64,000 bases of DNA. Source: an uncultured Dehalococcoidales bacterium (GTDB lineage Bacteria; Chloroflexota; Dehalococcoidia; E44-bin15). Position 1 is the first letter of the stretch, and every line of letters begins with the position of its first letter. Both the position numbers and the translations under genes were made by a program. Under the pieces are notes generated by a model, which did not search any database, was not told the origin of the DNA, and saw only the letters and a program-made list of their open reading frames with translations. The stretch spans positions 34,465-98,464 of the forward strand of contig CAZYOO010000001.1 of the NCBI GenBank assembly GCA_964649185.1. The letters are read 5' to 3'. This document shows, one piece after another, positions 1 to 64,000 of the stretch.

Positions 1-522
1 GATGGCAACCCGCTGCTGCTCGCCGCCGGAGAGCTCCCCCGGCCTGTGGTCCATGCGATCCTTAAGCCCTACCACTCGAAGTAGCTGGGCTGCCCGCCGA
101 TGGTACCGCTGGCCGTTGCGCACAGGCAACACGGGGGTGAGCACATTCTGCAGGGCATTCAGCGTCGGCACCAGATAATAGGTCTGGAAGATGAAGCCGA
201 GCTTGGCGCGCCGTATGCGGTACAGCAGCCTCTCGGGAACCCGGCTCGACTCTACGCGGTCGATGACCACGCGTCCGCTGGTAGGCCTATCCAGCGCCCC
301 CAGCATATTCAGAAATGTGGTCTTGCCGCTCCCCGACGGCCCGAGGATGGCGACGAACTCGCCTTTCCTTATATTCAGGTTTATCTTCTTTAGCGCCTCC
401 ACCCGGGTAGGCCCTTTGCCATATGTCTTGTTCAGATCCTGTGCCACAACTATGTTGTCTCTCCAGAAATTGGCGTCGGTGGTGGCAACGTTACGCTGTG
501 TCACTGTCCTGAAACTATCCAT
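1..522 (-). CDS. ABC transporter ATP-binding protein (MacB/LolD/FtsE-like), partial; C-terminus lies beyond the window start
   Basis: Hand translation of the minus strand from the ATG at 520-522 gives MDSFRTVTQRN...KGEFVAILGPSGSGKTTFLNMLGALDRPTSGRVVIDRVESSRVPERLLYRIRRAKLGFIFQ with a Walker A motif. The + strand ORFs 100..393 and 191..589 are its antisense shadow. Confidence 0.8.
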   Translation of the reverse strand, partial: MDSFRTVTQRNVATTDANFWRDNIVVAQDLNKTYGKGPTRVEALKKINLNIRKGEFVAILGPSGSGKTTFLNMLGALDRPTSGRVVIDRVESSRVPERLLYRIRRAKLGFIFQTYYLVPTLNALQNVLTPVLPVRNGQRYHRRAAQLLRVVGLKDRMDHRPGELSGGEQQRVAI

Positions 523-531
523 AACGCTCAC

Positions 532-1647
532 CTATACGGCCCTCATGCTCTCTATGGGGCTTACCCTAGCCGCCCTCAGTGCCGGATAAAGGCCTCCAAC
601 GACACCCATCATCACACCGAACCCTAGTATCGTGAGTACCAGATTCCACGTGATGAGTGTAATGCTGACATTCATGTACTGGTCGATGGCGTAGCCGGAT
701 ATATATCCGAAACCCAGCCCCGCAGCCGCTCCCAGAAGGGCAACCGCCAGCGACTGTACGATGACCGAACCGATGATATTATTATTGGACCACCCGGAGG
801 CTTTCAATATGCCGAACTCTTTAGTTCGTTCGATCACTGAGATGAGCATGACGATGAATATGGAGATTCCGCCGGCGACAGCCGCCACCAGCGAGACGAT
901 CCACAAAAAGCTGCTCATGGTGCTCATCATCTCATTGAAGGAGCCCAGAAGTTCGGTGGCGATCATGGTCTGTACCGGCACCCCCTCCCGCTCGAACAGT
1001 TCAACTAGAGCGTCATTCACCGTCTCCACGTTCTCCGTGTTATCGACTTCAACGTGAATGAAATTAACCTTATCGTCGGTAATGCCAACCAGCTTCCTTG
1101 CACTCTCCATATCGGTGTAGGGGTAAAAGTCGATACTGCTGCTTCCCGTTTCAAACATCCCCACTACGGTGAAGGTGACCGGTTGATTTTCTGCTGATAG
1201 TAGAGTGAACTCTCCCCCAATGTCGGCAAATTCCCCCCCCTCAGCAATAGCAAACGCGGCAAGCGTGTTTCCCAGTATCACCTGGTTTTTACCCGGTTGT
1301 GGAGCACTGCCCTCGGTCAGGTGAACACTGGGACCGTCCAACTCGGCATCCTGCTCGAAGTCAACTCCCCTTATAGTGACGCCCATGGGGTCGCCGAAAT
1401 CGGCGCCGAACTGGTCACCCTCCCTGGGCGTGGGTATGAACCACAGCACCATCGGGGTCACGCTCTCCACGTGGTCAATTTCTTCTATGTCGGATGTATA
1501 TGAGGCCGAGAACGGTGTGCCGCCACCGGTAAGGAAGGCCATGGGGTTATCGGCGGGATAGATCCCTATCCCCCCTGCCAGCTCGGTCATCATAGTGTTC
1601 ATCATGTCATCCATACCAGCGGATATGCTCAATAAAACGGTCATCAA
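532..1647 (-). CDS. ABC transporter permease, MacB/FtsX family. The true N-terminus probably extends upstream to about 1689 via a non-AUG start (see findings).
   Basis: A 371 aa ORF with a large extracytoplasmic domain followed by FtsX-like TM helices (…FLWIVSLVAAVAGGISIFIVMLISVIERTKEFGILKASG…). It sits 10 bp upstream of the ATPase gene. Confidence 0.8.
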   Translation of the reverse strand: MMTVLLSISAGMDDMMNTMMTELAGGIGIYPADNPMAFLTGGGTPFSASYTSDIEEIDHVESVTPMVLWFIPTPREGDQFGADFGDPMGVTIRGVDFEQDAELDGPSVHLTEGSAPQPGKNQVILGNTLAAFAIAEGGEFADIGGEFTLLSAENQPVTFTVVGMFETGSSSIDFYPYTDMESARKLVGITDDKVNFIHVEVDNTENVETVNDALVELFEREGVPVQTMIATELLGSFNEMMSTMSSFLWIVSLVAAVAGGISIFIVMLISVIERTKEFGILKASGWSNNNIIGSVIVQSLAVALLGAAAGLGFGYISGYAIDQYMNVSITLITWNLVLTILGFGVMMGVVGGLYPALRAARVSPIESMRAV

Positions 1648-1734
1648 CTGGATACCCAGAGCCGTGCCGAGAATCGCGAATATGGCGATTCCCTTCCTCC
1701 TGAAGGCACTGGATACCGCAAACCTAAACAGTAT

Positions 1735-2376
1735 CTACTCCTCGACAGGGCTTGCCCCCCCGTTCGCAACTTTCTTAATCAGCAGCAGTGCATTCTTGGC
1801 CCCGGGTACCGCTCCGTGAACCAGCAGCAGATTGCGTTCCGCATCTGCCTCTACTACCCTTAGTTTCCTCACAGTTACTCTCTCATTGCCCATATGGCCA
1901 GCCATTCTGATCCCTTTGAACACCCTGCCCGGTGTGGCACTGGAGCCTATCGATCCCGGCGCACGGTGGCGGTCGGACTGACCGTGCGTCTTGGGCCCGC
2001 CGGCGAACCCGTGCCGCCTGACGCCGCCCTGGAAGCCCCTGCCCCTGGACATGCCGGTAACATCGACGATGTCCCCGGGCTGGAATATGCTTGCATCCAC
2101 CTTTTGTCCCACCTCGATGGAGTCGATATCCTCAGCTTCGAATTCACGCAGGTGCTTGAGCATACCCAGCTTCTTCAGGTGCCCCTTCTCCGCGGAAGTA
2201 AGGCGCTTGGCCTCACCGAATCCCAGCTGCACGCCGTTGTAGCCCTCTTTGTCGGCGCGCTTGACCTGGGTTACGAAACAGGGCCCGGCCTCGATGGCGG
2301 TAACCGGCACCGCATTCCTATCTTCAGTGAAGATTTGGGTCATGCCCAGCTTCCTGCCTATTATCCCCGTTATCAT
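1735..2376 (-). CDS. rplC: 50S ribosomal protein L3
   Basis: 213 aa, MITGIIGRKLGMTQIF…GFQGGVRRHGFAGGPKTHGQSDRHRAPGSIGSSATPGRVFKG, classic L3. Confidence 0.95.
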   Translation of the reverse strand: MITGIIGRKLGMTQIFTEDRNAVPVTAIEAGPCFVTQVKRADKEGYNGVQLGFGEAKRLTSAEKGHLKKLGMLKHLREFEAEDIDSIEVGQKVDASIFQPGDIVDVTGMSRGRGFQGGVRRHGFAGGPKTHGQSDRHRAPGSIGSSATPGRVFKGIRMAGHMGNERVTVRKLRVVEADAERNLLLVHGAVPGAKNALLLIKKVANGGASPVEE

Positions 2377-2396
2377 CGCGTTACTCTTGTTCAGGT

Positions 2397-2705
2397 CTAA
2401 ATCTTGATCTCTATATCGACCCCTGCCGGAAGGTCCAGCCGTGTCAGTGTATCGATCGTCTTCGAGGACGGATCCAGTATATCGAGCAGCCTCTTGTGGG
2501 TGCGAATCTCGAACTGCTCCCGTGAGTCCTTATCCACATGGGGGGATCGGATCACGCAGAACTTCTTTATCCGGGTGGGCATCGGAACCGGGCCCACTAC
2601 CTTCGCCCCGGTCTGCTCGGCGGCCTCAACGATCTGCTCCACCGATTGATCCAATATGCGATGATCGAAGGCCTTGAGTTTTATGCGGATCTTCTGCTTC
2701 GGCAT
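2397..2705 (-). CDS. rpsJ: 30S ribosomal protein S10
   Basis: 102 aa, [21 protein letters not shown]…[12 protein letters not shown]. Confidence 0.95.
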
Positions 2706-4798
2706 CAGGCCAGCCCTCCCACTTTAATGACTAATTGCTCCGCCAGATCGGGAGGCAGCTCTTCATAACGATAAAACTCCATTGTATAGCTGGCCCGCCC
2801 CTGGCTCATGGACCTCAGGTCGGTGGTATAACCGAAGGTCTCTGCCAGCGGGATCAGGCAGCGCACTATCTTGGTGCCCCTCTCGCTGTCGATACTGGTT
2901 ACCTGACCCCTTTTGGAGTTAAGGTCTCCCAGAATATCTCCCATGAACTCCTCCGGGGTGACTATCTCCACCTTCATCACAGGCTCAAGGAGTATCGGGC
3001 TGGCCCTCCGGGCGCCGTCCCTCAGCGCCAGGGCTGCAGCCGCCCTGAAGGCGATATCGCTGGAATCGACCTCGTGGTAACTGCCATCATAGAGTACAGC
3101 TTTAATATCGACCAGGGGATAGCCCCCTAGAACGCCGCCCTCCATCGCGTCCCTAATCCCGTTCTCGACATGAGGGATGAACTGCTTTGGTATAGCGGCG
3201 CCCTTGATCTCATTAACGAACTCGAAGCCGCAGCCACGCTCTCCGGGATGCAGCTCAATCATCACATGGCCGTACTGCCCCCTGCCGCCGCTCTGCCGGA
3301 TGAACCTCCCTTCAGCCTTGACCGTCCTGGATATGGTCTCCCGGTAAGCAACCCGCGGCCTGCCCACGCTGGCCTCCACCTGAAACTCTCGCAGCAGGCG
3401 TTCCACGATCACCTCGAGGTGAAGCTCCCCCATGCCCGATATGAGCGTCTGTCCGGTGTCCTCGTCGTAACGGGTAGTGAATGTGGGATCCTCCTGTGCC
3501 AGCTTGGCCAGGGCGATATCGAGCCGGTCCTGCTCGGCCCGCGACTTGGGTTCGATGGTCACCATCAGCACCGGGAGCGGGAACTTGATCCTCTCCAGGA
3601 CTATGGGAGCGTTCTGGTGGCAGATGGTATCCCCGGTGAAGGTGTCCTTCAGCCCCATGGCCGCGGTGATGTCTCCCGCCTCCACCCGCTTGATGTCCTC
3701 GCGACTGTTGGCATGCATCTGCAACAGACGCCCGATCCTTTCCCTGTGATCGCTCCTCGAGTTGTACACCTGTGCTCCGGCCTCTGCCTTACCGGAGTAA
3801 ACCCTGATATAAACCAGGCGGCCGACGAATGGATCCGACACCACCTTGAAGGCCAGTGCAGCGAATGGGCTGCCATCGCTGGGGGACCGCTGAAGCTCCT
3901 TGCCGTCCCTGGGATCTATGCCTACCACCGGGGGCACATCCAACGGAGAGGGCAGGAACGAGACAACAGCATCCAGCACCGGCTGCACCCCCTTGTTGCG
4001 CAGGGCGCTGCCGCACAGGACGGGCACCACTTTGTTGGCTATGGTGGCCCGCCTGAGCGCATCGCATATCTCGGTGGTGCCGATCGTCTGGCCCTCGAGA
4101 TAGATGCCCACCAACTGGTCATCGCATTCGGCCAGTCTTTCGATCATCTCTTCGCGATAGCGATTCGCTATGTCCTTATATTCGCTGGGGATATCTTCAT
4201 ATAGAGGAGCTTCCTCCATACCATCGGAGAAAACCAGCGCTTTCTCGTTAATCAGATCAATCACTCCGGTGAATGAATCCCAGGTCCCGATGGGCAATTG
4301 TACCGGTATCGGCATTGCCCCCAGGCGCTCTCTGATCATCCTGACTGTGCGATGGAAATCCGCGCCGAGCCGGTCCATCTTGTTGACGAAGCAGATCCGG
4401 GGAACCTTATAGCGATCAGCCTGGCGCCATACTGTCTCCGACTGGGGCTGCACACCGGCCACCGCATCGAATACCACCACGCCTCCGTCGAGCACCCTCA
4501 GGCTCCTCTCAACTTCAGCGGTGAAATCCACATGCCCCGGCGTATCGATTATGTTGATCTTATGGTCCTGCCAGTGACAGGTGGTGGCAGCAGCGGTGAT
4601 GGTGATGCCGCGCTCTTTTTCCTGTGACATCCAGTCCATTACCGCGGTGCCCTCATCTACGTTGCCCAGCTTATAGGTTCGGCCGGTATAATACAGGACC
4701 CTCTCAGTAAACGTGGTTTTACCCGCATCGATATGTGCGATAATGCCGATATTCCTTATTCGATCCAATGGTAACTGTCTGGACATCTTCCTCACCAC
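2705..4798 (-). CDS. fusA: Elongation factor G
   Basis: 697 aa with the GTPase motif AHIDAGKTT and domains II-V; it lies between rpsG and rpsJ. Confidence 0.95.
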
Positions 4799-5262
4799 CG
4801 ATAATGAACGAAGGCGCGGTTCGCCTCGGCCATTTTGTGCGTATCCTCCCTCTTTTTGATGGTAGCACCCTGGCGCTGCGCGGCATCCATGACCTCTGAC
4901 GCCAGCTTTTCCGCCATGGACTTGCCGCCGCGGGCCTTTGCCGCTTTGAGAAGCCAGCGCATAGCCAGGGATAGCCCGCGTCCCTGCCGCACCTCTATGG
5001 GCACCTGATAGGTCGCACCACCGACGCGGCGCGGCTTCACCTCAAGGAGCGGGGTAGCGTTCTTGATCGCCTGCTCCAGGGTCTCTACCGGATTCCCCTT
5101 CGTCTGCTCCGCTATGATATCCAGGGCATCATAGACAATACGCTCAGCGGTGCTTTTCTTGCCACGGGTCATAACGCGGTTGGTTAACCTTGTCACTATT
5201 TCAGAGTGATACCGTGGGTCCGGAATCACCCCCCTTTTCGCGACACTTGCCTTCCTTGACAT
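4792..5262 (-). CDS. rpsG: 30S ribosomal protein S7
   Basis: 156 aa, [31 protein letters not shown]…. Confidence 0.95.
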
Positions 5263-5265
5263 GTT

Positions 5266-5694
5266 CTATTCTCCAGATGAGCGTTTTGCCTGTTTGGCCC
5301 CGTATTTACTGCGCCCCTGCTGCCGGTTCTCCACCCCTCCCGAGTCCAGGGCACCGCGGATTATGTGATACCTTACACCGGGGAGATCCTTGACTCTCCC
5401 CCCCCGGATTAAAACGACGGAGTGCTCCTGCAGGGTATGTCCCTCCCCCGGTATGTAGGCGGTAACCTCCATAGTATTAGTCAGCCGTACGCGTGCCACC
5501 TTTCGCAGGGCGGAATTAGGCTTCTTGGGGGTTACCGTCTTGACCTGGGTGCATACCCCCCGTTTCTGCGGCGATCCTTCACCGCTCTGCATCGATCCTT
5601 TGAGCGCATTGTAGGTAAAGTGCAACGCCGGAGTCTTGATCTTCCTCCTGGACTTAGCACGCCCCTTTCTTACCAGTTGATTTACAGTTGGCAA
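5266..5694 (-). CDS. rpsL: 30S ribosomal protein S12 with a TTG start and a roughly 13 aa insertion
   Basis: [12 protein letters not shown]…[10 protein letters not shown]…[18 protein letters not shown]… An extra [16 protein letters not shown] segment sits before the PQKRGVCT motif. The start codon is TTG at 5692-5694. Confidence 0.9.
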
Positions 5695-5810
5695 TTATAC
5701 CCCCCAACACATAATTAAAGGCCGAGCCTTGCGGCTAAGCGGCCTTACTAGCCCTCTTTTCCTGCAGCCGTTCGGCCTGTACCGGGCTAGTCAATGGGCA
5801 CTAACTTGAT

Positions 5811-5840
5811 AATCTAACATATCCCTGGCAGATATGTCAA
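5811..5840 (-). promoter_or_regulatory. Putative σ70-type promoter of the str operon (-35 TTGACA, 17-18 nt spacer, -10 TAGATT) with a leader of about 110 nt
   Basis: The minus-strand sequence reads cTTGACAtatctgccagggatatgtTAGATT upstream of rpsL. Confidence 0.4.
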
Positions 5841-5905
5841 GATAGTTTGCATCGGTTTTACACATTCGCTTGACCTTTGTTTGCGGTGAGGCTTATGCTT
5901 TAGTC

Positions 5906-6625
5906 ATGAAAAAGCGCATAGACCTGCTGCTGGTGGAGCGCCAAGTGGCGGACAGCCGGGGTAAGGCGCAGGCCATGATACTGGCAGGCGATGTTCTCAT
6001 CGAGGATAAGGTTGTAGACAAGCCGGCTACCATGGTGCCCGACGATGTGCGCATCGAACTACGCCAAAAACCGCCATTCGTGAGCAGGGGTGGGCTGAAA
6101 CTGGCACATGCGCTGGAGCGGTTCAACATCGATGTATCCGGTATGGTAGCCCTCGATGTCGGCGCCTCTACCGGGGGGTTCACCGATTGCCTGCTGAAGC
6201 GGGGGGCTGCCAGGGTCTACGCCGTCGATGTGGGCTACGGGCAACTGGATTACAGGCTGAGAGTGGATCCCAGGGTTACGGTGATGGAGAGGGTCAATGC
6301 CCGCTATCGATTTGCCTTGCCGGAACAGGCGGATCTGATAACGTTGGACATTTCCTTTATCTCGTTGAACAAGGTTATCCCCACAGTGTCCAAGCTGGTG
6401 AAACCGGAGGGGAAGATGATATGCCTGGTGAAGCCCCAGTTCGAGGCAGGGCGATCGATGGTGGAAAAAGGAGGAGTGGTTAAAGACCCGGCGATCCATT
6501 CCCTGGTGCTGGGCGACTTCGTATCGTGGGCCATCGGACAGGGGTACAGGCTGCGGGATCTAACCCCGTCGCCGATCAAAGGCGCCGAAGGGAACCGTGA
6601 GTTCTTTGTGTTGCTACAGGTTTGA
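5906..6625 (+). CDS. tlyA: TlyA-family rRNA 2'-O-methyltransferase (hemolysin A-like)
   Basis: MKKRIDLLLVERQVADSRGKAQAMILAGDVLI… has an S4 domain followed by an FtsJ-like methyltransferase domain (VALDVGASTGGFTDCLLKRGA). The ATG at 5906 is preferred over the track's upstream TTG at 5870. Confidence 0.8.
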   Translation: MKKRIDLLLVERQVADSRGKAQAMILAGDVLIEDKVVDKPATMVPDDVRIELRQKPPFVSRGGLKLAHALERFNIDVSGMVALDVGASTGGFTDCLLKRGAARVYAVDVGYGQLDYRLRVDPRVTVMERVNARYRFALPEQADLITLDISFISLNKVIPTVSKLVKPEGKMICLVKPQFEAGRSMVEKGGVVKDPAIHSLVLGDFVSWAIGQGYRLRDLTPSPIKGAEGNREFFVLLQV

Positions 6626-6627
6626 CC

Positions 6628-7401
6628 ATGGCTAAGAGGGAGCTTCAAATCGCGCTGGAGGGCATCCGGCTGAAAGGTGAGGTTTACCTCCCCAATATAG
6701 CTCTGGCGCCCTATCCCACCCTGTGCCTGTGTCACGGCTTGCCCCGCGGCGGCCCCTCTGTCTCCGGCGATGGCGGATATCCTTCCCTCGCTGCCAGGCT
6801 GGCAGGCTGCGGCTTCATGTCCGTCGTCTTCAATTTCAGGGGGGCGGGTGCAAGCGAGGGCAACTTCGATATGCTGGGCTGGACACGGGACCTGGAGGCG
6901 GTGATCAACTCGGTATCCAACATGGATGAAGTGAAGAGGGATAGCGTTGCGCTCGTTGGATTCAGCGCCGGTGCCGCCGCCGCCATCTACGTGGCAGCCC
7001 GCGACCTGCGGATATCATCCGTCGTATCATGTGCTTGCCCCACGGTATCGCGCATCGGCACGGACCGGGAGCTGGCACAGCGGATGATTGCCGAGTTCCG
7101 CCGATCGGGGATAATCAAGGATGCCGACTTCCCTCCTTCGCTGGATGAGTGGATGGCGGGATTCAACCACGTCTATTCGCCAGAATGGGTGGCGCGGATA
7201 GCGCCGCGGCCCATCCTTTTTATTCATGGAACCGAGGATGACGTTGTCCCTGTCGACAGTTCGCGGGACCTGTACGACAGGGCCGGGGAACCGAAGGACA
7301 TCATTATAATCGAGGGGGCCGGCCACCAGCTTCGCCTTTCGGAGCAGGCGATGGATGCCGCTGTGGATTGGCTGAAGTCCCAATTGTTTATTGGGGATTG
7401 A
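6628..7401 (+). CDS. Alpha/beta hydrolase (dienelactone-hydrolase/peptidase S9-like)
   Basis: It has a GFSAG nucleophile elbow and the Ser-Asp-His order typical of alpha/beta hydrolases. Its start overlaps the tlyA stop. Confidence 0.65.
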   Translation: MAKRELQIALEGIRLKGEVYLPNIALAPYPTLCLCHGLPRGGPSVSGDGGYPSLAARLAGCGFMSVVFNFRGAGASEGNFDMLGWTRDLEAVINSVSNMDEVKRDSVALVGFSAGAAAAIYVAARDLRISSVVSCACPTVSRIGTDRELAQRMIAEFRRSGIIKDADFPPSLDEWMAGFNHVYSPEWVARIAPRPILFIHGTEDDVVPVDSSRDLYDRAGEPKDIIIIEGAGHQLRLSEQAMDAAVDWLKSQLFIGD

Positions 7402-7456
7402 CCCCTCATCTCGACTAGGAATATAATTAGTAATAGAGGGGGCCTATACAATACGT

Positions 7457-8848
7457 ATGAATGAGTGCTGTGCCTTGTTTGGGGTCTATGCCCCGGGCGA
7501 AGATGTGGCCAGGCTCACCTTCTTTGGCCTCTACGCGCTGCAACACCGCGGTCAGGAAAGCTCCGGTATAGCCACCTTCGACGGGCAGCAGATAAGCGTG
7601 CACACCAAGATGGGGCTGGTATCTCAGGCCTTCAACGAGAGGATACTGAGCCAGCTTCAAGGCGATTTCGCCATTGGCCACAACCGTTACTCCACCACCG
7701 GCTCCAGCCGTGCCAACAACGCCCAGCCGATCCTCGTGGAGGGACCAGCGGGCAGGATAGCCCTGGCACACAACGGGAACATCGTCAACGCACAGGAGTT
7801 GCGGCAGCAGCTCGAGGAGCAGGGGTACCAGTTCCTCACCACCACTGACTCCGAGATCATCGCCTATCTTATCCTTTCAGCGCCCAAGAAGACGTGGGTG
7901 GAGCGGATAAGGCACGCGATGAAACGTCTGGTGGGCGCCTATTCCCTGGTGATTCTCACCGAAGACACCCTGTTCGGTGTCCGTGATCCGCTCGGAGTCA
8001 GACCGCTGTGCCTGGGCAAGCTCAACGGCGGCTGGGTGCTGGCCTCGGAGAGCTGCGCGCTGGACCACACCGGCGCCCAGTTCCACCGCGAGATAGCGCC
8101 ATCCGAGATACTGGCCATCGACGCCGATGGCATGCACAGCCACAAGGGCAAGCGCGCCGACAGGGGCGGACTGTGCATCTTTGAATATATATACTTCGCC
8201 CGGCCCGATAGCTTGATCGCCGGACGCCGCATATACTCCGCAAGGGAGGCTATGGGGGCCCGTCTTTCCCATGAGCATCCGGTTGACGCCGATCTGGTAA
8301 TCGGCGTCCCCGATTCGGCCACCGCCGCCGGCATCGGCTACTCATTGGAGTCGGGTATCCCCTTCACCGAGGGGCTGCTCAAGAATCGGTATGTAGGCCG
8401 CACCTTCATCGAGCCGCACCAGCGGATCAGGGACCTCGGGGTTCAGCTCAAGTTCAACCCCATGCCGGAGAGGCTGGAGGACAAGCGTGTGGTGCTGGTG
8501 GATGACAGCATCGTCCGCGGCACCACCACACCGCGGGTTATCGCCCTGCTCAGACGGGCGGGCGTGAAAGAGGTACACATGCGTATCTGCGCACCCCCGA
8601 TTCGCTTCCCCTGTTGCCTGGGGGTTGACATGGCTACCAGTTGGGAGTTGATAGCCGCACAGAAGGATATTCCCGAGATCGCGGAGTTTATCGGTGCCGA
8701 CTCTTTAGGTTACCTGAGCATGGAGGGGCTGATAGAGGCGGTTAACCTGCCCGAGGACCTGTTCTGTCTCGCCTGTTTCACCGGTGAGTATCCGGTACCG
8801 GTTCAGCTGGGGATGGATAAGATGAAACTGGAGACGGCCAGGCGGTGA
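7457..8848 (+). CDS. purF: Amidophosphoribosyltransferase
   Basis: 463 aa. A short MNEC propeptide precedes the CALFGVY N-terminal nucleophile, followed by a PRTase domain. Confidence 0.9.
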   Translation: MNECCALFGVYAPGEDVARLTFFGLYALQHRGQESSGIATFDGQQISVHTKMGLVSQAFNERILSQLQGDFAIGHNRYSTTGSSRANNAQPILVEGPAGRIALAHNGNIVNAQELRQQLEEQGYQFLTTTDSEIIAYLILSAPKKTWVERIRHAMKRLVGAYSLVILTEDTLFGVRDPLGVRPLCLGKLNGGWVLASESCALDHTGAQFHREIAPSEILAIDADGMHSHKGKRADRGGLCIFEYIYFARPDSLIAGRRIYSAREAMGARLSHEHPVDADLVIGVPDSATAAGIGYSLESGIPFTEGLLKNRYVGRTFIEPHQRIRDLGVQLKFNPMPERLEDKRVVLVDDSIVRGTTTPRVIALLRRAGVKEVHMRICAPPIRFPCCLGVDMATSWELIAAQKDIPEIAEFIGADSLGYLSMEGLIEAVNLPEDLFCLACFTGEYPVPVQLGMDKMKLETARR

Positions 8849-9880
8849 GTGTTGGGTGCTGAGGGGGAGAAGAGAACCTATCGCGACGCCGGTGTGGATA
8901 TCAATGTCGCCGATAGCGTAGTAAAAGTAGTACGGGAGCAGGCACGAGCCACATTCACTCCCGGGGTGTTGAGCGATGTCGGCTTTTTCGGCGGCCTTTT
9001 TGAGCTTACGGGGTATCGACAGACGGTTCTGGTCTCCAGCACCGACGGCGTGGGCACCAAGCTTAAGATCGCCTGTGTCCTGGGCAAACACGACACCATC
9101 GGAAAAGACATAGTAAACCATTGTGTGAACGACATACTGGCCTGCGGCGCATCCCCCCTCTTCTTCCTGGACTACATCGCTATGTCCAAACTCATCCCGG
9201 ATGTGATAACCAGCGTCACCGGGGGGATGGCCCAAGCCCTCGCCGAGGCAGGGTGCGCCCTCATCGGAGGGGAGACCGCCGAGATGCCCGGGCTGTACCC
9301 CGAGGGGGAATATGACATCGTGGGCTTCATAGTCGGCGCTGTGGAAAAGGATGGCATCCTCACCGGCGAATCGATTTCAGCCGGCGATGCGATCATCGGC
9401 CTGCCCTCCAGCGGGCTGCACACCAACGGATACTCCCTGGCGCGCAAGGTGTTCGATACGGACAGGGACCCCACGGTGCTGAAGCGGTTCCAAGACCAGC
9501 TTGGCATGACGCTGGGCGAGCGACTGCTGGAGCCCCACCGCTGCTATTTCACGGCATTGAAGCCGTGGCTCTCTCGAATCAAAGGGCTGGCCCATATCAC
9601 CGGTGGCGGCATCCCCGGAAACCTGCCCCGTACCATCCCCCGGGGACTGGCAGCCAGGATCGACAGTGATGCGTGGGAGGTTCCGGCGATATTCTCGCTG
9701 ATACAGGAGCAGGGCAATATCGATCGGGACGAAATGTACCGCGTATTCAACATGGGGATGGGCATGCTGGTCATCTGCAGCCCCGATACCGCGACTGAAT
9801 TCGTCGGGGCAGTGTCAGATGCCAGGGTTATAGGTGAGATCACCGAGCAAGGGAATGGGGATAGGGTGATCCTACAGTAA
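8849..9880 (+). CDS. purM: Phosphoribosylformylglycinamidine cyclo-ligase (AIR synthetase)
   Basis: 343 aa, typical PurM (…YRDAGVDI…GGLFEL…). Confidence 0.9.
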   Translation: MLGAEGEKRTYRDAGVDINVADSVVKVVREQARATFTPGVLSDVGFFGGLFELTGYRQTVLVSSTDGVGTKLKIACVLGKHDTIGKDIVNHCVNDILACGASPLFFLDYIAMSKLIPDVITSVTGGMAQALAEAGCALIGGETAEMPGLYPEGEYDIVGFIVGAVEKDGILTGESISAGDAIIGLPSSGLHTNGYSLARKVFDTDRDPTVLKRFQDQLGMTLGERLLEPHRCYFTALKPWLSRIKGLAHITGGGIPGNLPRTIPRGLAARIDSDAWEVPAIFSLIQEQGNIDRDEMYRVFNMGMGMLVICSPDTATEFVGAVSDARVIGEITEQGNGDRVILQ

Positions 9881-9983
9881 TGGTCGCCAACGTCGGCGAG
9901 CCCAGTTGGGGGATGGGGTCATAGGCTCGTGTCAAGAACGAGATGACGGACAGCACACATAAACTAATTTAAGGAGGTACTAG

Positions 9984-11513
9984 TTGCGCGCAATACTTAG
10001 TGTTTCGGACAAACAGGGGCTGGTCGAGTTCGCCAAAGGCCTCAATGAACTGGGCGTGGAGATCTTCAGCACCGGGGGCACCAAAAAGGTGCTGCAGGAT
10101 GCGGGGGTGCCGGTCAAAGGGGTGGGGGACATCACCGGCTTCCCCGAGATACTGGATGGGCGGGTCAAGACGCTGCACCCCATGGTCCACGGCGGCATCC
10201 TCGCCCGCAGGGATATCGAGGGCCATATGGCGCAACTGGCGGAGAAGGGCATAACCCCGATCGACATGATCGTGGTCAACCTGTATCCGTTTGTCCAGAC
10301 GGTTTCCAAGGATGGGGTCAGTCTGCAGGAGGCGCTGGAGAACATCGACATCGGGGGGCCGACCATGATCCGCGCCGCCGCCAAGAATTTCCCTCACGTG
10401 CTGGTGGTGGTCGACCCTTCAGACTATACCCCTATACTGGATAAACTGCGCGCCGGCGAGATCGGCATCGAGGAGCGGAAGAGGCTGGCGCAGAAGGCCT
10501 TCCAGCATGTCGCCATCTACGATACCGCTATCTCCGGCTACCTCAGGCCGGCGGATGTGCTTTTCCCTGATGAGATGACCGTCGCCCTGAAGAAGATACA
10601 GGACCTGAGCTACGGGGAGAACCCGCACCAGCAGGCCGCCTTCTACCGGGAGCAGGTCATCGGCAAGGGGGAGCCCGGCATCGCCAGCGCCGCTCAGCTT
10701 TCGGGCAAGCCGTTGTCGTACAACAATATCCTGGATATCGACGGTGCCCTGAGGGCGGCGTGTGATTTCACCGCCCCCACCATAGCCATTATCAAGCACA
10801 CCAATCCGTGCGGGCTGTCCTCGCACAATGACTTGGCCGAGGCATATCGCAGGGCGCTTGCCGGCGACCCGGTATCCGCCTTCGGCGGCATCGTTGCATC
10901 GAATACCAAGATCGATATGGCCACCGCCCAGGAGATCAACAAGACGCATTTCGACGGCATCATCGCACCGGATTACGATGAGGAAGCCCTCGCCCTGCTG
11001 AAGAAGAAGGCAGATATGCGCATCCTCAAGGTGGCGGGGGTGACCGGCAGGATGTCAGCCCTGGAGTACCGCCGGTCGAGCGGCGGGGGCATCGTCGTCA
11101 TGACCCCCGACTTCACCCCCGACGAGGTGCCGATGCGCACCATGAGCAAGCGAGAGCCTACCGCTGAGGAGATCAAGGACCTGCTGTTTGCCTGGCGCGC
11201 GGTGAAGCACGTAAAGTCCAACGCCATAGTGCTGGTGAAGGACAGCGAGCTCCTGGGCATGGGGGCCGGCCAGCCGAGCCGGGTGGATAGTGTGGCCATC
11301 TCCCTGAAGAAGGCCGGAGAGCGTGCCTCCGGCAGTGTCCTCGGCTCCGATGCCTTCTTCCCCTTCCCCGACGGGGTCGAACTGGCCGCCAGGGCGGGGG
11401 TCACCGCCATAATCGAGCCCGGCGGGTCCAAGCGTGACGAGGATGCCATAAAGGTGGCCGACGAGTATAATATGGCCATGGTGTTCACCGGGATGCGTCA
11501 CTTCAAGCATTAA
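9984..11513 (+). CDS. purH: Bifunctional AICAR transformylase/IMP cyclohydrolase
   Basis: 509 aa with an MGS-like N-terminus (ALISVSDK…GGTKK) and an AICARFT C-terminal domain. It has a TTG start with an AGGAGG RBS 7 nt upstream. Confidence 0.9.
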   Translation: MRAILSVSDKQGLVEFAKGLNELGVEIFSTGGTKKVLQDAGVPVKGVGDITGFPEILDGRVKTLHPMVHGGILARRDIEGHMAQLAEKGITPIDMIVVNLYPFVQTVSKDGVSLQEALENIDIGGPTMIRAAAKNFPHVLVVVDPSDYTPILDKLRAGEIGIEERKRLAQKAFQHVAIYDTAISGYLRPADVLFPDEMTVALKKIQDLSYGENPHQQAAFYREQVIGKGEPGIASAAQLSGKPLSYNNILDIDGALRAACDFTAPTIAIIKHTNPCGLSSHNDLAEAYRRALAGDPVSAFGGIVASNTKIDMATAQEINKTHFDGIIAPDYDEEALALLKKKADMRILKVAGVTGRMSALEYRRSSGGGIVVMTPDFTPDEVPMRTMSKREPTAEEIKDLLFAWRAVKHVKSNAIVLVKDSELLGMGAGQPSRVDSVAISLKKAGERASGSVLGSDAFFPFPDGVELAARAGVTAIIEPGGSKRDEDAIKVADEYNMAMVFTGMRHFKH

Positions 11514-11533
11514 TGCTTGAGAGGGAGGGTTAT

Positions 11534-12255
11534 ATGACCACTGTGGACGTGGTGATACCGGTCTACAACGAGGAGCACGTTTTAGCCCGGAGCGTGGCCA
11601 CGCTCCGGGATTTCCTTAAGAATAACCTCGATAAGCAGTGGAGGATCATCATCGCGGATAATGCCTCCACCGTAGGACATGGGAGGTGGCTCAGGGGCTG
11701 GACAAGGAGTATCCCGAGGTAACGGCGGTTCACATCGACCAGAAGGGGCGCGGGCGCGCCCTGCGCAAGGTCTGGCTGGAGAGCGATTCAGATATCGTGA
11801 GCTACATGGATGTTGACCTCTCCACCGGACTCGACGCGTTCCCCAGGATCATCCAGGCCATCGAGGAGGGCTACGGTGTGGCCACCGGCTCCCGCTTGCT
11901 CGGCCAATCGAAGGTTAAACGTTCTTTCAAGCGCGAGCTCACCTCCAGGGGCTACAACTTCATCATCAAGGCCCTGTTCTTCACCAAGTGGCACGATGCG
12001 CAGTGCGGGTTCAAGGCGGTGAGCCGCAAGGCAGTGGACGAGCTGGTGCCGCTGATACAGAATCAAGAGTGGTTCTTCGACACCGAACTGCTGCTCCTGG
12101 CCGGCATGAAGGGCTACAGGATAAAGGAGGTGCCGGTTACCTGGGTGGAGGATACTGATACCAGGGTCGACATCATAAAAACGGTCCGCGAGGACATGGG
12201 CGGGCTGATGCGGCTGCGGTTCCGTCCCCTGCCCAATACCAGGAAGCTCGAATGA
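11534..12255 (+). pseudogene. Family 2 glycosyltransferase (DPM1-like), interrupted by an apparent 1-nt deletion frameshift near 11675-11680
   Basis: ORF 11513..11722 (…VVIPVYNEEHVL…IIIADNAST) and ORF 11686..12255 (EVAQGLDKEYPEV…DVDLSTGLDAF…) are consecutive parts of one GT2 in different frames. Inserting one A in ggaCatgg restores STxGTWEVAQGL. Confidence 0.6.
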
Positions 12256-12272
12256 GCAATGGGGCATAAAAA

Positions 12273-12346
12273 TGGCTGGGGAACCAGGATTCGAACCTGG
12301 GCTTACAGATCCAGAGTCTGTCGTCCTACCGCTAGACGATTCCCCA
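12273..12346 (-). tRNA. tRNA-Gln (anticodon CUG)
   Basis: The reverse complement folds as a 74 nt cloverleaf (TGGGGAA-TC-GTC…; anticodon loop CTCTGGA; T-arm CCAGG-TTCGAAT-CCTGG; CCA encoded). It closely resembles E. coli tRNA-Gln. Confidence 0.9.
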
Positions 12347-12364
12347 GCGTGGCAGTAATAATAT

Positions 12365-12574
12365 TTATTTTCTAAGCTTCCTGTCCGCCTCCGCTTCCTC
12401 CGTCGGCTCGGCGGCTGGCAGGCCGGACAGGCCGCAACACCCCGGGCTGCCGCATATCATCAGCGGGCGCTCGATGAAGCTTTCACACCCCTGCACCTTA
12501 CTCTCCGCCGTCAACCTGCCGTGCAGGCTGCACTCCACAGGCGCATTGAAATACATGCACAGTTCGCAATACAT
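12365..12574 (-). CDS. Hypothetical small Cys-rich protein (69 aa); possibly spurious
   Basis: An ORF between gltX and tRNA-Gln with pattern C3-x2-C6-x8-C15-x2-H18 plus C30/C41/C46/C47. Its 3' end is AT-rich and overlaps the likely tRNA-Gln promoter. Confidence 0.25.
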   Translation of the reverse strand: MYCELCMYFNAPVECSLHGRLTAESKVQGCESFIERPLMICGSPGCCGLSGLPAAEPTEEAEADRKLRK

Positions 12575-12615
12575 CCGATCACCCGTATCAAGATTAAATC
12601 AGCGGAACGAGGTTG

Positions 12616-14097
12616 TCAATCCTGTAACTTATCCACCGCCGCCGTAATGCGATTGAGGCACCGTCCCCTGCCCAGCACCTCCATCGTCTGGAACAGCGGC
12701 GGCGCCGCGGTGCGGCCGGTGACCGCCACTCTCAGCAGGCCGAACAACTGCCCAGTCTTCAATCCCAGCTCCTCAGCCAGAAGGCGTAGTATGCTCTCCA
12801 TCTCATCGGCATCGAATGAGCAATCCTTCAGTCGTTCCTTGGATATATCGAGCGCTTCTGCTACCTTTGCCTTATCCAGCCCCTTCACCAGCAGCGACTC
12901 GCGGTCGTAGTCAAGTTCATCGGCGAAGAAGAATTCGGCCTGTTCCGGTGCGTCGCTCAGCAGCTTCACCCGCTCGTAGATCAGCGGCGCGATGCGGTTC
13001 AAGTATCCTCGATCGAGGGGGCGCTCGACTGTCTGGGGAAGACCCGCTTCCAGGAACGGCAGCGCCCGCGCGGTGAACTCCTCGATGCCTTTCTCTTCGA
13101 CGAGAAGGCGCATGTAAACGCCGTTCATCCAGTCCAGCTTCTCATGGCTGAAGACAGCCGCTGTCTTGGAGACGCCTTCGATGGTGAAGTGCTTGATCAG
13201 GCCTTCGCGGTCGATGATGTCGGTCTTGTCATCCAGCGCCCAGCCGAGGAGGGTGAGGAAGTTCAGCATCGCCTCGGGCAGGTATCCTTTGTCGCGGTAC
13301 TCGGTAAGCGATGTTGCGCCGTGCCGCTTGCTCAGCTTGGACTTGTCCGGCCCCAGTATCATCGGAAGGTGGGCGAAAATCGGCGGCTCCCAGCCAAACG
13401 CCCTGTACAGCAGGACGTGCCGCGGGGTGGATGAGAGCCACTCATCGGCACGCATGATGTGGGTGATACGCATGAAATGGTCATCGACGACATTGGCAAG
13501 GTGATAAGTGGGATAGCCATCCGACTTGAGCAGCACCAGGTCGTCTAGCTCGCTGTTGGCAAAGGTGATATCGCCGCGGATGAGGTCGTTAAATGTCGTC
13601 TTGCCCTCAAGAGGAGCCTTGAAGCGTATGGTCGGCGTTATGCCCTTCGCCTCCAGCTCCGCCTGCTGCTCCAGGCTGAGGTCACGGCAGTGTCGATCGT
13701 AGCTGCGCATCGACTCCTTGCGCGCTGCCATATCGGCACGCATGGCGGCAAGCCGCTCCGAGGAACAGTAGCATTTGTAGGCGTTTCCGCTATCCAGCAG
13801 CCGGCGGGCGTGCTCATGATAAAGATCGATTCGTTGCGACTGGAAATACGGGCCGAATTCGCCGCCCGCCTCCGGCCCTTCATCCCAGTCCAGCCCCAGC
13901 CAGCGCAGGCTATCCAGAATGGATTCCAGCGCCCCCTCCACCTTGCGCGACTGGTCGGTGTCCTCGATACGCAGGATGAAACTGCCGCCGCTGTGTCGGG
14001 CTAACAGCCAGTTGAACAGGGCGGTCCTGATGTTGCCGATATGGGGGTGCCCTGTCGGGCTGGGGGCGTAGCGCACCCGGATGTTCTCTTCACTCAT
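12616..14097 (-). CDS. gltX: Glutamate--tRNA ligase
   Basis: 493 aa with a HIGH motif (PSPTGHPHIGN) and a KLSKR motif. Confidence 0.9.
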   Translation of the reverse strand: MSEENIRVRYAPSPTGHPHIGNIRTALFNWLLARHSGGSFILRIEDTDQSRKVEGALESILDSLRWLGLDWDEGPEAGGEFGPYFQSQRIDLYHEHARRLLDSGNAYKCYCSSERLAAMRADMAARKESMRSYDRHCRDLSLEQQAELEAKGITPTIRFKAPLEGKTTFNDLIRGDITFANSELDDLVLLKSDGYPTYHLANVVDDHFMRITHIMRADEWLSSTPRHVLLYRAFGWEPPIFAHLPMILGPDKSKLSKRHGATSLTEYRDKGYLPEAMLNFLTLLGWALDDKTDIIDREGLIKHFTIEGVSKTAAVFSHEKLDWMNGVYMRLLVEEKGIEEFTARALPFLEAGLPQTVERPLDRGYLNRIAPLIYERVKLLSDAPEQAEFFFADELDYDRESLLVKGLDKAKVAEALDISKERLKDCSFDADEMESILRLLAEELGLKTGQLFGLLRVAVTGRTAAPPLFQTMEVLGRGRCLNRITAAVDKLQD

Positions 14098-14235
14098 AAC
14101 CGGTCATCGACTGACCCATATTCTAACACCAATGGTAAACGGCCGTCCATGTGACACGAGCGATCGATGCCGGCTTGACCCTTGACAAAGGCCATCGGAC
14201 AATGTAGTTTTAGCTAGGAATCGAAGAGTATCGAT

Positions 14236-15924
14236 ATGAGCGCAGCAGAGGCAGCGGCCCCCTCCGACTTCATACGTAATATTATCAATGAAGACCTCAA
14301 GACCGGCAAGTACGAAGGCCGTGTGCATACGCGGTTCCCGCCGGAGCCCAACGGGTATCTGCACATCGGGCATGCCAAGTCCATCTGCCTCAATTTCGGC
14401 ATCGCCGACCAGTACGGAGGCCTATGCAACCTGCGTTTCGATGACACCAATCCATCCAAGGAAGAGGACGAATACGTCAGATCAATCATCGAAGATGTGA
14501 AATGGCTCGGCTTCGACTGGGAGGACCGGCTGTACTACGGGTCGGACTACTTCGAGCAGATGTATGACTATGCCGTCCAGTTGATCGAGGCGGGCAAGGC
14601 CTACGTGGATGACCTGAGCGCGGAAGAGGTACGGCAGTACCGCGGCACACTGGTGGACCCCGGCAGGGAGAGCCCCCACCGCAATCGGTCGATCGAGGAG
14701 AACATGGACCTGTTCAAGCGCATGAGGGCCGGCGAGTTCAAGGACGGCTCGCGGGTGCTCCGCGCCAAGATCGACATGGCATCGCCCAATATGAACCTGC
14801 GAGACCCGGCCATGTACCGCATATCGCACGCCACGCACCACCGAACCGGCGACAAATGGTGCATCTACCCGATGTACGATTGGGCCCACGGCCTGGAGGA
14901 CTCCATCGAGGGCATCACCCACTCCATCTGCACGCTGGAGTTCGAGGACCACCGCCCGCTTTACGATTGGTTCCTAGAACAGCTGGGCGTTTATCATCCG
15001 CAGCAGATAGAGTTCGCCCGCCTCAACCTGAGCTACACCGTGATGAGCAAGCGCAAGCTCCTGCAGCTGGTGGAGGGGGGATACGTCAACGGCTGGGACG
15101 ATCCGCGGTTGCCGACCATCGCCGGCCTGCGCCGTCGCGGTTACACACCGCAGTCCATCCGCGATTTCTGCGAACGCGTCGGCGTGGCCAAGACCGACAG
15201 CGTTATCGATATAGCGCTGCTGGAGCACTGCATCAGGGAGGATCTGAATAAGCGTACCCCCCGGGTCATGGCCGTGCTGAACCCCCTGCGCTTGGTGATC
15301 GACAACTATCCCGAAGGACTGGTAGAGGACATGGATGCGGTGAACAACCCGGAGGACCCCGCTATGGGGACGCGCAAGGTGCCCTTCTCGCGAGTGCTGT
15401 ATATCGAGCGGGACGACTTCCGCGAGGACCCGCCGGCCAAGTTCTACCGCCTGGCCCCGGGACGTGAGGTGCGGCTGCGATATGCCTATCTGGTGACCTG
15501 CGTGGATGTGAAAAAGGACGAGCGCACCGGCGAGGTAACAGAGCTGCACTGCACGTACGACCCGGAGTCCCGCGGCGGGAACCCGCCGGACGGGCGCAGG
15601 GTTAAAGGCACCATCCACTGGGTGTCTGCTTCCCAAGCGATTGAGGCCGAGGTGCGCCTGTACGACCGGCTGTTCACCGCAGAGAACCCCATGGAGGCTG
15701 TCGGTGGCGAGGGGTTCCTTGGCGTGCTCAACCCGGATTCACTGCAGGTAGTCAACGGTTATGTCGAGCCCAGCCTCGCCGGCACGGCTCCGGGCAGCCG
15801 CTACCAGTTCGAGAGGCTGGGCTACTTCTGCGTCGACTCGAAGGATTTCTCTCCCGATCACCTCGTGTTCAACCGCACCATACCGCTGCGCGATTCGTGG
15901 GCCAAGATCGAGAAGCAGCTTTAG
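14236..15924 (+). CDS. glnS: Glutamine--tRNA ligase
   Basis: 562 aa. [11 protein letters not shown]…[25 protein letters not shown]…[10 protein letters not shown] matches GlnRS rather than GluRS. A VMSKR motif is present. Confidence 0.85.
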
Positions 15925-15939
15925 GAAAAACAACTCCTG

Positions 15940-16215
15940 CTAATAATATATAACTGAGCTACTCGACCAGAAGGCCCAACCGATTAGCAGGAATACAATA
16001 ATCCACAGAACGATGGCTACGATGCCGAGTACTAATCCAGCTATAGCCATCCCGCGACCTTTGAGGTATGCATCGCGGCCGGTCTGCGATATTCCCACCC
16101 CGCCAAAGATTATGGCTAAAATTGATAGAAGAAGTCCTAGATAAGGGATCACCAGACCGCAGATGCCGCACACCAGTGCAGTCACCGCCATGCCGCTGGT
16201 TCTTTGCTGTACCAT
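15940..16215 (-). CDS. DUF4190-like small membrane protein
   Basis: Two TM helices (GICGLVIPYLGLLLSILAIIFGG…). The ATG at 16213-16215 is chosen because an AAGGAGGG RBS lies 6 nt upstream. Confidence 0.6.
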   Translation of the reverse strand: MVQQRTSGMAVTALVCGICGLVIPYLGLLLSILAIIFGGVGISQTGRDAYLKGRGMAIAGLVLGIVAIVLWIIVFLLIGWAFWSSSSVIYY

Positions 16216-16307
16216 GTTCGCCCTCCTTTGTCGCTCTGTTTGACAAAACAGCATTTGCTGCTGTGGTGCAAATTATATCACAGTCGTCAATCCCAGATGT
16301 AGTACCG

Positions 16308-17216
16308 CTACAACAGCGAGATGCGCTCTAATGCCTCATCGAGTTCTTTAGGCAGGTCAGAGTGAAACTCCACCCATTCGCCGCTCGAGGGCAGCTTGAA
16401 ACCGAGGTGGCAGGCGTGCAGGAACTGGCGGCTCAGTATTGGCGAAGCAGGGGATTTCCGGCCGTATACATCATCTCCCACCACCGGATAGCCTATGGCG
16501 GAGAGGTGTACCCTTATCTGATGGGTACGCCCGGTCTGTAGTGTCAACTGCAGGAGGGTATAGCCACCGATATACTTGAGCACACGATAAGCGGTACGTG
16601 CTTCACGGCCGTCTTCCACTATCGACATCCGCTTCCGGCTGCGCGGCTCACGGCCGATGGGTGCCTCGATGATACCCTCCTCCGGTGACAGGTGCCCCTC
16701 GACCAGTGCGAAGTATCGCTTGAGCACTGTCCGCGACCTGAACTGATCTATAAGATATTGTCGCGCCTCCTCGTGCTTGGCCACTACCATCAGCCCGGAG
16801 GTGTTCTTGTCCAGCCGGTGCACGATTCCGGGGCGCACCGACCCATCGGAGGCGAAATCGGGACAACGAGCCAGGACAGCGTTCACCAGGGTGTGACGTG
16901 TATGACCTGGCGCCGGGTGTACCGTCATACCGGCGGGCTTGTCCACCACCAGCAGGTCGCTGTCCTCGTAGACGATGTTCAGGGGAACATCCTCCGCTTC
17001 AGGCTGGAGCACTTCGGGAACAGGGATGATGGCTTCCACCCTGTCGCCTTCCTTAAGCTTGAGGCTGTCTCTTGCGGAGCGACCGTTTACCGTTATGTAA
17101 CCTTCCTTTATAAGCCTCTGGATGCGGGAGCGGGACATCCAGGGGTAACACTCGACCATATAGATGTCGAGGCGGGCCCCCGAACCGGAAACGGCGAACT
17201 CAAGCTTCTGGCTCAT
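16308..17216 (-). CDS. rluD: RluA/RluD-family pseudouridine synthase
   Basis: 302 aa with an S4 domain and a pseudouridine synthase core (HRLDKNTSGLMVVAK). Confidence 0.8.
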   Translation of the reverse strand: MSQKLEFAVSGSGARLDIYMVECYPWMSRSRIQRLIKEGYITVNGRSARDSLKLKEGDRVEAIIPVPEVLQPEAEDVPLNIVYEDSDLLVVDKPAGMTVHPAPGHTRHTLVNAVLARCPDFASDGSVRPGIVHRLDKNTSGLMVVAKHEEARQYLIDQFRSRTVLKRYFALVEGHLSPEEGIIEAPIGREPRSRKRMSIVEDGREARTAYRVLKYIGGYTLLQLTLQTGRTHQIRVHLSAIGYPVVGDDVYGRKSPASPILSRQFLHACHLGFKLPSSGEWVEFHSDLPKELDEALERISLL

Positions 17217-17724
17217 CCTCTTTGTCTTCCGTCTTCTGTGCCTCGATTTTCCTGGCTCTAAAGATGAAATGATACAGGATAAGAATGACCCCGATAACTA
17301 TGGCGGAATCTCCCAGGTTGAACACCGGCCATCCGCCGATGTCGATGAAGTCGGTCACCCAGCCGAAACGGATACGGTCGATAAGGTTGCCGACGGCACC
17401 CCCCAGTATCAGACCCAGGGATATCCTGACCAGCAAGCCGTTGAAGGCCGGATAGCGTGAGTATATCAGGATGGCGATTATGCCGACAGCCGCTATTATG
17501 GTTATCAGGAAGGCCTGGTCGGCGAATAGCCCGAAGACCCCGCCGGTGTTTACGCTGTACGTGATCTGGAAAAAGCCTTCTTCGGGCATCTTCTGCCCCA
17601 GCGTGAGGCCTGTCCTTATGAAGTGCTTGCTGACCTGGTCGATGATGACCACCAGCAGGGCGGCGATGAAAAAAGCAATCTCGCTGGAATACCTCCTGAG
17701 TAATGTGAGCAATCTCGATTTCAT
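17200..17724 (-). CDS. lspA: Lipoprotein signal peptidase II
   Basis: MKSRLLTLL… with 4 TM helices and the conserved GNLIDR and FN.GD motifs. It overlaps rluD by 17 nt. Confidence 0.85.
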   Translation of the reverse strand: MKSRLLTLLRRYSSEIAFFIAALLVVIIDQVSKHFIRTGLTLGQKMPEEGFFQITYSVNTGGVFGLFADQAFLITIIAAVGIIAILIYSRYPAFNGLLVRISLGLILGGAVGNLIDRIRFGWVTDFIDIGGWPVFNLGDSAIVIGVILILYHFIFRARKIEAQKTEDKEDEPEA

Positions 17725-17853
17725 CCTAACCGTTAACGCTTTGCATACAGCATGCTGCATGGGTTGTCACGCCGGCCGACGATGGTCATGGCGCTAGTCT
17801 ATCATACACACATGTATTGAGCCAAGCGCCTGTCTGGAGGTACAATCTGAACC

Positions 17854-18276
17854 GTGGACCGAGGCACTTATGCACTTCTTATAAAGGTCAGGAACGAAGC
17901 GACATTAACCGTGGGCAAGCTGGGCGAATTCCAGCTCCCTCTCGGTTACTATCTGTATTGCGGCAGCGCGCTCGGCGGCCTAGAAGCGAGGATAAAGCGG
18001 CACCTGAGGCCCGACAAGCGGCTTCACTGGCATATCGACTACCTGCTGCAGTACGCTGAGATAGTGGATGTCTGGTACCTGCGCAACGATCGACGGCTCG
18101 AATGCGTCCTGTGCCGGGAGGCACGTGAACTCTTTGGTGCTAGCGATATCGCCGCCGGCTTCGGCTCCTCGGATTGCCGCTGTACTTCTCACTTGCTCCA
18201 CTGCAAATCGAAACCCTCCTTCGCCGCCTTCAGGAGGAAGCTGCTCAAAAGAGGGTTAATGCTCGTCAGGTGGTAG
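17854..18276 (+). CDS. DUF123/COG1833 GIY-YIG (Uri) superfamily nuclease-like protein
   Basis: 140 aa, GTYALLIKV…GYYLYCGSA…RIKRHL…HWHIDYL. It has a GTG start and a GGAGG RBS. Confidence 0.6.
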   Translation: MDRGTYALLIKVRNEATLTVGKLGEFQLPLGYYLYCGSALGGLEARIKRHLRPDKRLHWHIDYLLQYAEIVDVWYLRNDRRLECVLCREARELFGASDIAAGFGSSDCRCTSHLLHCKSKPSFAAFRRKLLKRGLMLVRW

Positions 18277-18278
18277 TG

Positions 18279-19814
18279 TTACTTAACCTTCGTTTTGCCC
18301 TTGATGTCCTCAATATTCCGGGAGGTACGCTGCACCTCCGCTTTGGCATCCAGCTCTTCGAACACTTTGAGCGCTTCGTTGAGGTTATCCAGCGCTTCAT
18401 CCTTCTCGCCCTTGGCGGCTCGTACCAACCCTATATTGCCCAGAGCGTTGGCCTCGCCCCACTTCCGCCCCAGCTTCCTCTCGATCTCCAGGGATTGCGT
18501 ATAGAGTTCCAGCGATTTGTCCAGATCGCGTCTCAGCAGGTAGATGTTGCCGATGCTGCTCAGGTCTTCGGCCTCACCGGCAAGATGACCGATGTCCTTG
18601 TTTATGGTCAGCGACTGTTTGAAATAACCGAGGGCATTGTCCAGATCGCCCCTTAAGCTGTACATGATGCCGACATTACCCAGGGCGGTAGCCAGAGCGG
18701 CGGCAGCCTCCTCCAGCCGGCGGCTGGTCTCCCTGCCGATCTCGAAGACCTGCTCGTAGAGCTCGAGGGCCTTATCGACCTCACCCTTTCTCCAATAGAG
18801 AACGCCGACGTCTCCGGGGCCTATGCCCGCCCCAATGCGACTGGCTACATCCGGCCGTATCTGGAGCGCGGAATCGGTGCCGCTCAGCACCTCCTCCACC
18901 GCCCTGTCGATAGCCCCCCTGCCATCGCCACGTTCCTCGGGCGCTTCAGCCTTCACTTCCTCAACGACAGGCTCGGGCTCCTCTTCCTTCTCCTCGGCCA
19001 CAGGTTCCTGTTCCGGCTCCGGTTCCGGCTCGGGCTCCTCTTCCTTCTCCTCGGCCACAGGCTCCGACTCGGGCTCCTCTTCCTTCTCCTCAGCCACAGG
19101 CTCGGGCTCGGGCTCCTCTTCCTTTTCCTCAGCCACAGGCTCCGGCTCGGGCTCCTCTTCCTTCTCCTCAGCCACGGGCTCGGGCTCGGGCTCGGGCTCC
19201 TCTTCCTTCTTCGCCCTTGCCGCTTTAAGCTCTGCATCAACCTGTTTCAAGTATCCGGCAACGAGCTTCTCGCTGCCTTTATCTTCAATATCCTTATATA
19301 TCTCGACAGCCTGCTCCATATTATCCAGCGCTGCCTTCAGTTCCTCGTTCTGCCAGTATGCAATGCCCGTGTTGGTGAGTATAGTGGCTGCACCAGCCCT
19401 GTTGCCTATAGCTCTCTCCAGGTTAAGGGCGCTATCGTATAGCTCCAATGCCTGATCGATCTCGCCATTGACGTGGTTTACAAGGCCTAGGTTAGCGGTA
19501 ACGGCTGCGGCCCCCTCTGTATCCCTGGCCTGCTTCGCCGATGATTCAGCCCCGCGGTAGCGGGATGCAGCCTGGTCCATCTCGCCAAGCGCGAAATGGC
19601 AGTTGCCTATCAGCACGAACAGGGCAGCCCTTTCGTTGATGGTCGGATCCAGATCTAGGGTCTTGCGCAGGATATCGATGGCCTCACCCTCTTTGCCCTG
19701 TTCTAAGAGGGTGCTGGCCTTCTTGTAGTTATCCTTCTTCTTTTTATCCGCTGAATTTTCCAGCCCTCCGCTGAAGTGAATGGTTTTGCCCTGCGGAAAT
19801 TCTTTATCAGCCAT
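18279..19814 (-). CDS. Tetratricopeptide-repeat protein with an acidic EEKEEEPEPEPVA tandem-repeat linker
   Basis: TPR motifs occur at both ends, with a central (EEKEEEPEPEPVA)n repeat. The start is chosen at MADKEF (ATG 19812-19814), which has an AAGGGGTGA RBS. Confidence 0.7.
   Translation of the reverse strand: MADKEFPQGKTIHFSGGLENSADKKKKDNYKKASTLLEQGKEGEAIDILRKTLDLDPTINERAALFVLIGNCHFALGEMDQAASRYRGAESSAKQARDTEGAAAVTANLGLVNHVNGEIDQALELYDSALNLERAIGNRAGAATILTNTGIAYWQNEELKAALDNMEQAVEIYKDIEDKGSEKLVAGYLKQVDAELKAARAKKEEEPEPEPEPVAEEKEEEPEPEPVAEEKEEEPEPEPVAEEKEEEPESEPVAEEKEEEPEPEPEPEQEPVAEEKEEEPEPVVEEVKAEAPEERGDGRGAIDRAVEEVLSGTDSALQIRPDVASRIGAGIGPGDVGVLYWRKGEVDKALELYEQVFEIGRETSRRLEEAAAALATALGNVGIMYSLRGDLDNALGYFKQSLTINKDIGHLAGEAEDLSSIGNIYLLRRDLDKSLELYTQSLEIERKLGRKWGEANALGNIGLVRAAKGEKDEALDNLNEALKVFEELDAKAEVQRTSRNIEDIKGKTKVK
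18975..19215. repeat. Five or six tandem copies of a 39-bp (imperfect, 39-45 bp) in-frame coding repeat inside the TPR gene
   Basis: ggctcctcttccttctcctc[a/g]gccaca[g]gctc[c/g]g[a/g]ctcg is repeated head-to-tail. It encodes the Glu/Pro repeats. Confidence 0.8.
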
Positions 19815-20085
19815 CTTAATCACCCCTTGACTAAAAAGCATAGGCACGTATTCTGTCTGCGATAGTGCTGGTGCCTATAAAACTATTTCAGTGCTGCCTT
19901 TCACCTCACATATTAAAAAGTTCATTTATTAGACACAATAACCCAAACTGCCTATTTCAGCAGAATTAGTTATTATAACACATGAAGTCAAGTCTGTCTA
20001 CCCCCACATGCATCCCTCACTCATCTCGCCTCTGATCAACATATCCATATCGACACATATCGAGTCCTTGGATCGGTGGTACCCC

Positions 20086-20589
20086 CTATCGATACCTCTT
20101 GACCTCAAAGCGGTATAGCTTTACCGGCTCATCTGCCGAGATACCTGCCTTGGCACGGCATATCTCGATCTGCTTGGCCACAGTATCCACTCCCTCGAGG
20201 TCGGGAAGCAACAGTCCCCTTCTGCCGACGCTCTCCACGATCACACCGTATCGTTTGGGGTCCAGCCCCCCTATATCGGTTACCGGCTCCGGCCTCGACA
20301 GCACATCGACGCTGTATTCCAGGTCTTTCAATTCATCGTGTGATACCGCCGGGAAACGCGGGTCCCGGGTCGCCGAGCTGATTGCATTGGCAACGATCTC
20401 TTGTGCCACGTTCTCCCTGGCCGGCTCGAAGGTGCCGATGCACCCCCGCAGCATGCCTCCAATCTTCAGCGACACGAATACACCGGCACGCTCCTCCATC
20501 TCCAGCGTAAAGCCCGCAGGCTCAGGTATCTTTCCATCCCTTATATAGCCCTCGATCGTATCCTTCGCCAGCTTAACCAGCGGATGCAT
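20086..20589 (-). CDS. AMMECR1 domain protein (AmmeMemoRadiSam system protein A)
   Basis: 167 aa with the LRGCIGT motif. It is the last gene of a tight three-gene operon. Confidence 0.8.
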
Positions 20590-20593
20590 AGCA

Positions 20594-21403
20594 TCACCCC
20601 CTCTTTATCAGAATGCCGGCATAGCCTACCACGCTGTAGTGGTCACCGGTCACATCGCCGCTTGTCTGATGGCTCACCAGTTCAGCCCCGGTCGCACCCA
20701 TCTGCTTGCAGGCAGATAGCATCACCACCGTAGGGCCATAGCCGCACATCGATATCCTGAATTCGGCGACCCTTCTGATCAGCTCATCCTCATCCAGCCC
20801 CAGTATCGCCTCTATGGCCATATTATCCTTTTCGCTGGCTATATGCTGCGGCTCGTAGTGATTCATATCGCTGCTGGCCATGATCACCGCTTCACGCCCC
20901 AACGCCTTGCAGGCCTCTGCGATACCCTTCCCTATCTCTTTGTAGATATCGCCCGTGCCCTGGGCAAGCACGATGGGAACTATCTTCACGTCTTGCTTGA
21001 AATACTGCAGGAACGGCAGCTGTACCTCGATGGAATGCTCATCCAGATGTGCTACACGGTCCTCTTCCAGAGGGGGAGCCGCCTCCATTATGGCTGTTGC
21101 CAGATCAGAGTCTATCTCTACATCGCCCAGGGGTGTTTGCCATACCCCTTCCGCCATTATGCTGAACGGCCGGCCCATCCCGGTATGGTTGGGGCCCATA
21201 ATAACGACAGTATCCTTTAACAGCACGCGTGAGATAACGGCTCCGGCCACGTGGCCGGAGTACATGTAGCCGGCGTGCGGGGACACCAGGCCGGCTACAT
21301 CCTCTTTAACCGCCCCTTTATCGATCAAATCCTCGATCTTCTGCCTCAACAGGGGGGCAGTGCCGGGATAGAACATACCGGCTACGACGGGCTTCCGTAT
21401 CAT
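20594..21403 (-). CDS. MEMO1-family protein (AmmeMemoRadiSam system protein B)
   Basis: [14 protein letters not shown]…[10 protein letters not shown]… The ATG at 21401-21403 forms an ATGA overlap with the upstream stop. Confidence 0.8.
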
Positions 21404-22431
21404 GTGCCACCCCTCGTGGTGGCGATATTGAGGTCGGCGCCGCAAAAGCCGCACCTTGAACCCTTGATGCCGGCGATATCGATGCTGTACCCCACCCTGC
21501 CGATAACCTTATGGCCGCAAGAATAGCAGACGGTGTTCTCTCCATTGTGCCCGGGGACGTTACCGGTATAGACGAACTTCAGCCCCGCTTGCTTGCCTAT
21601 ATTGTAGGCATGCTCAAGCATCGACACCGGGGTCGGCGGTATATGCTGCATCTCATGCTGGGGATAGAACCGGGTGACGTGCCACGGCGTCAACTCGCTC
21701 AGCCTCTCACGGATCCAGGTTGCCAGACCCTCGAGTTGCTCATCGTCATCGTTCATCGAGGGCATGATGTTGGTCACCACTTCCACATGCATCCCCCATT
21801 TGTGCATTGCCCGCTCGGTCATATCCAGTATACCGCGCCAATGCGCTATCCGGGCCAGGTCGCGGTACAGTTCGTCGGAGAAGCCCTTAACATCCACACA
21901 GTAACCGTCGAGGTAGGGGCCGATCATGTCCAGGGCTTCCTGCGATAGATATCCGTTGGTCACGTATACCGTATAAAGGTTATGCTTTTTGGCCAGCTTA
22001 GCCGATTCGAGGGTGTACTCGAACCAGACGGCCGGCTCATTATATGTCCATGCGATGCCCTGACAGCCCTCACGCTTTGCCAGTTCCACGGCATCCTCAG
22101 CAGGGATCACGCGTGACTCCCGTTCGATTGCGGAGACGTCGGTGCAGGCGATCTGCCAGTTCTGACATCCCCTGCAGTGGAAATTGCAGCCCCACGTCCC
22201 CATAGAGAATACACGGCTGCTGGGGTGGAAATGGAACAGCGGCTTCTTCTCGATGGGGTCAACCGCAATTGAGGACACCTCGGCGTAGTTCAGCGAATGC
22301 AGTACTCCATCGACGTTACGGTACATACTGCATACCCCGGACTTACCCGGTGCAATCTTGCAGCGCCACTGGCAGGTGTTGCACTGCACCTTGGAGCCAG
22401 CGAGCTTCTGATAGAGCAGTGCCTCTCTCAT
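21400..22431 (-). CDS. AmmeMemoRadiSam system radical SAM enzyme
   Basis: 343 aa with the CNFHCRGC radical-SAM cluster motif and an N-terminal C-x2-C-x3-C motif. It sits immediately upstream of the Memo-like gene. Confidence 0.8.
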   Translation of the reverse strand: MREALLYQKLAGSKVQCNTCQWRCKIAPGKSGVCSMYRNVDGVLHSLNYAEVSSIAVDPIEKKPLFHFHPSSRVFSMGTWGCNFHCRGCQNWQIACTDVSAIERESRVIPAEDAVELAKREGCQGIAWTYNEPAVWFEYTLESAKLAKKHNLYTVYVTNGYLSQEALDMIGPYLDGYCVDVKGFSDELYRDLARIAHWRGILDMTERAMHKWGMHVEVVTNIMPSMNDDDEQLEGLATWIRERLSELTPWHVTRFYPQHEMQHIPPTPVSMLEHAYNIGKQAGLKFVYTGNVPGHNGENTVCYSCGHKVIGRVGYSIDIAGIKGSRCGFCGADLNIATTRGGT

Positions 22432-22560
22432 TGCCAGCTATCTCCCACAACCCCATTCTAGCACATTCGCCGTTAGGCGCAACCCCGCACCCGCTTGACT
22501 GCCGATAACCCGAATTGCTAGACTGGATTAGCGGTATACATACTTGCAAAGCTCAGTGAC

Positions 22561-23166
22561 ATGCTAGTGATAGGGCTAACCGGCGGCATCCTCACCGGGA
22601 AGAGCACTGTATCCGGGATGCTCGCCGAGCGAGGGGCTGTTGTAATCGATGCCGACAGGATCGGCCATGAGGTCTACAGGCCGCATACCGATGTCTGGAC
22701 AGAGATGGTCGATGCCTTCGGTGAATGGATCCTCAAACAAGACGGGGAGATAGACCGCAGCAGGCTCGGCGATATCGTCTTCCACGACCCCCTGGCCCTA
22801 ACCCTGCTCAACCAGATCGTACACCCCCGCATGAGGGAGGTAATAGAGAAGGAGCTCAGTCGGTTGAGGAGAGGGGATGTCCCGGTGGTGGTACTGGAGG
22901 CCGCCGTGCTGATAGAGGCGAAGTGGACCGATCTCGTTGACCAGATATGGGTTACCATCGCCCCCGAAGAGAAGGTCATCGACCGCCTGCAGAACCGTAT
23001 CGGGCTGAGCGAGGAGCAGGCGCGGGCGCGTATCGCCGCCCAGCTCCCCACTGCAGAGAAGATCAAGCATGCAGACGTGGTGATCGATACCGATTGCGAC
23101 CTTGCCGATCTCGGCATAAAGGTGCTGGGCTTGTGGGAGGAGATCGTGGAAGGGAAACCCCGTTGA
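22561..23166 (+). CDS. coaE: Dephospho-CoA kinase
   Basis: MLVIGLTGGILTGKSTV…, 201 aa. Confidence 0.85.
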   Translation: MLVIGLTGGILTGKSTVSGMLAERGAVVIDADRIGHEVYRPHTDVWTEMVDAFGEWILKQDGEIDRSRLGDIVFHDPLALTLLNQIVHPRMREVIEKELSRLRRGDVPVVVLEAAVLIEAKWTDLVDQIWVTIAPEEKVIDRLQNRIGLSEEQARARIAAQLPTAEKIKHADVVIDTDCDLADLGIKVLGLWEEIVEGKPR

Positions 23167-23180
23167 ACACCGTCGACCAG

Positions 23181-24584
23181 ATGAAACTCTTCATGGAGCC
23201 GCAATCGGTGGCACTGGTGGGGCTCACCAGGGAGACCGGCTTCACCAGCTGGAACGCGCTGGAGCACCTGCTGCGCTACGGGTATGAGGGCAAACTGTAC
23301 CCCATCAATCCTGCAGCCGAGGAGATACTGGGGGTGAAGTGTTACCCCAGAGTGAAGGATATCCCCGGTGAAGTGGACCTCGCGGTGATACTGGTGCCGC
23401 CAGCCAGTTCCATCGGCCTGGTCAGGGAGTGTACAGAGAAGGGCATAAGGGCGATAATAGTGGTGGGACAGGGGCTTGCCGACGGGGACGATGAGGGCAG
23501 CAGGCTGCAGCGAGAGATCATCCGCGTCGCCAACGACGGCGGCGCCCGTGTCCTCGGCCCCAACACGTTCGGTGCGGGCAACGCGTTCCGCAATTTCAAC
23601 TCGGCGTTTGTACCGATGGACATGCATCGCATACCCATCGGCGTCATCTGTCAGACGGGCATGTTCATGAGCGGCCTGCCCGATTTCCCGATGGTGGGCA
23701 AGGGCATCGATCTGGGGAACACCGGTGACATCGACTTCTCAGATGGTCTGGAGTATTTCGAGGATGACCCCGAGGTCAAGGTGATCCTGATGTACATCGA
23801 GGGCATAAACGATGGACGCCGCTTTCTGAATGTGGCCCGCCGCGTAGCCCACAAAAAGCCGATCATCGCCCTCAAAGGGGGCAGGTCAGAGGGCACCGCC
23901 CATGTCACCCGCTCACACACCGGCAACCTGGCGGGGAGGGACGAGGTTTACGCCGCTGCCTTCAAACAGTGCGGGGTGATCCAGGCCAACGGGGAAGAGG
24001 AGTTCAACGACCTCTCCAAGGCATTCATCAACCTGCCCCTCATGCGAGGCAGAGATGTGGGCATCATCACTATCACCGGCGGAGGTGGTATCCTGGCTGC
24101 CGATGCATGCTATCGCCACGGGCTGCGCCTGGCGGAGCTGTCTCCTGAAAGTATCGAGAGGATGAAGGCCATCGCCCCGGAGTGGCAGTCCTTCGCTAAC
24201 CCGGCCGATATCTGGCCGCCGTCACGCATCGCCGGGCACCCGCTGGGGGAGGTGCTTCACACCGCCATTGATTCGATGCTGGCCGACAGCAATATAGATG
24301 GCCTGCTGGTTATCATGCCGGGGACAACACCCACAGATGTGGAGGCTGACCCTCCGGATGCCCATATGTCGCTCATCGGCACGCTGGTCGAGGCGTTCAA
24401 GCTGACGCAGAGATATGATAAACCTGCTGTCCTTTGGTGCTACGGCACCGATACAGCGGCAACGGTATCACTGATAGAGAAATCGGGCAGGATATTGTAT
24501 TACCCCACTATGGATCGGGCGGCAAATGTGCTCGCCAGATTAAACGAGCGCTATCAGTTTCTGAACTGCAGGGATGATGGATAG
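23181..24584 (+). CDS. CoA-binding protein, acetyl-CoA synthetase (ADP-forming) alpha-like (NDP-forming acyl-CoA synthetase family)
   Basis: MKLFMEPQSVALVGLTRETGF… carries CoA_binding and succinyl-CoA-ligase-like domains. The true start is ATG 23181; the track's upstream extension overlaps coaE. Confidence 0.55.
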   Translation: MKLFMEPQSVALVGLTRETGFTSWNALEHLLRYGYEGKLYPINPAAEEILGVKCYPRVKDIPGEVDLAVILVPPASSIGLVRECTEKGIRAIIVVGQGLADGDDEGSRLQREIIRVANDGGARVLGPNTFGAGNAFRNFNSAFVPMDMHRIPIGVICQTGMFMSGLPDFPMVGKGIDLGNTGDIDFSDGLEYFEDDPEVKVILMYIEGINDGRRFLNVARRVAHKKPIIALKGGRSEGTAHVTRSHTGNLAGRDEVYAAAFKQCGVIQANGEEEFNDLSKAFINLPLMRGRDVGIITITGGGGILAADACYRHGLRLAELSPESIERMKAIAPEWQSFANPADIWPPSRIAGHPLGEVLHTAIDSMLADSNIDGLLVIMPGTTPTDVEADPPDAHMSLIGTLVEAFKLTQRYDKPAVLWCYGTDTAATVSLIEKSGRILYYPTMDRAANVLARLNERYQFLNCRDDG

Positions 24585-25185
24585 ACAGCCGCAATGGCAA
24601 AACCCGGATACGTTCATCGAAAATGTTCGAGAGTCCCTTGCACAACACGATAAGCAGACCTTGATATTACGCGATGTGCCCTTATCCCCTGCTGCTGTCC
24701 TCGTTCCCATTTTCGAGAAGGATGGGGAATTCCATATATTGCTTACCAAACGCACCGAGATGCTCGAGTATCACAAGGGCCAGATATGTTTCCCCGGTGG
24801 CGGGCGGCACGAAACAGATCGTGACCTGAGAGACACCGCACTGCGGGAGACATTCGAAGAGGTCGGTGTGAGGCCGGAGGACGTGCGCATACTGGGGGAG
24901 CTGGACAGCATGGGCACCTTTACCAGCAACTTCCTGATCACGCCTTATGTAGGGGTAATCCCGTACCCGTACGAATTCAAGGTCAGCGTCGACGAAATCG
25001 AATCGCTGATCCAGGTTCCCGTCTCGGAGCTGCTCGACGAGAACAACTATAGGGAAGAAGTGTACGACCTGGATGGTTCAATCATGACCGGGTTCGTTTT
25101 CGACTATCGGGGCGAAGTTATCTGGGGGGCCACGGCCAGGATCTTGAGACAGCTTATCGAGCTCGCTTTCAAGGGGAGTACCTGA
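24574..25185 (+). CDS. NUDIX hydrolase, CoA pyrophosphatase (NudL-like)
   Basis: A NUDIX box GGRHETDRDLRDTALRETFEEVGV, plus LLTKRT and a FPGG context typical of CoA pyrophosphatases. Confidence 0.7.
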   Translation: MMDRQPQWQNPDTFIENVRESLAQHDKQTLILRDVPLSPAAVLVPIFEKDGEFHILLTKRTEMLEYHKGQICFPGGGRHETDRDLRDTALRETFEEVGVRPEDVRILGELDSMGTFTSNFLITPYVGVIPYPYEFKVSVDEIESLIQVPVSELLDENNYREEVYDLDGSIMTGFVFDYRGEVIWGATARILRQLIELAFKGST

Positions 25186-25199
25186 TTGGCAAATAGAAA

Positions 25200-25223
25200 G
25201 AGAGTGGATCCCGGTCCACTCTC
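25200..25223 (-). terminator. Intrinsic terminator hairpin (9-bp stem GAGAGTGGA/TCCACTCTC, 6-nt loop) between the convergent NUDIX and hsp20 genes. A T-rich tract follows on the minus strand.
   Basis: Seen directly; CTTTCTATTT follows the stem on the minus strand. Confidence 0.55.
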
Positions 25224-25246
25224 CTCTAATCATCAAGCGACAGGCT

Positions 25247-25786
25247 CTATTCGCTCTTGGCGGGCGGGGCCTTTTTGTTGGGCTTGGACGCCTTCTTAGC
25301 CTTCGGCGCCTTGGGCTTCTTCGCTCCACCCTCTATGGCCTTCTTCGCCTTGATCTCCACCTTCTTGGGCTTCTCCACCTCAGTCTTTGGAATGGTCAGG
25401 GTGAGGACGCCGTCCTCGAAGGTGGCCTCTGCCTTATCGCCCCTGATTGCCTGAGGCAGGGTGATGGCCCGGTAGTAGCTGCCGTAGTGGCACTCCCGGC
25501 ACAGGTAGTCCTCCTCCTCCGATTTCTCTTCCTGTTTGGTCTCGCCCTTGATGGTCAACGTGTTCCCCGAGATCTTGATGTCCACATCCTCGGGGTTGAC
25601 ACCGGGCAGTGCGGCCTTCACCACCACCTCTTTAGCCGTCTGATACATGTCCAGCGAAGGCTGCGCCAATTCGCTCCATTCCATCAGAGGCCTCGAAGGA
25701 CGTACATAACCGCCCTCCAGCAGACGATCCATGGCCTGCCGCATCCCCACCAGCTCCCGGAACGGATCCCAGCGTATCAGGTTCAT
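25247..25786 (-). CDS. Hsp20/alpha-crystallin small heat-shock protein with a Lys/Ala/Pro-rich C-terminal tail
   Basis: ACD core (…DVDIKISGNTLTIKGE…ATFEDGVLTLTIPK) plus a tail KPKKVEIKAKKAIEGGAKKPKAPKAKKASKPNKKAPPAKSE. Confidence 0.85.
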   Translation of the reverse strand: MNLIRWDPFRELVGMRQAMDRLLEGGYVRPSRPLMEWSELAQPSLDMYQTAKEVVVKAALPGVNPEDVDIKISGNTLTIKGETKQEEKSEEEDYLCRECHYGSYYRAITLPQAIRGDKAEATFEDGVLTLTIPKTEVEKPKKVEIKAKKAIEGGAKKPKAPKAKKASKPNKKAPPAKSE

Positions 25787-25816
25787 TCCTTATCACCTCC
25801 TTCCTTAACCTGGATT

Positions 25817-25845
25817 AATATAACATAATAACACCAATTTGTCAA
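25817..25845 (-). promoter_or_regulatory. Near-consensus σ70-type promoter for hsp20 (-35 TTGACA, 17 nt spacer, -10 TATATT); GGAGGT RBS
   Basis: Minus strand TCTTGACAaattggtgttattatgtTATATT…GGAGGTgataaggaATG. Confidence 0.55.
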
Positions 25846-25852
25846 GACTTAT

Positions 25853-25867
25853 TATCAGCCTATGATA
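25853..25867. promoter_or_regulatory. Inverted repeat TATCA-N5-TGATA between the divergent -35 boxes; candidate operator
   Basis: TATCAGCCTATGATA. The two -35 hexamers (TTGTCAA / TTGACAA) themselves form a larger inverted repeat. Confidence 0.3.
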
Positions 25868-25876
25868 GGTATACTA

Positions 25877-25906
25877 TTGACAATGATGTAATATATACCT
25901 TATAAT
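25877..25906 (+). promoter_or_regulatory. Consensus σ70-type promoter (TTGACA-N18-TATAAT) for the J-protein/hspR/clp operon
   Basis: TTGACAatgatgtaatatataccTTATAATggttg seen directly. Confidence 0.6.
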
Positions 25907-25927
25907 GGTTGTAGTTGGGTGACTGAT

Positions 25928-26875
25928 ATGGCAGTTAAAAATTTTTACGACGTGCTGGGAGTCAGTAAATCGGCCTCTGATAAGGATATAAAGCAGGCCT
26001 ATCGCAGGCTGGCTCGTAAGCACCACCCCGACGTTAATCCGGGGGATAAATCGGCGGATGCGAGGTTCAAGGATATCAATACCGCCTACGAGGTCCTCTC
26101 CGATCCCAAGAAGAGGAAGGCCTATGACAAGTACGGGGATAACTGGCCCTACGCCGACCAGCTCGACGCACAGCAGCAGGGGCCTTTCGGCGGCTTCTCC
26201 GGTTTCTCCGATTCCGCCAAACATTCAGGCCAGAGGCAGGGCACACGGGTGCAATTCGTCGATTTCGGTGACCTGGGTGACTACAGTGACCTAAGCGATA
26301 TCTTCACCACCTTCGCCCGTGGCGCCGGCGCCAGGGCTGCACCCGAGAGGCCACGCCGTGGCAGGAATGTTGAATACCCCACCGAGGTAACGCTGGAGGA
26401 GGCGTACCACGGCACCACCAGGGTTGTTGAGGATGTGCTGGCGCACCGCCTGGAGGTCAAGGTGCCTCCGGGTGTCAAGGATGGCTCACGCGTAAAGGTC
26501 AGCGGAAAGGGCGAGCCCGGCCCGGGGGAAGGGCCGCGGGGGGACCTGTACCTCGTAGTATCGGTGAGGCCGCATTCCGTCTTCGAGCGCAAGGGGAACG
26601 ATATCTATGTCGATGTCTCGGTTCCCCTAGCCGACGCCGTGCTCGGCGGAGAGGCCAGCGTCCCGACGCTGAAGGGGAAGAAGCTCTCCCTCAAGGTACC
26701 GCCGGAGACGCAGAACGGGAGGGCGTTCCGTTTGAAGCAGCAGGGGATGCCGGTTATGGGGGATACCGCCAAGGGAGACCTGATCGCCAGGATAAAGGTG
26801 GTGATACCGGAGAACCTTACACAGCGCGAGAAAGAGCTTTTCGAGGAGTTACGGAGGCTGCGGCCCAATGGATAA
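25928..26875 (+). CDS. DnaJ-class co-chaperone with a J domain and DnaJ C-terminal domain but no zinc finger (CbpA-like)
   Basis: [33 protein letters not shown] has the HPD motif. ATG 25928 is preferred because it lies downstream of the predicted TSS. Confidence 0.8.
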
Positions 26876-26889
26876 TCGGTTGAGGCGAG

Positions 26890-27267
26890 GTGAAAGAAAT
26901 GAACATAGGCAATTCTGAACCCTGCTATGTGATCAGTGTGGTGGCCAGGATGCTCGGCGTGCATGCACAGACCCTGCGCTATTACGAGAAGGCGGGGCTG
27001 ATCGAGCCGTCTCGTTCCAAGGGCAGGGTGCGCCTGTACTCCAACAGGGATATCGAGAGGCTGCGCCAGGTGAGGACGCTGATGAACGACCTGGGGGTCA
27101 ATCTCGCCGGCGTGGAGGTAATCCTGCGTTTGACCGAGCGCATCGAATTGCTCGAACAGCAGATGGCGGAGACCGAGCGCGAGATAGAGCGCCTGCGGGA
27201 GGCTGGCCTGTGGCCCAAGAGGATGCTGCCGCCGAGCAGGCGCCGCCCTCAAACGGGGAGGAAGTAA
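26890..27267 (+). CDS. hspR: MerR-family heat-shock repressor HspR-like
   Basis: 125 aa. VISVVARMLGVHAQTLRYYEKAGLIEPSRSKGRVRLYSNRDIERLRQVRTLMNDLGVNLAGVEVIL is an HspR-type HTH plus coiled coil. Confidence 0.75.
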   Translation: MKEMNIGNSEPCYVISVVARMLGVHAQTLRYYEKAGLIEPSRSKGRVRLYSNRDIERLRQVRTLMNDLGVNLAGVEVILRLTERIELLEQQMAETEREIERLREAGLWPKRMLPPSRRRPQTGRK

Positions 27268-27319
27268 CAATAATTAAACGATTGATGATATGGCGAGATA
27301 TGATTGCACAGGGAGTTGA

Positions 27320-29749
27320 ATGATGAGACAGGACAGATTCACTGAACAGGCACAGGAAACGCTGGCCCGCTCCCAGGAGTTGGTGCGCAGCTATAAACAC
27401 AGCCAGTGGGATGTGGAGCACATCCTGCTCGCCATGCTGCAGCAGCCCAAGGGGCTGACCGGCGATATATTGGAGAAGCTGGGGGTGGAGGCCGGTGAGG
27501 TGCGCAGCCGTGTGGAGGAAGTGCTGGCGCAAAGCCCCAAGGTATCATACGAGGGGACAACGTTTTACGCCACGCCGCGCACAGCAAGCCTGTTGGAGAA
27601 CGCCTCTGCTGAGGCCGATCGGCTGAAGGACGAGTTCGTCGGCACCGAGCACATCCTGATAGCCATGGCGGCTGAGCGTGATGGGGCTGCTTCGCAGATA
27701 CTGCGCGATTTCGGCATAGAGCAGGAAAACCTGTATTCGGCGTTGCGTGACATCCGCGGCAGCCAACGGGTAACCGACCCCCATGCCGAGAGTAAATACG
27801 GGGCGCTGGAGAAGTACAGCCGCGACCTTACTATGCTTGCCGAGTCGGGGAAACTGGATCCGGTTATCGGGCGTGAAAAGGAGATCAAGCGGGTGATGCA
27901 GGTGCTCACCAGGCGCACCAAGAATAACCCGGTAATCATCGGCGAAGCGGGCGTGGGCAAGACCGCTATCGTGGAGGGTCTGGCCCAGATGATCGTGAGC
28001 GGCGATGCCCCCGACTCGCTGAAGAACAAGCGGGTGATAGCCCTCGACATGGGGGCGCTGGTCGCCGGCGCCAAGTTCCGCGGCGAGTTCGAGGAACGTT
28101 TGAAGGCGGTGATGGATGAGATCCGCCAGTCACAGGGAGAGATCGTCCTGTTCATCGACGAGATGCACACCGTGGTCGGAGCCGGGGCCGCCGAAGGGGC
28201 CATCGACGCCAGCAACATGCTCAAACCGGCCCTCGCCCGCGGCGAACTGCAGTGCGTGGGGGCGACCACGCTGGACGAATACCGGCAGCACATCGAGAAG
28301 GATGCCGCGCTGGAACGGAGGCTGCAGCCCGTATATGTGGACGAGCCCAGCGAGGAGGACACCGTCGAGATGCTGCGGTCGCTGCGCCCCCGATACGAAG
28401 CGCACCACAAGATCCAAATCACCGATTCCGCCCTGGAGGCAGCGGCGCAGCTGAGCCATCGCTATATATCCGACCGACAACTCCCCGACAAGGCGGTGGA
28501 CCTTATAGACGAGGCGGCGGCAAAGTTGAGGATAGATACCGAAAGCGCCCCCAAGAATGTCAAGGACCTGGAGAGGAAGCTTAACCAGCTGCTCCGTGAG
28601 GAGGAGGCAGCGGCCGAGAAGCAGGATTACGAGCGCGCCTCCCGGCTCAAGATGGAGCGTATCCCGGTAGAACAGGAGTACAACACAGCGAAACAGGCAT
28701 GGCTCCGGGAGGAAAAGATCGACAGCGTGGTGGATGAGGAGGATATCGCCGATCTGGTGTCCAGCTGGACCGGCATCCCCGTGTCCCGCATGCTGGAGGA
28801 GGAGACCGATAAGCTGCTCCAGATGGAGGACAGGCTGCACCAGAGGATCATCGGGCAGGAGGATGCCGTCAGGGTGGTCTCCGAGTCCATCCGGCGGGCG
28901 CGGGCCGGGCTCAAGGACCCGCGGAGGCCGATCGGCAGCTTCATATTCCTCGGCCCTACCGGCGTGGGCAAGACTGAGCTGGCGCGCGCCCTTGCCGAAT
29001 TCCTGTTCGATGACGAGGAAGCCATGGTGCGTCTGGATATGTCGGAGTACATGGAAAGGCACACCGTGTCGCGGCTCATCGGAGCCCCGCCGGGCTACAT
29101 CGGCTATGAAGAGGGGGGGCAGCTGACCGAGGCGGTGCGCCGACGGCCGTATAAAGTGATTCTCCTCGATGAGATGGAGAAGGCTCACCCCAACGTGTTC
29201 AACATCCTGCTCCAGATACTGGAGGACGGGAGGCTCACCGACGGGCATGGCAGGACCGTTGACTTCAAGAACACGGTGGTGATTATGACCTCGAACCTGG
29301 GCACGGAGGAATTCGAACGGAATTCTATGGGTTTCTCTAAGGAGCCGAAGGGTGAGATGGAGCAGCGGAAGCGTGCCATCGAGGAAGCATTGAAGAAGAC
29401 ATTTCGCCCCGAGTTCCTCAATCGCCTCGACGAGGTGGTGATATTCAAGCCCCTCACCGAGGAGCAGATCAACCTTATCGTCGATCTGATGCTGAAGGAT
29501 ATCCAGAAGCGTCTCGAGGAGCGCAGGATAACGGTGGAATTGACGGAGGAGGCGAAGGCGCAACTGGCCAAGGAAGGCTTCGATCCCACGTTCGGGGCCA
29601 GGCCCCTGCGCCGCACTCTTCAGCGCCGTATCGAGAACCCGCTGTCGACCAAGATACTGCAAGGGGAATTCAAGGAGGGCGACCACGTTGTGGTCGGCAC
29701 GGGGGCTGAAGGATTCACCTTCTCGGCCAAACGCAAGAAGGGAAAGTAG
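27320..29749 (+). CDS. Clp/Hsp100 AAA+ chaperone ATPase with two NBDs and a short UVR-like middle domain; ClpC/ClpB family
   Basis: 809 aa with two Clp N-repeats, Walker A GEAGVGKT and GPTGVGKT, and a linker of about 85 aa between the NBDs ([32 protein letters not shown]), which is shorter than a canonical ClpB M-domain. Confidence 0.85.
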
Positions 29750-29849
29750 GGGGACGGCATCGGCACAGTTCCCCGACAGGATATGATCCCGTGCGGATGC
29801 CCCTTGACTTACTCGCTGCTTATCTGTAACCTTTCACCACAGAAGCATT

Positions 29850-30464
29850 ATGGATGAGCATGAGGATGCCATCGACATTATCGCCGAAGAGGAACTGGCG
29901 CCGATCGTCCAGCGGCGCTGGATCAGGCGGCACTGGGTAAGCCTGACCACTATAATCGCTGTAGCGGTCCTCAGCATCGCCATCTACTTCAGCAGAGGCT
30001 TGACCGGAGATGTAGAGGCTTATGGCTACCTGGGCGTTTTCATAATAGCCATACTGGGTGCTGCAGTTATAATCGTGCCGGTGCCGCACCTGCCTTTCAT
30101 ATTCATCATGGGTGCGATACTGAACCCGTGGCTGGTGGGGTTGATGGCGGGGCTCGGCGAGCCCATCGGCGAGATACCGGCGTACATGGCGGGATTCAGC
30201 GGACGCAGCTCGATGCAGAACAGGAAGGTCTACATCAAGCTGAGGGAGTGGATGCGGCGGCGCGGCACCATAGTGCTGTTCCTGTTCTCCGCTATACCCA
30301 ACTTCTTCTTCGATATCGTAGGGGCTGTCGCTGGCGCCATGCACTACCCCTTCTGGAAATATATGCTGGTGGTGTTCGCCGGCAAGACGGTCAAGGGTCT
30401 GCTGGTTGCCTTCGCCGGGTACTGGACACTGCGCCTGCTGCTGAACTTCCTGATCCCGTGGTGA
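29850..30464 (+). CDS. DedA/VTT-domain (TVP38/TMEM64-like) membrane protein
   Basis: 204 aa and multi-pass. It has the GYLGVFIIAILGAAVIIVPVPHLPF and GEPIGEIPAYMAGFSGR motifs. Confidence 0.55.
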   Translation: MDEHEDAIDIIAEEELAPIVQRRWIRRHWVSLTTIIAVAVLSIAIYFSRGLTGDVEAYGYLGVFIIAILGAAVIIVPVPHLPFIFIMGAILNPWLVGLMAGLGEPIGEIPAYMAGFSGRSSMQNRKVYIKLREWMRRRGTIVLFLFSAIPNFFFDIVGAVAGAMHYPFWKYMLVVFAGKTVKGLLVAFAGYWTLRLLLNFLIPW

Positions 30465-30485
30465 TCCAACATTGATGAGATAGCG

Positions 30486-31163
30486 ATGGAAAGGGTCGGG
30501 GTTATCGTTGTTGCAGCCGGCGCGGGCAAGCGCATGGCCGGCACGGACAAGATATTCATCCCGCTGGCGGGGAAGCCGTTGCTGGCTTATACCCTTGGTG
30601 CTTTTCAGTCATGTTCTGCCGTCGACGATATCGTTCTGGTGCTTCCCCAAGGACGGTTGAATGAAGGAAAGCAACTGATCGAGGAACACGATATATCGAA
30701 GGTGAAGGACATCTGTGCCGGCGGCGAGCGCCGTCAGGATTCGGTGAAGGCAGGCTTGCAGCGGCTCGGCGGGTGCCGCTGGGTGCTGATCCACGACGGG
30801 GCACGCCCCTGCGTTAGCCGACGGTTGATCGAGGATTCGCTGGAGGTGGTTCGCGACAGCGGGGCTGCCATACCGGTAATCCCGGTGGGCGATACGATCA
30901 AGATCGTCTCCGACGATCTCTATGTTGAAGGGACGTTATCGCGTGACCGCCTCTGGTTGGTGCAGACCCCCCAGTCATTTAGATTTGATATAATAAACGA
31001 GGCTCACCATCAGGCACAGGGTGATGTCACCGATGACGCCATGCTGGTGGAGCGCCTGGGCTATAAGGTCAGGGTATTCCCCGGATCGCGTGCCAACATC
31101 AAGGTGACCACCCCCGATGATCTGCCCATCGCTGAGGCCATCTTGAAGAATATCGACCGGTGA
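30486..31163 (+). CDS. ispD: 2-C-methyl-D-erythritol 4-phosphate cytidylyltransferase
   Basis: VIVVAAGAGKRMAGTDKIFIPLAGKPLLAYTL…. Confidence 0.85.
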   Translation: MERVGVIVVAAGAGKRMAGTDKIFIPLAGKPLLAYTLGAFQSCSAVDDIVLVLPQGRLNEGKQLIEEHDISKVKDICAGGERRQDSVKAGLQRLGGCRWVLIHDGARPCVSRRLIEDSLEVVRDSGAAIPVIPVGDTIKIVSDDLYVEGTLSRDRLWLVQTPQSFRFDIINEAHHQAQGDVTDDAMLVERLGYKVRVFPGSRANIKVTTPDDLPIAEAILKNIDR

Positions 31164-31180
31164 CGGTCAGGTTATAGAAT

Positions 31181-31660
31181 ATGCGTATAGGGTTCGGCTA
31201 CGACGTTCACCCCTTGATCGAGGGCAGGCCGTTGATACTCGGCGGTTCCGAAATAGCTTTCGAGCGAGGCCTCGGCGGGCACAGCGATGCCGATGTGCTG
31301 GTGCATGCCGTGATCGATGCCATCCTCGGCGCTGCCGCCATGCGGGATATCGGCTTTCACTTCCCTGACAGCGACCCCCGCTACAGGGATATGTCCAGCA
31401 TGATATTGCTGAAGGAAACCGGTGCTAAACTGGTCGATCGCGGCTTCAGAATAGCGAACATCGATTCCACCATTGTGTGCGCGGGGCCTCGGCTGGCGGA
31501 CTACATCGACGACATGGTTGATAACTTCTGCACAACCCTTAACATCGATCGCAATCAGGTATCGGTCAAGGCCTCCAGCTCCAACGGTGTCGGCCCGTTA
31601 GGGCGAGGCGAGGGCATCGCCGCATATGCGGTAGCTCTGATCGAGGAAACGAGCGAATGA
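31181..31660 (+). CDS. ispF: 2-C-methyl-D-erythritol 2,4-cyclodiphosphate synthase
   Basis: [22 protein letters not shown]…[18 protein letters not shown]…. Confidence 0.9.
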
Positions 31661-33078
31661 TGAAGATATATAACACGCTTTCTGCAAAGAAAGAGGACTT
31701 CATTCCCACCGACGATACGGTGAAGATGTACGTCTGTGGTGTCACCCCCTACAGCGAGTGCCATATCGGGCACGCCATGAGCTATGTCCTGTTCGATGTC
31801 ATCCGCCGCTACCTGGAATATCGAGGGTATAGGGTTAAGTACGTCCAGAATTTCACCGACATAGACGATAAGCTGATCGCCCGCTCCAATCAAACCGGCA
31901 AACCCGTCAAGGAGATAGCAGAAGGTTTCATCGATGAGTATTTCAGGGATATGGATGCCCTGAACATAAAGCGTGTCGACCTGTACCCCCGCGCCACCGA
32001 GGAGATACCCAAGATCATCGAGGTCATAAACGGGCTGACGGAAAAGGGCCATGCCTACGCCATGGGTGGAGACGTATATTTCCGCGTCAACAGCTTCCCC
32101 GAATACGGCAAGCTGAGCCATCGCAAACTGGATGACATGATCAGCGAGCCGGCGGAGGGAGTTGAGAAGGAATCCCCCCTGGACTTCACCCTGTGGAAGG
32201 GCGCCAAGCCCGGCGAGCCGCAGTGGGACAGCCCCTGGGGCCCGGGCAGGCCGGGGTGGCATATCGAGTGCAGCGCTATGTCGCTGGAATACCTCGGTGA
32301 GACGCTGGACATCCACGGCGGGGGCCAGGACCTCGTGTTCCCCCATCACGAGAACGAGATAGCCCAGTCCGAGGCCTTCACCGGGGTCAAGCCCTTCGTC
32401 AAATACTGGATGCATAACGGGCTGCTGCAGCTCGGCGGCGAGAAGATGAGCAAGTCGCTGGGCAACCTGATAACGGTGAGGAAAGCGCTGGAGCAATACA
32501 GTCCGGATGCGATACGGCTGTTCATACTCAGCTCCCACTATCGTAGCCCGCTGACCTGCAGTGACGAAGGGTGGGAGTCCGCCGAGCGCGGTGTCGAGCG
32601 TCTCCGCACCGCAGCCTGCCGCGAGGGCGGCACCAAGGGTTCCGAGATCGATACCGCTTTCCATCGTCAACGCTTCATCGATGCCATGGACGATGATTTC
32701 AACACCGCACAGGGGCTTGCCGTCCTCTTCGATCTGGCTCGCGATATCAACCGCGCCGCCGAGGAGGGCTACGATGTCGGTACAGCCCAGGCGACACTGA
32801 AGAAGCTATCCACAGATATACTGGGGCTGACGCTGGAGGAGCGGGAGGTTCAGCTGGATGCTACTCCGTTCAGCGAGCTGGCCAGATCGATAGGCATCGG
32901 GCAGCCCGACGAAGAGCAGACGGCAGCCCACTACATAGAGCTGCTGATGCGGAAGCGCGAAGAGGCGCGCAAAGGGAAGGATTGGAAGCTTGCCGACAGC
33001 ATACGCAGCGGGCTGGCAGGACTGGGCATCACCCTTGAGGATACACCCAAGGGCACGGTGTGGCGTCATAAGGCATAG
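31657..33078 (+). CDS. cysS: Cysteine--tRNA ligase
   Basis: A HIGH motif (CHIGHA) and a KMSKSLGN motif; the ispDF-cysS arrangement is classic. Confidence 0.9.
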
Positions 33079-33089
33079 GACCTGCAACA

Positions 33090-33995
33090 CTATCCGGTGT
33101 AAGTGGCGATGATGATGCCCACCGACATCAGCGTGGGGGTCAGCAGCACGCTCATCACGTTCATCCCCAGCGCAGGTATAAGTCTTGGCATATCGCTGTG
33201 ATGTTTTAGCGCCCCTGTCATAGCCTTCAGCCCCAGCGGCAGCGTGGCCAGTCCCAGCAGCGCCCATAACGGAAGCGACCCGATAGCGGCCCCTATGACT
33301 ATCACCGCATATGCCAGCACGGCTATTGCACAGTAGACCCAGGCAGACTTGGCCCTGCCGATAATTATCGGCAAATGCTTCCTCCCTGCCGGCCGGTCGG
33401 CCTCCACGTCGGGGAACTCGTTTATCAGCAGCAGGTTGGCGATCAGCAGGCCGGCCACCAGCGAGACCAGCACTGAGGACAGACGGTAGGCTCCGGACTG
33501 GGTGACATACATGCCGAGCACCATCAGCCCGAACCCCAGCCCCGGCCCCACCAACTCGGTTATCCCCGGCAACCGGGTCAGATAAGGCGTGTACAGCAGG
33601 ATGATCAGCACCCCTACGATCCCCAATGGCAGGATGGCCCACGTATAGATGACTGCGAAATAGATGCCTATGGCAACGACCACGGCCAGGCTGCCCAGCC
33701 CCAGCATCAGCGCCTGGCCGGGTTTGAGCAAGCCTGCAGGCAACAGTCCGCTGCCGCCGCTGAAGGGCGTTCGCTGGGTGCGGGAATCGATGCCCGTCCT
33801 GTAGTCCGAGTATTCGTTGAGCACATTCACGCTTATATGTGCGAACAGGGCTCCGATGAAGGCCAGGGCGAAGTACAGCGGTCGGAAAGGGTAGCCATCG
33901 TAGAGTGATGCAGCCACGCCGGTAAAAACACATACCGGCACCAGCAACAGGAAGCTGGGCCTGGTCTCCAGAAACCAGACTTTCAAACCCGCCAC
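33090..33995 (-). CDS. UbiA-family prenyltransferase (MenA-like)
   Basis: 301 aa with 8-9 TM helices and Asp-rich motifs NVLNEYSDYRTGID and DVEADR. Confidence 0.7.
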   Translation of the reverse strand: MAGLKVWFLETRPSFLLLVPVCVFTGVAASLYDGYPFRPLYFALAFIGALFAHISVNVLNEYSDYRTGIDSRTQRTPFSGGSGLLPAGLLKPGQALMLGLGSLAVVVAIGIYFAVIYTWAILPLGIVGVLIILLYTPYLTRLPGITELVGPGLGFGLMVLGMYVTQSGAYRLSSVLVSLVAGLLIANLLLINEFPDVEADRPAGRKHLPIIIGRAKSAWVYCAIAVLAYAVIVIGAAIGSLPLWALLGLATLPLGLKAMTGALKHHSDMPRLIPALGMNVMSVLLTPTLMSVGIIIATYTG

Positions 33996-33998
33996 GCG

Positions 33999-34802
33999 TT
34001 ACCTCCTTAACCGACCCTTGAGCGAAGCCTTATTTATCCCCACCTTCACCTCATCCCCCACCCTGGACTTGAGGAACTTGGCAGCACTGCCGTTCTTGAC
34101 CGAAACCTCCAGCCTGCTCTCCGAGCCCATGATCGCCAGCAGGTCCTCGCCCTCTTCATACGATGGGCTCAGGTCATCGATGATGTGCCCTCCGACCTCG
34201 ACGAACAGATGCGCCGGCGGTAGGTCGGCCTCCCTGATGTCGGTTATCAGGTTCCCGAAGCGGTCGATGTGTATCACCCTGCCTTTGAGAACGCCGTCCT
34301 CCCCCACCTGCGGTCTGGGAATGAATATGGTGGCGATCGATGGAATGACATCACCGAACTCGCCGGGCGGTACCCCCTTCGACAGGTGGGCTGCCACCGG
34401 GGCGAACACATCCCTCCCGTGGAAGGTACTGCTAACCGGTGTGTTCCAGTAGCGCTCGTTTGTCAGCGCTATAGCCTCCACATTGGGCAGTGATTCCTCC
34501 ACCACGTAGCCCAGCACCCCGTTGTCGGGCCCGATGAAAAACCCGCCCGGGGTTACCAGCAATATCGCCTGTCGCTTGGTTCCCACGCCCGGATCAACGA
34601 CCGCTATGTGTATGGATCCCATGGGGTAGTAACGCTGCGTTGTACTCAGGATGTATGCCCCCTGAGCCAAGTCCTGGGGCCTCACGGTGTGGCTGATATC
34701 GACTATGTTGGCTTCGGGGTCGATAGAGAGTATCACCCCCTTCATGACCGCCACATAGGGATCATTTACGCCGAAATCGGTGGTCAGGGTGATGATTGCC
34801 AT
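33999..34802 (-). CDS. S-adenosyl-L-methionine hydroxide adenosyltransferase family protein (DUF62; fluorinase/chlorinase homologue)
   Basis: MAIITLTTDFGVNDPYVAVMKGVILSIDP…IVDISHTV… is the DUF62 signature. Confidence 0.75.
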   Translation of the reverse strand: MAIITLTTDFGVNDPYVAVMKGVILSIDPEANIVDISHTVRPQDLAQGAYILSTTQRYYPMGSIHIAVVDPGVGTKRQAILLVTPGGFFIGPDNGVLGYVVEESLPNVEAIALTNERYWNTPVSSTFHGRDVFAPVAAHLSKGVPPGEFGDVIPSIATIFIPRPQVGEDGVLKGRVIHIDRFGNLITDIREADLPPAHLFVEVGGHIIDDLSPSYEEGEDLLAIMGSESRLEVSVKNGSAAKFLKSRVGDEVKVGINKASLKGRLRR

Positions 34803-34806
34803 AATG

Positions 34807-35028
34807 CTAGCCGCTGGCCTGCACCGAAAGTATCGATATGATGACGAAGATCACCATCAGGACGATGGTGAAGCGGAACAGGGTCTTCTCTATCCCCCGT
34901 TTGGTGCGATACATGCCGGTCTGCTGGCCGAATATGCCGCCCAGGCCGCCACCCCTCACCTGGAGCAGAAAAACCGCGATTAGCACGATAGCAAGAATTA
35001 TCTGTGCAACGTAAAGGTAAGTCTCCAT
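34807..35028 (-). CDS. secG: Preprotein translocase subunit SecG
   Basis: 73 aa with two TM helices and a glycine-rich loop (RGGGLGGIFG). Confidence 0.8.
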   Translation of the reverse strand: METYLYVAQIILAIVLIAVFLLQVRGGGLGGIFGQQTGMYRTKRGIEKTLFRFTIVLMVIFVIISILSVQASG

Positions 35029-35029
35029 G

Positions 35030-36487
35030 CTATTCCCCCAGCCTCTCTTTCAATAATTCAGTAACCACAGCGTGATTGGCGCGCCCCCTTGTCTCCCGCA
35101 TCACCTGCCCCACGAGGAACTGGAGCGCCTGTTCCTTCCCCTGTCTGTAATCAGCGACCGCTTTACCGTTCGCCGCTATCACCTTATCCACCGCATTCCC
35201 TATCTCCCCGGCATCGCTTATCTGGGTAAGGCCCTGATCATTGACGACCTCAACAGCGCTCTTCCCGCTGCTGAACATCTCCTCGAACACCGATTTAGCC
35301 GTAGGCACACTTATTTTCCCACTATCCACCATCTTTATCAACTCCACCATCAGGTCGGGTTTGACCTCTGATGCCTGTATCTCGGTATCGGTAGCGTTCA
35401 GCAGCCTGGTGAACTCCCCCAGCATCCAGTTGCTTACCGCTTTAGCCAGTCCCATGCGCTTCGACTCCTCTAGTAAATCAAGGCACGCCTCGAAATAATC
35501 AGCCGTCGCCTTGGACAGGGTGAGCAGGCCGGCATCGTAATCCGTAAGGCCATAATCGGCCATGAACCTTCCCCTCCTTGCCTCGGGGAGCTCGGGCAGC
35601 CGTCCCCTGATCTCCTCCACCCAATCCCGCTCGAATACCATAGGCGGCAGATCCGGCTCGGGGAAATAGCGGTAATCATGGGCGTACTCCTTACTGCGCT
35701 GCGACACCGTTATCCCCTTGTCCTCCACCCATCCCCTGGTCTCCTGCACCAGCCGCTCCCCGGCATCGACCGCCCTTCGTTGCCGCTGCTCCTCATACTG
35801 CAGGGCGCGGTACACCGCCTTGAAGCTGTTCATATTCTTGATCTCGACCTTCACCGAGTACTCTCCGCCCACCGGCCTGATGCTGATATTGGCGTCGCAG
35901 CGAAAGCTGCCCTCCTCCATATTGCCGGTGGACACACCGAGGAACTGGAGGATGGCGCGCAGCTTTATAAGGTACTGCCTGGCCTCCTCCGGCGAACGCA
36001 GGTCGGGCTCCCCCACTATCTCCATAAGGGGCACGCCAGCGCGGTTTACGTCCACCAAGCTGTACGATTCGCCTCGGGTCGGCGAGCGATGGGTCAGCCT
36101 GGCCGTATCCTCCTCCAGGTGCACCCGCGTTATAGCTGCCCTGCGTTTCTGGCCGTAGGCCTCGATATCCAGCCAGCCGCCGACACCCACCGGTTCGTCG
36201 TACTGTGATATCTGGTACCCTTTCATCAGATCGGGGTAAGGGTAGTTCTTGCGGTCGAACTTGGTGTATTCGGGTATGGTGCAATTCAGCGCCAGGGCGG
36301 TCATCGCCGTGTATTCCAGGGCCTTGCTGTTGATGACCGGCAGCACGCCGGGCATACCCAGGCACACCGGGCATACGTGGGTATTGGGCTCCGTGCTGGC
36401 GTAGTCCGCGCTGCAGGTACAGAACATCTTGCTCTCCGTGAGCAACTGCGCGTGCACCTCCAGCCCGATGACCGTCTCGTAATCCAT
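35030..36487 (-). CDS. gatB: Asp-tRNA(Asn)/Glu-tRNA(Gln) amidotransferase subunit B
   Basis: 485 aa, [26 protein letters not shown]…. Confidence 0.9.
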
Positions 36488-36509
36488 ATCGTGGCTAGTA
36501 TATCAACCT

Positions 36510-37175
36510 TTGGGTAGCGGGACAAGGGCCAGCTTGACAAGGCTTGCTCATCGCTGGTATCGTATCTGGGTGTTCACTATAGAAGAGGTTGTCACCAATT
36601 GGGGTATCGCAGACCCCCTCATCGTCTTCATCGTCTCCATGCTGCCTATATCCGAGCTCAGGGGAGCGATCCCGATAGGTATCAACGTTTTAGACATGCA
36701 CTGGTACCACGCCTTTCCAATAGCCTATGTCGGCAACCTCGTTCCCGTGCCGTTCCTCTTCTTCTTAATGGAACGGATACGGCGGCTCTCAGCCAGGATG
36801 GGTGTCATCGGGGTATTGGTGGAGAAGTTCCTCAACCGCACCCGCAGGCGTGCCGAGTTCATCGAGAAGTATGGCCGGGTCGGGCTCGCTCTCTTCGTCG
36901 CCATCCCCCTGCCTATAACCGGAGCATGGACCGGGATAATTGCCGCCTACCTCCTCGGGATGCGGTTCAGGGATACGATAATACCGGTCTGCGCCGGGGT
37001 GCTCATATCCGGAACCATTGTCACCCTGCTGAGCCTTTACGTCCCCGAATTGCTCGACAGGCTGGGGTGGGGACCGGTGGTCGCGGTTACCGCCGTTATA
37101 TTGATAGCGCTGGCCGCCTGGTGGCTGTGGCCGCGCAAGGGCAAACGAGAGAAGCAGGAAGAGCCGAACCCCTGA
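36510..37175 (+). CDS. Putative small multidrug export protein family (COG2426-like) membrane protein; start uncertain (GTG 36570 or ATG 36639 possible)
   Basis: …SMLPISELRGAIPIGINV… with 4 TM helices. The track ORF start lies only 22 bp from the divergent gatB start, so the real start is probably downstream. Confidence 0.45.
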   Translation: MGSGTRASLTRLAHRWYRIWVFTIEEVVTNWGIADPLIVFIVSMLPISELRGAIPIGINVLDMHWYHAFPIAYVGNLVPVPFLFFLMERIRRLSARMGVIGVLVEKFLNRTRRRAEFIEKYGRVGLALFVAIPLPITGAWTGIIAAYLLGMRFRDTIIPVCAGVLISGTIVTLLSLYVPELLDRLGWGPVVAVTAVILIALAAWWLWPRKGKREKQEEPNP

Positions 37176-37814
37176 TTATTCCTCGCTCCACGCCCCTTCC
37201 CCGATAAGCGGGACGAAGCGACAAGCGGTCAGGTTCCTCACTACCGGCTCACCGTCGCGCTTGATAACCTGAAGCAGGTTCTGTTCCCAGCGCGAGCCGA
37301 CCGGTATCACCAGGCGCCCTCCCATATTCAATTGATCCAGCAGCTCCGGTGGGATTTTAGGGGCGGCAGCGGTAACCACTATCGCGTCGTAGGGCGCACA
37401 GGGAGGCCACCCCAGCCTATCGCCCGCAGGGTGGATCTCCACGTTGGTATATCCCAGGCTCTTCAATATGCGCTCCGCCATTTTTGCCAGTGCGGCGACC
37501 CTCTCTACGGAAACCACCTTTCCGGCCATCTCGGCGAGGATCGCCGTCTGGTAGCCGCAGCCGGTGCCCAGCTCCAGCACCTTCTCGTTACCGGTCAGCT
37601 CCATCGACTGGGTCATCAGAGCCACGATGAACGGCTGCGAGATGGTCTGCCCCTGCCCTATCGGCAGCGGACGGTCGTCATAGGCATATCGCCGGCTCTC
37701 TGCGGGCACGAACAGCTCGCGCGGCACTCGAGCCATGGTCTCCAGCACCCGCTCATCCTCGATCTCCCTCCGCAGGCGCTCCAGCAGCCTCTCGCGATCA
37801 GTCTCCAAGTCCAC
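37176..37814 (-). CDS. pcm: Protein-L-isoaspartate O-methyltransferase
   Basis: TISQPFIVALMTQSMELTGNEKVLELGTGCGYQTAILAE…. Confidence 0.9.
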   Translation of the reverse strand: MDLETDRERLLERLRREIEDERVLETMARVPRELFVPAESRRYAYDDRPLPIGQGQTISQPFIVALMTQSMELTGNEKVLELGTGCGYQTAILAEMAGKVVSVERVAALAKMAERILKSLGYTNVEIHPAGDRLGWPPCAPYDAIVVTAAAPKIPPELLDQLNMGGRLVIPVGSRWEQNLLQVIKRDGEPVVRNLTACRFVPLIGEGAWSEE

Positions 37815-37871
37815 AGCTGGTTCCTATCCCGATATATCGCAATCTACCACAAAGCCAACACCGTATCAAGG

Positions 37872-37900
37872 TTGACGGCAGGTATATTGCCTGAGATAAT
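37872..37900 (+). promoter_or_regulatory. Putative promoter TTGACG-N17-GATAAT for the NMO/NTF2/DUF72 operon
   Basis: TTGACGgcaggtatattgcctgaGATAAT, followed by a GGAGG RBS and ATG 37917. Confidence 0.4.
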
Positions 37901-37916
37901 GCAGCCGGAGGTTCGC

Positions 37917-38918
37917 ATGAAGTGGAACACCAGGGCAACCCGGCTGCTCGGCAGCCGATACCCCATCATCCAGGGGGCCTTCGGCGGCTTCGGGCGTTCG
38001 GATCTGGCGGCGCCGGTATCTGCCGCTGGCGGGTTCGGCATAATCACCGCCAGTGCCCTGCGAACACCGGAACGGCTGCGGGAGGATATCCGGAGGGCGC
38101 GCTCTGTTACCGATGCGCCCTTCGGCGTGAACCTGTCGATAGGCCTGTGCCCCAGCGTCGATGGGATGCGGGAGGTGGCCATAGAGGAGCGGGTCCCGGT
38201 CATCTTCACCTCTGCATACCGCGCCGACAACCACGGGAGGCGCATACAGGAGGCCGGACTCAAGTGGGTGCATAAAGTGGCCTCGGTACAGCACGCCATC
38301 GCCGCCGAGAGGCAGGGTGCCGACGCCGTTGTTATCGTCGGCCTGGAGGGCACCGCCTTCAAGAGCATACACCAGCTGCCCACGCTGGTGAGCATCACCA
38401 CCGCCGTCAGGCAGATGCGGATACCAATAATCGCCGCCGGCGGCATCGGCGATTCCCGCGGTTTCCTCGCCGCCCTGGCGATGGGTGCGGAGGGCATATA
38501 CATGGGCACCCGCTTCCTCGCTACCGATGAGTGTCCTATATCGATCCGTCACAAGCAGGCACTGGTAGATGCGCAGCCGTGGGACAAGGATTACCGCGAG
38601 CGTGCCCTGACCCCGCCTGACCCCGAGGAGTATGAGAAGCTGCTGGGGAAAAGGGGTGACATGCCCATGGACCAGTGGCTCCAGCACCTGGAGCAGATGA
38701 TGTTCAAGCGCTCGCCGGAAGGTGAGATAGACTGGGACAGCGGCATCGACGTGGAGGTGGCGCTGCGGATAGCCGGCGGTTCGCTGGCGGTGGGGGTCAT
38801 CGACAGCGTGATGCCGGTTAAGGATTTGACCGACTCGATCATCGGCGGGGCAGAGGACATGCTCGGCAGCGGGGGCGATTTAGGGAGACTGGTAGAAAAG
38901 ACAGATAACCATCGATAG
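37917..38918 (+). CDS. Nitronate monooxygenase / 2-nitropropane dioxygenase-family FMN enzyme (FabK-like)
   Basis: 333 aa, RYPIIQGAFGGFG…GFGIITA…IIAAGGIGDSRG… The N-terminal 195 codons of the track ORF are antisense to pcm. The true start is ATG 37917, which has a GGAGG RBS. Confidence 0.65.
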   Translation: MKWNTRATRLLGSRYPIIQGAFGGFGRSDLAAPVSAAGGFGIITASALRTPERLREDIRRARSVTDAPFGVNLSIGLCPSVDGMREVAIEERVPVIFTSAYRADNHGRRIQEAGLKWVHKVASVQHAIAAERQGADAVVIVGLEGTAFKSIHQLPTLVSITTAVRQMRIPIIAAGGIGDSRGFLAALAMGAEGIYMGTRFLATDECPISIRHKQALVDAQPWDKDYRERALTPPDPEEYEKLLGKRGDMPMDQWLQHLEQMMFKRSPEGEIDWDSGIDVEVALRIAGGSLAVGVIDSVMPVKDLTDSIIGGAEDMLGSGGDLGRLVEKTDNHR

Positions 38919-38929
38919 GAGGCATCGTT

Positions 38930-39439
38930 ATGGGAGAGCAAACGGATATCGAAAAGAGGGTAGGCATATTGGAGGACGTGGAGGCGATAAAGAGGCTGAA
39001 GCACCGCTACCTGCACTGTCTCGACGGCAAGCGGTGGGGGGATCTGGAGCAATGCCTGGCTGCGGATGTCAGGGCCAGCTTCATGGGCGGGGCGATGAAA
39101 TACGATGGCCGGGATGAGCTCATGGAGTTCTACCGGACGTCTCTGCCCCCCTCCCGCATCACCGCCCACATGGGGCACCACCCCCAGATTGATGTCACCG
39201 GCGACGGTATCGCAAAGGGAACGTGGGAGGTCAAGACCTACCTGATCGAGACGGAGATCAACCTGTCGCTGGGCGGCATGAGCGTGTTCAACGAAGAATA
39301 CGTGAAACAGGATGGCGAGTGGAGGATCAAGTCTATGTATTGCTACCGTGTCTACGAGGAGATGTGGAATCGAAACGACATCGCCAGCCTGAAACTGAGC
39401 CAGCTGTACAAATTCGATAAACCCGGAGAGGCGGAATAA
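38930..39439 (+). CDS. NTF2-like (SnoaL_4 / BaiE-like) protein, paralogue 1
   Basis: 169 aa, DVEAIKRLKHRYLHCLDGKRWGDLE…AHMGHHPQIDVTGD…VKQDGEWRIK. Confidence 0.6.
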   Translation: MGEQTDIEKRVGILEDVEAIKRLKHRYLHCLDGKRWGDLEQCLAADVRASFMGGAMKYDGRDELMEFYRTSLPPSRITAHMGHHPQIDVTGDGIAKGTWEVKTYLIETEINLSLGGMSVFNEEYVKQDGEWRIKSMYCYRVYEEMWNRNDIASLKLSQLYKFDKPGEAE

Positions 39440-39467
39440 TCACTAGCGAATAAGGAGGTCGCAGACT

Positions 39468-39914
39468 ATGGCTGACATCACCGAGCTGGATAAACAGGTC
39501 AGGGTGCTTTCCGATATTGAAGCCATCCGCAGGCTCAAGGCTAAATACTTCCGCTGCGTCGACCTCAACCTGTGGAACGAGATGTCGGAGGTATTCACCG
39601 ATGATGCTACCGCGGACTACGGCCCCGACATCAAGCTGGAGGGAAGGGAAGCCATCATCGATTTCCTCAAGAACACCGTGGGGCGTGATAACTTCACCAC
39701 CGCACATCACGGCCACAATGCCGAGATCGACATCACCGGCGAGGCCACGGCGCGGGCGAGGTGGGCGCTGCAGGACCGGCTGATCATCACCGGCATATCG
39801 ACGCTCACCGGCTGGGGCTACTATGACGAGGAGTACGTTAAACGGGACGGCATCTGGCGCATAAAGAGCACCGCCATATCGCGCCTGCTCGAAGAGTGGA
39901 CCCAGACCGAGTGA
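39468..39914 (+). CDS. NTF2-like (SnoaL_4 / BaiE-like) protein, paralogue 2
   Basis: 148 aa, DIEAIRRLKAKYFRCVDLNLWNEM…AHHGHNAEIDITGE…VKRDGIWRIK. Confidence 0.6.
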   Translation: MADITELDKQVRVLSDIEAIRRLKAKYFRCVDLNLWNEMSEVFTDDATADYGPDIKLEGREAIIDFLKNTVGRDNFTTAHHGHNAEIDITGEATARARWALQDRLIITGISTLTGWGYYDEEYVKRDGIWRIKSTAISRLLEEWTQTE

Positions 39915-39932
39915 TATCACCCTTATCGAGGT

Positions 39933-40667
39933 TTGCGGGTGGCTGAGTATTTCATAGGTACCAGCGGATGGGTGTACCCCCACTGGCGCGGCACGTTCTA
40001 CCCCCAGAAGCTGCCTCAGGCCCAGTGGCTGCAGTATTACGCCGAGCATTTCCCCACCGTCGAGATCAATAACAGCTTCTACCGCCTGCCCACGGAGCAG
40101 GCGTTCCAGGGATGGCACAGCAAGTCGCCCGACGGCTTCCGCTACTCGGTTAAGGCCAGCCGCTTCATCACCCACGTCAAGCGGCTCAAGAACGTCGCCG
40201 AGCCGGTGGAGACTTTCCTGTCGCGGGCGCGCCAGCTCGACGACAAGCTGGGCCCGATGCTATTCCAACTGCCCCCCGGCCTCAAACGCGATGACGAAAG
40301 GCTGGAAAGCTTTCTGTCGATGCTGCCCCGACGGTTCCGATACGTGATCGAGTTCCGCCACGAGTCGTGGTTGGAGGACGCCGTTTTCGACATGCTGCGC
40401 CGCTATAACGCCGGCATCTGCGTGTTCGATATGCCGGAACTCGCCTGCCCGTTGCTGGCGACGGCCGACTTCGCCTACATCCGCTTCCACGGTTCCAGCG
40501 GTCTGTACAGCAGCCGCTACAGCGATGAGGAGCTCGACAGTTGGACATTGAAGATAGCGGGGCTTGCCAAAGGCAAGGAAGAGGTATACATTTATTTCAA
40601 CAACGACTTCGAGTGCTTCGCTATAGAGAATGCAAAGACGTTGACCCGCAAGCTGAATGAACTGTAG
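39933..40667 (+). CDS. DUF72 (YecE-like) protein
   Basis: FIGTSGWVYPHWRGTFYPQKLPQAQWLQYYAEHFPTVEINNSFY is the DUF72 signature. Confidence 0.75.
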   Translation: MRVAEYFIGTSGWVYPHWRGTFYPQKLPQAQWLQYYAEHFPTVEINNSFYRLPTEQAFQGWHSKSPDGFRYSVKASRFITHVKRLKNVAEPVETFLSRARQLDDKLGPMLFQLPPGLKRDDERLESFLSMLPRRFRYVIEFRHESWLEDAVFDMLRRYNAGICVFDMPELACPLLATADFAYIRFHGSSGLYSSRYSDEELDSWTLKIAGLAKGKEEVYIYFNNDFECFAIENAKTLTRKLNEL

Positions 40668-40680
40668 AGGGAGGGACACC

Positions 40681-41124
40681 ATGTCGGACATCGAGAGACG
40701 GATCCAGGCGCTGGAGGACATCGAGGCCATCAAGAAGCTTAAGGGCAAGTATATCCGCTGTCTCGATAAGAACCTGTGGGACGAGATGGGGGAGTGCTTT
40801 GCCGAGGACGCCGAGGCCCACTATGGCGAGAACCTGGACTTCAACAACAAGCAGGCGATACTCGACTTCCTGAAGGGCACCATCGGCCGCGATGACTTCA
40901 TCAGCTCCCACGAGTGCCACGTGCCGGAGATAGAGATAACCGGCGACACAACGGCACGGGCCTTGTGGAAGATGCACGACTACCTGTTCATCCAGCCCAA
41001 CTCCACTATGACCGGCTGGGCGTACTACGACGAGCAGTACGTTAAGGTCGATGGTCAGTGGAAGATAAAGGTGATAGGCTACACCCGCGACTTCGAGGAG
41101 TGGGTGATGAAGAAGGCGGCCTGA
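40681..41124 (+). CDS. NTF2-like (SnoaL_4 / BaiE-like) protein, paralogue 3
   Basis: MSDIERRIQALEDIEAIKKLKGKYIRCLDKNLWDEM…SHECHVPEIEITGD…VKVDGQWKIK. The true start is ATG 40681, which has a GGAGGG RBS. Confidence 0.6.
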   Translation: MSDIERRIQALEDIEAIKKLKGKYIRCLDKNLWDEMGECFAEDAEAHYGENLDFNNKQAILDFLKGTIGRDDFISSHECHVPEIEITGDTTARALWKMHDYLFIQPNSTMTGWAYYDEQYVKVDGQWKIKVIGYTRDFEEWVMKKAA

Positions 41125-41142
41125 TCCGCAGGGCTAATCCGG

Positions 41143-42987
41143 CTACAGATATTCCTTGACCTTGTGCGCCAGGGTTCTGGTCATGCCGGGGACCGCCGCT
41201 ATGTCGTCTATGCCCGCCTCCCGTATCGCCTTCACCGAGCCGAACTTCCGCAGCAGCGCCCTCTTCCGCTTGGGGCCCACGCCCGGCACGTTGTCCAGCG
41301 CCGAGCCCATGGAGCGGCGGCTCCGCTCCTTGCGATGATAGCTGACGGCGAAGCGGTGCGCCTCGTCCCGGATGCGCTGCAGCAGGTGTAGTGCATCCGA
41401 GTCACGGGGAAGTACGATCGGCTCCGGCAGGCCACGCCGGAATATCTCCTCATTCTCCTTGGCGATGGCGGCCACGGGGATGAAGTTGACCTCCATCTCC
41501 TCCATTATGTCTAGTGCAGCGCTCAGGTGACCCCTTCCGCCATCGATTAATACCAGGTCTGGGATGATACCCCACGGGCTTTCATCTTTACCTTGCCCAT
41601 GAGCAACAGACTTCCCCCATACCACCCTTTTGAAGCGCCGCCTGAGCACCTCCTGCATCTTGGCATAGTCATCCGCCCCCTCGACCGTCTTGATGCGGAA
41701 GCGCCGGTAGTGCGCCTTCTTCGGCTGTCCGCCCTCGAACACCACCATGCTGCCCACCGCCGATGTACCGCTTATATCCGAGATATCGTAGCACTCTATT
41801 CGATTGGGGATCTGGGGCAGATTCAGTGCGCTCTGCATCTTAGACAATGCACCAGCGGCATCCTGCTCGCAAATCCTGGCGGCCATCATCTGCTCAAGGC
41901 TCTGTCTCGCATTCTCCGCCACCATATCCACCAGCTTCCTTTTCTCTCCACGCAGCGGGGACCGGAGCCTGACACCACTGCCCCTCCTGCTCGACAGCCA
42001 TTCCTCCAGCAACATAGAATCCTCCGGCAGATGCTGAAGCAATATCAGCGGCGGCACATATGTCGCCGAGCTGTAGAACTGGTTCAAAAAGCCTGACATC
42101 ACCCAGTCCGGCGCCTCGTCGCGGACACCCTGTACCACGAAGTGGTCGCGCTCCACCAGCCTGCCGCCGCGGATGAAGAACACCTCCACAATTGCCTGTT
42201 CCCGGTGCTGCGCCAGCGCAATGATATCCTGGTCACCCCTTTCGATCGACGTTATCTTCTGGTGCTCGGTCACCATCTGCACCGAGCGCAGCTGATCGCG
42301 GAGCAAGGCTGCGCGCTCATATTCCATACACGCCGAGGCTGCCAGCATATCCCCCCTCAATTTCCTGACCACGCCTTCCTGCTTGCCCTCAAGGAACATT
42401 ATCACCTGATCTATGATATCCCGGTAATCATCTCTGGTGATCTCCCCGACGCACGGCCCGGCGCAACGGTGGATATGATACTCCAAACAGGGCCTGTAAT
42501 CGGTCCCGGTGATCTCCTTGCGGCATGAGCGGAAAGGGAAAAGCTGTTTCAGCAGGTTTAACGCCCTTCTCACCGAGGTGGCACTGGCGTAGGGCCCGAA
42601 GTAACGGCTGCCGTCCTGCTCCATGCGTCTGGTGATGTAGACCCGCGGCCAGTCATCCTGGATATCGATCTTAAGGTAGGGGTATGTCTTATCGTCCTTT
42701 AACCTGACGTTGTAACGCGGACGATACTTCTTGATGAGATTGCATTCCAGTATCAGTGCTTCCTGTTCCGAGTCGGTGACGAAAAACTCGAAATCGCTGA
42801 CCTGTGGAACCAGCTTGCGCAGCTTGTTGGTGAGGCTGGCCGAGGCGGAGAAGTAGCTTCTCACACGGCTATTGAGGTCGGATGCCTTGCCGGCATACAG
42901 CACATTGCCCGAAGTGTCCCGGAACAGATACACCCCCGGCTTATGGGGCAGGGACTTGAGCCGTTCTTTCAAGCTCGGCGCTCCCAT
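41143..42987 (-). CDS. uvrC: Excinuclease ABC subunit C
   Basis: 614 aa with an N-terminal GIY-YIG (GVYLFRDTSGNVLYAGKA), a UvrBC-binding domain, and a C-terminal endonuclease/HhH. Confidence 0.9.
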   Translation of the reverse strand: MGAPSLKERLKSLPHKPGVYLFRDTSGNVLYAGKASDLNSRVRSYFSASASLTNKLRKLVPQVSDFEFFVTDSEQEALILECNLIKKYRPRYNVRLKDDKTYPYLKIDIQDDWPRVYITRRMEQDGSRYFGPYASATSVRRALNLLKQLFPFRSCRKEITGTDYRPCLEYHIHRCAGPCVGEITRDDYRDIIDQVIMFLEGKQEGVVRKLRGDMLAASACMEYERAALLRDQLRSVQMVTEHQKITSIERGDQDIIALAQHREQAIVEVFFIRGGRLVERDHFVVQGVRDEAPDWVMSGFLNQFYSSATYVPPLILLQHLPEDSMLLEEWLSSRRGSGVRLRSPLRGEKRKLVDMVAENARQSLEQMMAARICEQDAAGALSKMQSALNLPQIPNRIECYDISDISGTSAVGSMVVFEGGQPKKAHYRRFRIKTVEGADDYAKMQEVLRRRFKRVVWGKSVAHGQGKDESPWGIIPDLVLIDGGRGHLSAALDIMEEMEVNFIPVAAIAKENEEIFRRGLPEPIVLPRDSDALHLLQRIRDEAHRFAVSYHRKERSRRSMGSALDNVPGVGPKRKRALLRKFGSVKAIREAGIDDIAAVPGMTRTLAHKVKEYL

Positions 42988-43002
42988 TGATGCCTGCCCC
43001 GC

Positions 43003-43335
43003 TCATAGGATGAGCGCTAGGATTATGAGGAGGACTATCAGCGGGCCGGCGATGATGGCGATGGTGCGCAGGTCCTTGATGACGTAGTGGTAGCGAGCAG
43101 CTTCCCTTGATTCGTTGCGGACAGGCTGCGGGCTGGTGGCGGTTACCGGCATAGCCACATCGCTGGAGACAGGCTCCGATTTGGGCCCTGCAGCAGGATC
43201 AGTGGCGTCAGCGGCGTCCGGAGGCGCGGTGTAGGATACGGGGCGCTTCTCGACGGCTTGAACCTTCTTCCTGTGTTTGCGCTCCTTGCCTACCGCCGCC
43301 TGTCTCGATGCTATACGATGTGACTTCTTGGCCAT
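43003..43335 (-). CDS. Hypothetical tail-anchored protein (basic N-terminus, Pro/Ala-rich middle, C-terminal TM)
   Basis: 110 aa, MAKKSHRIASRQAAVGKERKHRKK…IAIIAGPLIVLLIILALIL. Confidence 0.45.
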   Translation of the reverse strand: MAKKSHRIASRQAAVGKERKHRKKVQAVEKRPVSYTAPPDAADATDPAAGPKSEPVSSDVAMPVTATSPQPVRNESREAARYHYVIKDLRTIAIIAGPLIVLLIILALIL

Positions 43336-43337
43336 GA

Positions 43338-43544
43338 TTAATCAACCCTGGTTACCCTTCCGTTTTTAACCATACAGCTTACCCTGTTGTTCATGTGCGT
43401 CATCGCCCAATCGACGCTGACCTCGCAATCCAGGGGCATCTTGGTATATTGCCCCATGACATCCAACACGATGACCGGGCCATTCCCCCCATCCCGGATG
43501 CCGATGAGCGTGCCTGAAATGAACTCGGGTCTGCCTTCACTCAT
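43338..43544 (-). CDS. Hypothetical small protein (68 aa)
   Basis: MSEGRPEFISGTLIGIRDGGNGPVIVLDVMGQYTKMPLDCEVSVDW…; no family recognised. Confidence 0.4.
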   Translation of the reverse strand: MSEGRPEFISGTLIGIRDGGNGPVIVLDVMGQYTKMPLDCEVSVDWAMTHMNNRVSCMVKNGRVTRVD

Positions 43545-43550
43545 TCCGAT

Positions 43551-43730
43551 CTACTCGTAGGCGGGCTTTCCGTATTCCCGCTCGTATGCCCGGCACATCG
43601 GGCAGTATTTACGCTCCAGGTGCTTAACTGACCATCGGGCGACCCCGCCCTTATCTCTTGCCCTCTTGCACCAGGGGCAATCGTCTTTACAGAATTCGGC
43701 CATTCTGGATGGTTCGTCTGTATGGCTCAT
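43551..43730 (-). CDS. Small C4 zinc-ribbon protein (58 aa), absent from the ORF track because it is under 60 aa
   Basis: Hand translation gives MSHTDEPSRMAEFCKDDCPWCKRARDKGGVARWSVKHLERKYCPMCRAYEREYGKPAYE, with CPWC…x21…CPMC. Its ATG immediately follows the xerC stop (TAGATG). Confidence 0.45.
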   Translation of the reverse strand: MSHTDEPSRMAEFCKDDCPWCKRARDKGGVARWSVKHLERKYCPMCRAYEREYGKPAYE

Positions 43731-44648
43731 CTACTCCCCCTTGGCCCTGGGGTGCGCCTTATCGTATGCCTGGCGCACATGCTCGCTGGTGAGGTGAGTG
43801 TAGATCTGGGTCGAGGAGATGTTGGCGTGGCCCAGCAACTCCTGCACCGCCCTCAGGTCGGCCCCGCCGCTGAGGACATGCGTGGCGAAGCTATGCCGCA
43901 ACGTGTGGGGGGTTACCGGCCTGTTTATGCCCGCTGCCTTGGCATATCCCTTGAGGATCAGCCAGAAGCCCTGCCGCGTTAGCCTCTCGCCGCGTCGATT
44001 CAGGAACAATGCCTTCTCCCCATCCTTATCCCCCAGCAGCTTAACTCGGGCGCCCTCGATATACTCCCTGACAGCCTCTACCGCTTTCCGGTGAATTGGA
44101 ATCACCCGTTCCTTGGAACCCTTCCCGAAACAGCGAACGAACTCCGCTTCCAGATTCACATCGTTCACATCCAGGGCGATAAGCTCTGAAACCCTCATGC
44201 CGCCGGCATAGAGCAGTTCCATCATTGCCGTGTCCCGCTTCCCCTCCAGCGTATCACGCTTGGCCGGTTCGGCCAGCAGCGCCTCGACCTCCGACGGCGA
44301 CAGGGGTTTGGGCAGGGACTTCCCTACCTTGGGTGACGTTATATTCTCCGTGGGGTCGCTGCGCAGCACCCCGTCGGCCAGCAGAAAATCGAAAAAGGAC
44401 TTAACCGCTGCCACCTTGCGGGCGACGGTAGACGGGGCGTAGTTCCTCTCCTTCAAATCCAGGATGTAGTTGATGAGCAAATTGCGATCCACTGCGGCCC
44501 ACTGCGGCGGTTGCCCCCCGGCGGATGCGTGATCGGTCACGAAATCAGCCAGCTGATACAGGTCGTTCCTGTAGGCCTCTACGGTGTTCCCCGAGAACCC
44601 CTTCTCCATCGAAAGATGATTCAGGAAGCTGTGGATTCCATCTCGCAT
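43731..44648 (-). CDS. Tyrosine recombinase XerC/XerD family
   Basis: 305 aa with an N-terminal SAM-like domain, and the catalytic R…HxxR…Y region (…HTLRHSFATHVL…GHANISSTQIYTHL). Confidence 0.85.
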   Translation of the reverse strand: MRDGIHSFLNHLSMEKGFSGNTVEAYRNDLYQLADFVTDHASAGGQPPQWAAVDRNLLINYILDLKERNYAPSTVARKVAAVKSFFDFLLADGVLRSDPTENITSPKVGKSLPKPLSPSEVEALLAEPAKRDTLEGKRDTAMMELLYAGGMRVSELIALDVNDVNLEAEFVRCFGKGSKERVIPIHRKAVEAVREYIEGARVKLLGDKDGEKALFLNRRGERLTRQGFWLILKGYAKAAGINRPVTPHTLRHSFATHVLSGGADLRAVQELLGHANISSTQIYTHLTSEHVRQAYDKAHPRAKGE

Positions 44649-44756
44649 ACCTGCTCCTCCATCAACCCGGACAGACCCATTTTAACATAACTTGGAGAAT
44701 TCTAACACATCTTCCACTAAAATGCACCAGCCGATATGCTCATTTCCACCAGTTGC

Positions 44757-44786
44757 TTGACATCCAGCGCAGTGCCAACGTAGAAT
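44757..44786 (+). promoter_or_regulatory. σ70-type promoter TTGACA-N18-TAGAAT placed 6 nt upstream of the lgt ATG (leaderless transcript)
   Basis: TTGACAtccagcgcagtgccaacgTAGAATgccctaATG. Confidence 0.5.
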
Positions 44787-44792
44787 GCCCTA

Positions 44793-45629
44793 ATGTCGCT
44801 ATTATCCATAGAGATAGGTTTCGACCCCATCATCTTCAATCTCGGTAGCCTGGAGATAGGATGGCACGGGGTCATGGTCGTCCTCGCCGTCCTCACCGGC
44901 ATCGGCGTTTCGATGTGGCAGGCCAAGGGCTCGGATATCAAGAGGGAGACCATCTTCAGCCTGGCCCCGTGGGCGGTGCTGGGGGGCATCATCGGCGCCA
45001 GGCTGTTCCATGTCATAGACTATTTCGGCAGCACCTATATTCACGATCCGGCCAGGATATTCCATTTCTGGGCCGGTTTGTCCATTCTGGGGGCGATACT
45101 GGGTGGCACGCTGGCAGCCGCCATTTACGCTAGGGTAACCCGAATCTCGCTGGCCCGCCTGGCCGATGTTGTCACTCCGGGGCTGCTGCTGGCCCAGGCG
45201 GTAGGACGAATCGGTTGCACTATAAATGGCGATGCCTACGGCAAGCCCACCACGCTTCCATGGGGGCTGGTCTATACCCACCCCAACGCCGGATCGACCA
45301 CCATCCTCGGTGTTGCCGGGCATCCGTCCCCGGTCTATGAGATACTGCTGGACCTGTTGATATTTCCCCTCATCTGGAAGCTCAGAGGGAGGCTCAAGCC
45401 GGAGGGGTCGCTGTTCCTGCTGTATCTCTGCCTTTACTCGGCGGGGCGCTTCGCTATCGAGTTCACCCGCTATGTCGGTAGCGGGCAGATCAATGTCGGC
45501 GGAGTGCTGCACGCACCTCACTTCATTACCATTGCCACATTTGCGGTGTGCCTCACCCTGCTGATACGCAATATGAGACGGGCGAAGTCGCTACCCGGAG
45601 GGGGCGAAATCGAGGACATTCAACTGTAG
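44793..45629 (+). CDS. lgt: Prolipoprotein diacylglyceryl transferase
   Basis: 278 aa, …GWHGVMVVLAV…GARLFHVIDY…AQAVGRIGCTINGDAYGKPT…. Confidence 0.9.
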   Translation: MSLLSIEIGFDPIIFNLGSLEIGWHGVMVVLAVLTGIGVSMWQAKGSDIKRETIFSLAPWAVLGGIIGARLFHVIDYFGSTYIHDPARIFHFWAGLSILGAILGGTLAAAIYARVTRISLARLADVVTPGLLLAQAVGRIGCTINGDAYGKPTTLPWGLVYTHPNAGSTTILGVAGHPSPVYEILLDLLIFPLIWKLRGRLKPEGSLFLLYLCLYSAGRFAIEFTRYVGSGQINVGGVLHAPHFITIATFAVCLTLLIRNMRRAKSLPGGGEIEDIQL

Positions 45630-47285
45630 CGTACCGCCGCCACCCCATCGATCCACTTCGAGGTTAAATACCAGGTCGAGGCGTGGCGCCACCTCCTCGA
45701 TGAAGGAGCCCATCTTGAAGCATATCCCGTTCCAGGTAATGCCATCGTCTTTCAGCTTCAGCTTCAGATGCTCCCCCGTCCTCCCCACGGTACGGTAATC
45801 GGTTACCGAGACATCCTTCACCAAGAAAGTGGGGTACGGATTGTCGCGCCCGAAAGGCGCCAGGCGCTGCATCATCCTGTAACCGTCACCCCGGAACGAT
45901 TTGAGAGATACCTCAGCATCTACATCTATGACAGGGGTAATGTCGACGGCTGACAGCTCGCGTCCGGCGATGTGCATCAAACGTTCCCGTAACAGCTCAA
46001 GTCGTTCGGTGGCTACGGTGAAGCCCGCCGCCATCGGATGCCCGCCGAACCGGTGCAGGATATCGCTGCATTCGGCAATGGCATCGACAACGCTGAAGCC
46101 CGCAATGCTGCGCGCGCTGCCCCGGCTCCACTCCTGCCCCTTCTCATACACTATCGCCGGACGGTAGTACGCCTCCACCAACCTGCCGGCAGCCACCCCG
46201 ACGACACCGCTGTGGAAATCCTCCCCACCGACCATGATCAAGGGCACATCCGGCCTGATATCCCCTATCTCCTCCCTCGCTTTCCTGAGTATCTCTTCAG
46301 TGAGTTGCTGCCTCTCCGTGTTCTTTTTGTCCAGTATATCCGCCAGCATGCGGGCCTTATCTAAAGAATCGGTGGACAGCAGGTTGATGCCTACCCCGGC
46401 GTGATCCAGGCGGCCAGCCGCATTGATGCGCGGCGCTAGATACCAGGAGATGATTTCAGCGTCGATCGCTGCGGTGGGCACGCCGGCACATCGTGCCAGT
46501 TCGACTATCCCCGGCCTCGGCATATCATGTATAGCCTCCAGTCCGCGTTTCACCAGATAGCGGTTCTCGCCGAGCAGCGAAACCATGTCCGCCACCGTCC
46601 CCAGGGCCACCAGATCCAGAAACCTGGACATATCGATGTGCTTACCCAGATATTGATACAGCGCCTGCATCAGCTTGAAGGCCACGCCGACGCCGGCCAG
46701 CTCGGTGAAAGGATAGCGGGAATCGGGCATCTTGGCGTCGATAACTGCAACCGCCTCCGGCAGCTGTGGCGGTACGGTATGGTGGTCGGTGACTACGACA
46801 TCCAGGCCTATCCCCTTAGCGGTTTCGACCTCGGGGGCAGCGCTGATCCCGCAATCCACGGTGATCACCAGGGTTACGCCTTCGCTGCGCAGGCGGGCTA
46901 GGGCAGGATCGTTTAGGCCGTAACCCTCCTCGGTGCGGTGGGGGATATAAGGGACTACATCGGCTCCCAGAGAGGACAACCCCTCGACGAGGAGTGTCGT
47001 GGCGGTGACCCCATCCACATCGAAGTCACCGAATACGGCGATATGTTCCCCCGACAGCAAGGCGCGGTAGATGCGGGACACAGCTTTATCCATATCAGGG
47101 AGGAGGAAAGGATCGTTAAGCAGGTTCTGGTCCCCGTCTAGGAATGAATCGATCCCCGCGGCATCGGTGACACCCCTGTTATACAGCAACTGGGCCATCA
47201 GGGGGGTGAGTCCGTTGCCGGAAATCGCAGCAGATTGCCCCTCCGGCATAAGGGGCTTCAATCTCCAACGGCTGTGCTTCACCAC
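45591..47285 (-). CDS. recJ: Single-stranded-DNA-specific exonuclease RecJ
   Basis: DHH and DHHA1 domains (…IAVFGDFDVDGVTATTLL…). Confidence 0.9.
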   Translation of the reverse strand: MVKHSRWRLKPLMPEGQSAAISGNGLTPLMAQLLYNRGVTDAAGIDSFLDGDQNLLNDPFLLPDMDKAVSRIYRALLSGEHIAVFGDFDVDGVTATTLLVEGLSSLGADVVPYIPHRTEEGYGLNDPALARLRSEGVTLVITVDCGISAAPEVETAKGIGLDVVVTDHHTVPPQLPEAVAVIDAKMPDSRYPFTELAGVGVAFKLMQALYQYLGKHIDMSRFLDLVALGTVADMVSLLGENRYLVKRGLEAIHDMPRPGIVELARCAGVPTAAIDAEIISWYLAPRINAAGRLDHAGVGINLLSTDSLDKARMLADILDKKNTERQQLTEEILRKAREEIGDIRPDVPLIMVGGEDFHSGVVGVAAGRLVEAYYRPAIVYEKGQEWSRGSARSIAGFSVVDAIAECSDILHRFGGHPMAAGFTVATERLELLRERLMHIAGRELSAVDITPVIDVDAEVSLKSFRGDGYRMMQRLAPFGRDNPYPTFLVKDVSVTDYRTVGRTGEHLKLKLKDDGITWNGICFKMGSFIEEVAPRLDLVFNLEVDRWGGGGTLQLNVLDFAPSG

Positions 47286-48526
47286 TACTCACCATACTTT
47301 CTAAATATAAGGGTGGAGTTGTGTCCCCCGAAACCGAAGACATTGGATAAGACCGAGTTTATAGATGCCGTGCGAGCGGTATTGGGCACGTAGTCAAGGT
47401 CACAATCCGGGTCCGGGGTGGTGTAGTTTACGGTTGGCGGGATGACCCCGTTCTGGATGGCCAGGACGCAGGCCACCGCCTCTACGGCACCGGCCCCCCC
47501 CAGCAGATGCCCCGTCATCGACTTGGTGGAGCTGACCGGGATACGGTAGGCCTCCGCCCCAAACACCGTCTTTATCGCCGCCGTCTCATTCTTGTCGTTG
47601 AGCGGGGTGGATGTCCCGTGGGCATTTATGTAATCTATGTCGCCCGGCTGCATCCCTGCCTCAGCCAGCGCCGCCTGCATCGCCCTGACCCCTCCCTCCC
47701 CCTTTTCGGCAGGCTGGGTTATGTGATACGCATCGCCGGTCGCGCCATAACCCACTATCTCGGCCAAAATCGTTGCCCCCCGGTCGATGGCATGCTCCAT
47801 ATTCTCCAGTACAAGCACCGCCGCCCCCTCCCCGATCACGAAACCATCCCTGTCCGCATCGAACGGGCGCGAGGCCTTCTGCGGCTCATCGTTCCTGGTG
47901 GAAAGCGCCCTCGCCGCGCAGAAGCCAGCAAAGGCCATATCATTGATGACCGACTCCGCCCCGCCAGCGATCATCGTATCGGCGACCCCCGTTTTAATGA
48001 ACTCGAAGGAAACCCCGATCCCGTCCGCCCCGCTGGCGCAGGCGGAGGTAGTGCAGAAATTGGGCCCCTTGGCCCCCAGCGTGATCGCCACCTGGCCGGA
48101 GGCCATGTCCGGTATCATCATCGGTACCAGGAAGGGGCTTACACGGTCCGGCCCCTTCTCCCTGAGGATGTCATGCTGCCTCAGCAATACATCCAAACCG
48201 CCCATGCCCACGCCGATGATCACGCCGGTGCGCGGGGCGTTGCCGGCATCTATCTTGAACCGGGCGTGCTCCACCGCCTGGATGGCCGACGCTACCGAGA
48301 ACTGAACGAACCGCTCGGTATGCCGCAGCTCCTTCCGATCCATGTACTGGGACGGGTCGAAACCCTTCACCTCGGCAGCGATCCTGCTGTCGAACCCTTC
48401 GGCATCGAACTGGGAGATATCGGAGATGCCGGATCGGCCCGATTTCAACCCTTCCCAGTAAGATTGAATATCCAGCCCCAGGGGCGTTATCGCCCCCATG
48501 CCTGTTATCACTACTCTATTGGCCAA
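47285..48526 (-). CDS. fabF: 3-oxoacyl-[ACP] synthase II
   Basis: 413 aa. The active-site Cys lies in a TTSACASG-like context (…NFCTTSACASGADGIG…) and the two His are present. The start codon is TTG. Confidence 0.9.
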   Translation of the reverse strand: MANRVVITGMGAITPLGLDIQSYWEGLKSGRSGISDISQFDAEGFDSRIAAEVKGFDPSQYMDRKELRHTERFVQFSVASAIQAVEHARFKIDAGNAPRTGVIIGVGMGGLDVLLRQHDILREKGPDRVSPFLVPMMIPDMASGQVAITLGAKGPNFCTTSACASGADGIGVSFEFIKTGVADTMIAGGAESVINDMAFAGFCAARALSTRNDEPQKASRPFDADRDGFVIGEGAAVLVLENMEHAIDRGATILAEIVGYGATGDAYHITQPAEKGEGGVRAMQAALAEAGMQPGDIDYINAHGTSTPLNDKNETAAIKTVFGAEAYRIPVSSTKSMTGHLLGGAGAVEAVACVLAIQNGVIPPTVNYTTPDPDCDLDYVPNTARTASINSVLSNVFGFGGHNSTLIFRKYGE

Positions 48527-48588
48527 GGAGACCCCCTCTTTTCATCGTAATAGTATATCACCTGCGGGCAAAAGTAACCACACTTACA

Positions 48589-48617
48589 TTGACTTTCAAT
48601 AGCTAGAAGCATATAAT
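48589..48617 (+). promoter_or_regulatory. Consensus promoter TTGACT-N17-TATAAT, about 145 nt upstream of the mtaB start
   Basis: TTGACTttcaatagctagaagcaTATAAT. Confidence 0.5.
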
Positions 48618-48759
48618 ACCACAAGGAAGCCAAGAGTCAAAGAGCGAAGTTCAGCCTTCTGTGTGGCGGGGGAGAGACAGCAGGCACCGCTCGCCGAAGC
48701 CTCAAGGACCATGGCTTTGCCAGCTTCTCCCCCACAAACAGGGGACTAATCAACGATTG

Positions 48760-50007
48760 ATGGGCAGGCGCAGCGATACCGTTTCACTTGATACATTAGG
48801 ATGCAAGCTTAATAAGGCGGAGAGCGATTCCCTTGGCAGGAGTCTCGCCGATATTGGATACGAGCTGGTGACGCCGGATGATAACCCCGGCGTTTATATT
48901 TTGAACACCTGCACTGTCACCCACGTTGCCGACCGCAAGTCCCGCCATCTGTTGAGGCTGGCATGCAGGAGGAATCCCAACTGTCTCATCGTGGCCACCG
49001 GCTGCTATGCAGAGCGAGCGCCTCAAGAGCTGGAACGGATGCCGGAGGTCGATCTTGTAATCGGCAATGGCGATAAGGCGCGCCTGCCGGACATGTTGAA
49101 GCAGCAAATGCAAGGGGACGGACCGGGGGCTCGACACCCCCGCCTGCGGCGCACCCGCAGCTTCATCGAGGTGCAGCAGGGCTGCAATCAGTTTTGCTCT
49201 TACTGCATCGTCCCTTACGTCCGGGGCAGGGAGTGCAGCCGTGAAGCCGATGAGGTGGTGAACGACGTCAGGCGGTCAGCAGACGAGGGCTACAGAGAGG
49301 TCGTTCTGACGGGAACGCGAATAGGTTCCTATCGCGGAGGTCTGGGGAGCCTGATCCAGCGCGTACTGGATGAGACCGAAGTGCGGCGGCTGCGGCTCTC
49401 CTCGCTGCAGGCCCCAGAGATAACACCCGATTTGCTCGGCCTGTGGCAGGACAGCCGGCTCTGTCGGCACTTTCACATCCCTCTGCAGAGCGGTAGCGAC
49501 ACGGTGCTGCAACGCATGGGGCGCAGATACACCGCCGCCGACTACCGGCTTGCTGTATGCCAGATAAGAGAGCGGATACCGGATGTAGCGATCACCACCG
49601 ACATAATGGTTGGCTTCCCCGGAGAAACCCCCGAGGAGTTCGCTGAGAGCTACCGGTTCTGTGACCAAACGGCCTTCGCCGGCATACATGTGTTCCAGTA
49701 CTCTGCCAGGCCGGGCACCCGTGCAGCGCATATGGGCGTCACGATAGCTGATAATATCAGGAAGGAGCGCAGCGAGGCGATGCTCCGGCTGGCAAAAATA
49801 ACCTCGTACAATTTCAGGAGCCGTTATATCAGTCGCTATATCGATGTGCTGTGGGAGCAGAGGTCCAGCGGCGGCCTGTGGTCGGGCCTGACCGATAATT
49901 ATATCAAGGCAATAACCCAAAGCGACGAGCACCTGGCGAACAGGTGCCTGCCGGCGAAGGTCTCAGCATGCAGCGCGGATTATGTCACCGCCGAGCTTGT
50001 CTTGTAG
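48760..50007 (+). CDS. mtaB: Radical-SAM methylthiotransferase, MiaB/RimO family (MtaB-like)
   Basis: An N-terminal MTTase domain (VSLDTLGCKLNKAESD), a radical SAM CNQFCSYCIVP motif, and a C-terminal TRAM domain. Confidence 0.75.
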   Translation: MGRRSDTVSLDTLGCKLNKAESDSLGRSLADIGYELVTPDDNPGVYILNTCTVTHVADRKSRHLLRLACRRNPNCLIVATGCYAERAPQELERMPEVDLVIGNGDKARLPDMLKQQMQGDGPGARHPRLRRTRSFIEVQQGCNQFCSYCIVPYVRGRECSREADEVVNDVRRSADEGYREVVLTGTRIGSYRGGLGSLIQRVLDETEVRRLRLSSLQAPEITPDLLGLWQDSRLCRHFHIPLQSGSDTVLQRMGRRYTAADYRLAVCQIRERIPDVAITTDIMVGFPGETPEEFAESYRFCDQTAFAGIHVFQYSARPGTRAAHMGVTIADNIRKERSEAMLRLAKITSYNFRSRYISRYIDVLWEQRSSGGLWSGLTDNYIKAITQSDEHLANRCLPAKVSACSADYVTAELVL

Positions 50008-50055
50008 CCTGACGCCGACCTGTGGGATGGATGTAACCGATTTCGAGCGATCACA

Positions 50056-51300
50056 ATGCTGCAGAAGGTTTCCCTGGCCACCAAAGACATCAGGAAATAC
50101 CGCGGCCTCATCGGCGACGAGCTAATCGATGAGGTAGAGGTACTTGCCCGCGATCTGGAAGGTATAAGGATATGCCACATCAACTCGACGCCTTTCGGCG
50201 GGGGTGTGGCCGAGCTGCTTTTCTCCTACATCCCGCTTATCCGCAGCCTGGGGCTACAGGCCGACTGGCAGATCATCCGCGGCGACCAGCGATTCTTCAC
50301 TATAACCAAGTCCCTTCACAATGCCCTGCAGGGTGCCGAATACCCGTTGCTGGAACAGCAGACCAGGAGGATATTCCTGGCCAACAACCAGAAGAACGCC
50401 CGTGAACTGGACCGCAATTACGATGTCTTCGTGATCAACGACCCGCACCCTGCAGCGCTGCGGCACTTCTGCGATGGGGGCAGTGCCAAGTGGATCTGGC
50501 GTTGCCATATAGACAGCTCCGAGCCTGATGAGGAGACCTGGCAATTTTTGCGCCCCCACATCGAAGAGCACGACGCCGCCATCTTCACCATGGACAAATT
50601 CGTGCCCCACGACCTGAAAGTGCCGAAGATCGCAATAATGCCCCCCTGCATCGATGCCTTAAGCACCAAGAATATGCTGCTGCCGAAAAAAGAGGTGTGC
50701 TCCACCATGGTGGAAAATGCTGGACTGGATCCAGATAGGCCTCTTATTATTCAGGTCTCAAGGTTCGACCGCTGGAAAGACCCGTTCGGTGTAATCGAGG
50801 TCTACAAATTGGCTCGGGAGAGTGTGCCGGGGCTGCAACTGGCGCTGGTAGGATCACTGGCGCATGACGACCCCGAGGGATGGGAGCTTTATGCCGCCAT
50901 CAATAAGGAGGCGGAGAAATATGCCGATATCCAGGTCTTCAGCAATCTCAACGGCATCGGCAATATGGAGGTGAACGCTTTTCAGAGGGCAGCGGATATC
51001 GTGATCCAGAAATCCATAAAGGAAGGTTTCGGGCTGGTGGTCGCCGAAGCGTTGTGGAAGGGCACACCGGTGGTCGCCGGCAACGTGGGGGGCATCCCCA
51101 TGCAGATGGCCGGTATCCTTAGCAACTTCCTGGTGGATACCATAGAGGAATGTGCCGAGAAGGTGGTCTACCTTCTCGAAAACCCGGCCAGCGCCAAAGA
51201 AATCGGTGCGGCCGGCACCGCACACATCAAGGCCAATTTCCTTATGCCTCGTTTGATTAAGGAAGAGCTCTCCCTCATCAAGACGCTGCTTCGAGATTAG
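50056..51300 (+). CDS. treT: GT4-family glycosyltransferase, archaeal-type trehalose synthase TreT-like
   Basis: 414 aa; …RICHINSTPFGGGVAELLFSYIPLIRSLGL… resembles TreT. It has a C-terminal GT1/GT4 core. Confidence 0.5.
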   Translation: MLQKVSLATKDIRKYRGLIGDELIDEVEVLARDLEGIRICHINSTPFGGGVAELLFSYIPLIRSLGLQADWQIIRGDQRFFTITKSLHNALQGAEYPLLEQQTRRIFLANNQKNARELDRNYDVFVINDPHPAALRHFCDGGSAKWIWRCHIDSSEPDEETWQFLRPHIEEHDAAIFTMDKFVPHDLKVPKIAIMPPCIDALSTKNMLLPKKEVCSTMVENAGLDPDRPLIIQVSRFDRWKDPFGVIEVYKLARESVPGLQLALVGSLAHDDPEGWELYAAINKEAEKYADIQVFSNLNGIGNMEVNAFQRAADIVIQKSIKEGFGLVVAEALWKGTPVVAGNVGGIPMQMAGILSNFLVDTIEECAEKVVYLLENPASAKEIGAAGTAHIKANFLMPRLIKEELSLIKTLLRD

Positions 51301-51305
51301 CCTAG

Positions 51306-51335
51306 TTGACATCGTAACTTAAAAAACAGTATCTT
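51306..51335 (+). promoter_or_regulatory. Promoter TTGACA-N18-TATCTT plus an AGGAG RBS for HMGCS-like/thiolase module 1
   Basis: TTGACAtcgtaacttaaaaaacagTATCTT …aaggaaAGGAGtttagATG. Confidence 0.5.
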
Positions 51336-51367
51336 AAATCGGGTATCCGATAAGGAAAGGAGTTTAG

Positions 51368-52807
51368 ATGGTAGGAATCACAGCATACGGAGCATATATA
51401 CCGTGGCATCGTATCAACCGCATGACTATCTACATGTCGATCGGATTCGTCAATCCCGCAGCCATCATGCCGGGCGAGAAGGCGGTGGCCAACTATGATG
51501 AGGACAGTCTCACCATGGCGGTAAATGCGGGGATGGACTGCTTGCAAGGCATGGACCGCAGCAAGATCGACGGTATTTTCATGGCCACAGCCACGGGGCC
51601 ATTCGAGGAGCGGCAAAACGCCGGTATAATATCGACCGCCCTCGACCTCAAGCCTGAATCTAGGACAGCGGATTTTACCGCCTCGGTGAAGTCGGGGACC
51701 ACGGCACTGCTCTCTGCCTGCGACGCGGCAAAGGCCGGGAGCGCCAAAGGCATACTGGTATGTGCGTCGGACTGCCGGCTCGGCCCCGCAGGTAGCTACC
51801 AGGAGGAGATGTACGGCGACGGCGCAGCCGCGCTGCTCATCGGCAAGAACAACGTTATCGCCGAACTGGTAGGCAGCTACTCTATCAGCTACGATTTCAT
51901 CGACCACTGGAGGCTCGATACCGAGCGATTCAACCGCACCGGGGAGGACCGCTTCACCCGCGATGAGGGTTTCAGTAAGTTCATCCCCGAGGCGATATCG
52001 GGACTGATGCAGAAATGCAAGATCGGGCCCGAGGACGTATCCAAGGTGTGCTACCCCTGCATGTACGTGCGGCCTCACGCCAAGATGGGCAGCCAGATGG
52101 GATTCAAGCCCGAGCAGATACAGGACCACATGTTCACCACGGTGGGGTTCACCGGGTCGGCAAACCCCCTGATGATCCTGGTGGCGGCGCTGGAGGATGC
52201 CAAACCGGGCGATAAGATAATAGTCGCCAGCCACGGCAACGGCAGCGATGCCCTGCTGTTCGAGGTCACGTCCGAGATCGAGAAGTTGGCCCCCAGAAAA
52301 GGCATTAAGAAGCACATGGTCCACAGGAAGGACCTCACCAGCTACGATCGGATGGTCACCTTCAACAACGTGCTCACCACGGATGTAGCCGGCCGCGGCG
52401 AGGAGGTCTTCCGCACCTCTACAACCATACTGTGGCGGGACCGCAAAAAGCTCATCGGCCTCATCGGGACCAAATGCAAGAAGTGCAAGACCCCCCAATG
52501 GCCGCCGCAGCGGATATGCATCAATCCCAAATGCGGGGCTATCGATCAGATGGAGGAATACCGCTTCTCCGACAAGCAGGCGCGGCTGTTCACCTATACC
52601 GGGGACATGCTGGCCTACAGCCCAACGCCGCCGGAGCTCTACGGGATGATCGACTTCGAAGGCGGCGGGCGGGCGATATTCAATCTGACCGATTGCGACC
52701 AGGACGAACTTTCAGTCAACATGCTGCTGGAGATGACCTTCCGCAAGCGGTGGGAGTCCCCCGGCTTCGTGGGATATGGCTGGAAGGGAACCCCGGTGCA
52801 GCAGTAA
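51368..52807 (+). CDS. Fusion protein: archaeal-type HMG-CoA-synthase-like condensing enzyme domain plus a C-terminal DUF35 zinc-ribbon/OB-fold domain (paralogue 1)
   Basis: N-terminus MVGITAYGAYIPWHRI…MYGDGAAALLIG…; C-terminus KCKKCKTPQWPPQRICINPKCGA…IDFEGGGRAIF…. Confidence 0.7.
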   Translation: MVGITAYGAYIPWHRINRMTIYMSIGFVNPAAIMPGEKAVANYDEDSLTMAVNAGMDCLQGMDRSKIDGIFMATATGPFEERQNAGIISTALDLKPESRTADFTASVKSGTTALLSACDAAKAGSAKGILVCASDCRLGPAGSYQEEMYGDGAAALLIGKNNVIAELVGSYSISYDFIDHWRLDTERFNRTGEDRFTRDEGFSKFIPEAISGLMQKCKIGPEDVSKVCYPCMYVRPHAKMGSQMGFKPEQIQDHMFTTVGFTGSANPLMILVAALEDAKPGDKIIVASHGNGSDALLFEVTSEIEKLAPRKGIKKHMVHRKDLTSYDRMVTFNNVLTTDVAGRGEEVFRTSTTILWRDRKKLIGLIGTKCKKCKTPQWPPQRICINPKCGAIDQMEEYRFSDKQARLFTYTGDMLAYSPTPPELYGMIDFEGGGRAIFNLTDCDQDELSVNMLLEMTFRKRWESPGFVGYGWKGTPVQQ

Positions 52808-52822
52808 CGAAGGAGATGGACG

Positions 52823-54004
52823 ATGGTAGAAGGCATAAAAGATAAAGTCGCAGTAATCGGAATGGGATGCACCCGGTTCGGTGAGCTGTGGGACATGAGC
52901 GGCCCAGATCTGATGGTCGATGCCTATAAAGAATGCATGGAGGATGCCGGTATCGAGAAGAAGGACATCGACGCAGCATGGTGGTCCGCCCTCTACCCGA
53001 TGCAGGGGCTGAGCGCCATCCAGCTATCTCAGACGCTGAAGCTGCCCTATATACCGGTAACGCATGTGGAGAACCTTTGCGCCAGCGCCACCGAGGCCAT
53101 GCGTGGTGCTGCATACGCCCTGGCATCCAGATGCTGCGATGTAGCGTTGTGTATCGGCGTTGAGAAGCTGAAGGATGTGGGCTACGGGGGTCTCCCCGAC
53201 CTGAGGCCGCCACAGGAGCAGTACTGGGCCGCCAACGCATCCGGCCCCGGCACTTACGCCATGATGGCTACACGCTACTTCTCACGGTACGGGCTCTCCC
53301 CTGAGGAGGGCAAGCGGATGATAGCCAGGGCCACATGGAAGAGCCACCAGAACGGCGCCAAGCACCCCAAGGCCCATCTGAGGAAGGCAGTAGACCTGGA
53401 TGCGATCATAAACGCCCCCATAATCGCCTGGCCGCTGGGGCTGTTCGATTGCTGCGGCGTGTCCGATGGTGCTGCCGCCGCCATCATGGTACGCGCCGAG
53501 GACGCTAAGAAGTACCGCAAGGATCCGGTGTACGTCAAGTCCCTGCAGATTGCGGCCGCCTCCGGCGAGGACATGTGGTACACCGATTACGATTATACCC
53601 ACGCCGAAACCGGCTTCCGCGCCGGTCAGCGCGCTTACGCCGAGGCAGGCATCAAGAACCCGCGTGAGGAGCTGAGCATCGCCGAGGTTCACGATTGCTT
53701 CTCTATCACCGAAGCGGTCACCATGGAAGACCTCCAGTTCAGCCCGCGCGGCAAAGTGCGAGCGGATATCGAGTCCGGATTCTTCGACCTCGACGGCAAG
53801 CTCCCGGTGAACTCCGACGGCGGCCTCAAATGCTTCGGCCACCCGGTGGGTGCCTCCGGCCTGCGCATGGCGTATGAGGTGTACAAGCAGATGCAGGGCA
53901 AATGCGGCGAGCGGCAGCTCAAGAACCCCAAGCTGGGACTGACCCACAATATGGGCGGCTATCCCCCGTGGAGCATTGTCGGGGTCGCCATAATGGGACT
54001 CTAA
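52823..54004 (+). CDS. Thiolase (SCP-x/archaeal-type acetyl-CoA C-acyltransferase-like), paralogue 1
   Basis: 393 aa with VENLCASATEAM (Cys nucleophile), …EVHDCFSITE… and GHPVGASGLRM. Confidence 0.8.
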   Translation: MVEGIKDKVAVIGMGCTRFGELWDMSGPDLMVDAYKECMEDAGIEKKDIDAAWWSALYPMQGLSAIQLSQTLKLPYIPVTHVENLCASATEAMRGAAYALASRCCDVALCIGVEKLKDVGYGGLPDLRPPQEQYWAANASGPGTYAMMATRYFSRYGLSPEEGKRMIARATWKSHQNGAKHPKAHLRKAVDLDAIINAPIIAWPLGLFDCCGVSDGAAAAIMVRAEDAKKYRKDPVYVKSLQIAAASGEDMWYTDYDYTHAETGFRAGQRAYAEAGIKNPREELSIAEVHDCFSITEAVTMEDLQFSPRGKVRADIESGFFDLDGKLPVNSDGGLKCFGHPVGASGLRMAYEVYKQMQGKCGERQLKNPKLGLTHNMGGYPPWSIVGVAIMGL

Positions 54005-54013
54005 ACTGACGAT

Positions 54014-54045
54014 CGAGGGCCCGTTGACCTGTTGACGGGCCCTCG
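54014..54045 (+). terminator. Perfect 10-bp GC-rich hairpin (CGAGGGCCCG…CGGGCCCTCG, 12-nt loop) immediately after thiolase 1; no U-tract
   Basis: Seen directly. Confidence 0.35.
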
Positions 54046-54067
54046 TCATATCCAAGGATGGCTCTAT

Positions 54068-54619
54068 ATGGAACGCACCATCGGCAGGACCAGGTTAGCC
54101 CTTGTTCAAGGAGACATCACCATGCAGGATACCGATGCCATCGTCAATGCGGCCAACTCCAGCCTCATGGGTGGTGGTGGTGTTGACGGGGCAATCCACC
54201 GTGCCGGTGGTCCGGCTATATTGGAGGAGTGCAAGCGAATCGTAGAGCGGCAGGGGCGTCTGCCCACCGGCGAGGCGGTGATAACGACCGGCGGTAATAT
54301 GCAGGCCAGGCACGTTATCCACACTGTGGGGCCGGTGTGGCACGGAGGCCAAAAGGGCGAGCCTAAGCTACTGGCGAAAGCTTATCGCCACAGCCTAGAA
54401 GCGGCGATCGCCAATAACTTAAAAAGCGTCTCCTTCCCATCGATAAGCACCGGCGTTTACGGGTATCCGGTGGAGCTCGCTGCCGGAGTGGCGCTGGGGA
54501 CGGTCATCGATTTCCTGCGCCGAAACGATTCACTTGATGAGGTCTTCTTCGTCCTTTTCGACGACAGGACATATAACGCTTACGCACAAGCTCTTGAATC
54601 GCTGGTTCCCGATGACTGA
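54068..54619 (+). CDS. Macro-domain protein (O-acetyl-ADP-ribose deacetylase, YmdB-like)
   Basis: LALVQGDITMQDTDAIVNAANSSLMGGGGVDGAIHRAGG… The ATG at 54068 is preferred over the upstream TTG. Confidence 0.8.
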   Translation: MERTIGRTRLALVQGDITMQDTDAIVNAANSSLMGGGGVDGAIHRAGGPAILEECKRIVERQGRLPTGEAVITTGGNMQARHVIHTVGPVWHGGQKGEPKLLAKAYRHSLEAAIANNLKSVSFPSISTGVYGYPVELAAGVALGTVIDFLRRNDSLDEVFFVLFDDRTYNAYAQALESLVPDD

Positions 54620-54687
54620 TCATCATCCGCTCTCGGACCGGACATCTTGTATCGGTTATTTACAGGTGCTACAATCAAACGTAAAAG

Positions 54688-54760
<73 letters not shown>

Positions 54761-54867
54761 CTTTCACTCGTAGAGGGGCAAATGATGGGGGAACCCTCCC
54801 GTCTACCTTCAAGATCCCATCCCAAGATAGGCGACCGGTTACTGCCCGTTTATAAGGATTCACCCCC

Positions 54868-55635
54868 CTATTTCGGCGGCATGCGGATGGCGCCGTCGAG
54901 CCGTATCGTCTCGCCGTTGAGGAAGGAGTTCTCGACTATCTGCTGTGCCAGCATGGCGTACTCGTCGGGATTGCCGAAGCGCTTGGGGAACGGTATCTGC
55001 GCCGCCAGCGCATCGTTCATCTCTTTCGGCATCATGCCGGTGAGCGGGGTGGCGAAGGGGCCGGGAACGATGGTGCAGCACCTTATGCCCACCCGCGACA
55101 TGTCCCTGGCGATGGATAACGTCATGCCCACTACCCCGGCCTTGGATGCGCAGTATGCCACCTGTCCTATCTGCGGGTCGGTGGCAGCGATGGAGGCGGT
55201 GTTGACGATGACACCCCTCTCACCGTCCTCATTGGGCTCGTTGCTCTGCATATGAAATGCGGCCCAGCGGCAGACGTCGAAGGTGCCGATGAGGTTAATA
55301 TTCACTATCTTGATGAACATGTTCAGGTCGTGCGGCCCTTCCTTGCCGGCGATCTTGCCGACCCAGCCCGTTCCGGCGCAGTGCATCAGGATATGCACGT
55401 TCTTGAATTCCTGGAGCGCGCGTTTGAATCCCGCTTCCACCTGGTCGGGGCTGGTGATGTCCATTTGCACGAATATCGCCCTCGAGCCGAGCTCTTTAAC
55501 CATGGCCTCACCTGTGTCATTGTTCATGTCGGCGACAACGATGTTGGCTCCCATGACGTGAAGCCGCTTGACGGTGGCGGCACCCAGCCCGCTGGCGCCT
55601 CCGGTTACGAATGCGGTTTTGCCCTTGATCTGCAT
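54868..55635 (-). CDS. SDR-family 3-hydroxyacyl-CoA dehydrogenase type-2 (HSD17B10-like)
   Basis: 255 aa; TGGASGLGAA…NTASIAA…YCASKAGVVGMT…PFPKRFGNPDEYA…ENSFLNGETIRLDGAIRM is strikingly similar to type-2 HADH / 17β-HSD10. Confidence 0.75.
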   Translation of the reverse strand: MQIKGKTAFVTGGASGLGAATVKRLHVMGANIVVADMNNDTGEAMVKELGSRAIFVQMDITSPDQVEAGFKRALQEFKNVHILMHCAGTGWVGKIAGKEGPHDLNMFIKIVNINLIGTFDVCRWAAFHMQSNEPNEDGERGVIVNTASIAATDPQIGQVAYCASKAGVVGMTLSIARDMSRVGIRCCTIVPGPFATPLTGMMPKEMNDALAAQIPFPKRFGNPDEYAMLAQQIVENSFLNGETIRLDGAIRMPPK

Positions 55636-55783
55636 TGTCCCTCCCTTGTTATGTCGCTTGGTTGCGATTTGGACTGAAAGTCTATTCAGAGTTTACAATA
55701 TCCCAGGGATGGAAGCAAAGAGACAGCGCCGTCAAACTGACACAACGAGCTGGACAGCAGCCCAACGGTTCTATTTAACTTGC

Positions 55784-57427
55784 CTATTTCGCTGGCTGTC
55801 CTGCCGCATGACGTCCGGCACGCCGCCCGGCGAACACCCCGTCCGAGATGGATGTGCCGCTGGCGAAATAGACGTTGGAACAGAGCCCTATGGCATTGCG
55901 CCCCGCAGCGTACAGCCCCTCGATCGAGGAGCCGTCCGCCCGCTTGACCTCCCCGGTCTCTTCATTCACCAACAGCCCCCCCAGCGTGAGGGCCGCGGTG
56001 GGGATGCCACCCTTGGTCAATGTCGCGGAGAACCCCTGCAGGGAGCAGTCCAGCCCGTAGAACGGGGGCGTGATCTGCGGCACGAAGCGCTGCTGCATCT
56101 TGCCCAGCGGATCTGGCTCGCCCTTGGCGGCGGCCTCGTTGTACTGCTTCATGGTGGCTTCCAGCCCTTCGGGTGAGATGCCGAACTTCCGTGCCAGCTT
56201 GGCAATCGATGGGGCTTTCTTGCGGCTGATCATCAGCATGGGTATCATGGTCAGCTTCTGGAAGAAGGCGCACTGATCGAACAGATGGCTCTTGGCCTCC
56301 TTGTAGGTATTGCTGTCGAATACCAGGTAGGCGTTTCCTCCGCCGTCGTACACGATGTAATCGCCCTGCTTGCCGCCGTACAGGTCCTCGCTGCATATGC
56401 GCTTACCGTCCCTGTTAACCAGCACGCCCTGCATCAGCGCTTCCGGCGGTACGTAGAAGCGCCACGCCGACATCTTGTCCATGTTGGCGGCGACGCCTCC
56501 CACGCTCTCCCCCAGCGCGATGCCCGACCCGTCGTCGGCATAGGTGCCCAGGGGTAGGCACCGACAGAAGACGCTGTTGCACTCACCGACCCTCTTCTTA
56601 TTGAAGATGAAGCCGCCGGCGGCCAGTATGACGCCCTTGCGGGCCCGCGCGCGGTAGGGACGGGAGCGCACCTTCATCATGCCGAGGGCCAGCATATTGA
56701 GCAGGCTGGCCAGCGGGGGGAAATAGGTATTGAGCTTGGCGTTTATCCAGGTGATGCCGCCGTGGAACCGTCGGAGCAGTATGGCGCTGGGGGGCATGGA
56801 GCGCCCCTCCACCCCTATCACCCACCCGTCTTCATCCTGGACCAGCTTGAGCACGTTCGTCTGGCAGCGTATCTGGACGTTATCATAGCGGCGCAGAGCT
56901 TTCTCCATGCCGTGGAACAGGGTGAGGCCAGAAAGGCCTTTGCCCCTGGCGCGGTGGCCGCGCGGAGCGGGCTTGGCCTTGGCCTTGTTATGGGCGTTAT
57001 TCTCGCTGCCGGAGTAGTACAGGAAATACTTATCGATGGGGTAGGAGGTCTTGAACGGGCATAGCGCCCCTTCGAAGGGGACGCCGGCGTCGGCCAGCCA
57101 CTGGAGATCGTTCTTCGACTGCTCGCAGAAACGGCGCAGCGTCTCGTCGGTCATGACGCCGTCGCCGACCTCCTGCTTCAGGTAGTTGTACATATCGTCC
57201 ACCGTGTCCTCGACCCCTGCCGCCTGCTGGTATGGCGTTCCGCCGCCGGAGTAGAGGATGCCGCCGCTGGCGGCGGTGGCGCCGCCGCCGTGGAAGCGGT
57301 CCAGAACCAGCACCGAGGCCCCCTGCTGGGCAGCCTCCAGCGCGGCGCACGCGCCCGCCCCTCCGAAGCCTACTACGATAACATCTGCTTCAGCATCCCA
57401 TCGCTGGTCTCTTTTGTTAGCTGTCAT
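55784..57427 (-). CDS. FAD-dependent dehydrogenase of the FAD_binding_2 family (3-ketosteroid Δ1-dehydrogenase / fumarate-reductase-flavoprotein-like)
   Basis: 547 aa. The N-terminus DVIVVGFGGAGACAALEAAQQGASVLVLDR carries the dinucleotide fold, and the C-terminus reads GLYAAGRN…SGTSISDGVFAGRRAG. Confidence 0.65.
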   Translation of the reverse strand: MTANKRDQRWDAEADVIVVGFGGAGACAALEAAQQGASVLVLDRFHGGGATAASGGILYSGGGTPYQQAAGVEDTVDDMYNYLKQEVGDGVMTDETLRRFCEQSKNDLQWLADAGVPFEGALCPFKTSYPIDKYFLYYSGSENNAHNKAKAKPAPRGHRARGKGLSGLTLFHGMEKALRRYDNVQIRCQTNVLKLVQDEDGWVIGVEGRSMPPSAILLRRFHGGITWINAKLNTYFPPLASLLNMLALGMMKVRSRPYRARARKGVILAAGGFIFNKKRVGECNSVFCRCLPLGTYADDGSGIALGESVGGVAANMDKMSAWRFYVPPEALMQGVLVNRDGKRICSEDLYGGKQGDYIVYDGGGNAYLVFDSNTYKEAKSHLFDQCAFFQKLTMIPMLMISRKKAPSIAKLARKFGISPEGLEATMKQYNEAAAKGEPDPLGKMQQRFVPQITPPFYGLDCSLQGFSATLTKGGIPTAALTLGGLLVNEETGEVKRADGSSIEGLYAAGRNAIGLCSNVYFASGTSISDGVFAGRRAGRHAAGQPAK

Positions 57428-57458
57428 CCAATCCTCCTGTGCGGCGCACTAGAGAAAA

Positions 57459-57487
57459 AGTTTATTCTATCAGTCAGTGTGTGTCAA
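57459..57487 (-). promoter_or_regulatory. Promoter TTGACA-N17-TAAACT plus an AGGAGG RBS for the FAD-dehydrogenase/SDR genes
   Basis: Minus strand cgaacTTGACAcacactgactgatagaaTAAACT…cacAGGAGGattggATG. Confidence 0.45.
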
Positions 57488-57620
57488 GTTCGAAGGTCGC
57501 AACAATTTAGAGTGGGTGCCCGCGCATGACCTGAGAGGTGGCTCACATGATTGCACCCGTCGCCCATATTTCGATGGAGCGCTGCACGCAAGCCAGATCC
57601 GGTAAAAGGCATATCTATCC

Positions 57621-57650
57621 TTGACAGCACACTGGGGTACGTGATATATT
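57621..57650 (+). promoter_or_regulatory. Orphan consensus promoter TTGACA-N17-(A)TATAT(T) about 410 nt upstream of HMGCS-like gene 2
   Basis: ccTTGACAgcacactggggtacgtgATATATttc. Confidence 0.45.
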
Positions 57651-57999
57651 TCACAATAGATTTACTCTTGTCCTGCCGTCGGAGTAGCATGGACAACGTC
57701 TATCGAACAGATAGCTTGAGTGGCTGGGATGGCTTCCGGCCATTTCTTCGCACGAAACTGGTGGCAAGATGACATTCACCCTTGAAGGGATAAGGATATA
57801 CGGCCCTGCCAGCCTCCACCCTATCGATTTTCATTCCGCGATGTCCAATGGCCCCTGTGCAAATATTCCGAGCTCTACAGATTTAACCACAGATGCCGCA
57901 TCGCGCCTTGTACGATACTTTCATTCCTTTTCAATTCAGCCTACGGAATTGCCTCCCCGACGGGGATAGTTTAAGGGGGATTATCGGAGGAAGCGTTGA

Positions 58000-58028
58000 T
58001 TGACAAGCGAAATAAACTGACGTATCTT
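58000..58028 (+). promoter_or_regulatory. Promoter TTGACA-N17-TATCTT plus an AGGAGG RBS for module 2; same architecture as module 1
   Basis: TTGACAagcgaaataaactgacgTATCTT…AGGAGGgttgtATG. Confidence 0.5.
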
Positions 58029-58061
58029 GAATACTTGGGAATAAATCAATAGGAGGGTTGT

Positions 58062-59513
58062 ATGGTTGGAATAACCTCTTACGGAGCTTATGTACCATAT
58101 CATCGCGTGATAAGGGAAGATTCCTACAAGGCCTGGGGCGGGTTCCCTATCCCCGGCGAGAAGGCCATATGCAGTTACGATGAGGATGCGGTAACGATGG
58201 CCTGGGACGCAGCCACGGACTGTCTCGCTGGCGGTGACCCCAAGAAGCTGGGGGGCTTATACTTGGCGACCACCTGCTCACCGTACATCGAGAAGCAGTG
58301 TGCCGCGATCGTAGCAGCCGCTCTAGACATGGGTGACAATATCCGTACCGCCGATTTCACCAATTCGCTGCGTTGCGGCACCACCGCTTTGATCTCAGCC
58401 GTAGATGCGGTGAGGGCAGGCACGGCCAATAACCTGATGGTCGCCGCCGCCGATTGCCGCATGGGGGCGCCGGCGGGCATGGGAGAGGCGATGTACGGCG
58501 ACGGCGCCGCCGCCCTGCTCATCGGCGACAAGAATGTCATCGCTGAGGTGGTTGACAGCTACTCCGTCTGCGACGAGTACAGCGGAGAGTGGCGTGCTCA
58601 TAACGACTACTTCGTGCGCGCCTGGGAAGACCGTCACATGCTCGATGAGGGATACTCTGAACAGCTCCCGAAGGCGATAAACGGATTGATGAAGAAGTGC
58701 AAGCTTGAGGCCAAGGACTTCGCCAAGCTGGTGCTAAGCTCTCCCATGGATGTCCGCCGACATGGAAAGGTGGCGGTGGGCGCAGGCTTCGGCCTGGAGC
58801 AGATCCAGGAGCCATTCTTCATGACCATCGGCACCTGCGGCGCGGCGATGGGCATGATGATGCTGGTGGCTGCCCTTGAGGATGCCAATCCGGGCGATAA
58901 GATACTGCTGGCTCAGTACGGCAACGGTGCGGACGCTTTCCTCATCCAGGTGACGGATGAGATAAAAAAGAAGAAGACGAAGGCTCATCGCGGGATTAAG
59001 AGTAATGTGAACTCCAAGCGCATCCTGCCCTATAACACCTATCTGCGCTGGCGGGGGCTGGTCACAGTGGAGCGGGCACGTAGGCCGGAGATACCGTTCG
59101 CGTCACTGGCGGCGTTAAAGCGCAGCCGCAAGGAAGTGCTGGCGCTGTACGGCAAGAAATGCCTGAGCTGCGGTAACGTCCAGTATCAGATGCCTTTCGG
59201 CATCGGCGGCATGACCCCCATCAGGGTATGCTACTATTGCCAGACCAAGGACAACTTCGAGGATTACCGCTTCGCAGACAAGAAGGCTACAGTTTTCACA
59301 TACTCACTGGACCTGCTGTCTGACGTTATCGACCCGCCGGGCACACCGGTGTTCATCGACTTCGAAGGCGGTGGCCGGGGGTGGTTCGACATGACTGACC
59401 GCGACCCGGACCAGGTGCAAGTAGGCATGCCGGTGGAGATGGTATTCAGGAAGATGTTCTTCGACCGGGGCATACACAATTATTATTGGAAAGCAAGGCC
59501 GGTGCGGGCCTAA
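58062..59513 (+). CDS. HMG-CoA-synthase-like::DUF35 fusion protein, paralogue 2
   Basis: MVGITSYGAYVPYHRV…ADFTNSLRCGTTAL…; C-terminus KKCLSCGNVQYQ…RVCYYCQTKD…IDFEGGGRGWF. Confidence 0.7.
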   Translation: MVGITSYGAYVPYHRVIREDSYKAWGGFPIPGEKAICSYDEDAVTMAWDAATDCLAGGDPKKLGGLYLATTCSPYIEKQCAAIVAAALDMGDNIRTADFTNSLRCGTTALISAVDAVRAGTANNLMVAAADCRMGAPAGMGEAMYGDGAAALLIGDKNVIAEVVDSYSVCDEYSGEWRAHNDYFVRAWEDRHMLDEGYSEQLPKAINGLMKKCKLEAKDFAKLVLSSPMDVRRHGKVAVGAGFGLEQIQEPFFMTIGTCGAAMGMMMLVAALEDANPGDKILLAQYGNGADAFLIQVTDEIKKKKTKAHRGIKSNVNSKRILPYNTYLRWRGLVTVERARRPEIPFASLAALKRSRKEVLALYGKKCLSCGNVQYQMPFGIGGMTPIRVCYYCQTKDNFEDYRFADKKATVFTYSLDLLSDVIDPPGTPVFIDFEGGGRGWFDMTDRDPDQVQVGMPVEMVFRKMFFDRGIHNYYWKARPVRA

Positions 59514-59527
59514 GAAAGGAGGATGAG

Positions 59528-60709
59528 ATGCCAGAGAGTATCAAGGATAAAGTAGCAATAATCGGCATGGGCTGCACCAAGTTTGGTGAGCTGTGGGATA
59601 AGAGCTCCACCGACCTGATGGTTGATGCGGCATATGAGGCATATGAGGATGCGGGTGTCGAACCCAAGGACATCGATGCTGCCTGGGTCGGCAACTGGCA
59701 GGAGGTATCCGGGATGGCGGGGCTGGGGCTCTCCGGCCTCAGGCTGCAGTACAAACCGATAACCAGGGTGGAGAACATGTGCGCCACCGGCACGGACGCC
59801 ATGCGCAACGCAGCCTACGCCGTCGCCTGCGGCGCGTGCGACATAGCGCTGGCGGTGGGGGCTGAGAAGCTGAAAGATATGGGATATGCCGGCCTGATCT
59901 CCGTATCCCCCGGCGGCACTACCGCAACCGGAGGTATCACTACCACCGCGCCGGCGATCTTCGCCATGATGGCAACGCGGTACTTCTCCCGCTACAATAT
60001 ATCGCCGGACGACGGCAAGAGGATGCTGGCGCGGCTTTCGGTGAAAAGCCATCACAACGGCAACCTCAATCCCAAAGCCCACTTCCATCGTGAGATAACG
60101 GTAGAGCAAGCGTTTAATGCGCCGATCATAGCGTGGCCTCTGGGGCTGTTCGATTGCTGTGGAGTCTCCGACGGGGGGGCGGCGGCCATTGTATGCCGTG
60201 CCGCAGACGCCAAGAAGTTCAGGGATGATCCGGTATTCATTAAATCGGTTCGGATGTGCGTCGGCCCCGCCGAGGGACCGGTGAAGCCGGAGTATGACTT
60301 CACGCATGTAGAGGAGACCTACCGCGCCGGCCTGGCAGCCTACGAAGAGGCAGGTGTAAGGAATCCCCGCGAGGAGATCAGCATGGCGGAGGTGCACGAT
60401 TGCTTCTCCATCACCGAGGCTACTATCATGGAGGACCTGCAGTTCAGCCCACGCGGTAAAGTGAAAGAGGACATCGAATCCGGTTTCTTCGACCTGGATG
60501 GCGGGTTACCGGTTCAGCCTGACGGGGGATTGAAGTGCTTCGGTCATCCCGTAGGGGCGACCGGGCTGCGCATGATATACGAGATGTACAAGCAGCTCCA
60601 GGGGAAGGCCGGCCCTCGCCAGCTGAAGGACATCAATTACGGGCTGACACACAACCAGGGGGCCATGCCGCCGGCCTGCACCATCGCCGTTTGTATCGTA
60701 GGGCGGTAG
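59528..60709 (+). CDS. Thiolase (SCP-x/archaeal-type), paralogue 2
   Basis: MPESIKDKVAIIGMGC…VENMCATGTDAM…GHPVGATGLRM. ATG 59528 has an AAGGAGG RBS. Confidence 0.8.
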   Translation: MPESIKDKVAIIGMGCTKFGELWDKSSTDLMVDAAYEAYEDAGVEPKDIDAAWVGNWQEVSGMAGLGLSGLRLQYKPITRVENMCATGTDAMRNAAYAVACGACDIALAVGAEKLKDMGYAGLISVSPGGTTATGGITTTAPAIFAMMATRYFSRYNISPDDGKRMLARLSVKSHHNGNLNPKAHFHREITVEQAFNAPIIAWPLGLFDCCGVSDGGAAAIVCRAADAKKFRDDPVFIKSVRMCVGPAEGPVKPEYDFTHVEETYRAGLAAYEEAGVRNPREEISMAEVHDCFSITEATIMEDLQFSPRGKVKEDIESGFFDLDGGLPVQPDGGLKCFGHPVGATGLRMIYEMYKQLQGKAGPRQLKDINYGLTHNQGAMPPACTIAVCIVGR

Positions 60710-60730
60710 TCACAGCGGATATAACACCAA

Positions 60731-60773
60731 GCGAAGCGGCAGCCCTAACCGTTAAGGGGTTGGCCGCTTCGCC
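60731..60773 (+). terminator. 10-bp perfect-stem hairpin (GCGAAGCGGC…GCCGCTTCGC, 23-nt loop) after thiolase 2, followed by CGTTTATA
   Basis: Seen directly. Confidence 0.4.
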
Positions 60774-60931
60774 GTTTATAAGTCGACCTGGTGCTAGCGT
60801 TTGAGGTTACTCCAGGCAGCTTGCGCTAGTAGGTTGCCACTGACGATAGCCTGTGAGTGAACCTGTTCGATTAAGGAAATTCCGTCACGCGGCAATGCGC
60901 TAACTTATGCGGTTCCACCTTAAATAAATTG

Positions 60932-60971
60932 CCCCTGCCTCCAGATGGTTCCGCAACTGAACGAGCAGGGG
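60932..60971 (-). terminator. Terminator hairpin (CCCCTGC…GCAGGGG) followed by AATTTATTTAA on the minus strand, downstream of tRNA-Ala
   Basis: Seen directly. Confidence 0.4.
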
Positions 60972-60990
60972 TTCTTTCTATTGTCAACTA

Positions 60991-61066
60991 TGGTGGAGCT
61001 GGAGGGATTCGAACCCTCTACCTTTTGACTGCCAGTCAAACGCTCTCCCGATTGAGCTACAGCCCC
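60991..61066 (-). tRNA. tRNA-Ala (anticodon GGC)
   Basis: The reverse complement is a 76 nt cloverleaf GGGGCTG-TA-GCTC… with a G3:U70 identity pair, anticodon loop CTGGCAG, T-arm GAGGG-TTCGAAT-CCCTC, and an encoded CCA. Confidence 0.9.
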
Positions 61067-61154
61067 AGGTCGCATAAAGTTTAGCACAGCACCACGTGGA
61101 AATTCAAGACGGCCAGCGCATCCGGCACCGAGAAGCGCCGGCGAAGCTGGCAGC

Positions 61155-61183
61155 TTGACTTCAGCTACCTGCTTTGCTAGAAT
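61155..61183 (+). promoter_or_regulatory. Promoter TTGACT-N17-TAGAAT for tRNA-Val
   Basis: TTGACTtcagctacctgctttgcTAGAAT, about 20 nt upstream of the mature 5' end. Confidence 0.5.
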
Positions 61184-61203
61184 TAGCTATTGTGCTATCA
61201 GTG

Positions 61204-61280
61204 GGGCGATTAGCTCAGTTGGTAAGAGTGCTGCGTTGACATCGCAGAGGTCACTGGTTCAAATCCAGTATCGCCCACCA
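61204..61280 (+). tRNA. tRNA-Val (anticodon GAC)
   Basis: A 77 nt cloverleaf GGGCGAT-TA-GCTC…; anticodon loop TTGACAT; T-arm ACTGG-TTCAAAT-CCAGT; CCA encoded. Confidence 0.9.
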
Positions 61281-61314
61281 TGTTCCCGGTCCAGTGAAAC
61301 TGGTGACGCCTCTC

Positions 61315-61344
61315 GCCCCTCTCGGGTTCGAGGGGCTATTGCTT
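61315..61344 (+). terminator. Terminator hairpin GCCCCTC-tcgggttc-GAGGGGC followed by TATTGCTT, after tRNA-Val
   Basis: Seen directly. Confidence 0.45.
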
Positions 61345-61363
61345 AAGCAAAAGGTTAAACGAT

Positions 61364-63112
61364 ATGGCGGGTAAGTTAGAGGAAAGCGAGTATATAGAGC
61401 GCGTCAGGCACTCCACATCGCACGTTATGGCAGAGGCGGTGCTGGACATGTTCCCCGACGCCAAGTTCGGCATCGGCCCGGTGATCGAGAACGGTTTCTA
61501 TTACGACTTCGACCTGCCGCGTGCACTGACGCCGGAGGATCTGCCAGCCATCGAGTCAGCAATGCGCGAGATCATCGATCGTGATACGCCCTTCACGCAT
61601 ACCGAGCTGGATAAGGCGGAGGCCAGGCGGCTTTTCTCCGACCAGCCATACAAGCTCGAGCTAATCGATGAGATACCCGAGGATAAGGTGCACATCTACC
61701 AGCAGGGGGCATTCACCGATCTCTGTCGCGGGCCCCACGTAAGCTCTACCGGCGAGATAAAAGCGTTCAAGCTGATCAATGCGGCAGGCGCGTACTGGCG
61801 CGGCGACGAGAGGCGCCCCATGCTTCAGCGAATCTATGGCGTCGCTTTCGATACTGCCGAGGAACTGGAAGAACACCTGCACCGGCTCGAGGAGGCGGCC
61901 AAGCGCGATCACCGCCGCTTGGGACAGGATCTGGAGCTGTTCAGTTTCCACGAGGATGTGGGGGCGGGTTTGGTCCACTGGCATCCCCACGGCGGACGGA
62001 TACGGGTGCTTATCGAGGACTACTGGCGCCAGATGCATTACGAAGGCGGGTACGAGATCGTGTTCACGCCCCACATCGGGAGGTCAAACCTGTGGCAGAC
62101 CTCGGGGCACTTCGATTTCTACAGGGACAGCATGTACTCGCCGATGGATATCGACGGGCAGGATTATTACATCAAGCCGATGAACTGCCCGTTCCACATC
62201 ATGATATACAAATCCAAGTTGCGCTCCTACAGGGATCTGCCCCTGCGCTGGGCCGAGCTGGGAACCGTATACCGCTACGAGCGTAGCGGCACCCTGCACG
62301 GGCTGATGCGGGTTCGCGGTTTCACCCAGGACGACGCCCACATCTTCTGCACACCGGAGCAGATCGAGGGGGAGATCCTGCGCGTGCTGGATTTCAGCCT
62401 GAACATGCTCAGGGGCTTCGGGTTCGAGGATTTTAAGATTGAGCTCAGCGTCCGCGACCCCCGGAACCCGGGCAAGTATGCCGGCAGCGATTCAATGTGG
62501 CAGCAGGCCGAGAACTCGCTGATACAAGCGCTGGAATCACGCGACCTGCCGTACGAGCGTATAGAGGGGGAAGCGGTATTCTACGGCCCCAAGATCGACA
62601 TCAAGATCACCGATGCGCTGGGTCGCTCCTGGCAGTGCTCCACAATTCAGTTCGACTTCAACCTGCCTCAGCGGTTCGATATGACATTTGTCAGCGAGGA
62701 CGGCAAGGAGCACCGCCCGTACATGGTGCACCGTGCGCTGCTGGGCAGCATAGAGCGTTTCATCGGCTGCCTCATCGAGCATTACGCCGGGGCGTTCCCG
62801 GTATGGCTGGCTCCGGTCCAGGCTGTAGTCATACCGATATCCGACAGGCACATGGAATACGCGTCAAAGGTGGGAGCTGGATTGAAGGCCGCCGGCATGC
62901 GCATCGAGGTGGACTCCAGGCCTGAAAGGATGAACCTTAAGATCCGCCAGGCCCAGTTACAGAAGATTCCCTACATGCTGATCGTTGGCGATAAGGAAAC
63001 AGAGAGCGGCGGGATATCGGTCCGGCTCAGGAGCGGCGAAGATCTTGGGGGCCAGAGCACCGATGATTTTATCGAGATGGCCCAGAAAGCCATCGCCGCC
63101 AAAACGCCTTGA
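61364..63112 (+). CDS. thrS: Threonine--tRNA ligase lacking the N-terminal TGS domain
   Basis: 582 aa. It starts in the editing (N2) domain (…HSTSHVMAEAVLDMFPDAKFGIGPVIENGFYYDFDL…), with class II motifs and a C-terminal anticodon-binding domain. Confidence 0.9.
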   Translation: MAGKLEESEYIERVRHSTSHVMAEAVLDMFPDAKFGIGPVIENGFYYDFDLPRALTPEDLPAIESAMREIIDRDTPFTHTELDKAEARRLFSDQPYKLELIDEIPEDKVHIYQQGAFTDLCRGPHVSSTGEIKAFKLINAAGAYWRGDERRPMLQRIYGVAFDTAEELEEHLHRLEEAAKRDHRRLGQDLELFSFHEDVGAGLVHWHPHGGRIRVLIEDYWRQMHYEGGYEIVFTPHIGRSNLWQTSGHFDFYRDSMYSPMDIDGQDYYIKPMNCPFHIMIYKSKLRSYRDLPLRWAELGTVYRYERSGTLHGLMRVRGFTQDDAHIFCTPEQIEGEILRVLDFSLNMLRGFGFEDFKIELSVRDPRNPGKYAGSDSMWQQAENSLIQALESRDLPYERIEGEAVFYGPKIDIKITDALGRSWQCSTIQFDFNLPQRFDMTFVSEDGKEHRPYMVHRALLGSIERFIGCLIEHYAGAFPVWLAPVQAVVIPISDRHMEYASKVGAGLKAAGMRIEVDSRPERMNLKIRQAQLQKIPYMLIVGDKETESGGISVRLRSGEDLGGQSTDDFIEMAQKAIAAKTP

Positions 63113-63177
63113 TTTTTGCAGCGGGACATAGTATATTTCCTTTTTGTAAACCATTAAACGTTCGGAGGTAAATAAGT

Positions 63178-63750
63178 ATAATCAAGAAATACCGCGTCAA
63201 CCAGCAGATCACCGGAAAAGAGGTGCGACTGATCAGCGAAACGGGCGAACAGCTCGGCACGATGGCGCTTTATAAGGCACGTGAGCTGGCGAAGGAGCGG
63301 GGCTACGATATGGTGGAGGTCGCACCACAGGCCAATCCCCCGGTATGCCGCCTCCTAGATTATGGTAAATTCAAGTACGAGCAGACCAAGAAGGAGCGCG
63401 AGGCGAGGAAAAGGCAGAAATCCATCTTCCTCAGAGAGGTGCGGATGAGGCCCAAGATAGGTGTGCACGATATCGGATTCAAGACGCGCATAGTGCACAA
63501 GCTGATCGACGAAGGCGATAAGGTCAAAGTATCCATACTCTTCCGCGGCCGCGAGATCACCCATCCTGATTTGGGGAAGGACCTCTTGGACAGGGTCGCC
63601 GCCGACCTGGAAGGCAAAGCGGTGGTTGAGAGGGCTCCGGTCATGGACGGACGGCGCATGATAATGATCCTTGCCCCCGCCAAGCAGACTAAAGAAGCGA
63701 AGGATACCGACGAGAAGGGAAATACCGATGCCGAAGCTGAAAACCCATAA
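63178..63750 (+). CDS. infC: Translation initiation factor IF-3, probably initiating at an in-frame AUA/AUC codon
   Basis: The track ORF begins at GTG 63223 (VRLISETGEQLG), but the conserved IF3 N-terminus (IIKKYRVNQQITGKEVRLI) is encoded in frame upstream. A GGAGG RBS at 63164-63168 lies 9 nt before ATA 63178. Confidence 0.6.
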   Translation: MIKKYRVNQQITGKEVRLISETGEQLGTMALYKARELAKERGYDMVEVAPQANPPVCRLLDYGKFKYEQTKKEREARKRQKSIFLREVRMRPKIGVHDIGFKTRIVHKLIDEGDKVKVSILFRGREITHPDLGKDLLDRVAADLEGKAVVERAPVMDGRRMIMILAPAKQTKEAKDTDEKGNTDAEAENP

Positions 63751-63925
63751 AGCATCCAAGTGCCGATTCCACGTAACCGGCACCGGCAAGATAATGCGCA
63801 TGAAGGGCGGAAGCAGCCACCTCAGGCGCAGGAAGGCGCGCAGGGCTAAGATGCTCTACGACAAGAAATTGCCGCTGCACCCGACGATGAAGGCGCGCGT
63901 CAAGAGGCTCATTCCCTACGAATAA
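63728..63925 (+). CDS. rpmI: 50S ribosomal protein L35
   Basis: MPKLKTHKASKCRFHVTGTGKIMRMKGGSSHLRRRKARRAK…; it overlaps the infC 3' end. Confidence 0.85.
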   Translation: MPKLKTHKASKCRFHVTGTGKIMRMKGGSSHLRRRKARRAKMLYDKKLPLHPTMKARVKRLIPYE

Positions 63926-63936
63926 GGAGGATACAG

Positions 63937-64000
63937 GTGGCTAGAGTAAAGGGCGGCCCCGCCGCACACCGACGCCATAAGAAAGTACTGAAGCTCACAA
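63937..64000 (+). CDS. rplT: 50S ribosomal protein L20, 5' partial (continues beyond the window)
   Basis: A GTG start after an AAGGAGG RBS, then VARVKGGPAAHRRHKKVLKLT…. Confidence 0.75.
   Translation, partial: MARVKGGPAAHRRHKKVLKLT

Follow-up and report, generated by a model that had tools for sequence, protein, structure and literature searches.

Conservation of AMMECR1 and Memo extends from archaea to humans, and both are tied to human disease; the best clue at hand to the chemistry that they carry out is the prokaryotic operon that joins them to a radical SAM enzyme. The association of the radical SAM enzyme with Memo and AMMECR1 was described in 2007. In 2019 AMMECR1 figured among the top-priority uncharacterised families of archaea, and a preprint of August 2026 still termed it uncharacterised; the literature searched gave no experimental function for any prokaryotic member. 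AMMECR1 is also the strongest Pfam marker of anaerobic bacteria (50.7% of anaerobes versus 3.4% of aerobes), an enrichment that fits an oxygen-sensitive radical SAM partner. The same system is carried by cultured archaea and bacteria.

We analysed a window of 64,000 nucleotides of chromosomal DNA from an uncultured Dehalococcoidia (Chloroflexota) bacterium; the window almost certainly contains an intact and genuine AmmeMemoRadiSam three-gene operon. Its features, in the direction of transcription, are:

22432..22560, minus strand: intergenic region upstream of the radical SAM gene, 129 bp, shared with the divergent coaE (from reading the sequence)
21400..22431, minus strand: AmmeMemoRadiSam radical SAM enzyme, 343 aa (TIGR04337, Pfam Radical_SAM)
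20594..21403, minus strand: Memo / AmmeMemoRadiSam system protein B, 269 aa (TIGR04336, NF001987, Pfam Memo)
20086..20589, minus strand: AMMECR1 / AmmeMemoRadiSam system protein A, 167 aa (TIGR04335, Pfam AMMECR1, PDB 1ZQ7)
19848..20085, minus strand: intergenic region downstream of AMMECR1, operon end (promoter-like and terminator-like sites)

The first-pass annotation had placed three minus-strand genes between 20086 and 22431, and the open reading frames bear out these outer coordinates to the base. Both gene junctions that it reported are likewise seen in the sequence: an ATGA overlap at 21400-21403, composed of the radical SAM stop codon (21402-21400) and the Memo ATG (21403-21401), and a 4-nt gap at 20590-20593 between Memo and AMMECR1 (TGA tgct ATG). 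The true Memo start is the ATG at 21403 (MIRKPVVAG...) rather than the GTG of the longer, mechanically called frame (20594..21454); gene calls on seven independent metagenome contigs agree on the ATG, and the homologue at locus L008 starts likewise. The same three-gene structure is present on seven contigs from independent samples. Shine-Dalgarno-like purine runs are found upstream of all three starts (GGGAGA, at 22446-22441 for the radical SAM gene, GAGGGGTGG and AAGAGGGGG).

Upstream of the radical SAM gene, TTGCGC (22482-22477), a 16-nt spacer and TGc-TAGAAT (22460-22455) may tentatively be read as the promoter of the operon; a consensus promoter scan does not report this site because its -35 hexamer matches only 3/6 positions. 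Downstream of AMMECR1 there are a weak terminator-like hairpin (19963-19948) and a strong promoter-like site (TAGACA, 17 nt, TATAAT; 20000-19972) that would serve the gene that follows. The gene beyond AMMECR1 encodes a TPR protein and is not kept beside the system in other lineages. Rfam and tRNA scans detected no structured RNA within the operon or next to it, and there is no second Memo, AMMECR1, LigB-type or radical SAM-family gene in the window.

All three proteins score above the curated cut-offs of the NCBIfam models for the AmmeMemoRadiSam system, which are of the type 'hypoth_equivalog'. The radical SAM protein reaches 280.9 bits against TIGR04337 (cut-off 220, E 1.2e-83, profile positions 4-329 of 349), the Memo protein 320.7 bits against TIGR04336 (cut-off 26) and 305.1 bits against the MEMO1 equivalog NF001987 (cut-off 295), and the AMMECR1 protein 129.4 bits against TIGR04335 (cut-off 99, E 8.5e-38). 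The E-values of these family matches, 1e-38 to 1e-96, are far beyond chance. Pfam models give 63.7 bits for Radical_SAM (PF04055, cut-off 29.5), 260 bits for Memo and 155 bits for AMMECR1, and the AMMECR1 protein matches PDB 1ZQ7 with an E-value of 1.6e-23.

The [4Fe-4S]/SAM motif CX3CX2C of the radical SAM enzyme is located at residues 82-89 (CNFHCRGC, C82-N-F-H-C86-R-G-C89). It is accompanied by an N-terminal cysteine motif (C17-x2-C20-x3-C24-x9-C34), by a C-terminal one (C302-x2-C305...C327-x2-C330) and by the stretch D58-P-I-E-K-K-P...H67, which is strongly conserved in the family. Among 46 diverse family members C17, C20, C24, C34, C302, C305 and C327 are invariant, and C82, C86, C89 and C330 are kept in at least 90%; all 11 cysteines are invariant in 65 closer homologues. 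Comparison of an AF2 model (pLDDT 85.8) with the PDB identified PFL-AE as the best fold match (E 2.5e-12, TM-score normalised to target 0.76-0.78). QueE and viperin, whose substrates are a nucleobase or nucleotide, come next (next-best E 1e-7). The local sequence match to PFL-AE covers residues 124-252, and the secondary NCBIfam matches are to glycyl-radical activases only. A flavodoxin/FAD/NAD reductase is fused to one homologue, as would suit an enzyme that needs a one-electron donor.

The Memo protein keeps the motifs PHAGY (H43), GPNH (H73), DEHS (121-124), SSDMNH (D179, H182) and MCGYGP (C220), and the motifs that hold H43, H73, D179, H182 and C220 align to their equivalents in human MEMO1 (3BCZ). 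The roles of these His/His/Asp/His/Cys site residues are presumably those given for MEMO1 in its literature. The last 79 Memo residues, searched against PDB sequences in order to align them with the C-terminus of human MEMO1, gave no relevant match. The Memo C-terminus, SVVGYAG, loosely resembles the glycyl-radical motif RVxGY; VVGY is kept in 17 of 18 Memo/LigB-type sequences linked to the radical SAM enzyme and is VVDY in the radical SAM-Memo fusion P0189, so that the glycine cannot be an obligatory radical site. In the AMMECR1 protein, the RGChG motif (L47-R-G-C50-I-G-T, residues 47-53) and the DxRa motif (D76-P-R-F, residues 76-79) agree with the active-site signatures defined, and the active site predicted, by Balaji and Aravind (2007). 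All 12 linked relatives have an identical LRGCIGT, and the pattern DxR[F/Y] is present in each (DPRF in 11, DYRF in one). The AmmeMemoRadiSam triad that the first-pass annotation had proposed for checking against TIGR04335-TIGR04337 is recovered by those models, the sub-cut-off scores that it had named as a refutation not being seen. Its MEMO1-family assignment and the CNFHCRGC, N-terminal cysteine and LRGCIGT motifs that it had listed are confirmed as well; the C-terminal cysteine motif was absent from it. Its statement that the function of the system is unknown agrees with the literature searched.

AMMECR1 is directly downstream of the radical SAM gene in 9/9 close Chloroflexota relatives with sequence available there (L007-L014, L016). 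The close Dehalococcoidia relatives keep the order radical SAM, middle gene, AMMECR1, and the middle slot contains Memo in L008 and L012 and a LigB/HpaD-like domain in L007, L009, L014 and L016, and is empty in L010, L011 and L013; the LigB-type domains were detected with iterated profiles and are missed by single-sequence phmmer. In these arrangements AMMECR1 is the constant partner, and among close relatives a LigB-type domain can take the place of Memo, or Memo can be lost altogether. The first-pass annotation had described the triad as partner-switching, which holds for the evolutionary exchange of the middle component (Memo versus LigB-type in close relatives) but not as a defined mechanistic property.

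Natural fusions of the three domains occur in six orders (radical SAM-Memo-AMMECR1, AMMECR1-radical SAM-Memo, radical SAM-AMMECR1-Memo, Memo-AMMECR1-radical SAM, radical SAM-Memo and AMMECR1-radical SAM), and L016 encodes a triple fusion, radical SAM-LigB-AMMECR1. The six fusion orders indicate that the three domains function together, and we consider it highly probable that the operon is AmmeMemoRadiSam and, jointly, that its three proteins act in one pathway. In a similarity-ranked sample of radical SAM loci from other lineages, 34 of the 44 that are well flanked (at least 2.5 kb, up to 8 kb, examined on each side) have neither Memo nor AMMECR1 in the flank, implying that the linkage is lineage-specific. 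When all open reading frames within 5 kb of the radical SAM gene were clustered for 80 loci, only the Memo/LigB/AMMECR1 cluster recurred, apart from shadow frames that lie antisense to the radical SAM gene or overlap it in another frame. Ten loci, mostly from Desulfobacterota, share a class I methyltransferase-like gene, which seems to reflect synteny within the lineage.

The system family numbers thousands of members and is found in at least 595 species, cultured ones included, so an uncultured copy is no special handle on it; linked genes are found, for example, in the cultured strain Thermovorax subterraneus DSM 21563 (locus L048). The earlier suggestion that any organism with a compact copy is a useful handle was therefore overstated for this uncultured host. 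The window operon is an ordinary, already known copy of a widespread set and adds little to solving its chemistry. The constancy of AMMECR1, the swapping or loss of Memo and the two extra four-cysteine motifs of the radical SAM enzyme extend observations published in 2007 and 2019 and may be of use in further work on the system.

In the mechanism that we propose, C82, C86 and C89 of the radical SAM enzyme would bind a [4Fe-4S] cluster, and S-adenosylmethionine would be reductively cleaved to a 5'-deoxyadenosyl radical, which would abstract a hydrogen atom from the substrate that the partner proteins present. AMMECR1, as the constant partner, would most likely hold the substrate in its cleft, with its invariant Cys50 (RGCIG) most likely acting as covalent catalyst or radical relay. 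The His/His/Asp/His/Cys metal site of Memo may perform or assist a metal-dependent step, and a LigB-type extradiol-dioxygenase domain could stand in for Memo. The two extra four-cysteine motifs of the radical SAM enzyme may bind zinc, in the manner of a zinc ribbon, or auxiliary Fe-S clusters. Our best guess for the target, a tentative one that we hold at less than even confidence, is a nucleotide or RNA base, as predicted by Balaji and Aravind (2007). Against such a target counts the closest fold, PFL-AE, which acts on a protein and not on a nucleotide. The acidic to neutral pI values of the window proteins (6.5, 5.1 and 5.5) and of most linked AMMECR1 domains (4.9-6.0) also speak, if weakly, against a direct interaction with polyanionic RNA.

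A residue of a partner protein is an unlikely target in our judgement. The radical SAM enzyme would then be an activase like PFL-AE, and a radical or modification that it places on AMMECR1 Cys50 or on a Memo residue would make the partner the working enzyme, a reading that we likewise regard as improbable. Such a role is consistent with PFL-AE being by far the closest solved fold, with the restriction of the secondary family matches to glycyl-radical activases, with domain fusions in many orders, a pattern to be expected of an enzyme paired with a protein substrate, and with the invariance of Cys50, which is reportedly exposed in the cleft. However, the window enzyme lacks DGxGxR, which we take to be the substrate-loop motif of PFL-AE ahead of the cluster motif; the family instead carries D58-P-I-E-K-K-P, and a search with the N-terminal half of the enzyme against PFL-AE, made to place the DGxGxR loop, gave no usable match. 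Its scores are far under the activase cut-offs (39.3 versus 231.75 bits for TIGR02493 PFLA, with the match beginning at profile position 23, and 30.9 versus 174.35 bits for TIGR02494), and the sole glycyl-radical-like motif found is the Memo VVGY that is altered in P0189. Moreover, to our knowledge, eukaryotes retain Memo and AMMECR1 without this radical SAM enzyme, so both partners can function without it. It seems quite doubtful that the enzyme acts directly on Cys50 to give a thiyl radical or modified cysteine, in which case AMMECR1 would be a hitherto unrecognised protein-radical enzyme, activated anaerobically in archaea and anaerobic bacteria, Memo or the LigB-type domain would be an interchangeable metal cofactor module, and eukaryotes would have retained both partners while replacing the activation step.

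The odds are similarly poor for a lipid, isoprenoid or other small molecule as the target. The system would modify such a molecule, or a cofactor, with Memo or the LigB-type domain carrying out metal-dependent chemistry on the radical SAM product, and this version too we think unlikely. It would account for the exchange of Memo with a domain like class III extradiol dioxygenases, a family that acts on small aromatics, and is compatible with the acidic to neutral window proteins; the Memo clade has also reportedly been tied both to nucleotide bases and to the modification of isoprenoids. Yet no conserved lipid, isoprenoid or aromatic-pathway gene lies beside the system in the 80 loci, the neighbours of the operon in the window are housekeeping genes, and it is implausible that anaerobes, in which AMMECR1 is enriched, would cleave rings with oxygen.

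The PFL-AE-like fold, and the label 'pyruvate formate lyase activating enzyme' given to many homologues by JGI, might suggest a common activase of pyruvate formate-lyase (a glycyl-radical enzyme) that just happens to lie beside Memo and AMMECR1. This reading is extremely improbable and is refuted by the TIGR02493 and TIGR02494 scores; the enzyme passes TIGR04337, the family includes domain fusions with Memo and AMMECR1, and there is no glycyl-radical enzyme among the genes called within 10 kb or in ten other large window frames scanned.

The window radical SAM enzyme shares the partial-barrel radical SAM fold and the CX3CX2C motif with PFL-AE (PDB 3C8F, 3CB8 and 8FO0). In contrast to the glycyl-radical activases, it has approximately 60 extra N-terminal residues, with four invariant cysteines, and a C-terminal CX2C...CX2C tail. 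The window Memo belongs to the same fold family as human MEMO1 (PDB 3BCZ and 7KQ8), to which it has a remote sequence match (E 7e-13) with aligned PHAGY, GPxH, DEHSIE, SSDxxH and CG motifs. Eukaryotic MEMO1, which is not known to have a radical SAM partner, has roles in signalling through receptors and in redox or metal signalling. The archaeal AMMECR1 structures MM0484 (1ZQ7), PH0010 (1VAJ) and ST0229 (1WSC) have the same domain and the RGChG and DxRa motifs; the window protein is shorter (167 versus 207-230 aa) and is operon-linked to the radical SAM enzyme, whereas the linkage reported for AMMECR1 in archaea is to PIN/Zn-ribbon and NFACT genes instead. The LigB/HpaD-like (class III extradiol dioxygenase)-AMMECR1 fusions of related Chloroflexota and Bacillota occupy the same slot after the radical SAM gene and have the same AMMECR1 domain, but the window has a true Memo, as judged by NF001987. 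The TYW1/TYW3 steps of wybutosine formation, an analogy drawn by Balaji and Aravind (2007), likewise pair a radical SAM enzyme with an enzyme of the RAGNYA fold whose catalytic cysteine sits in a C-shaped cleft; the TYW1 radical SAM enzyme has no family-level homology to that of the system, and the likeness is one of analogy only. With AmmeMemoRadiSam itself (TIGR04335, TIGR04336 and TIGR04337) the agreement is complete in all substantive respects: the window has all three components, co-directional and tightly packed, with Memo and AMMECR1 as separate genes (fused in the close relatives L008 and L012), and its cysteine and active-site motifs match the family consensus.

The proteins of the triad match the Pfam families Radical_SAM, Memo, and AMMECR1, and all three score above trusted cut-offs: the radical SAM enzyme (rSAM) against TIGR04337 (280.9 bits, cut-off 220), Memo against TIGR04336 (320.7 bits, cut-off 26) and the MEMO1 family model NF001987 (305.1 bits, cut-off 295), and AMMECR1 against TIGR04335 (129.4 bits, cut-off 99). 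These scores establish family membership and bear out the first-pass annotation, which had proposed a complete AmmeMemoRadiSam triad. The next-best models for rSAM are glycyl-radical activases (20–39 bits versus cut-offs of 130–500); "pyruvate formate lyase activating enzyme", the JGI name for many rSAM homologs, is a superfamily-level label and not that of its family. The protein itself is already present in NCBI, JGI, ENA, and Logan, and those of its relatives that have names come from Chloroflexota or Dehalococcoidia MAGs, where they are annotated "AmmeMemoRadiSam system radical SAM enzyme".

The operon is laid out as follows, the genes being taken from the ORF table and the reverse-strand sequence:

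22463–22455, extended −10-like element TGcTAGAAT upstream of rSAM, found by eye and under the scan threshold
21400–22431, minus strand, rSAM gene (343 aa)
20594–21403, minus strand, Memo gene (269 aa)
20086–20589, minus strand, AMMECR1 gene (167 aa)
20000–19972, strong promoter-like site for the downstream TPR gene, from a consensus scan, marking the operon end

The outer coordinates given by the first-pass annotation match the ORF table exactly, and both junctions it described are present: the rSAM stop and Memo start overlap in ATGA (21400–21403), and the Memo stop and AMMECR1 start lie 4 nt apart. A purine-rich run resembling a Shine-Dalgarno element can be read upstream of all three starts. 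By mechanical call the Memo ORF reaches a GTG at 21454; its true start is the ATG at 21403, since the protein has 269 aa in the gene calls on all seven independent metagenome contigs that carry an identical rSAM protein, and since the fused homolog in a close Chloroflexota relative (locus L008) also opens with MIRSPVV.

The surrounding genes are housekeeping genes: divergent coaE, an ADP-forming acyl-CoA ligase-like gene, NUDIX, Hsp20, DnaJ, a MerR-type regulator, and ClpB on one flank, a TPR protein, DUF123, LspA, and RluD on the other, and EF-G, PurF, PurH, GatB, UvrC, RecJ, and ThrRS farther away. A glycyl-radical enzyme was looked for without success among the genes called up to 10 kb from the system and in ten other large ORFs, no second copy of any component occurs within the window, and Rfam and tRNA scans detected no structured RNA near the operon. 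Hsp20, DnaJ, the MerR-type (HspR-like) regulator, and ClpB form a heat-shock cluster (25247–29749) a few kb from the operon. The TPR gene (18279–19847, minus strand) is convergent with the DUF123 gene (17854–18276, plus strand, 140 aa), and a highly acidic tandem repeat, EEKEEEPEPEPVA (19024–19193; 39-nt period, 4.4 copies, 93% identical), splits its product; the length called for this protein differs between samples, with 517 aa on one metagenome contig and 515 aa on a second. Elsewhere in the window, a tRNA-Gln(CTG) gene adjoins a GluRS-type and a GlnRS-type gene, both for class Ic synthetases, and the amidotransferase subunit GatB is also encoded (12273–15924 and 35030–36487); amidated aminoacyl-tRNAs may thus be made by both a direct and an indirect route.

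The CNFHCRGC motif (CX3CX2C; rSAM residues 82–89) and N-terminal Cys cluster (C17, C20, C24, C34) reported earlier are present, as is LRGCIGT in AMMECR1 (residues 47–53); a C-terminal set (C302, C305, C327, C330) had been overlooked. Across 46 family members of 35–53% identity, C17, C20, C24, C34, C302, C305, and C327 are invariant and conservation of C82, C86, C89, and C330 reaches at least 90%, while all 11 cysteines are invariant in 65 closer homologs; this pattern marks both extra Cys4 motifs as signatures of the family. The AF2 model, which is confident (pLDDT 85.8, pTM 0.88), comprises a β-rich N-terminal module (∼60 residues), a radical SAM barrel, and a C-terminal β-hairpin tail. Its predicted fold is of the class of pyruvate formate-lyase activating enzyme (PFL-AE): the E. 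coli enzyme is clearly the top Foldseek match in the PDB (E = 2.5e-12; TM-score normalized to target 0.76–0.78), followed by QueE (1e-7) and viperins (5e-7), and a PDB sequence search returned no closer solved structure. rSAM lacks DGxGxR, the substrate-loop signature of glycyl-radical activases; what is conserved instead across the family is the stretch D58-P-I-E-K-K-P...H67. Together, the modeled fold and the missing motif suggest that rSAM works like a hydrogen-abstracting radical SAM enzyme of the PFL-AE structural class; it is not a glycyl-radical activase.

An exhaustive HMMER search over 50%-identity cluster representatives recovered 6856 clusters with an E-value cut-off of 1e-3 and 1188 with one of 1e-30. 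Fusions to Memo and/or AMMECR1, in six domain orders, occur in nine of the 150 top representatives; these Rosetta-stone fusions demonstrate physical coupling of the three components. Single representatives carry a flavodoxin/FAD/NAD diflavin reductase (P0206, 952 aa) or DsbD_2 membrane, FMN_bind, and Fer4_5 (ferredoxin) modules (P0259, 1055 aa), which may supply the cluster with electrons from within the same protein. Inteins of roughly 350–470 residues occur in 8 of the 150 (P0128, P0141, P0151, P0161, P0202, P0215, P0227, P0250), with a LAGLIDADG domain in P0128, the sole one scanned with Pfam. They are inserted exactly ahead of the third CX3CX2C cysteine (...CNFxCxx|C-intein-N|CQNW...), making that cluster-binding residue the +1 splicing nucleophile and leaving the radical SAM site of carriers interrupted until splicing. 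The window rSAM has no intein; the matching site is just before C89 (about 22167–22165).

With one genome per GTDB species, at least 595 rSAM-family matches were confirmed, the 80 most similar of which were compared, with partners called by iterated profile searches. Their hosts belong to many bacterial phyla and to most lineages of archaea, and cultured Methanosarcina, Methanolobus, Methanococcoides, and Thermovorax are among them. A partner gene adjoins rSAM in only 14 of the 80 (10 of the 44 flanked by at least 2.5 kb on each side) and is present in all nine close Chloroflexota relatives having sequence downstream of rSAM. In these nine the order is always rSAM, middle gene, AMMECR1. Memo fills the middle position, fused to AMMECR1, in L008 and L012; a LigB/HpaD-like class III extradiol-dioxygenase domain, likewise fused to AMMECR1, does so in L007 (at 9032–10351), L009, and L014; L016 (8001–10469) has one 833-aa stop-to-stop ORF in the order rSAM-LigB-AMMECR1, and in L010, L011, and L013 the middle gene is missing, leaving only AMMECR1. 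The LigB-type replacement, fused to AMMECR1, is also listed for L048 and L065. No other neighbor of rSAM is conserved among the 80 loci. rSAM and AMMECR1 thus form the constant core, and the Memo-superfamily module is interchangeable.

Balaji and Aravind (2007) reported that AMMECR1 is associated, in part through fusions, with a radical SAM enzyme and a "ring-opening dioxygenase", and predicted an uncharacterized RNA base modification via the conserved cysteine. A 2014 paper linked archaeal AMMECR1 to NFACT and a PIN RNase, and a 2020 paper mentions "recently described Memo-Ammecr1 systems", crediting Burroughs et al. (2019). AMMECR1 was among the top-priority uncharacterized archaeal families in 2019 and was still called functionally uncharacterized in an August 2026 preprint; a 2026 study (PMC13386939) found its Pfam domain (PF01871) to be the most informative marker of anaerobic bacteria (50.7% of anaerobes versus 3.4% of aerobes). 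In the literature searched, neither biochemical nor genetic work on the prokaryotic triad was found, in keeping with the "function unknown" of the first-pass annotation.

In the mechanism we envisage, rSAM would form a 5′-deoxyadenosyl radical and take hydrogen from a substrate presented by AMMECR1, whose Cys50 might serve as a covalent or radical relay, and Memo, or the LigB-type domain in its stead, would contribute a metal-dependent step. The leading candidate for the target, at less than even odds, is a nucleotide or RNA base, given the published prediction and the action of the next-closest folds, QueE and viperin, on nucleobases and nucleotides; the pI values of the window proteins (5.1–6.5) argue weakly against direct RNA binding. 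A residue of a partner protein seems rather unlikely, the case for it being PFL-AE as closest fold and the frequent domain fusions. We consider a lipid, isoprenoid, or other small molecule similarly improbable; the LigB swap and acidic proteins point that way. A glycyl radical on the Memo VVGY motif, the one specific protein-substrate idea tested, fails, as one rSAM-Memo fusion reads VVDY.

What AMMECR1, Memo, and rSAM do is a real and important question. The window copy, earlier put forward as a useful handle, is no more testable than many copies in cultured organisms. The operon is confirmed as a copy, from an uncultured bacterium, of a system that is already known and can be annotated routinely. 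Its Memo aligns with human MEMO1 via the PHAGY, GPxH, DEHSIE, SSDxxH, and CG motifs, with conserved catalytic-type residues H43, H73, D179, H182, and C220. AMMECR1 aligns with the archaeal structures 1ZQ7 and 1VAJ and bears the RGChG and DxRa signatures, which form the active site in the proposal of Balaji and Aravind, with the cysteine thiol pointing into a deep cleft. The arrangement is a split-gene variant of that of its closest relatives: Memo and AMMECR1, fused in L008 and L012, are separate genes in the window.

Follow-up and report, generated by a model that had tools for sequence, protein, structure and literature searches.

Described complexes of thiolases with HMGS-like and DUF35 proteins

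[quoted passage not shown] This complex made neither HMG-CoA nor acetoacetyl-CoA and instead cleaved acetoacetyl-CoA thiolytically, with the histidine of its HDxF motif being essential (PMC12960953). In the archaeal complex, replacement of the catalytic tetrad of HMG-CoA synthase (HMGS) abolished HMG-CoA formation, while acyltransferases of the PhlACB/MucABC type lack the HDxF motif and showed no thiolysis; 1,030 bacterial HMGS/ACAT/DUF35 clusters have been mined (PMC12960953). Archaeal KT/DUF35 pairs, several of which are commonly found in one genome, have been proposed to act in fatty-acid synthesis (bioRxiv 10.1101/2024.07.05.601840). An interface chamber for CoA is kept in all solved complexes. 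The type of complex predicted for the locus described here has thus already been described and assayed (2026), its two-gene unit is ordinary and widespread, and the fusion is not undescribed.

Organisation of the locus

The window, by which we mean the whole 64-kb stretch of DNA analysed, carries two paralogous bicistronic units on the forward strand, module A (51368-54004) and module B (58062-60709), each encoding an HMGS-like::DUF35 fusion and an SCP2/archaeal-type thiolase. Module A consists of fusA (51368-52807, 479 aa) and thiA (52823-54004, 393 aa), and module B of their paralogues fusB (58062-59513, 483 aa) and thiB (59528-60709, 393 aa). The real start of thiB is the ATG at 59528, not the TTG at 59486, and its 393-aa product is that of the database record. 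Identity is 46% between the fusions and 61% between the thiolases, confirming the paralogy claimed earlier. The genes said to separate the modules are also borne out: a macro-domain ORF (54032-54619, forward strand; gene-calling programs start it near 54068, for 183 aa), tRNA-Arg(tct) (54688-54761, forward), and, on the reverse strand, an HSD17B10-like SDR homologous to type-II 3-hydroxyacyl-CoA dehydrogenases (54868-55635) and a KstD/FRD-like flavoprotein (55784-57427, 547 aa, NCBIfam NF005511). The Pfam-type matches of the three protein-coding genes are Macro, adh_short and FAD_binding_2. The identities of ispD and ispF (MEP pathway) and of fabF were confirmed within the window. The modules are surrounded by genes for housekeeping and biosynthesis, fabF and TreT among them. 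Genes for acyl-CoA dehydrogenase, hydratase, ligase and CoA-transferase were looked for in the 64-kb window and none was found, nor did ORF and domain searches of the region find PKS/NRPS genes near the modules.

Modules A and B are probably independent transcription units, each with a promoter-like site in front and a hairpin at the end. TTGACA-N18-TATCTT lies before module A (51306..51335, forward strand, 10/12 against the sigma-70 consensus) and TTGACA-N17-TATCTT before module B (58000..58028, forward, from a pattern search and sigma-70 comparison); these are the only two matches in 64 kb, where shuffles expect none, and the shared promoter architecture first noted for the two modules is upheld. 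The module A motif recurs, in an unchanged position, ahead of the fusA orthologues of three further Dehalococcoidia (L005, L006 and L007). Short intergenic gaps, also as first described, separate fusA from thiA (15 nt) and fusB from thiB (14 nt), and carry the ribosome-binding sites AAGGAGA and AAGGAGG, respectively. Strong forward-strand hairpins lie directly 3' of thiA (54011..54047, -27.2 kcal/mol, z = -5.9) and of thiB (60731..60772, -28.9 kcal/mol, z = -4.3), and in neither case did any of 200 shuffles fold as well. The hairpin after thiA is likely a transcript end or a stabiliser of module A.

A fusion protein that has lost its active site

The fusA product comprises an HMGS-like (PhlA-like) domain (residues ~1-317), a disordered linker (318-349), and a DUF35 zinc ribbon and OB fold (~350-479). 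In profile searches the N-terminal domain of the fusion aligned over its full length with archaeal HMGS models, and the C-terminus corresponded to zf-ChsH2 and OB_ChsH2_C (DUF35), with an OB_ChsH2_C match in fusB as well. The expected domains were therefore found, but the cut-offs of the archaeal HMGS models were missed, NF003274 scoring 216.6 bits for fusA and 216.7 for fusB against a cut-off of 244. The proposed fusion itself stood, although the second of its two presumed CxxC pairs is C-x4-C in fusA; the zinc-ligand cysteines C370, C373, C384 and C389 are invariant. Sequence matches of fusA to solved structures were strongest for PhlA (9skh, E 5.9e-40), followed by archaeal HMGS (6esq_I, 2.1e-28) and DUF35 (6esq_E, 1.5e-12). 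Similarly, the top ten PDB matches found by Foldseek for an AF2 monomer model of moderate confidence (pTM 0.79, pLDDT 74) were PhlA, archaeal HMGS and MucA.

With 6esq_I as the reference, the catalytic tetrad E82/C114/H238/N270 is replaced by A/V/P/F in fusA and by T/L/S/T in fusB. Across 40 family members the Glu position is never E, the Cys position is never C, and the His position is never H but Pro in 39. Because all four residues are replaced, the HMGS-like domain is predicted to be catalytically dead in both copies and family-wide, and not the condensing enzyme for which it had been taken. The tetrad is likewise absent from PhlA and MucA. The HMGS-like domain has many invariant charged residues (D102, D135, R137, E146, R182, R190, E193 and R195), which could have a role beyond scaffolding.

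Intact partner thiolases

Both thiolases match Thiolase_N/Thiolase_C_1 and pass NF004810 (577 bits for thiA and 559 for thiB; cut-off 403), as expected from the SCP-x/archaeal type originally assigned to the second gene. The catalytic set is intact in thiA (Cys86, H290-D-C-F293 and G339-H-P) and also in thiB, and all 58 partner thiolases compared keep Cys86, HDCF and GHP unchanged. The closest structures to thiA are the ACAT of the archaeal tripartite complex (6esq_A, 1e-54) and HDCF-type SCP2 thiolases (~1e-40); BbsB matches at 3e-35, and PhlC far more weakly (2e-17). The P. fluorescens HMGS-DUF35/ACAT proteins show the same motif pattern as the fusA/thiA-type proteins here.

Distribution and genomic context

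Contrary to what had been thought, the fusion is not unusual: more than 5,474 homologues were obtained, and the family is present in at least 572 species genomes, most of them from anaerobes. In a synteny sample of 80 fusion loci, a thiolase homologue followed the fusion gene in the same orientation at almost all loci that had sufficient sequence, and fusion and thiolase are an obligate pair. Nor is the duplication exceptional. In two other Dehalococcoidia (L013 and L038) the A and B paralogues adjoin, and each copy is closer to its counterpart in the window; the duplication is therefore ancient. Among the 49 loci that span 10 kb or more, 30 have one or more beta-oxidation-type neighbours and 19 have no recognisable one; acyl-CoA dehydrogenase was counted in 21, family III CoA-transferase in 15, acyl-CoA ligase in 10 and crotonase in 9, with hydratase-2/MaoC or HADH as further neighbours. 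The fusion carries additional SDR+SCP2 domains in ~24/80 loci, an arrangement noted in Desulfobacterales, and is preceded by an MFE-2-like hydratase/dehydrogenase/SCP2 protein in ~16/80.

The genes between the modules show no such association. The SDR matches 4xgn (3.5e-80) and 1u7t (1.4e-76) over its full length, and a homologue with >45% identity lies near a module in 2/80 fusion loci (L058 and L083); it is possibly a functional partner of the module, in a pairing that is not conserved. The flavoprotein scores 652 bits with NF005511 (cut-off 466) and has as its closest solved relative 4at0, a 3-ketosteroid delta4-(5alpha)-dehydrogenase (7e-67), but falls far below the cut-offs of the KstD equivalog models. 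A flavoprotein homologue was found near the fusion in 0/80 fusion loci, and 11 loci with flavoprotein relatives (45-91% identity) had no homologue of the fusion, thiolase or SDR; only same-species contigs (L085 and L086) have the flavoprotein beside the module. The macro gene and tRNA-Arg follow thiA only in the closest relatives, different genes follow tRNA-Arg in the nearest syntenic relatives (L006 and L007), and the segment from the SDR through the flavoprotein to module B lies in a variable region 3' of tRNA-Arg. Since the SDR and KstD-like flavoprotein are not conserved partners, the six genes are not the dedicated catabolic cassette of the preliminary description; they are a lineage-specific juxtaposition in which only fusion and thiolase co-occur.

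Alternative readings and proposed function

It is unlikely that these genes form one pathway for a branched or steroid-like acyl-CoA, in which desaturation by the flavoprotein and dehydrogenation would precede retro-Claisen cleavage. SCP2-type thiolases typically accept bulky or 2-methyl substrates. This habit would suit such a pathway, as would the closeness of the genes, the divergent 634-bp intergenic region shared by the flavoprotein-SDR pair and module B, the close homology of the SDR to the 3-hydroxy-2-methylbutyryl-CoA/steroid dehydrogenase HSD17B10, its occurrence near the module in two other loci, the ketosteroid-dehydrogenase relative of the flavoprotein, and three loci (L022, L025 and L029) with another kind of flavoprotein and an SDR situated between the fusion and thiolase genes. 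Besides the context data above, the absence of a hydratase from the region and the separate promoter-like sites and hairpins of the modules argue against it. It is also improbable that the complexes condense and thereby provide the Claisen step for CoA-dependent (ACP-independent) chain elongation or reverse beta-oxidation, with the SDR as a ketoacyl-CoA reductase pulling the reaction. Such a route would be akin to the fatty-acid synthesis by thiolase and DUF35 proteins that has been proposed for Sulfolobus, and reversible thiolase chemistry, the adjoining SDR, the biosynthetic surroundings and the proposal for archaeal KT/DUF35 pairs (bioRxiv 10.1101/2024.07.05.601840) speak for it. However, the genome encodes FabF and therefore has ACP-dependent FAS, and catabolic neighbour sets occur elsewhere (acyl-CoA ligase, acyl-CoA dehydrogenase, TetR regulator, CoA-transferase). 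Like catabolic enzymes, those of the HSD17B10 type depend on NAD and are (S)-specific. Moreover, in the archaeal complex condensation is drawn forward by an exergonic step, which disappears with the HMGS active site, and acetyl-CoA was not condensed by the P. fluorescens complex (PMC12960953).

The nearness of the HMGS-like domain to PhlA (E ~1e-40) rather than archaeal HMGS (2e-28), and the tetrad missing as in PhlA and MucA, might suggest Friedel-Crafts C-acyltransferases that acylate a small-molecule acceptor, with acetyl-CoA as the donor or by transfer between phenolic molecules. This is very unlikely, as HDCF is invariant here whereas those enzymes lack HDxF, the thiolases resemble archaeal ACAT far more than PhlC, no PKS/NRPS genes were found nearby, and the fused P. 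fluorescens representative performs thiolysis (PMC12960953). Least credible, to the point of being negligible, are HMGS/acetoacetyl-CoA thiolase complexes feeding the mevalonate pathway. Source annotations ("hydroxymethylglutaryl-CoA synthase" and "acetyl-CoA C-acetyltransferase") and the end-to-end alignment with archaeal HMGS models favour them, but the family-wide loss of the tetrad, whose replacement ended HMG-CoA formation in the archaeal complex (PMC12960953), the sub-threshold HMGS scores and the MEP genes in the window oppose them, in line with the earlier view that the modules do not serve isoprenoid synthesis. A genuine HMG-CoA synthase identity is contradicted by the sequences of fusA and fusB.

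The modules probably encode two thiolase complexes, independent of each other and each with a pseudo-HMGS scaffold, that cleave 3-oxoacyl-CoAs in beta-oxidation-like metabolism. By analogy with characterised complexes, the retro-Claisen cleavage originally suggested appears the most likely chemistry, and a beta-oxidation role would fit the acyl-CoA dehydrogenases, CoA-transferases and hydratases encoded nearby in other genomes and the SDR+SCP2 fusions. The thiolase would be the sole catalytic subunit, its active site formed by the nucleophile Cys86 together with the HDCF loop and the histidine of GHP. Its partner would be a pseudo-enzyme in which an HMGS fold that lacks Glu, Cys, His and Asn is linked covalently to a DUF35 clamp of zinc ribbon and OB fold; as in the archaeal, PhlACB and MucABC complexes, this partner may bind the thiolase dimer and supply the interface chamber for the CoA moiety. 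Such a complex is expected to make no HMG-CoA and to cleave 3-oxoacyl-CoA thiolytically and reversibly as the last step of the pathway, with the neighbouring HSD17B10-like dehydrogenase as a possible 3-oxoacyl-CoA supplier. Paralogues A and B probably differ in substrate.

The HMGS-like fusion proteins and their thiolase partners

The fusion genes of modules A and B, fusA and fusB, encode an N-terminal thiolase-fold domain that aligns end to end with archaeal HMG-CoA synthase (HMGS) models, followed by the zf-ChsH2 and OB_ChsH2_C domains of DUF35 (Pfam, NCBIfam). The best solved-structure match of the N-terminal domain is PhlA (E = 5.9e-40 and 2.8e-37), followed by archaeal HMGS (6esq_I, 2.1e-28) and then MucA (9vbo_A, 1.2e-25); the C-terminal part hits the archaeal DUF35 subunit (6esq_E, 1.5e-12) and carries four zinc-ligand cysteines, C370, C373, C384 and C389, that are invariant. 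In an AlphaFold2 monomer model of fusA (pLDDT 74, pTM 0.79), a disordered linker (residues 318-349) lies between the two domains, and the ten best Foldseek PDB matches of this model all come from HMGS-like subunits of the three tripartite complexes with solved structures, namely PhlA, archaeal HMGS and MucA. When aligned with 6esq_I and PhlA using MAFFT, the catalytic residues of archaeal HMGS (the E-C-H-N tetrad E82, C114, H238 and N270, 6esq_I numbering) were found to be replaced by A/V/P/F in fusA and T/L/S/T in fusB. In a family alignment of 40 sequences, the first of these positions is never Glu, the second never Cys, and the third is Pro in 39. Scores against the HMGS equivalog models fall under the cut-offs, with 216.6 and 216.7 bits for NF003274 (cut-off 244) and 155 and 165 bits for TIGR00748 (cut-off 353). 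Replacement of the tetrad in the archaeal enzyme abolishes HMG-CoA synthesis (PMC12960953). The lost tetrad, the PhlA-like matches, and the low HMGS scores argue that the fusion is a pseudo-enzyme scaffold; the preliminary description had taken its HMGS-like part for a condensing enzyme, which does not hold with the tetrad replaced in both copies and across the family.

The thiolases encoded by thiA and thiB match Thiolase_N and Thiolase_C_1 and pass the NF004810 equivalog model (577 and 559 bits, cut-off 403). Their closest structures are, in order, the archaeal acetoacetyl-CoA thiolase (6esq_A, 1e-54), HDCF-type SCP2 thiolases (~1e-40), and BbsB (3e-35), with a far weaker match to PhlC (2e-17). 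In all 58 partner thiolases compared, taken from the window and from related loci, the nucleophilic Cys86, the loop H290-D-C-F293, and G339-H-P (339-341) do not vary.

Gene organization and transcription signals

Module A comprises fusA (51368-52807, plus strand, 479 aa) and thiA (52823-54004, plus strand, 393 aa), the latter starting 15 nt past fusA with an AAGGAGA ribosome-binding site. Module B comprises fusB (58062-59513, plus strand, 483 aa) and thiB (plus strand, 393 aa), which begins at an ATG at 59528, 14 nt past the fusB stop, with an AAGGAGG ribosome-binding site; a TTG at 59486 was dropped as the thiB start in view of this site and the 393-aa product on record. The two fusions are 46% identical and the two thiolases 61%. 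The promoter-like sequence TTGACA-N17/18-TATCTT occurs exactly twice in the 64-kb window, each time preceding a module (shuffles expect 0), and three other Dehalococcoidia contigs have it ahead of their fusA orthologues. Strong hairpins close module A (-27.2 kcal/mol, z = -5.9) and module B (-28.9 kcal/mol, z = -4.3). With a promoter-like site and a terminal hairpin each, the modules look like two self-contained bicistronic transcription units. The duplicated paralogous modules with a common promoter architecture are as first described, as are the remaining ORFs, the tRNA, the signals, and the domain content checked by Pfam and NCBIfam; ispD and ispF were also confirmed in the window, along with fabF.

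Between the modules lie a macro-domain gene (54032-54619, Pfam Macro), tRNA-Arg(tct) (54688-54761), an HSD17B10-like dehydrogenase gene of the SDR type (54868-55635, minus strand, Pfam adh_short), and the gene for a 547-aa flavoprotein (55784-57427, minus strand, Pfam FAD_binding_2). A TreT-type trehalose synthase gene (50056-51300, Pfam TreT_GT1) is located directly upstream of module A; its product scores 422 bits against NF041139, under that model's cut-off. Long antisense ORFs, such as 51302-52498 on the minus strand, were discarded as artefacts of GC-rich coding sequence. An unusually long intergenic stretch of 634 bp (57428-58061) separates the flavoprotein gene from fusB and holds the best sigma-70-like match of the region, an 11/12 site with an extended TG at 57621-57650 (plus strand). 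A 66-aa ORF in this stretch (57769-57969) matched no NCBIfam family, and an Rfam scan of 50000-61400 (E <= 0.1) returned three tRNAs only, with no riboswitch or leader in the 634 bp.

Relationship to a characterized complex and to other thiolase systems

In a recent survey, 1,030 bacterial HMGS/ACAT/DUF35 clusters were mined, 1,001 of them without secondary-metabolism genes, and a representative from P. fluorescens, in which HMGS and DUF35 are fused in one protein, was characterized (Liao et al., Nat Commun 2026, PMC12960953). This complex formed neither HMG-CoA nor acetoacetyl-CoA from acetyl-CoA; acetoacetyl-CoA was cleaved thiolytically, and the His of HDxF was essential (PMC12960953). The related PhlACB and MucABC, which are without HDxF, are Friedel-Crafts acyltransferases with no thiolytic activity, and the CoA chamber at the interface of the archaeal complex is kept in the bacterial complexes (PMC12960953). 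The preliminary description had called the fusion unusual and the cassette around it a candidate undescribed one; a fusion of this kind is described in this work. Beyond this paper, literature searches turned up no account of an HMGS-DUF35 fusion in Dehalococcoidia or other anaerobes.

The P. fluorescens complex (PfACAT/HMGS-DUF35) and the window modules have in common an HMGS-like domain covalently fused to DUF35, loss of the E-C-H-N tetrad, an adjacent ACAT with Cys, HDxF, and GHx (in the window Cys86, HDCF, and GHP), and the absence of PKS/NRPS neighbours, the sole nearby ketosynthase in the window being the FAS-II enzyme FabF. Judged by sequence, the window proteins have every feature of the P. 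fluorescens type, and the finding is a further member of this recently characterized kind of thiolase complex. By likeness, thiolysis without HMG-CoA formation would be expected. The comparison, made by motifs and architecture, also brings out differences, in that the window modules belong to another lineage (Dehalococcoidia) and are present as two ancient paralogous copies. While the P. fluorescens complex was viewed as an evolutionary intermediate without a pathway (PMC12960953), the contexts gathered here point to beta-oxidation.

Several other systems resemble the window modules in part. The benzoylsuccinyl-CoA thiolase BbsAB (7PXP) is an HDxF-type SCP2-like thiolase with a DUF35 zinc-ribbon/OB partner, which is needed for reversible thiolysis in an anaerobic beta-oxidation-like pathway. 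However, BbsA is DUF35 alone, without an HMGS-like domain; no bbs genes are present in the window, and the window thiolases reach 120 and 147 bits in the BbsB model NF053628, whose cut-off is 750. In the steroid side-chain aldolases Ltp2-ChsH2(DUF35) and Sal-Shy, the DUF35 domain that holds the thiolase-fold subunit is fused to a beta-oxidation-related partner, a MaoC hydratase, and that subunit works as a retro-aldolase with repurposed residues. The window's DUF35 is instead joined to a dead HMGS fold, and none of the Cys/HDCF/GHP residues is missing from the thiolase. Peroxisomal-type beta-oxidation (MFE-2 with SCPx/SCP2-thiolase) likewise uses an HDCF-type thiolase. The MFE-2 domain set (hydratase-2, SDR, and SCP2) recurs in related Desulfobacterales loci, where these domains are fused to the module or lie beside it; the window's own modules are without them. 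To our knowledge, no pseudo-HMGS/DUF35 partner is known from the eukaryotic MFE-2/SCPx system.

Distribution and gene neighbourhoods

More than 5,474 homologues of the fusion were found at E <= 1e-10, mostly unnamed or named 'HMG-CoA synthase', with Chloroflexi/Dehalococcoidia MAGs, Ca. Methanoliparum, and Methanolliviera among their sources. At least 572 species-representative genomes encode a relative, including Dehalococcoidia, Desulfobacterales, Syntrophales/Smithella, Desulfatiglandaceae, Bacillota, Nitrospirae, and Ca. Methanoliparum. Neighbourhoods were counted in the best 80 fusion loci, where a thiolase homologue (53-81% identity) comes next on the same strand wherever room allows. 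Two-module arrays are also present in two of the compared loci (L013 and L038). Their copies are each closer to the corresponding copy in the window, which makes the A/B duplication an old one.

Neighbouring genes in the 80 loci were clustered and then annotated with Pfam. Acyl-CoA dehydrogenase was a neighbour in 21 of the 80, family III CoA-transferase in 18, SDR proteins in 14, acyl-CoA ligase in 13, TetR regulators in 12, crotonase in 11, hydratase-2/MaoC in 8 and 4, and 3-hydroxyacyl-CoA dehydrogenase in 6. At least one beta-oxidation-type neighbour is present in 30 of the 49 loci of at least 10 kb, and two or more types in 21 of the 49. In about 24 of the 80 loci (Desulfobacterales, Syntrophales, Anaerolineales, Thermoflexales) SDR and SCP2 domains after DUF35 bring the fusion to 800-990 aa, and in about 16 of the 80 it lies directly after a ~700-aa hydratase-2 + SDR + SCP2 protein with the MFE-2 domain set; in these MFE-2-like loci the thiolase is next after the fusion, often followed by an acyl-CoA dehydrogenase. 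One such extended fusion, of ~910 aa, is encoded at L052:10001-12745, with an MFE-2-like gene upstream (L052:7872-10004), and others are found in L053, L055, L063, L064, L067-L070, L072, L074, L076-L078, and L080-L082. Through these domain fusions the scaffold is linked to beta-oxidation, at its hydratase, dehydrogenase, and thiolase steps. No description of the dead-HMGS::DUF35 + SDR + SCP2 architecture was found in the searchable literature, and the 64-kb window holds no other beta-oxidation genes.

Proposed function and alternatives

It is likely that modules A and B encode two independent pseudo-HMGS::DUF35 + thiolase complexes that cleave 3-oxoacyl-CoAs. The fusion protein would clamp the SCP2/archaeal-type thiolase and, by homology with the solved complexes, supply a CoA chamber, and the thiolase would act in beta-oxidation-like metabolism. 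Substrate range probably differs between the two paralogues.

[quoted passage not shown] However, the destroyed HMGS active site of the window proteins leaves no possibility of channelled HMG-CoA synthesis, the equivalog scores are below threshold, DUF35 is fused in the window but free in the archaeal complex, and the window organism has MEP genes; we give genuine HMG-CoA synthesis almost no credence. A Friedel-Crafts acyltransferase is also very improbable. PhlACB (PpATase, 5M3K/5MG5) and MucABC (SmaATase, 9VBO/9VBT) do share the tripartite architecture and an inactive HMGS-like subunit, PhlA being the best match to the fusion's N-terminal domain in both sequence and fold. In their thiolase-like subunit, though, HDxF is lost and the pockets are remodelled, whereas HDCF is intact in the window and similarity to PhlC is weak. 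They are moreover set in a type III PKS or NRPS-PKS cluster, while the window has a fused DUF35 and no secondary-metabolite genes nearby.

A condensing role in reverse beta-oxidation is unlikely; the P. fluorescens complex did not make acetoacetyl-CoA from acetyl-CoA. The chance is similarly small that both modules, the SDR, and the flavoprotein form one integrated cassette of six genes for a branched or steroid-like substrate, as was originally proposed. The SDR is indeed, as its first assignment had it, a full-length close homologue of type-II 3-hydroxyacyl-CoA dehydrogenases (4xgn, 3.5e-80; human HSD17B10, 1u7t, 1.4e-76; other SDR classes match at ~1e-32 or weaker), and on this homology it could plausibly feed a thiolase. 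The flavoprotein had been called KstD/fumarate-reductase-like; its closest structure is 3-ketosteroid delta4-(5alpha)-dehydrogenase (4at0, 7e-67), and its model scores are far under the KstD equivalog cut-offs (123.7 versus 789 and 112.1 versus 788 bits); it passes NF005511, an uncharacterised 'FAD-binding protein' family (652 bits, cut-off 466). Gene neighbourhoods speak against a single cassette. None of the best 80 fusion loci has the flavoprotein, just two have an SDR homologue of more than 45% identity, and 11 contigs with flavoprotein relatives (45-91% identity) have no fusion, thiolase, or SDR nearby, nor any other recurring neighbour. The window's arrangement is reproduced only in the same-species contigs L085 and L086. 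Macro and TreT genes occur in only the two closest relatives among the 80 loci, and synteny from uvrC through TreT-fusA-thiA-macro-tRNA-Arg is kept in L006 and L007, past which the genes differ, being integrase-like in L007 (region 13419-14644), an OYE-like oxidoreductase in L006 (region 5583-7857), and SDR-flavoprotein-module B in the window. These synteny data place the SDR-flavoprotein-module B block in a variable region and make the 'cassette' a lineage-specific juxtaposition.

Returning to the two independent thiolase complexes, the beta-oxidation neighbours and the SDR/SCP2 fusions beside MFE-2-like proteins suggest a beta-oxidation thiolase holoenzyme and not a functionless intermediate. 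A joint reading, which we put forward tentatively and consider unlikely in its entirety, is that an MFE-2/SCP2-type beta-oxidation is widespread in anaerobes (Dehalococcoidia, Desulfobacterales, Syntrophales/Smithella, Ca. Methanoliparum) and has the complex as its dedicated thiolase holoenzyme, not as a pathway-less intermediate, and that both paralogues act with the HSD17B10-like SDR, and possibly the delta4-KSTD-like flavoprotein, on a methyl-branched or alicyclic (hydrocarbon-, isoprenoid- or steroid-derived) acyl-CoA. If so, the charged positions that do not vary in the dead domain would reflect a conserved role in binding CoA or substrate.

The main value of these observations is corrective, as such genes are routinely annotated 'HMG-CoA synthase' and 'acetyl-CoA acetyltransferase'. 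In metagenome reconstructions this annotation would wrongly suggest entry into the mevalonate pathway; by its sequence, the synthase part cannot function. The family is very common in uncultured anaerobes, hydrocarbon- and fatty-acid-degrading lineages included, and the comparative data provide a concrete, testable lead to the role of the unit. What remains of interest is the physiological substrate and the misleading database annotation.

Additional observations

Tetrad-less fusions named 'hydroxymethylglutaryl-CoA synthase' in public sources include the window's fusA and fusB and the homologous proteins P0005, P0021, P0107, P0117, and P0118. Some come from Ca. Methanoliparum and Methanolliviera MAGs, and automated pathway calls could count them as mevalonate-pathway enzymes. 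In family alignments, the tetrad-less domain has invariant charged residues at D44-E45-D46, D102, D135, R137, E146, R182, R190, E193, R195, D199, K216, and H237, which suggests a conserved binding role or another function beyond simple scaffolding.

The tRNA-Arg(tct) gene marks a synteny break among related Dehalococcoidia, suggesting a hotspot of integration or rearrangement. A recently integrated island at this site was considered and rejected, as the window has no tRNA 3'-end repeat, GC/skew anomaly, or integrase; the SDR-flavoprotein-module B segment is a variable region without a demonstrable mobile element.

In three Chloroflexota loci (L022:1971-5361, L025:4839-8063, and L029:12019-14796), three genes stand between fusion and thiolase, encoding a 173-185-aa protein without a Pfam match, a CrtI/amine-oxidase-type FAD oxidoreductase (~525 aa), and an SDR, and CoA-transferase subunits come next. 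These loci hold an expanded module whose flavoprotein differs from that of the window. Single Dehalococcoidia MAGs also carry two or more separate fusion + thiolase loci, as seen for L010/L024 (CAYHAX01) and L020/L021 (DAOUMT01), so that it seems common for a genome to encode several paralogous complexes, which has also been reported for archaeal thiolase/DUF35 pairs.
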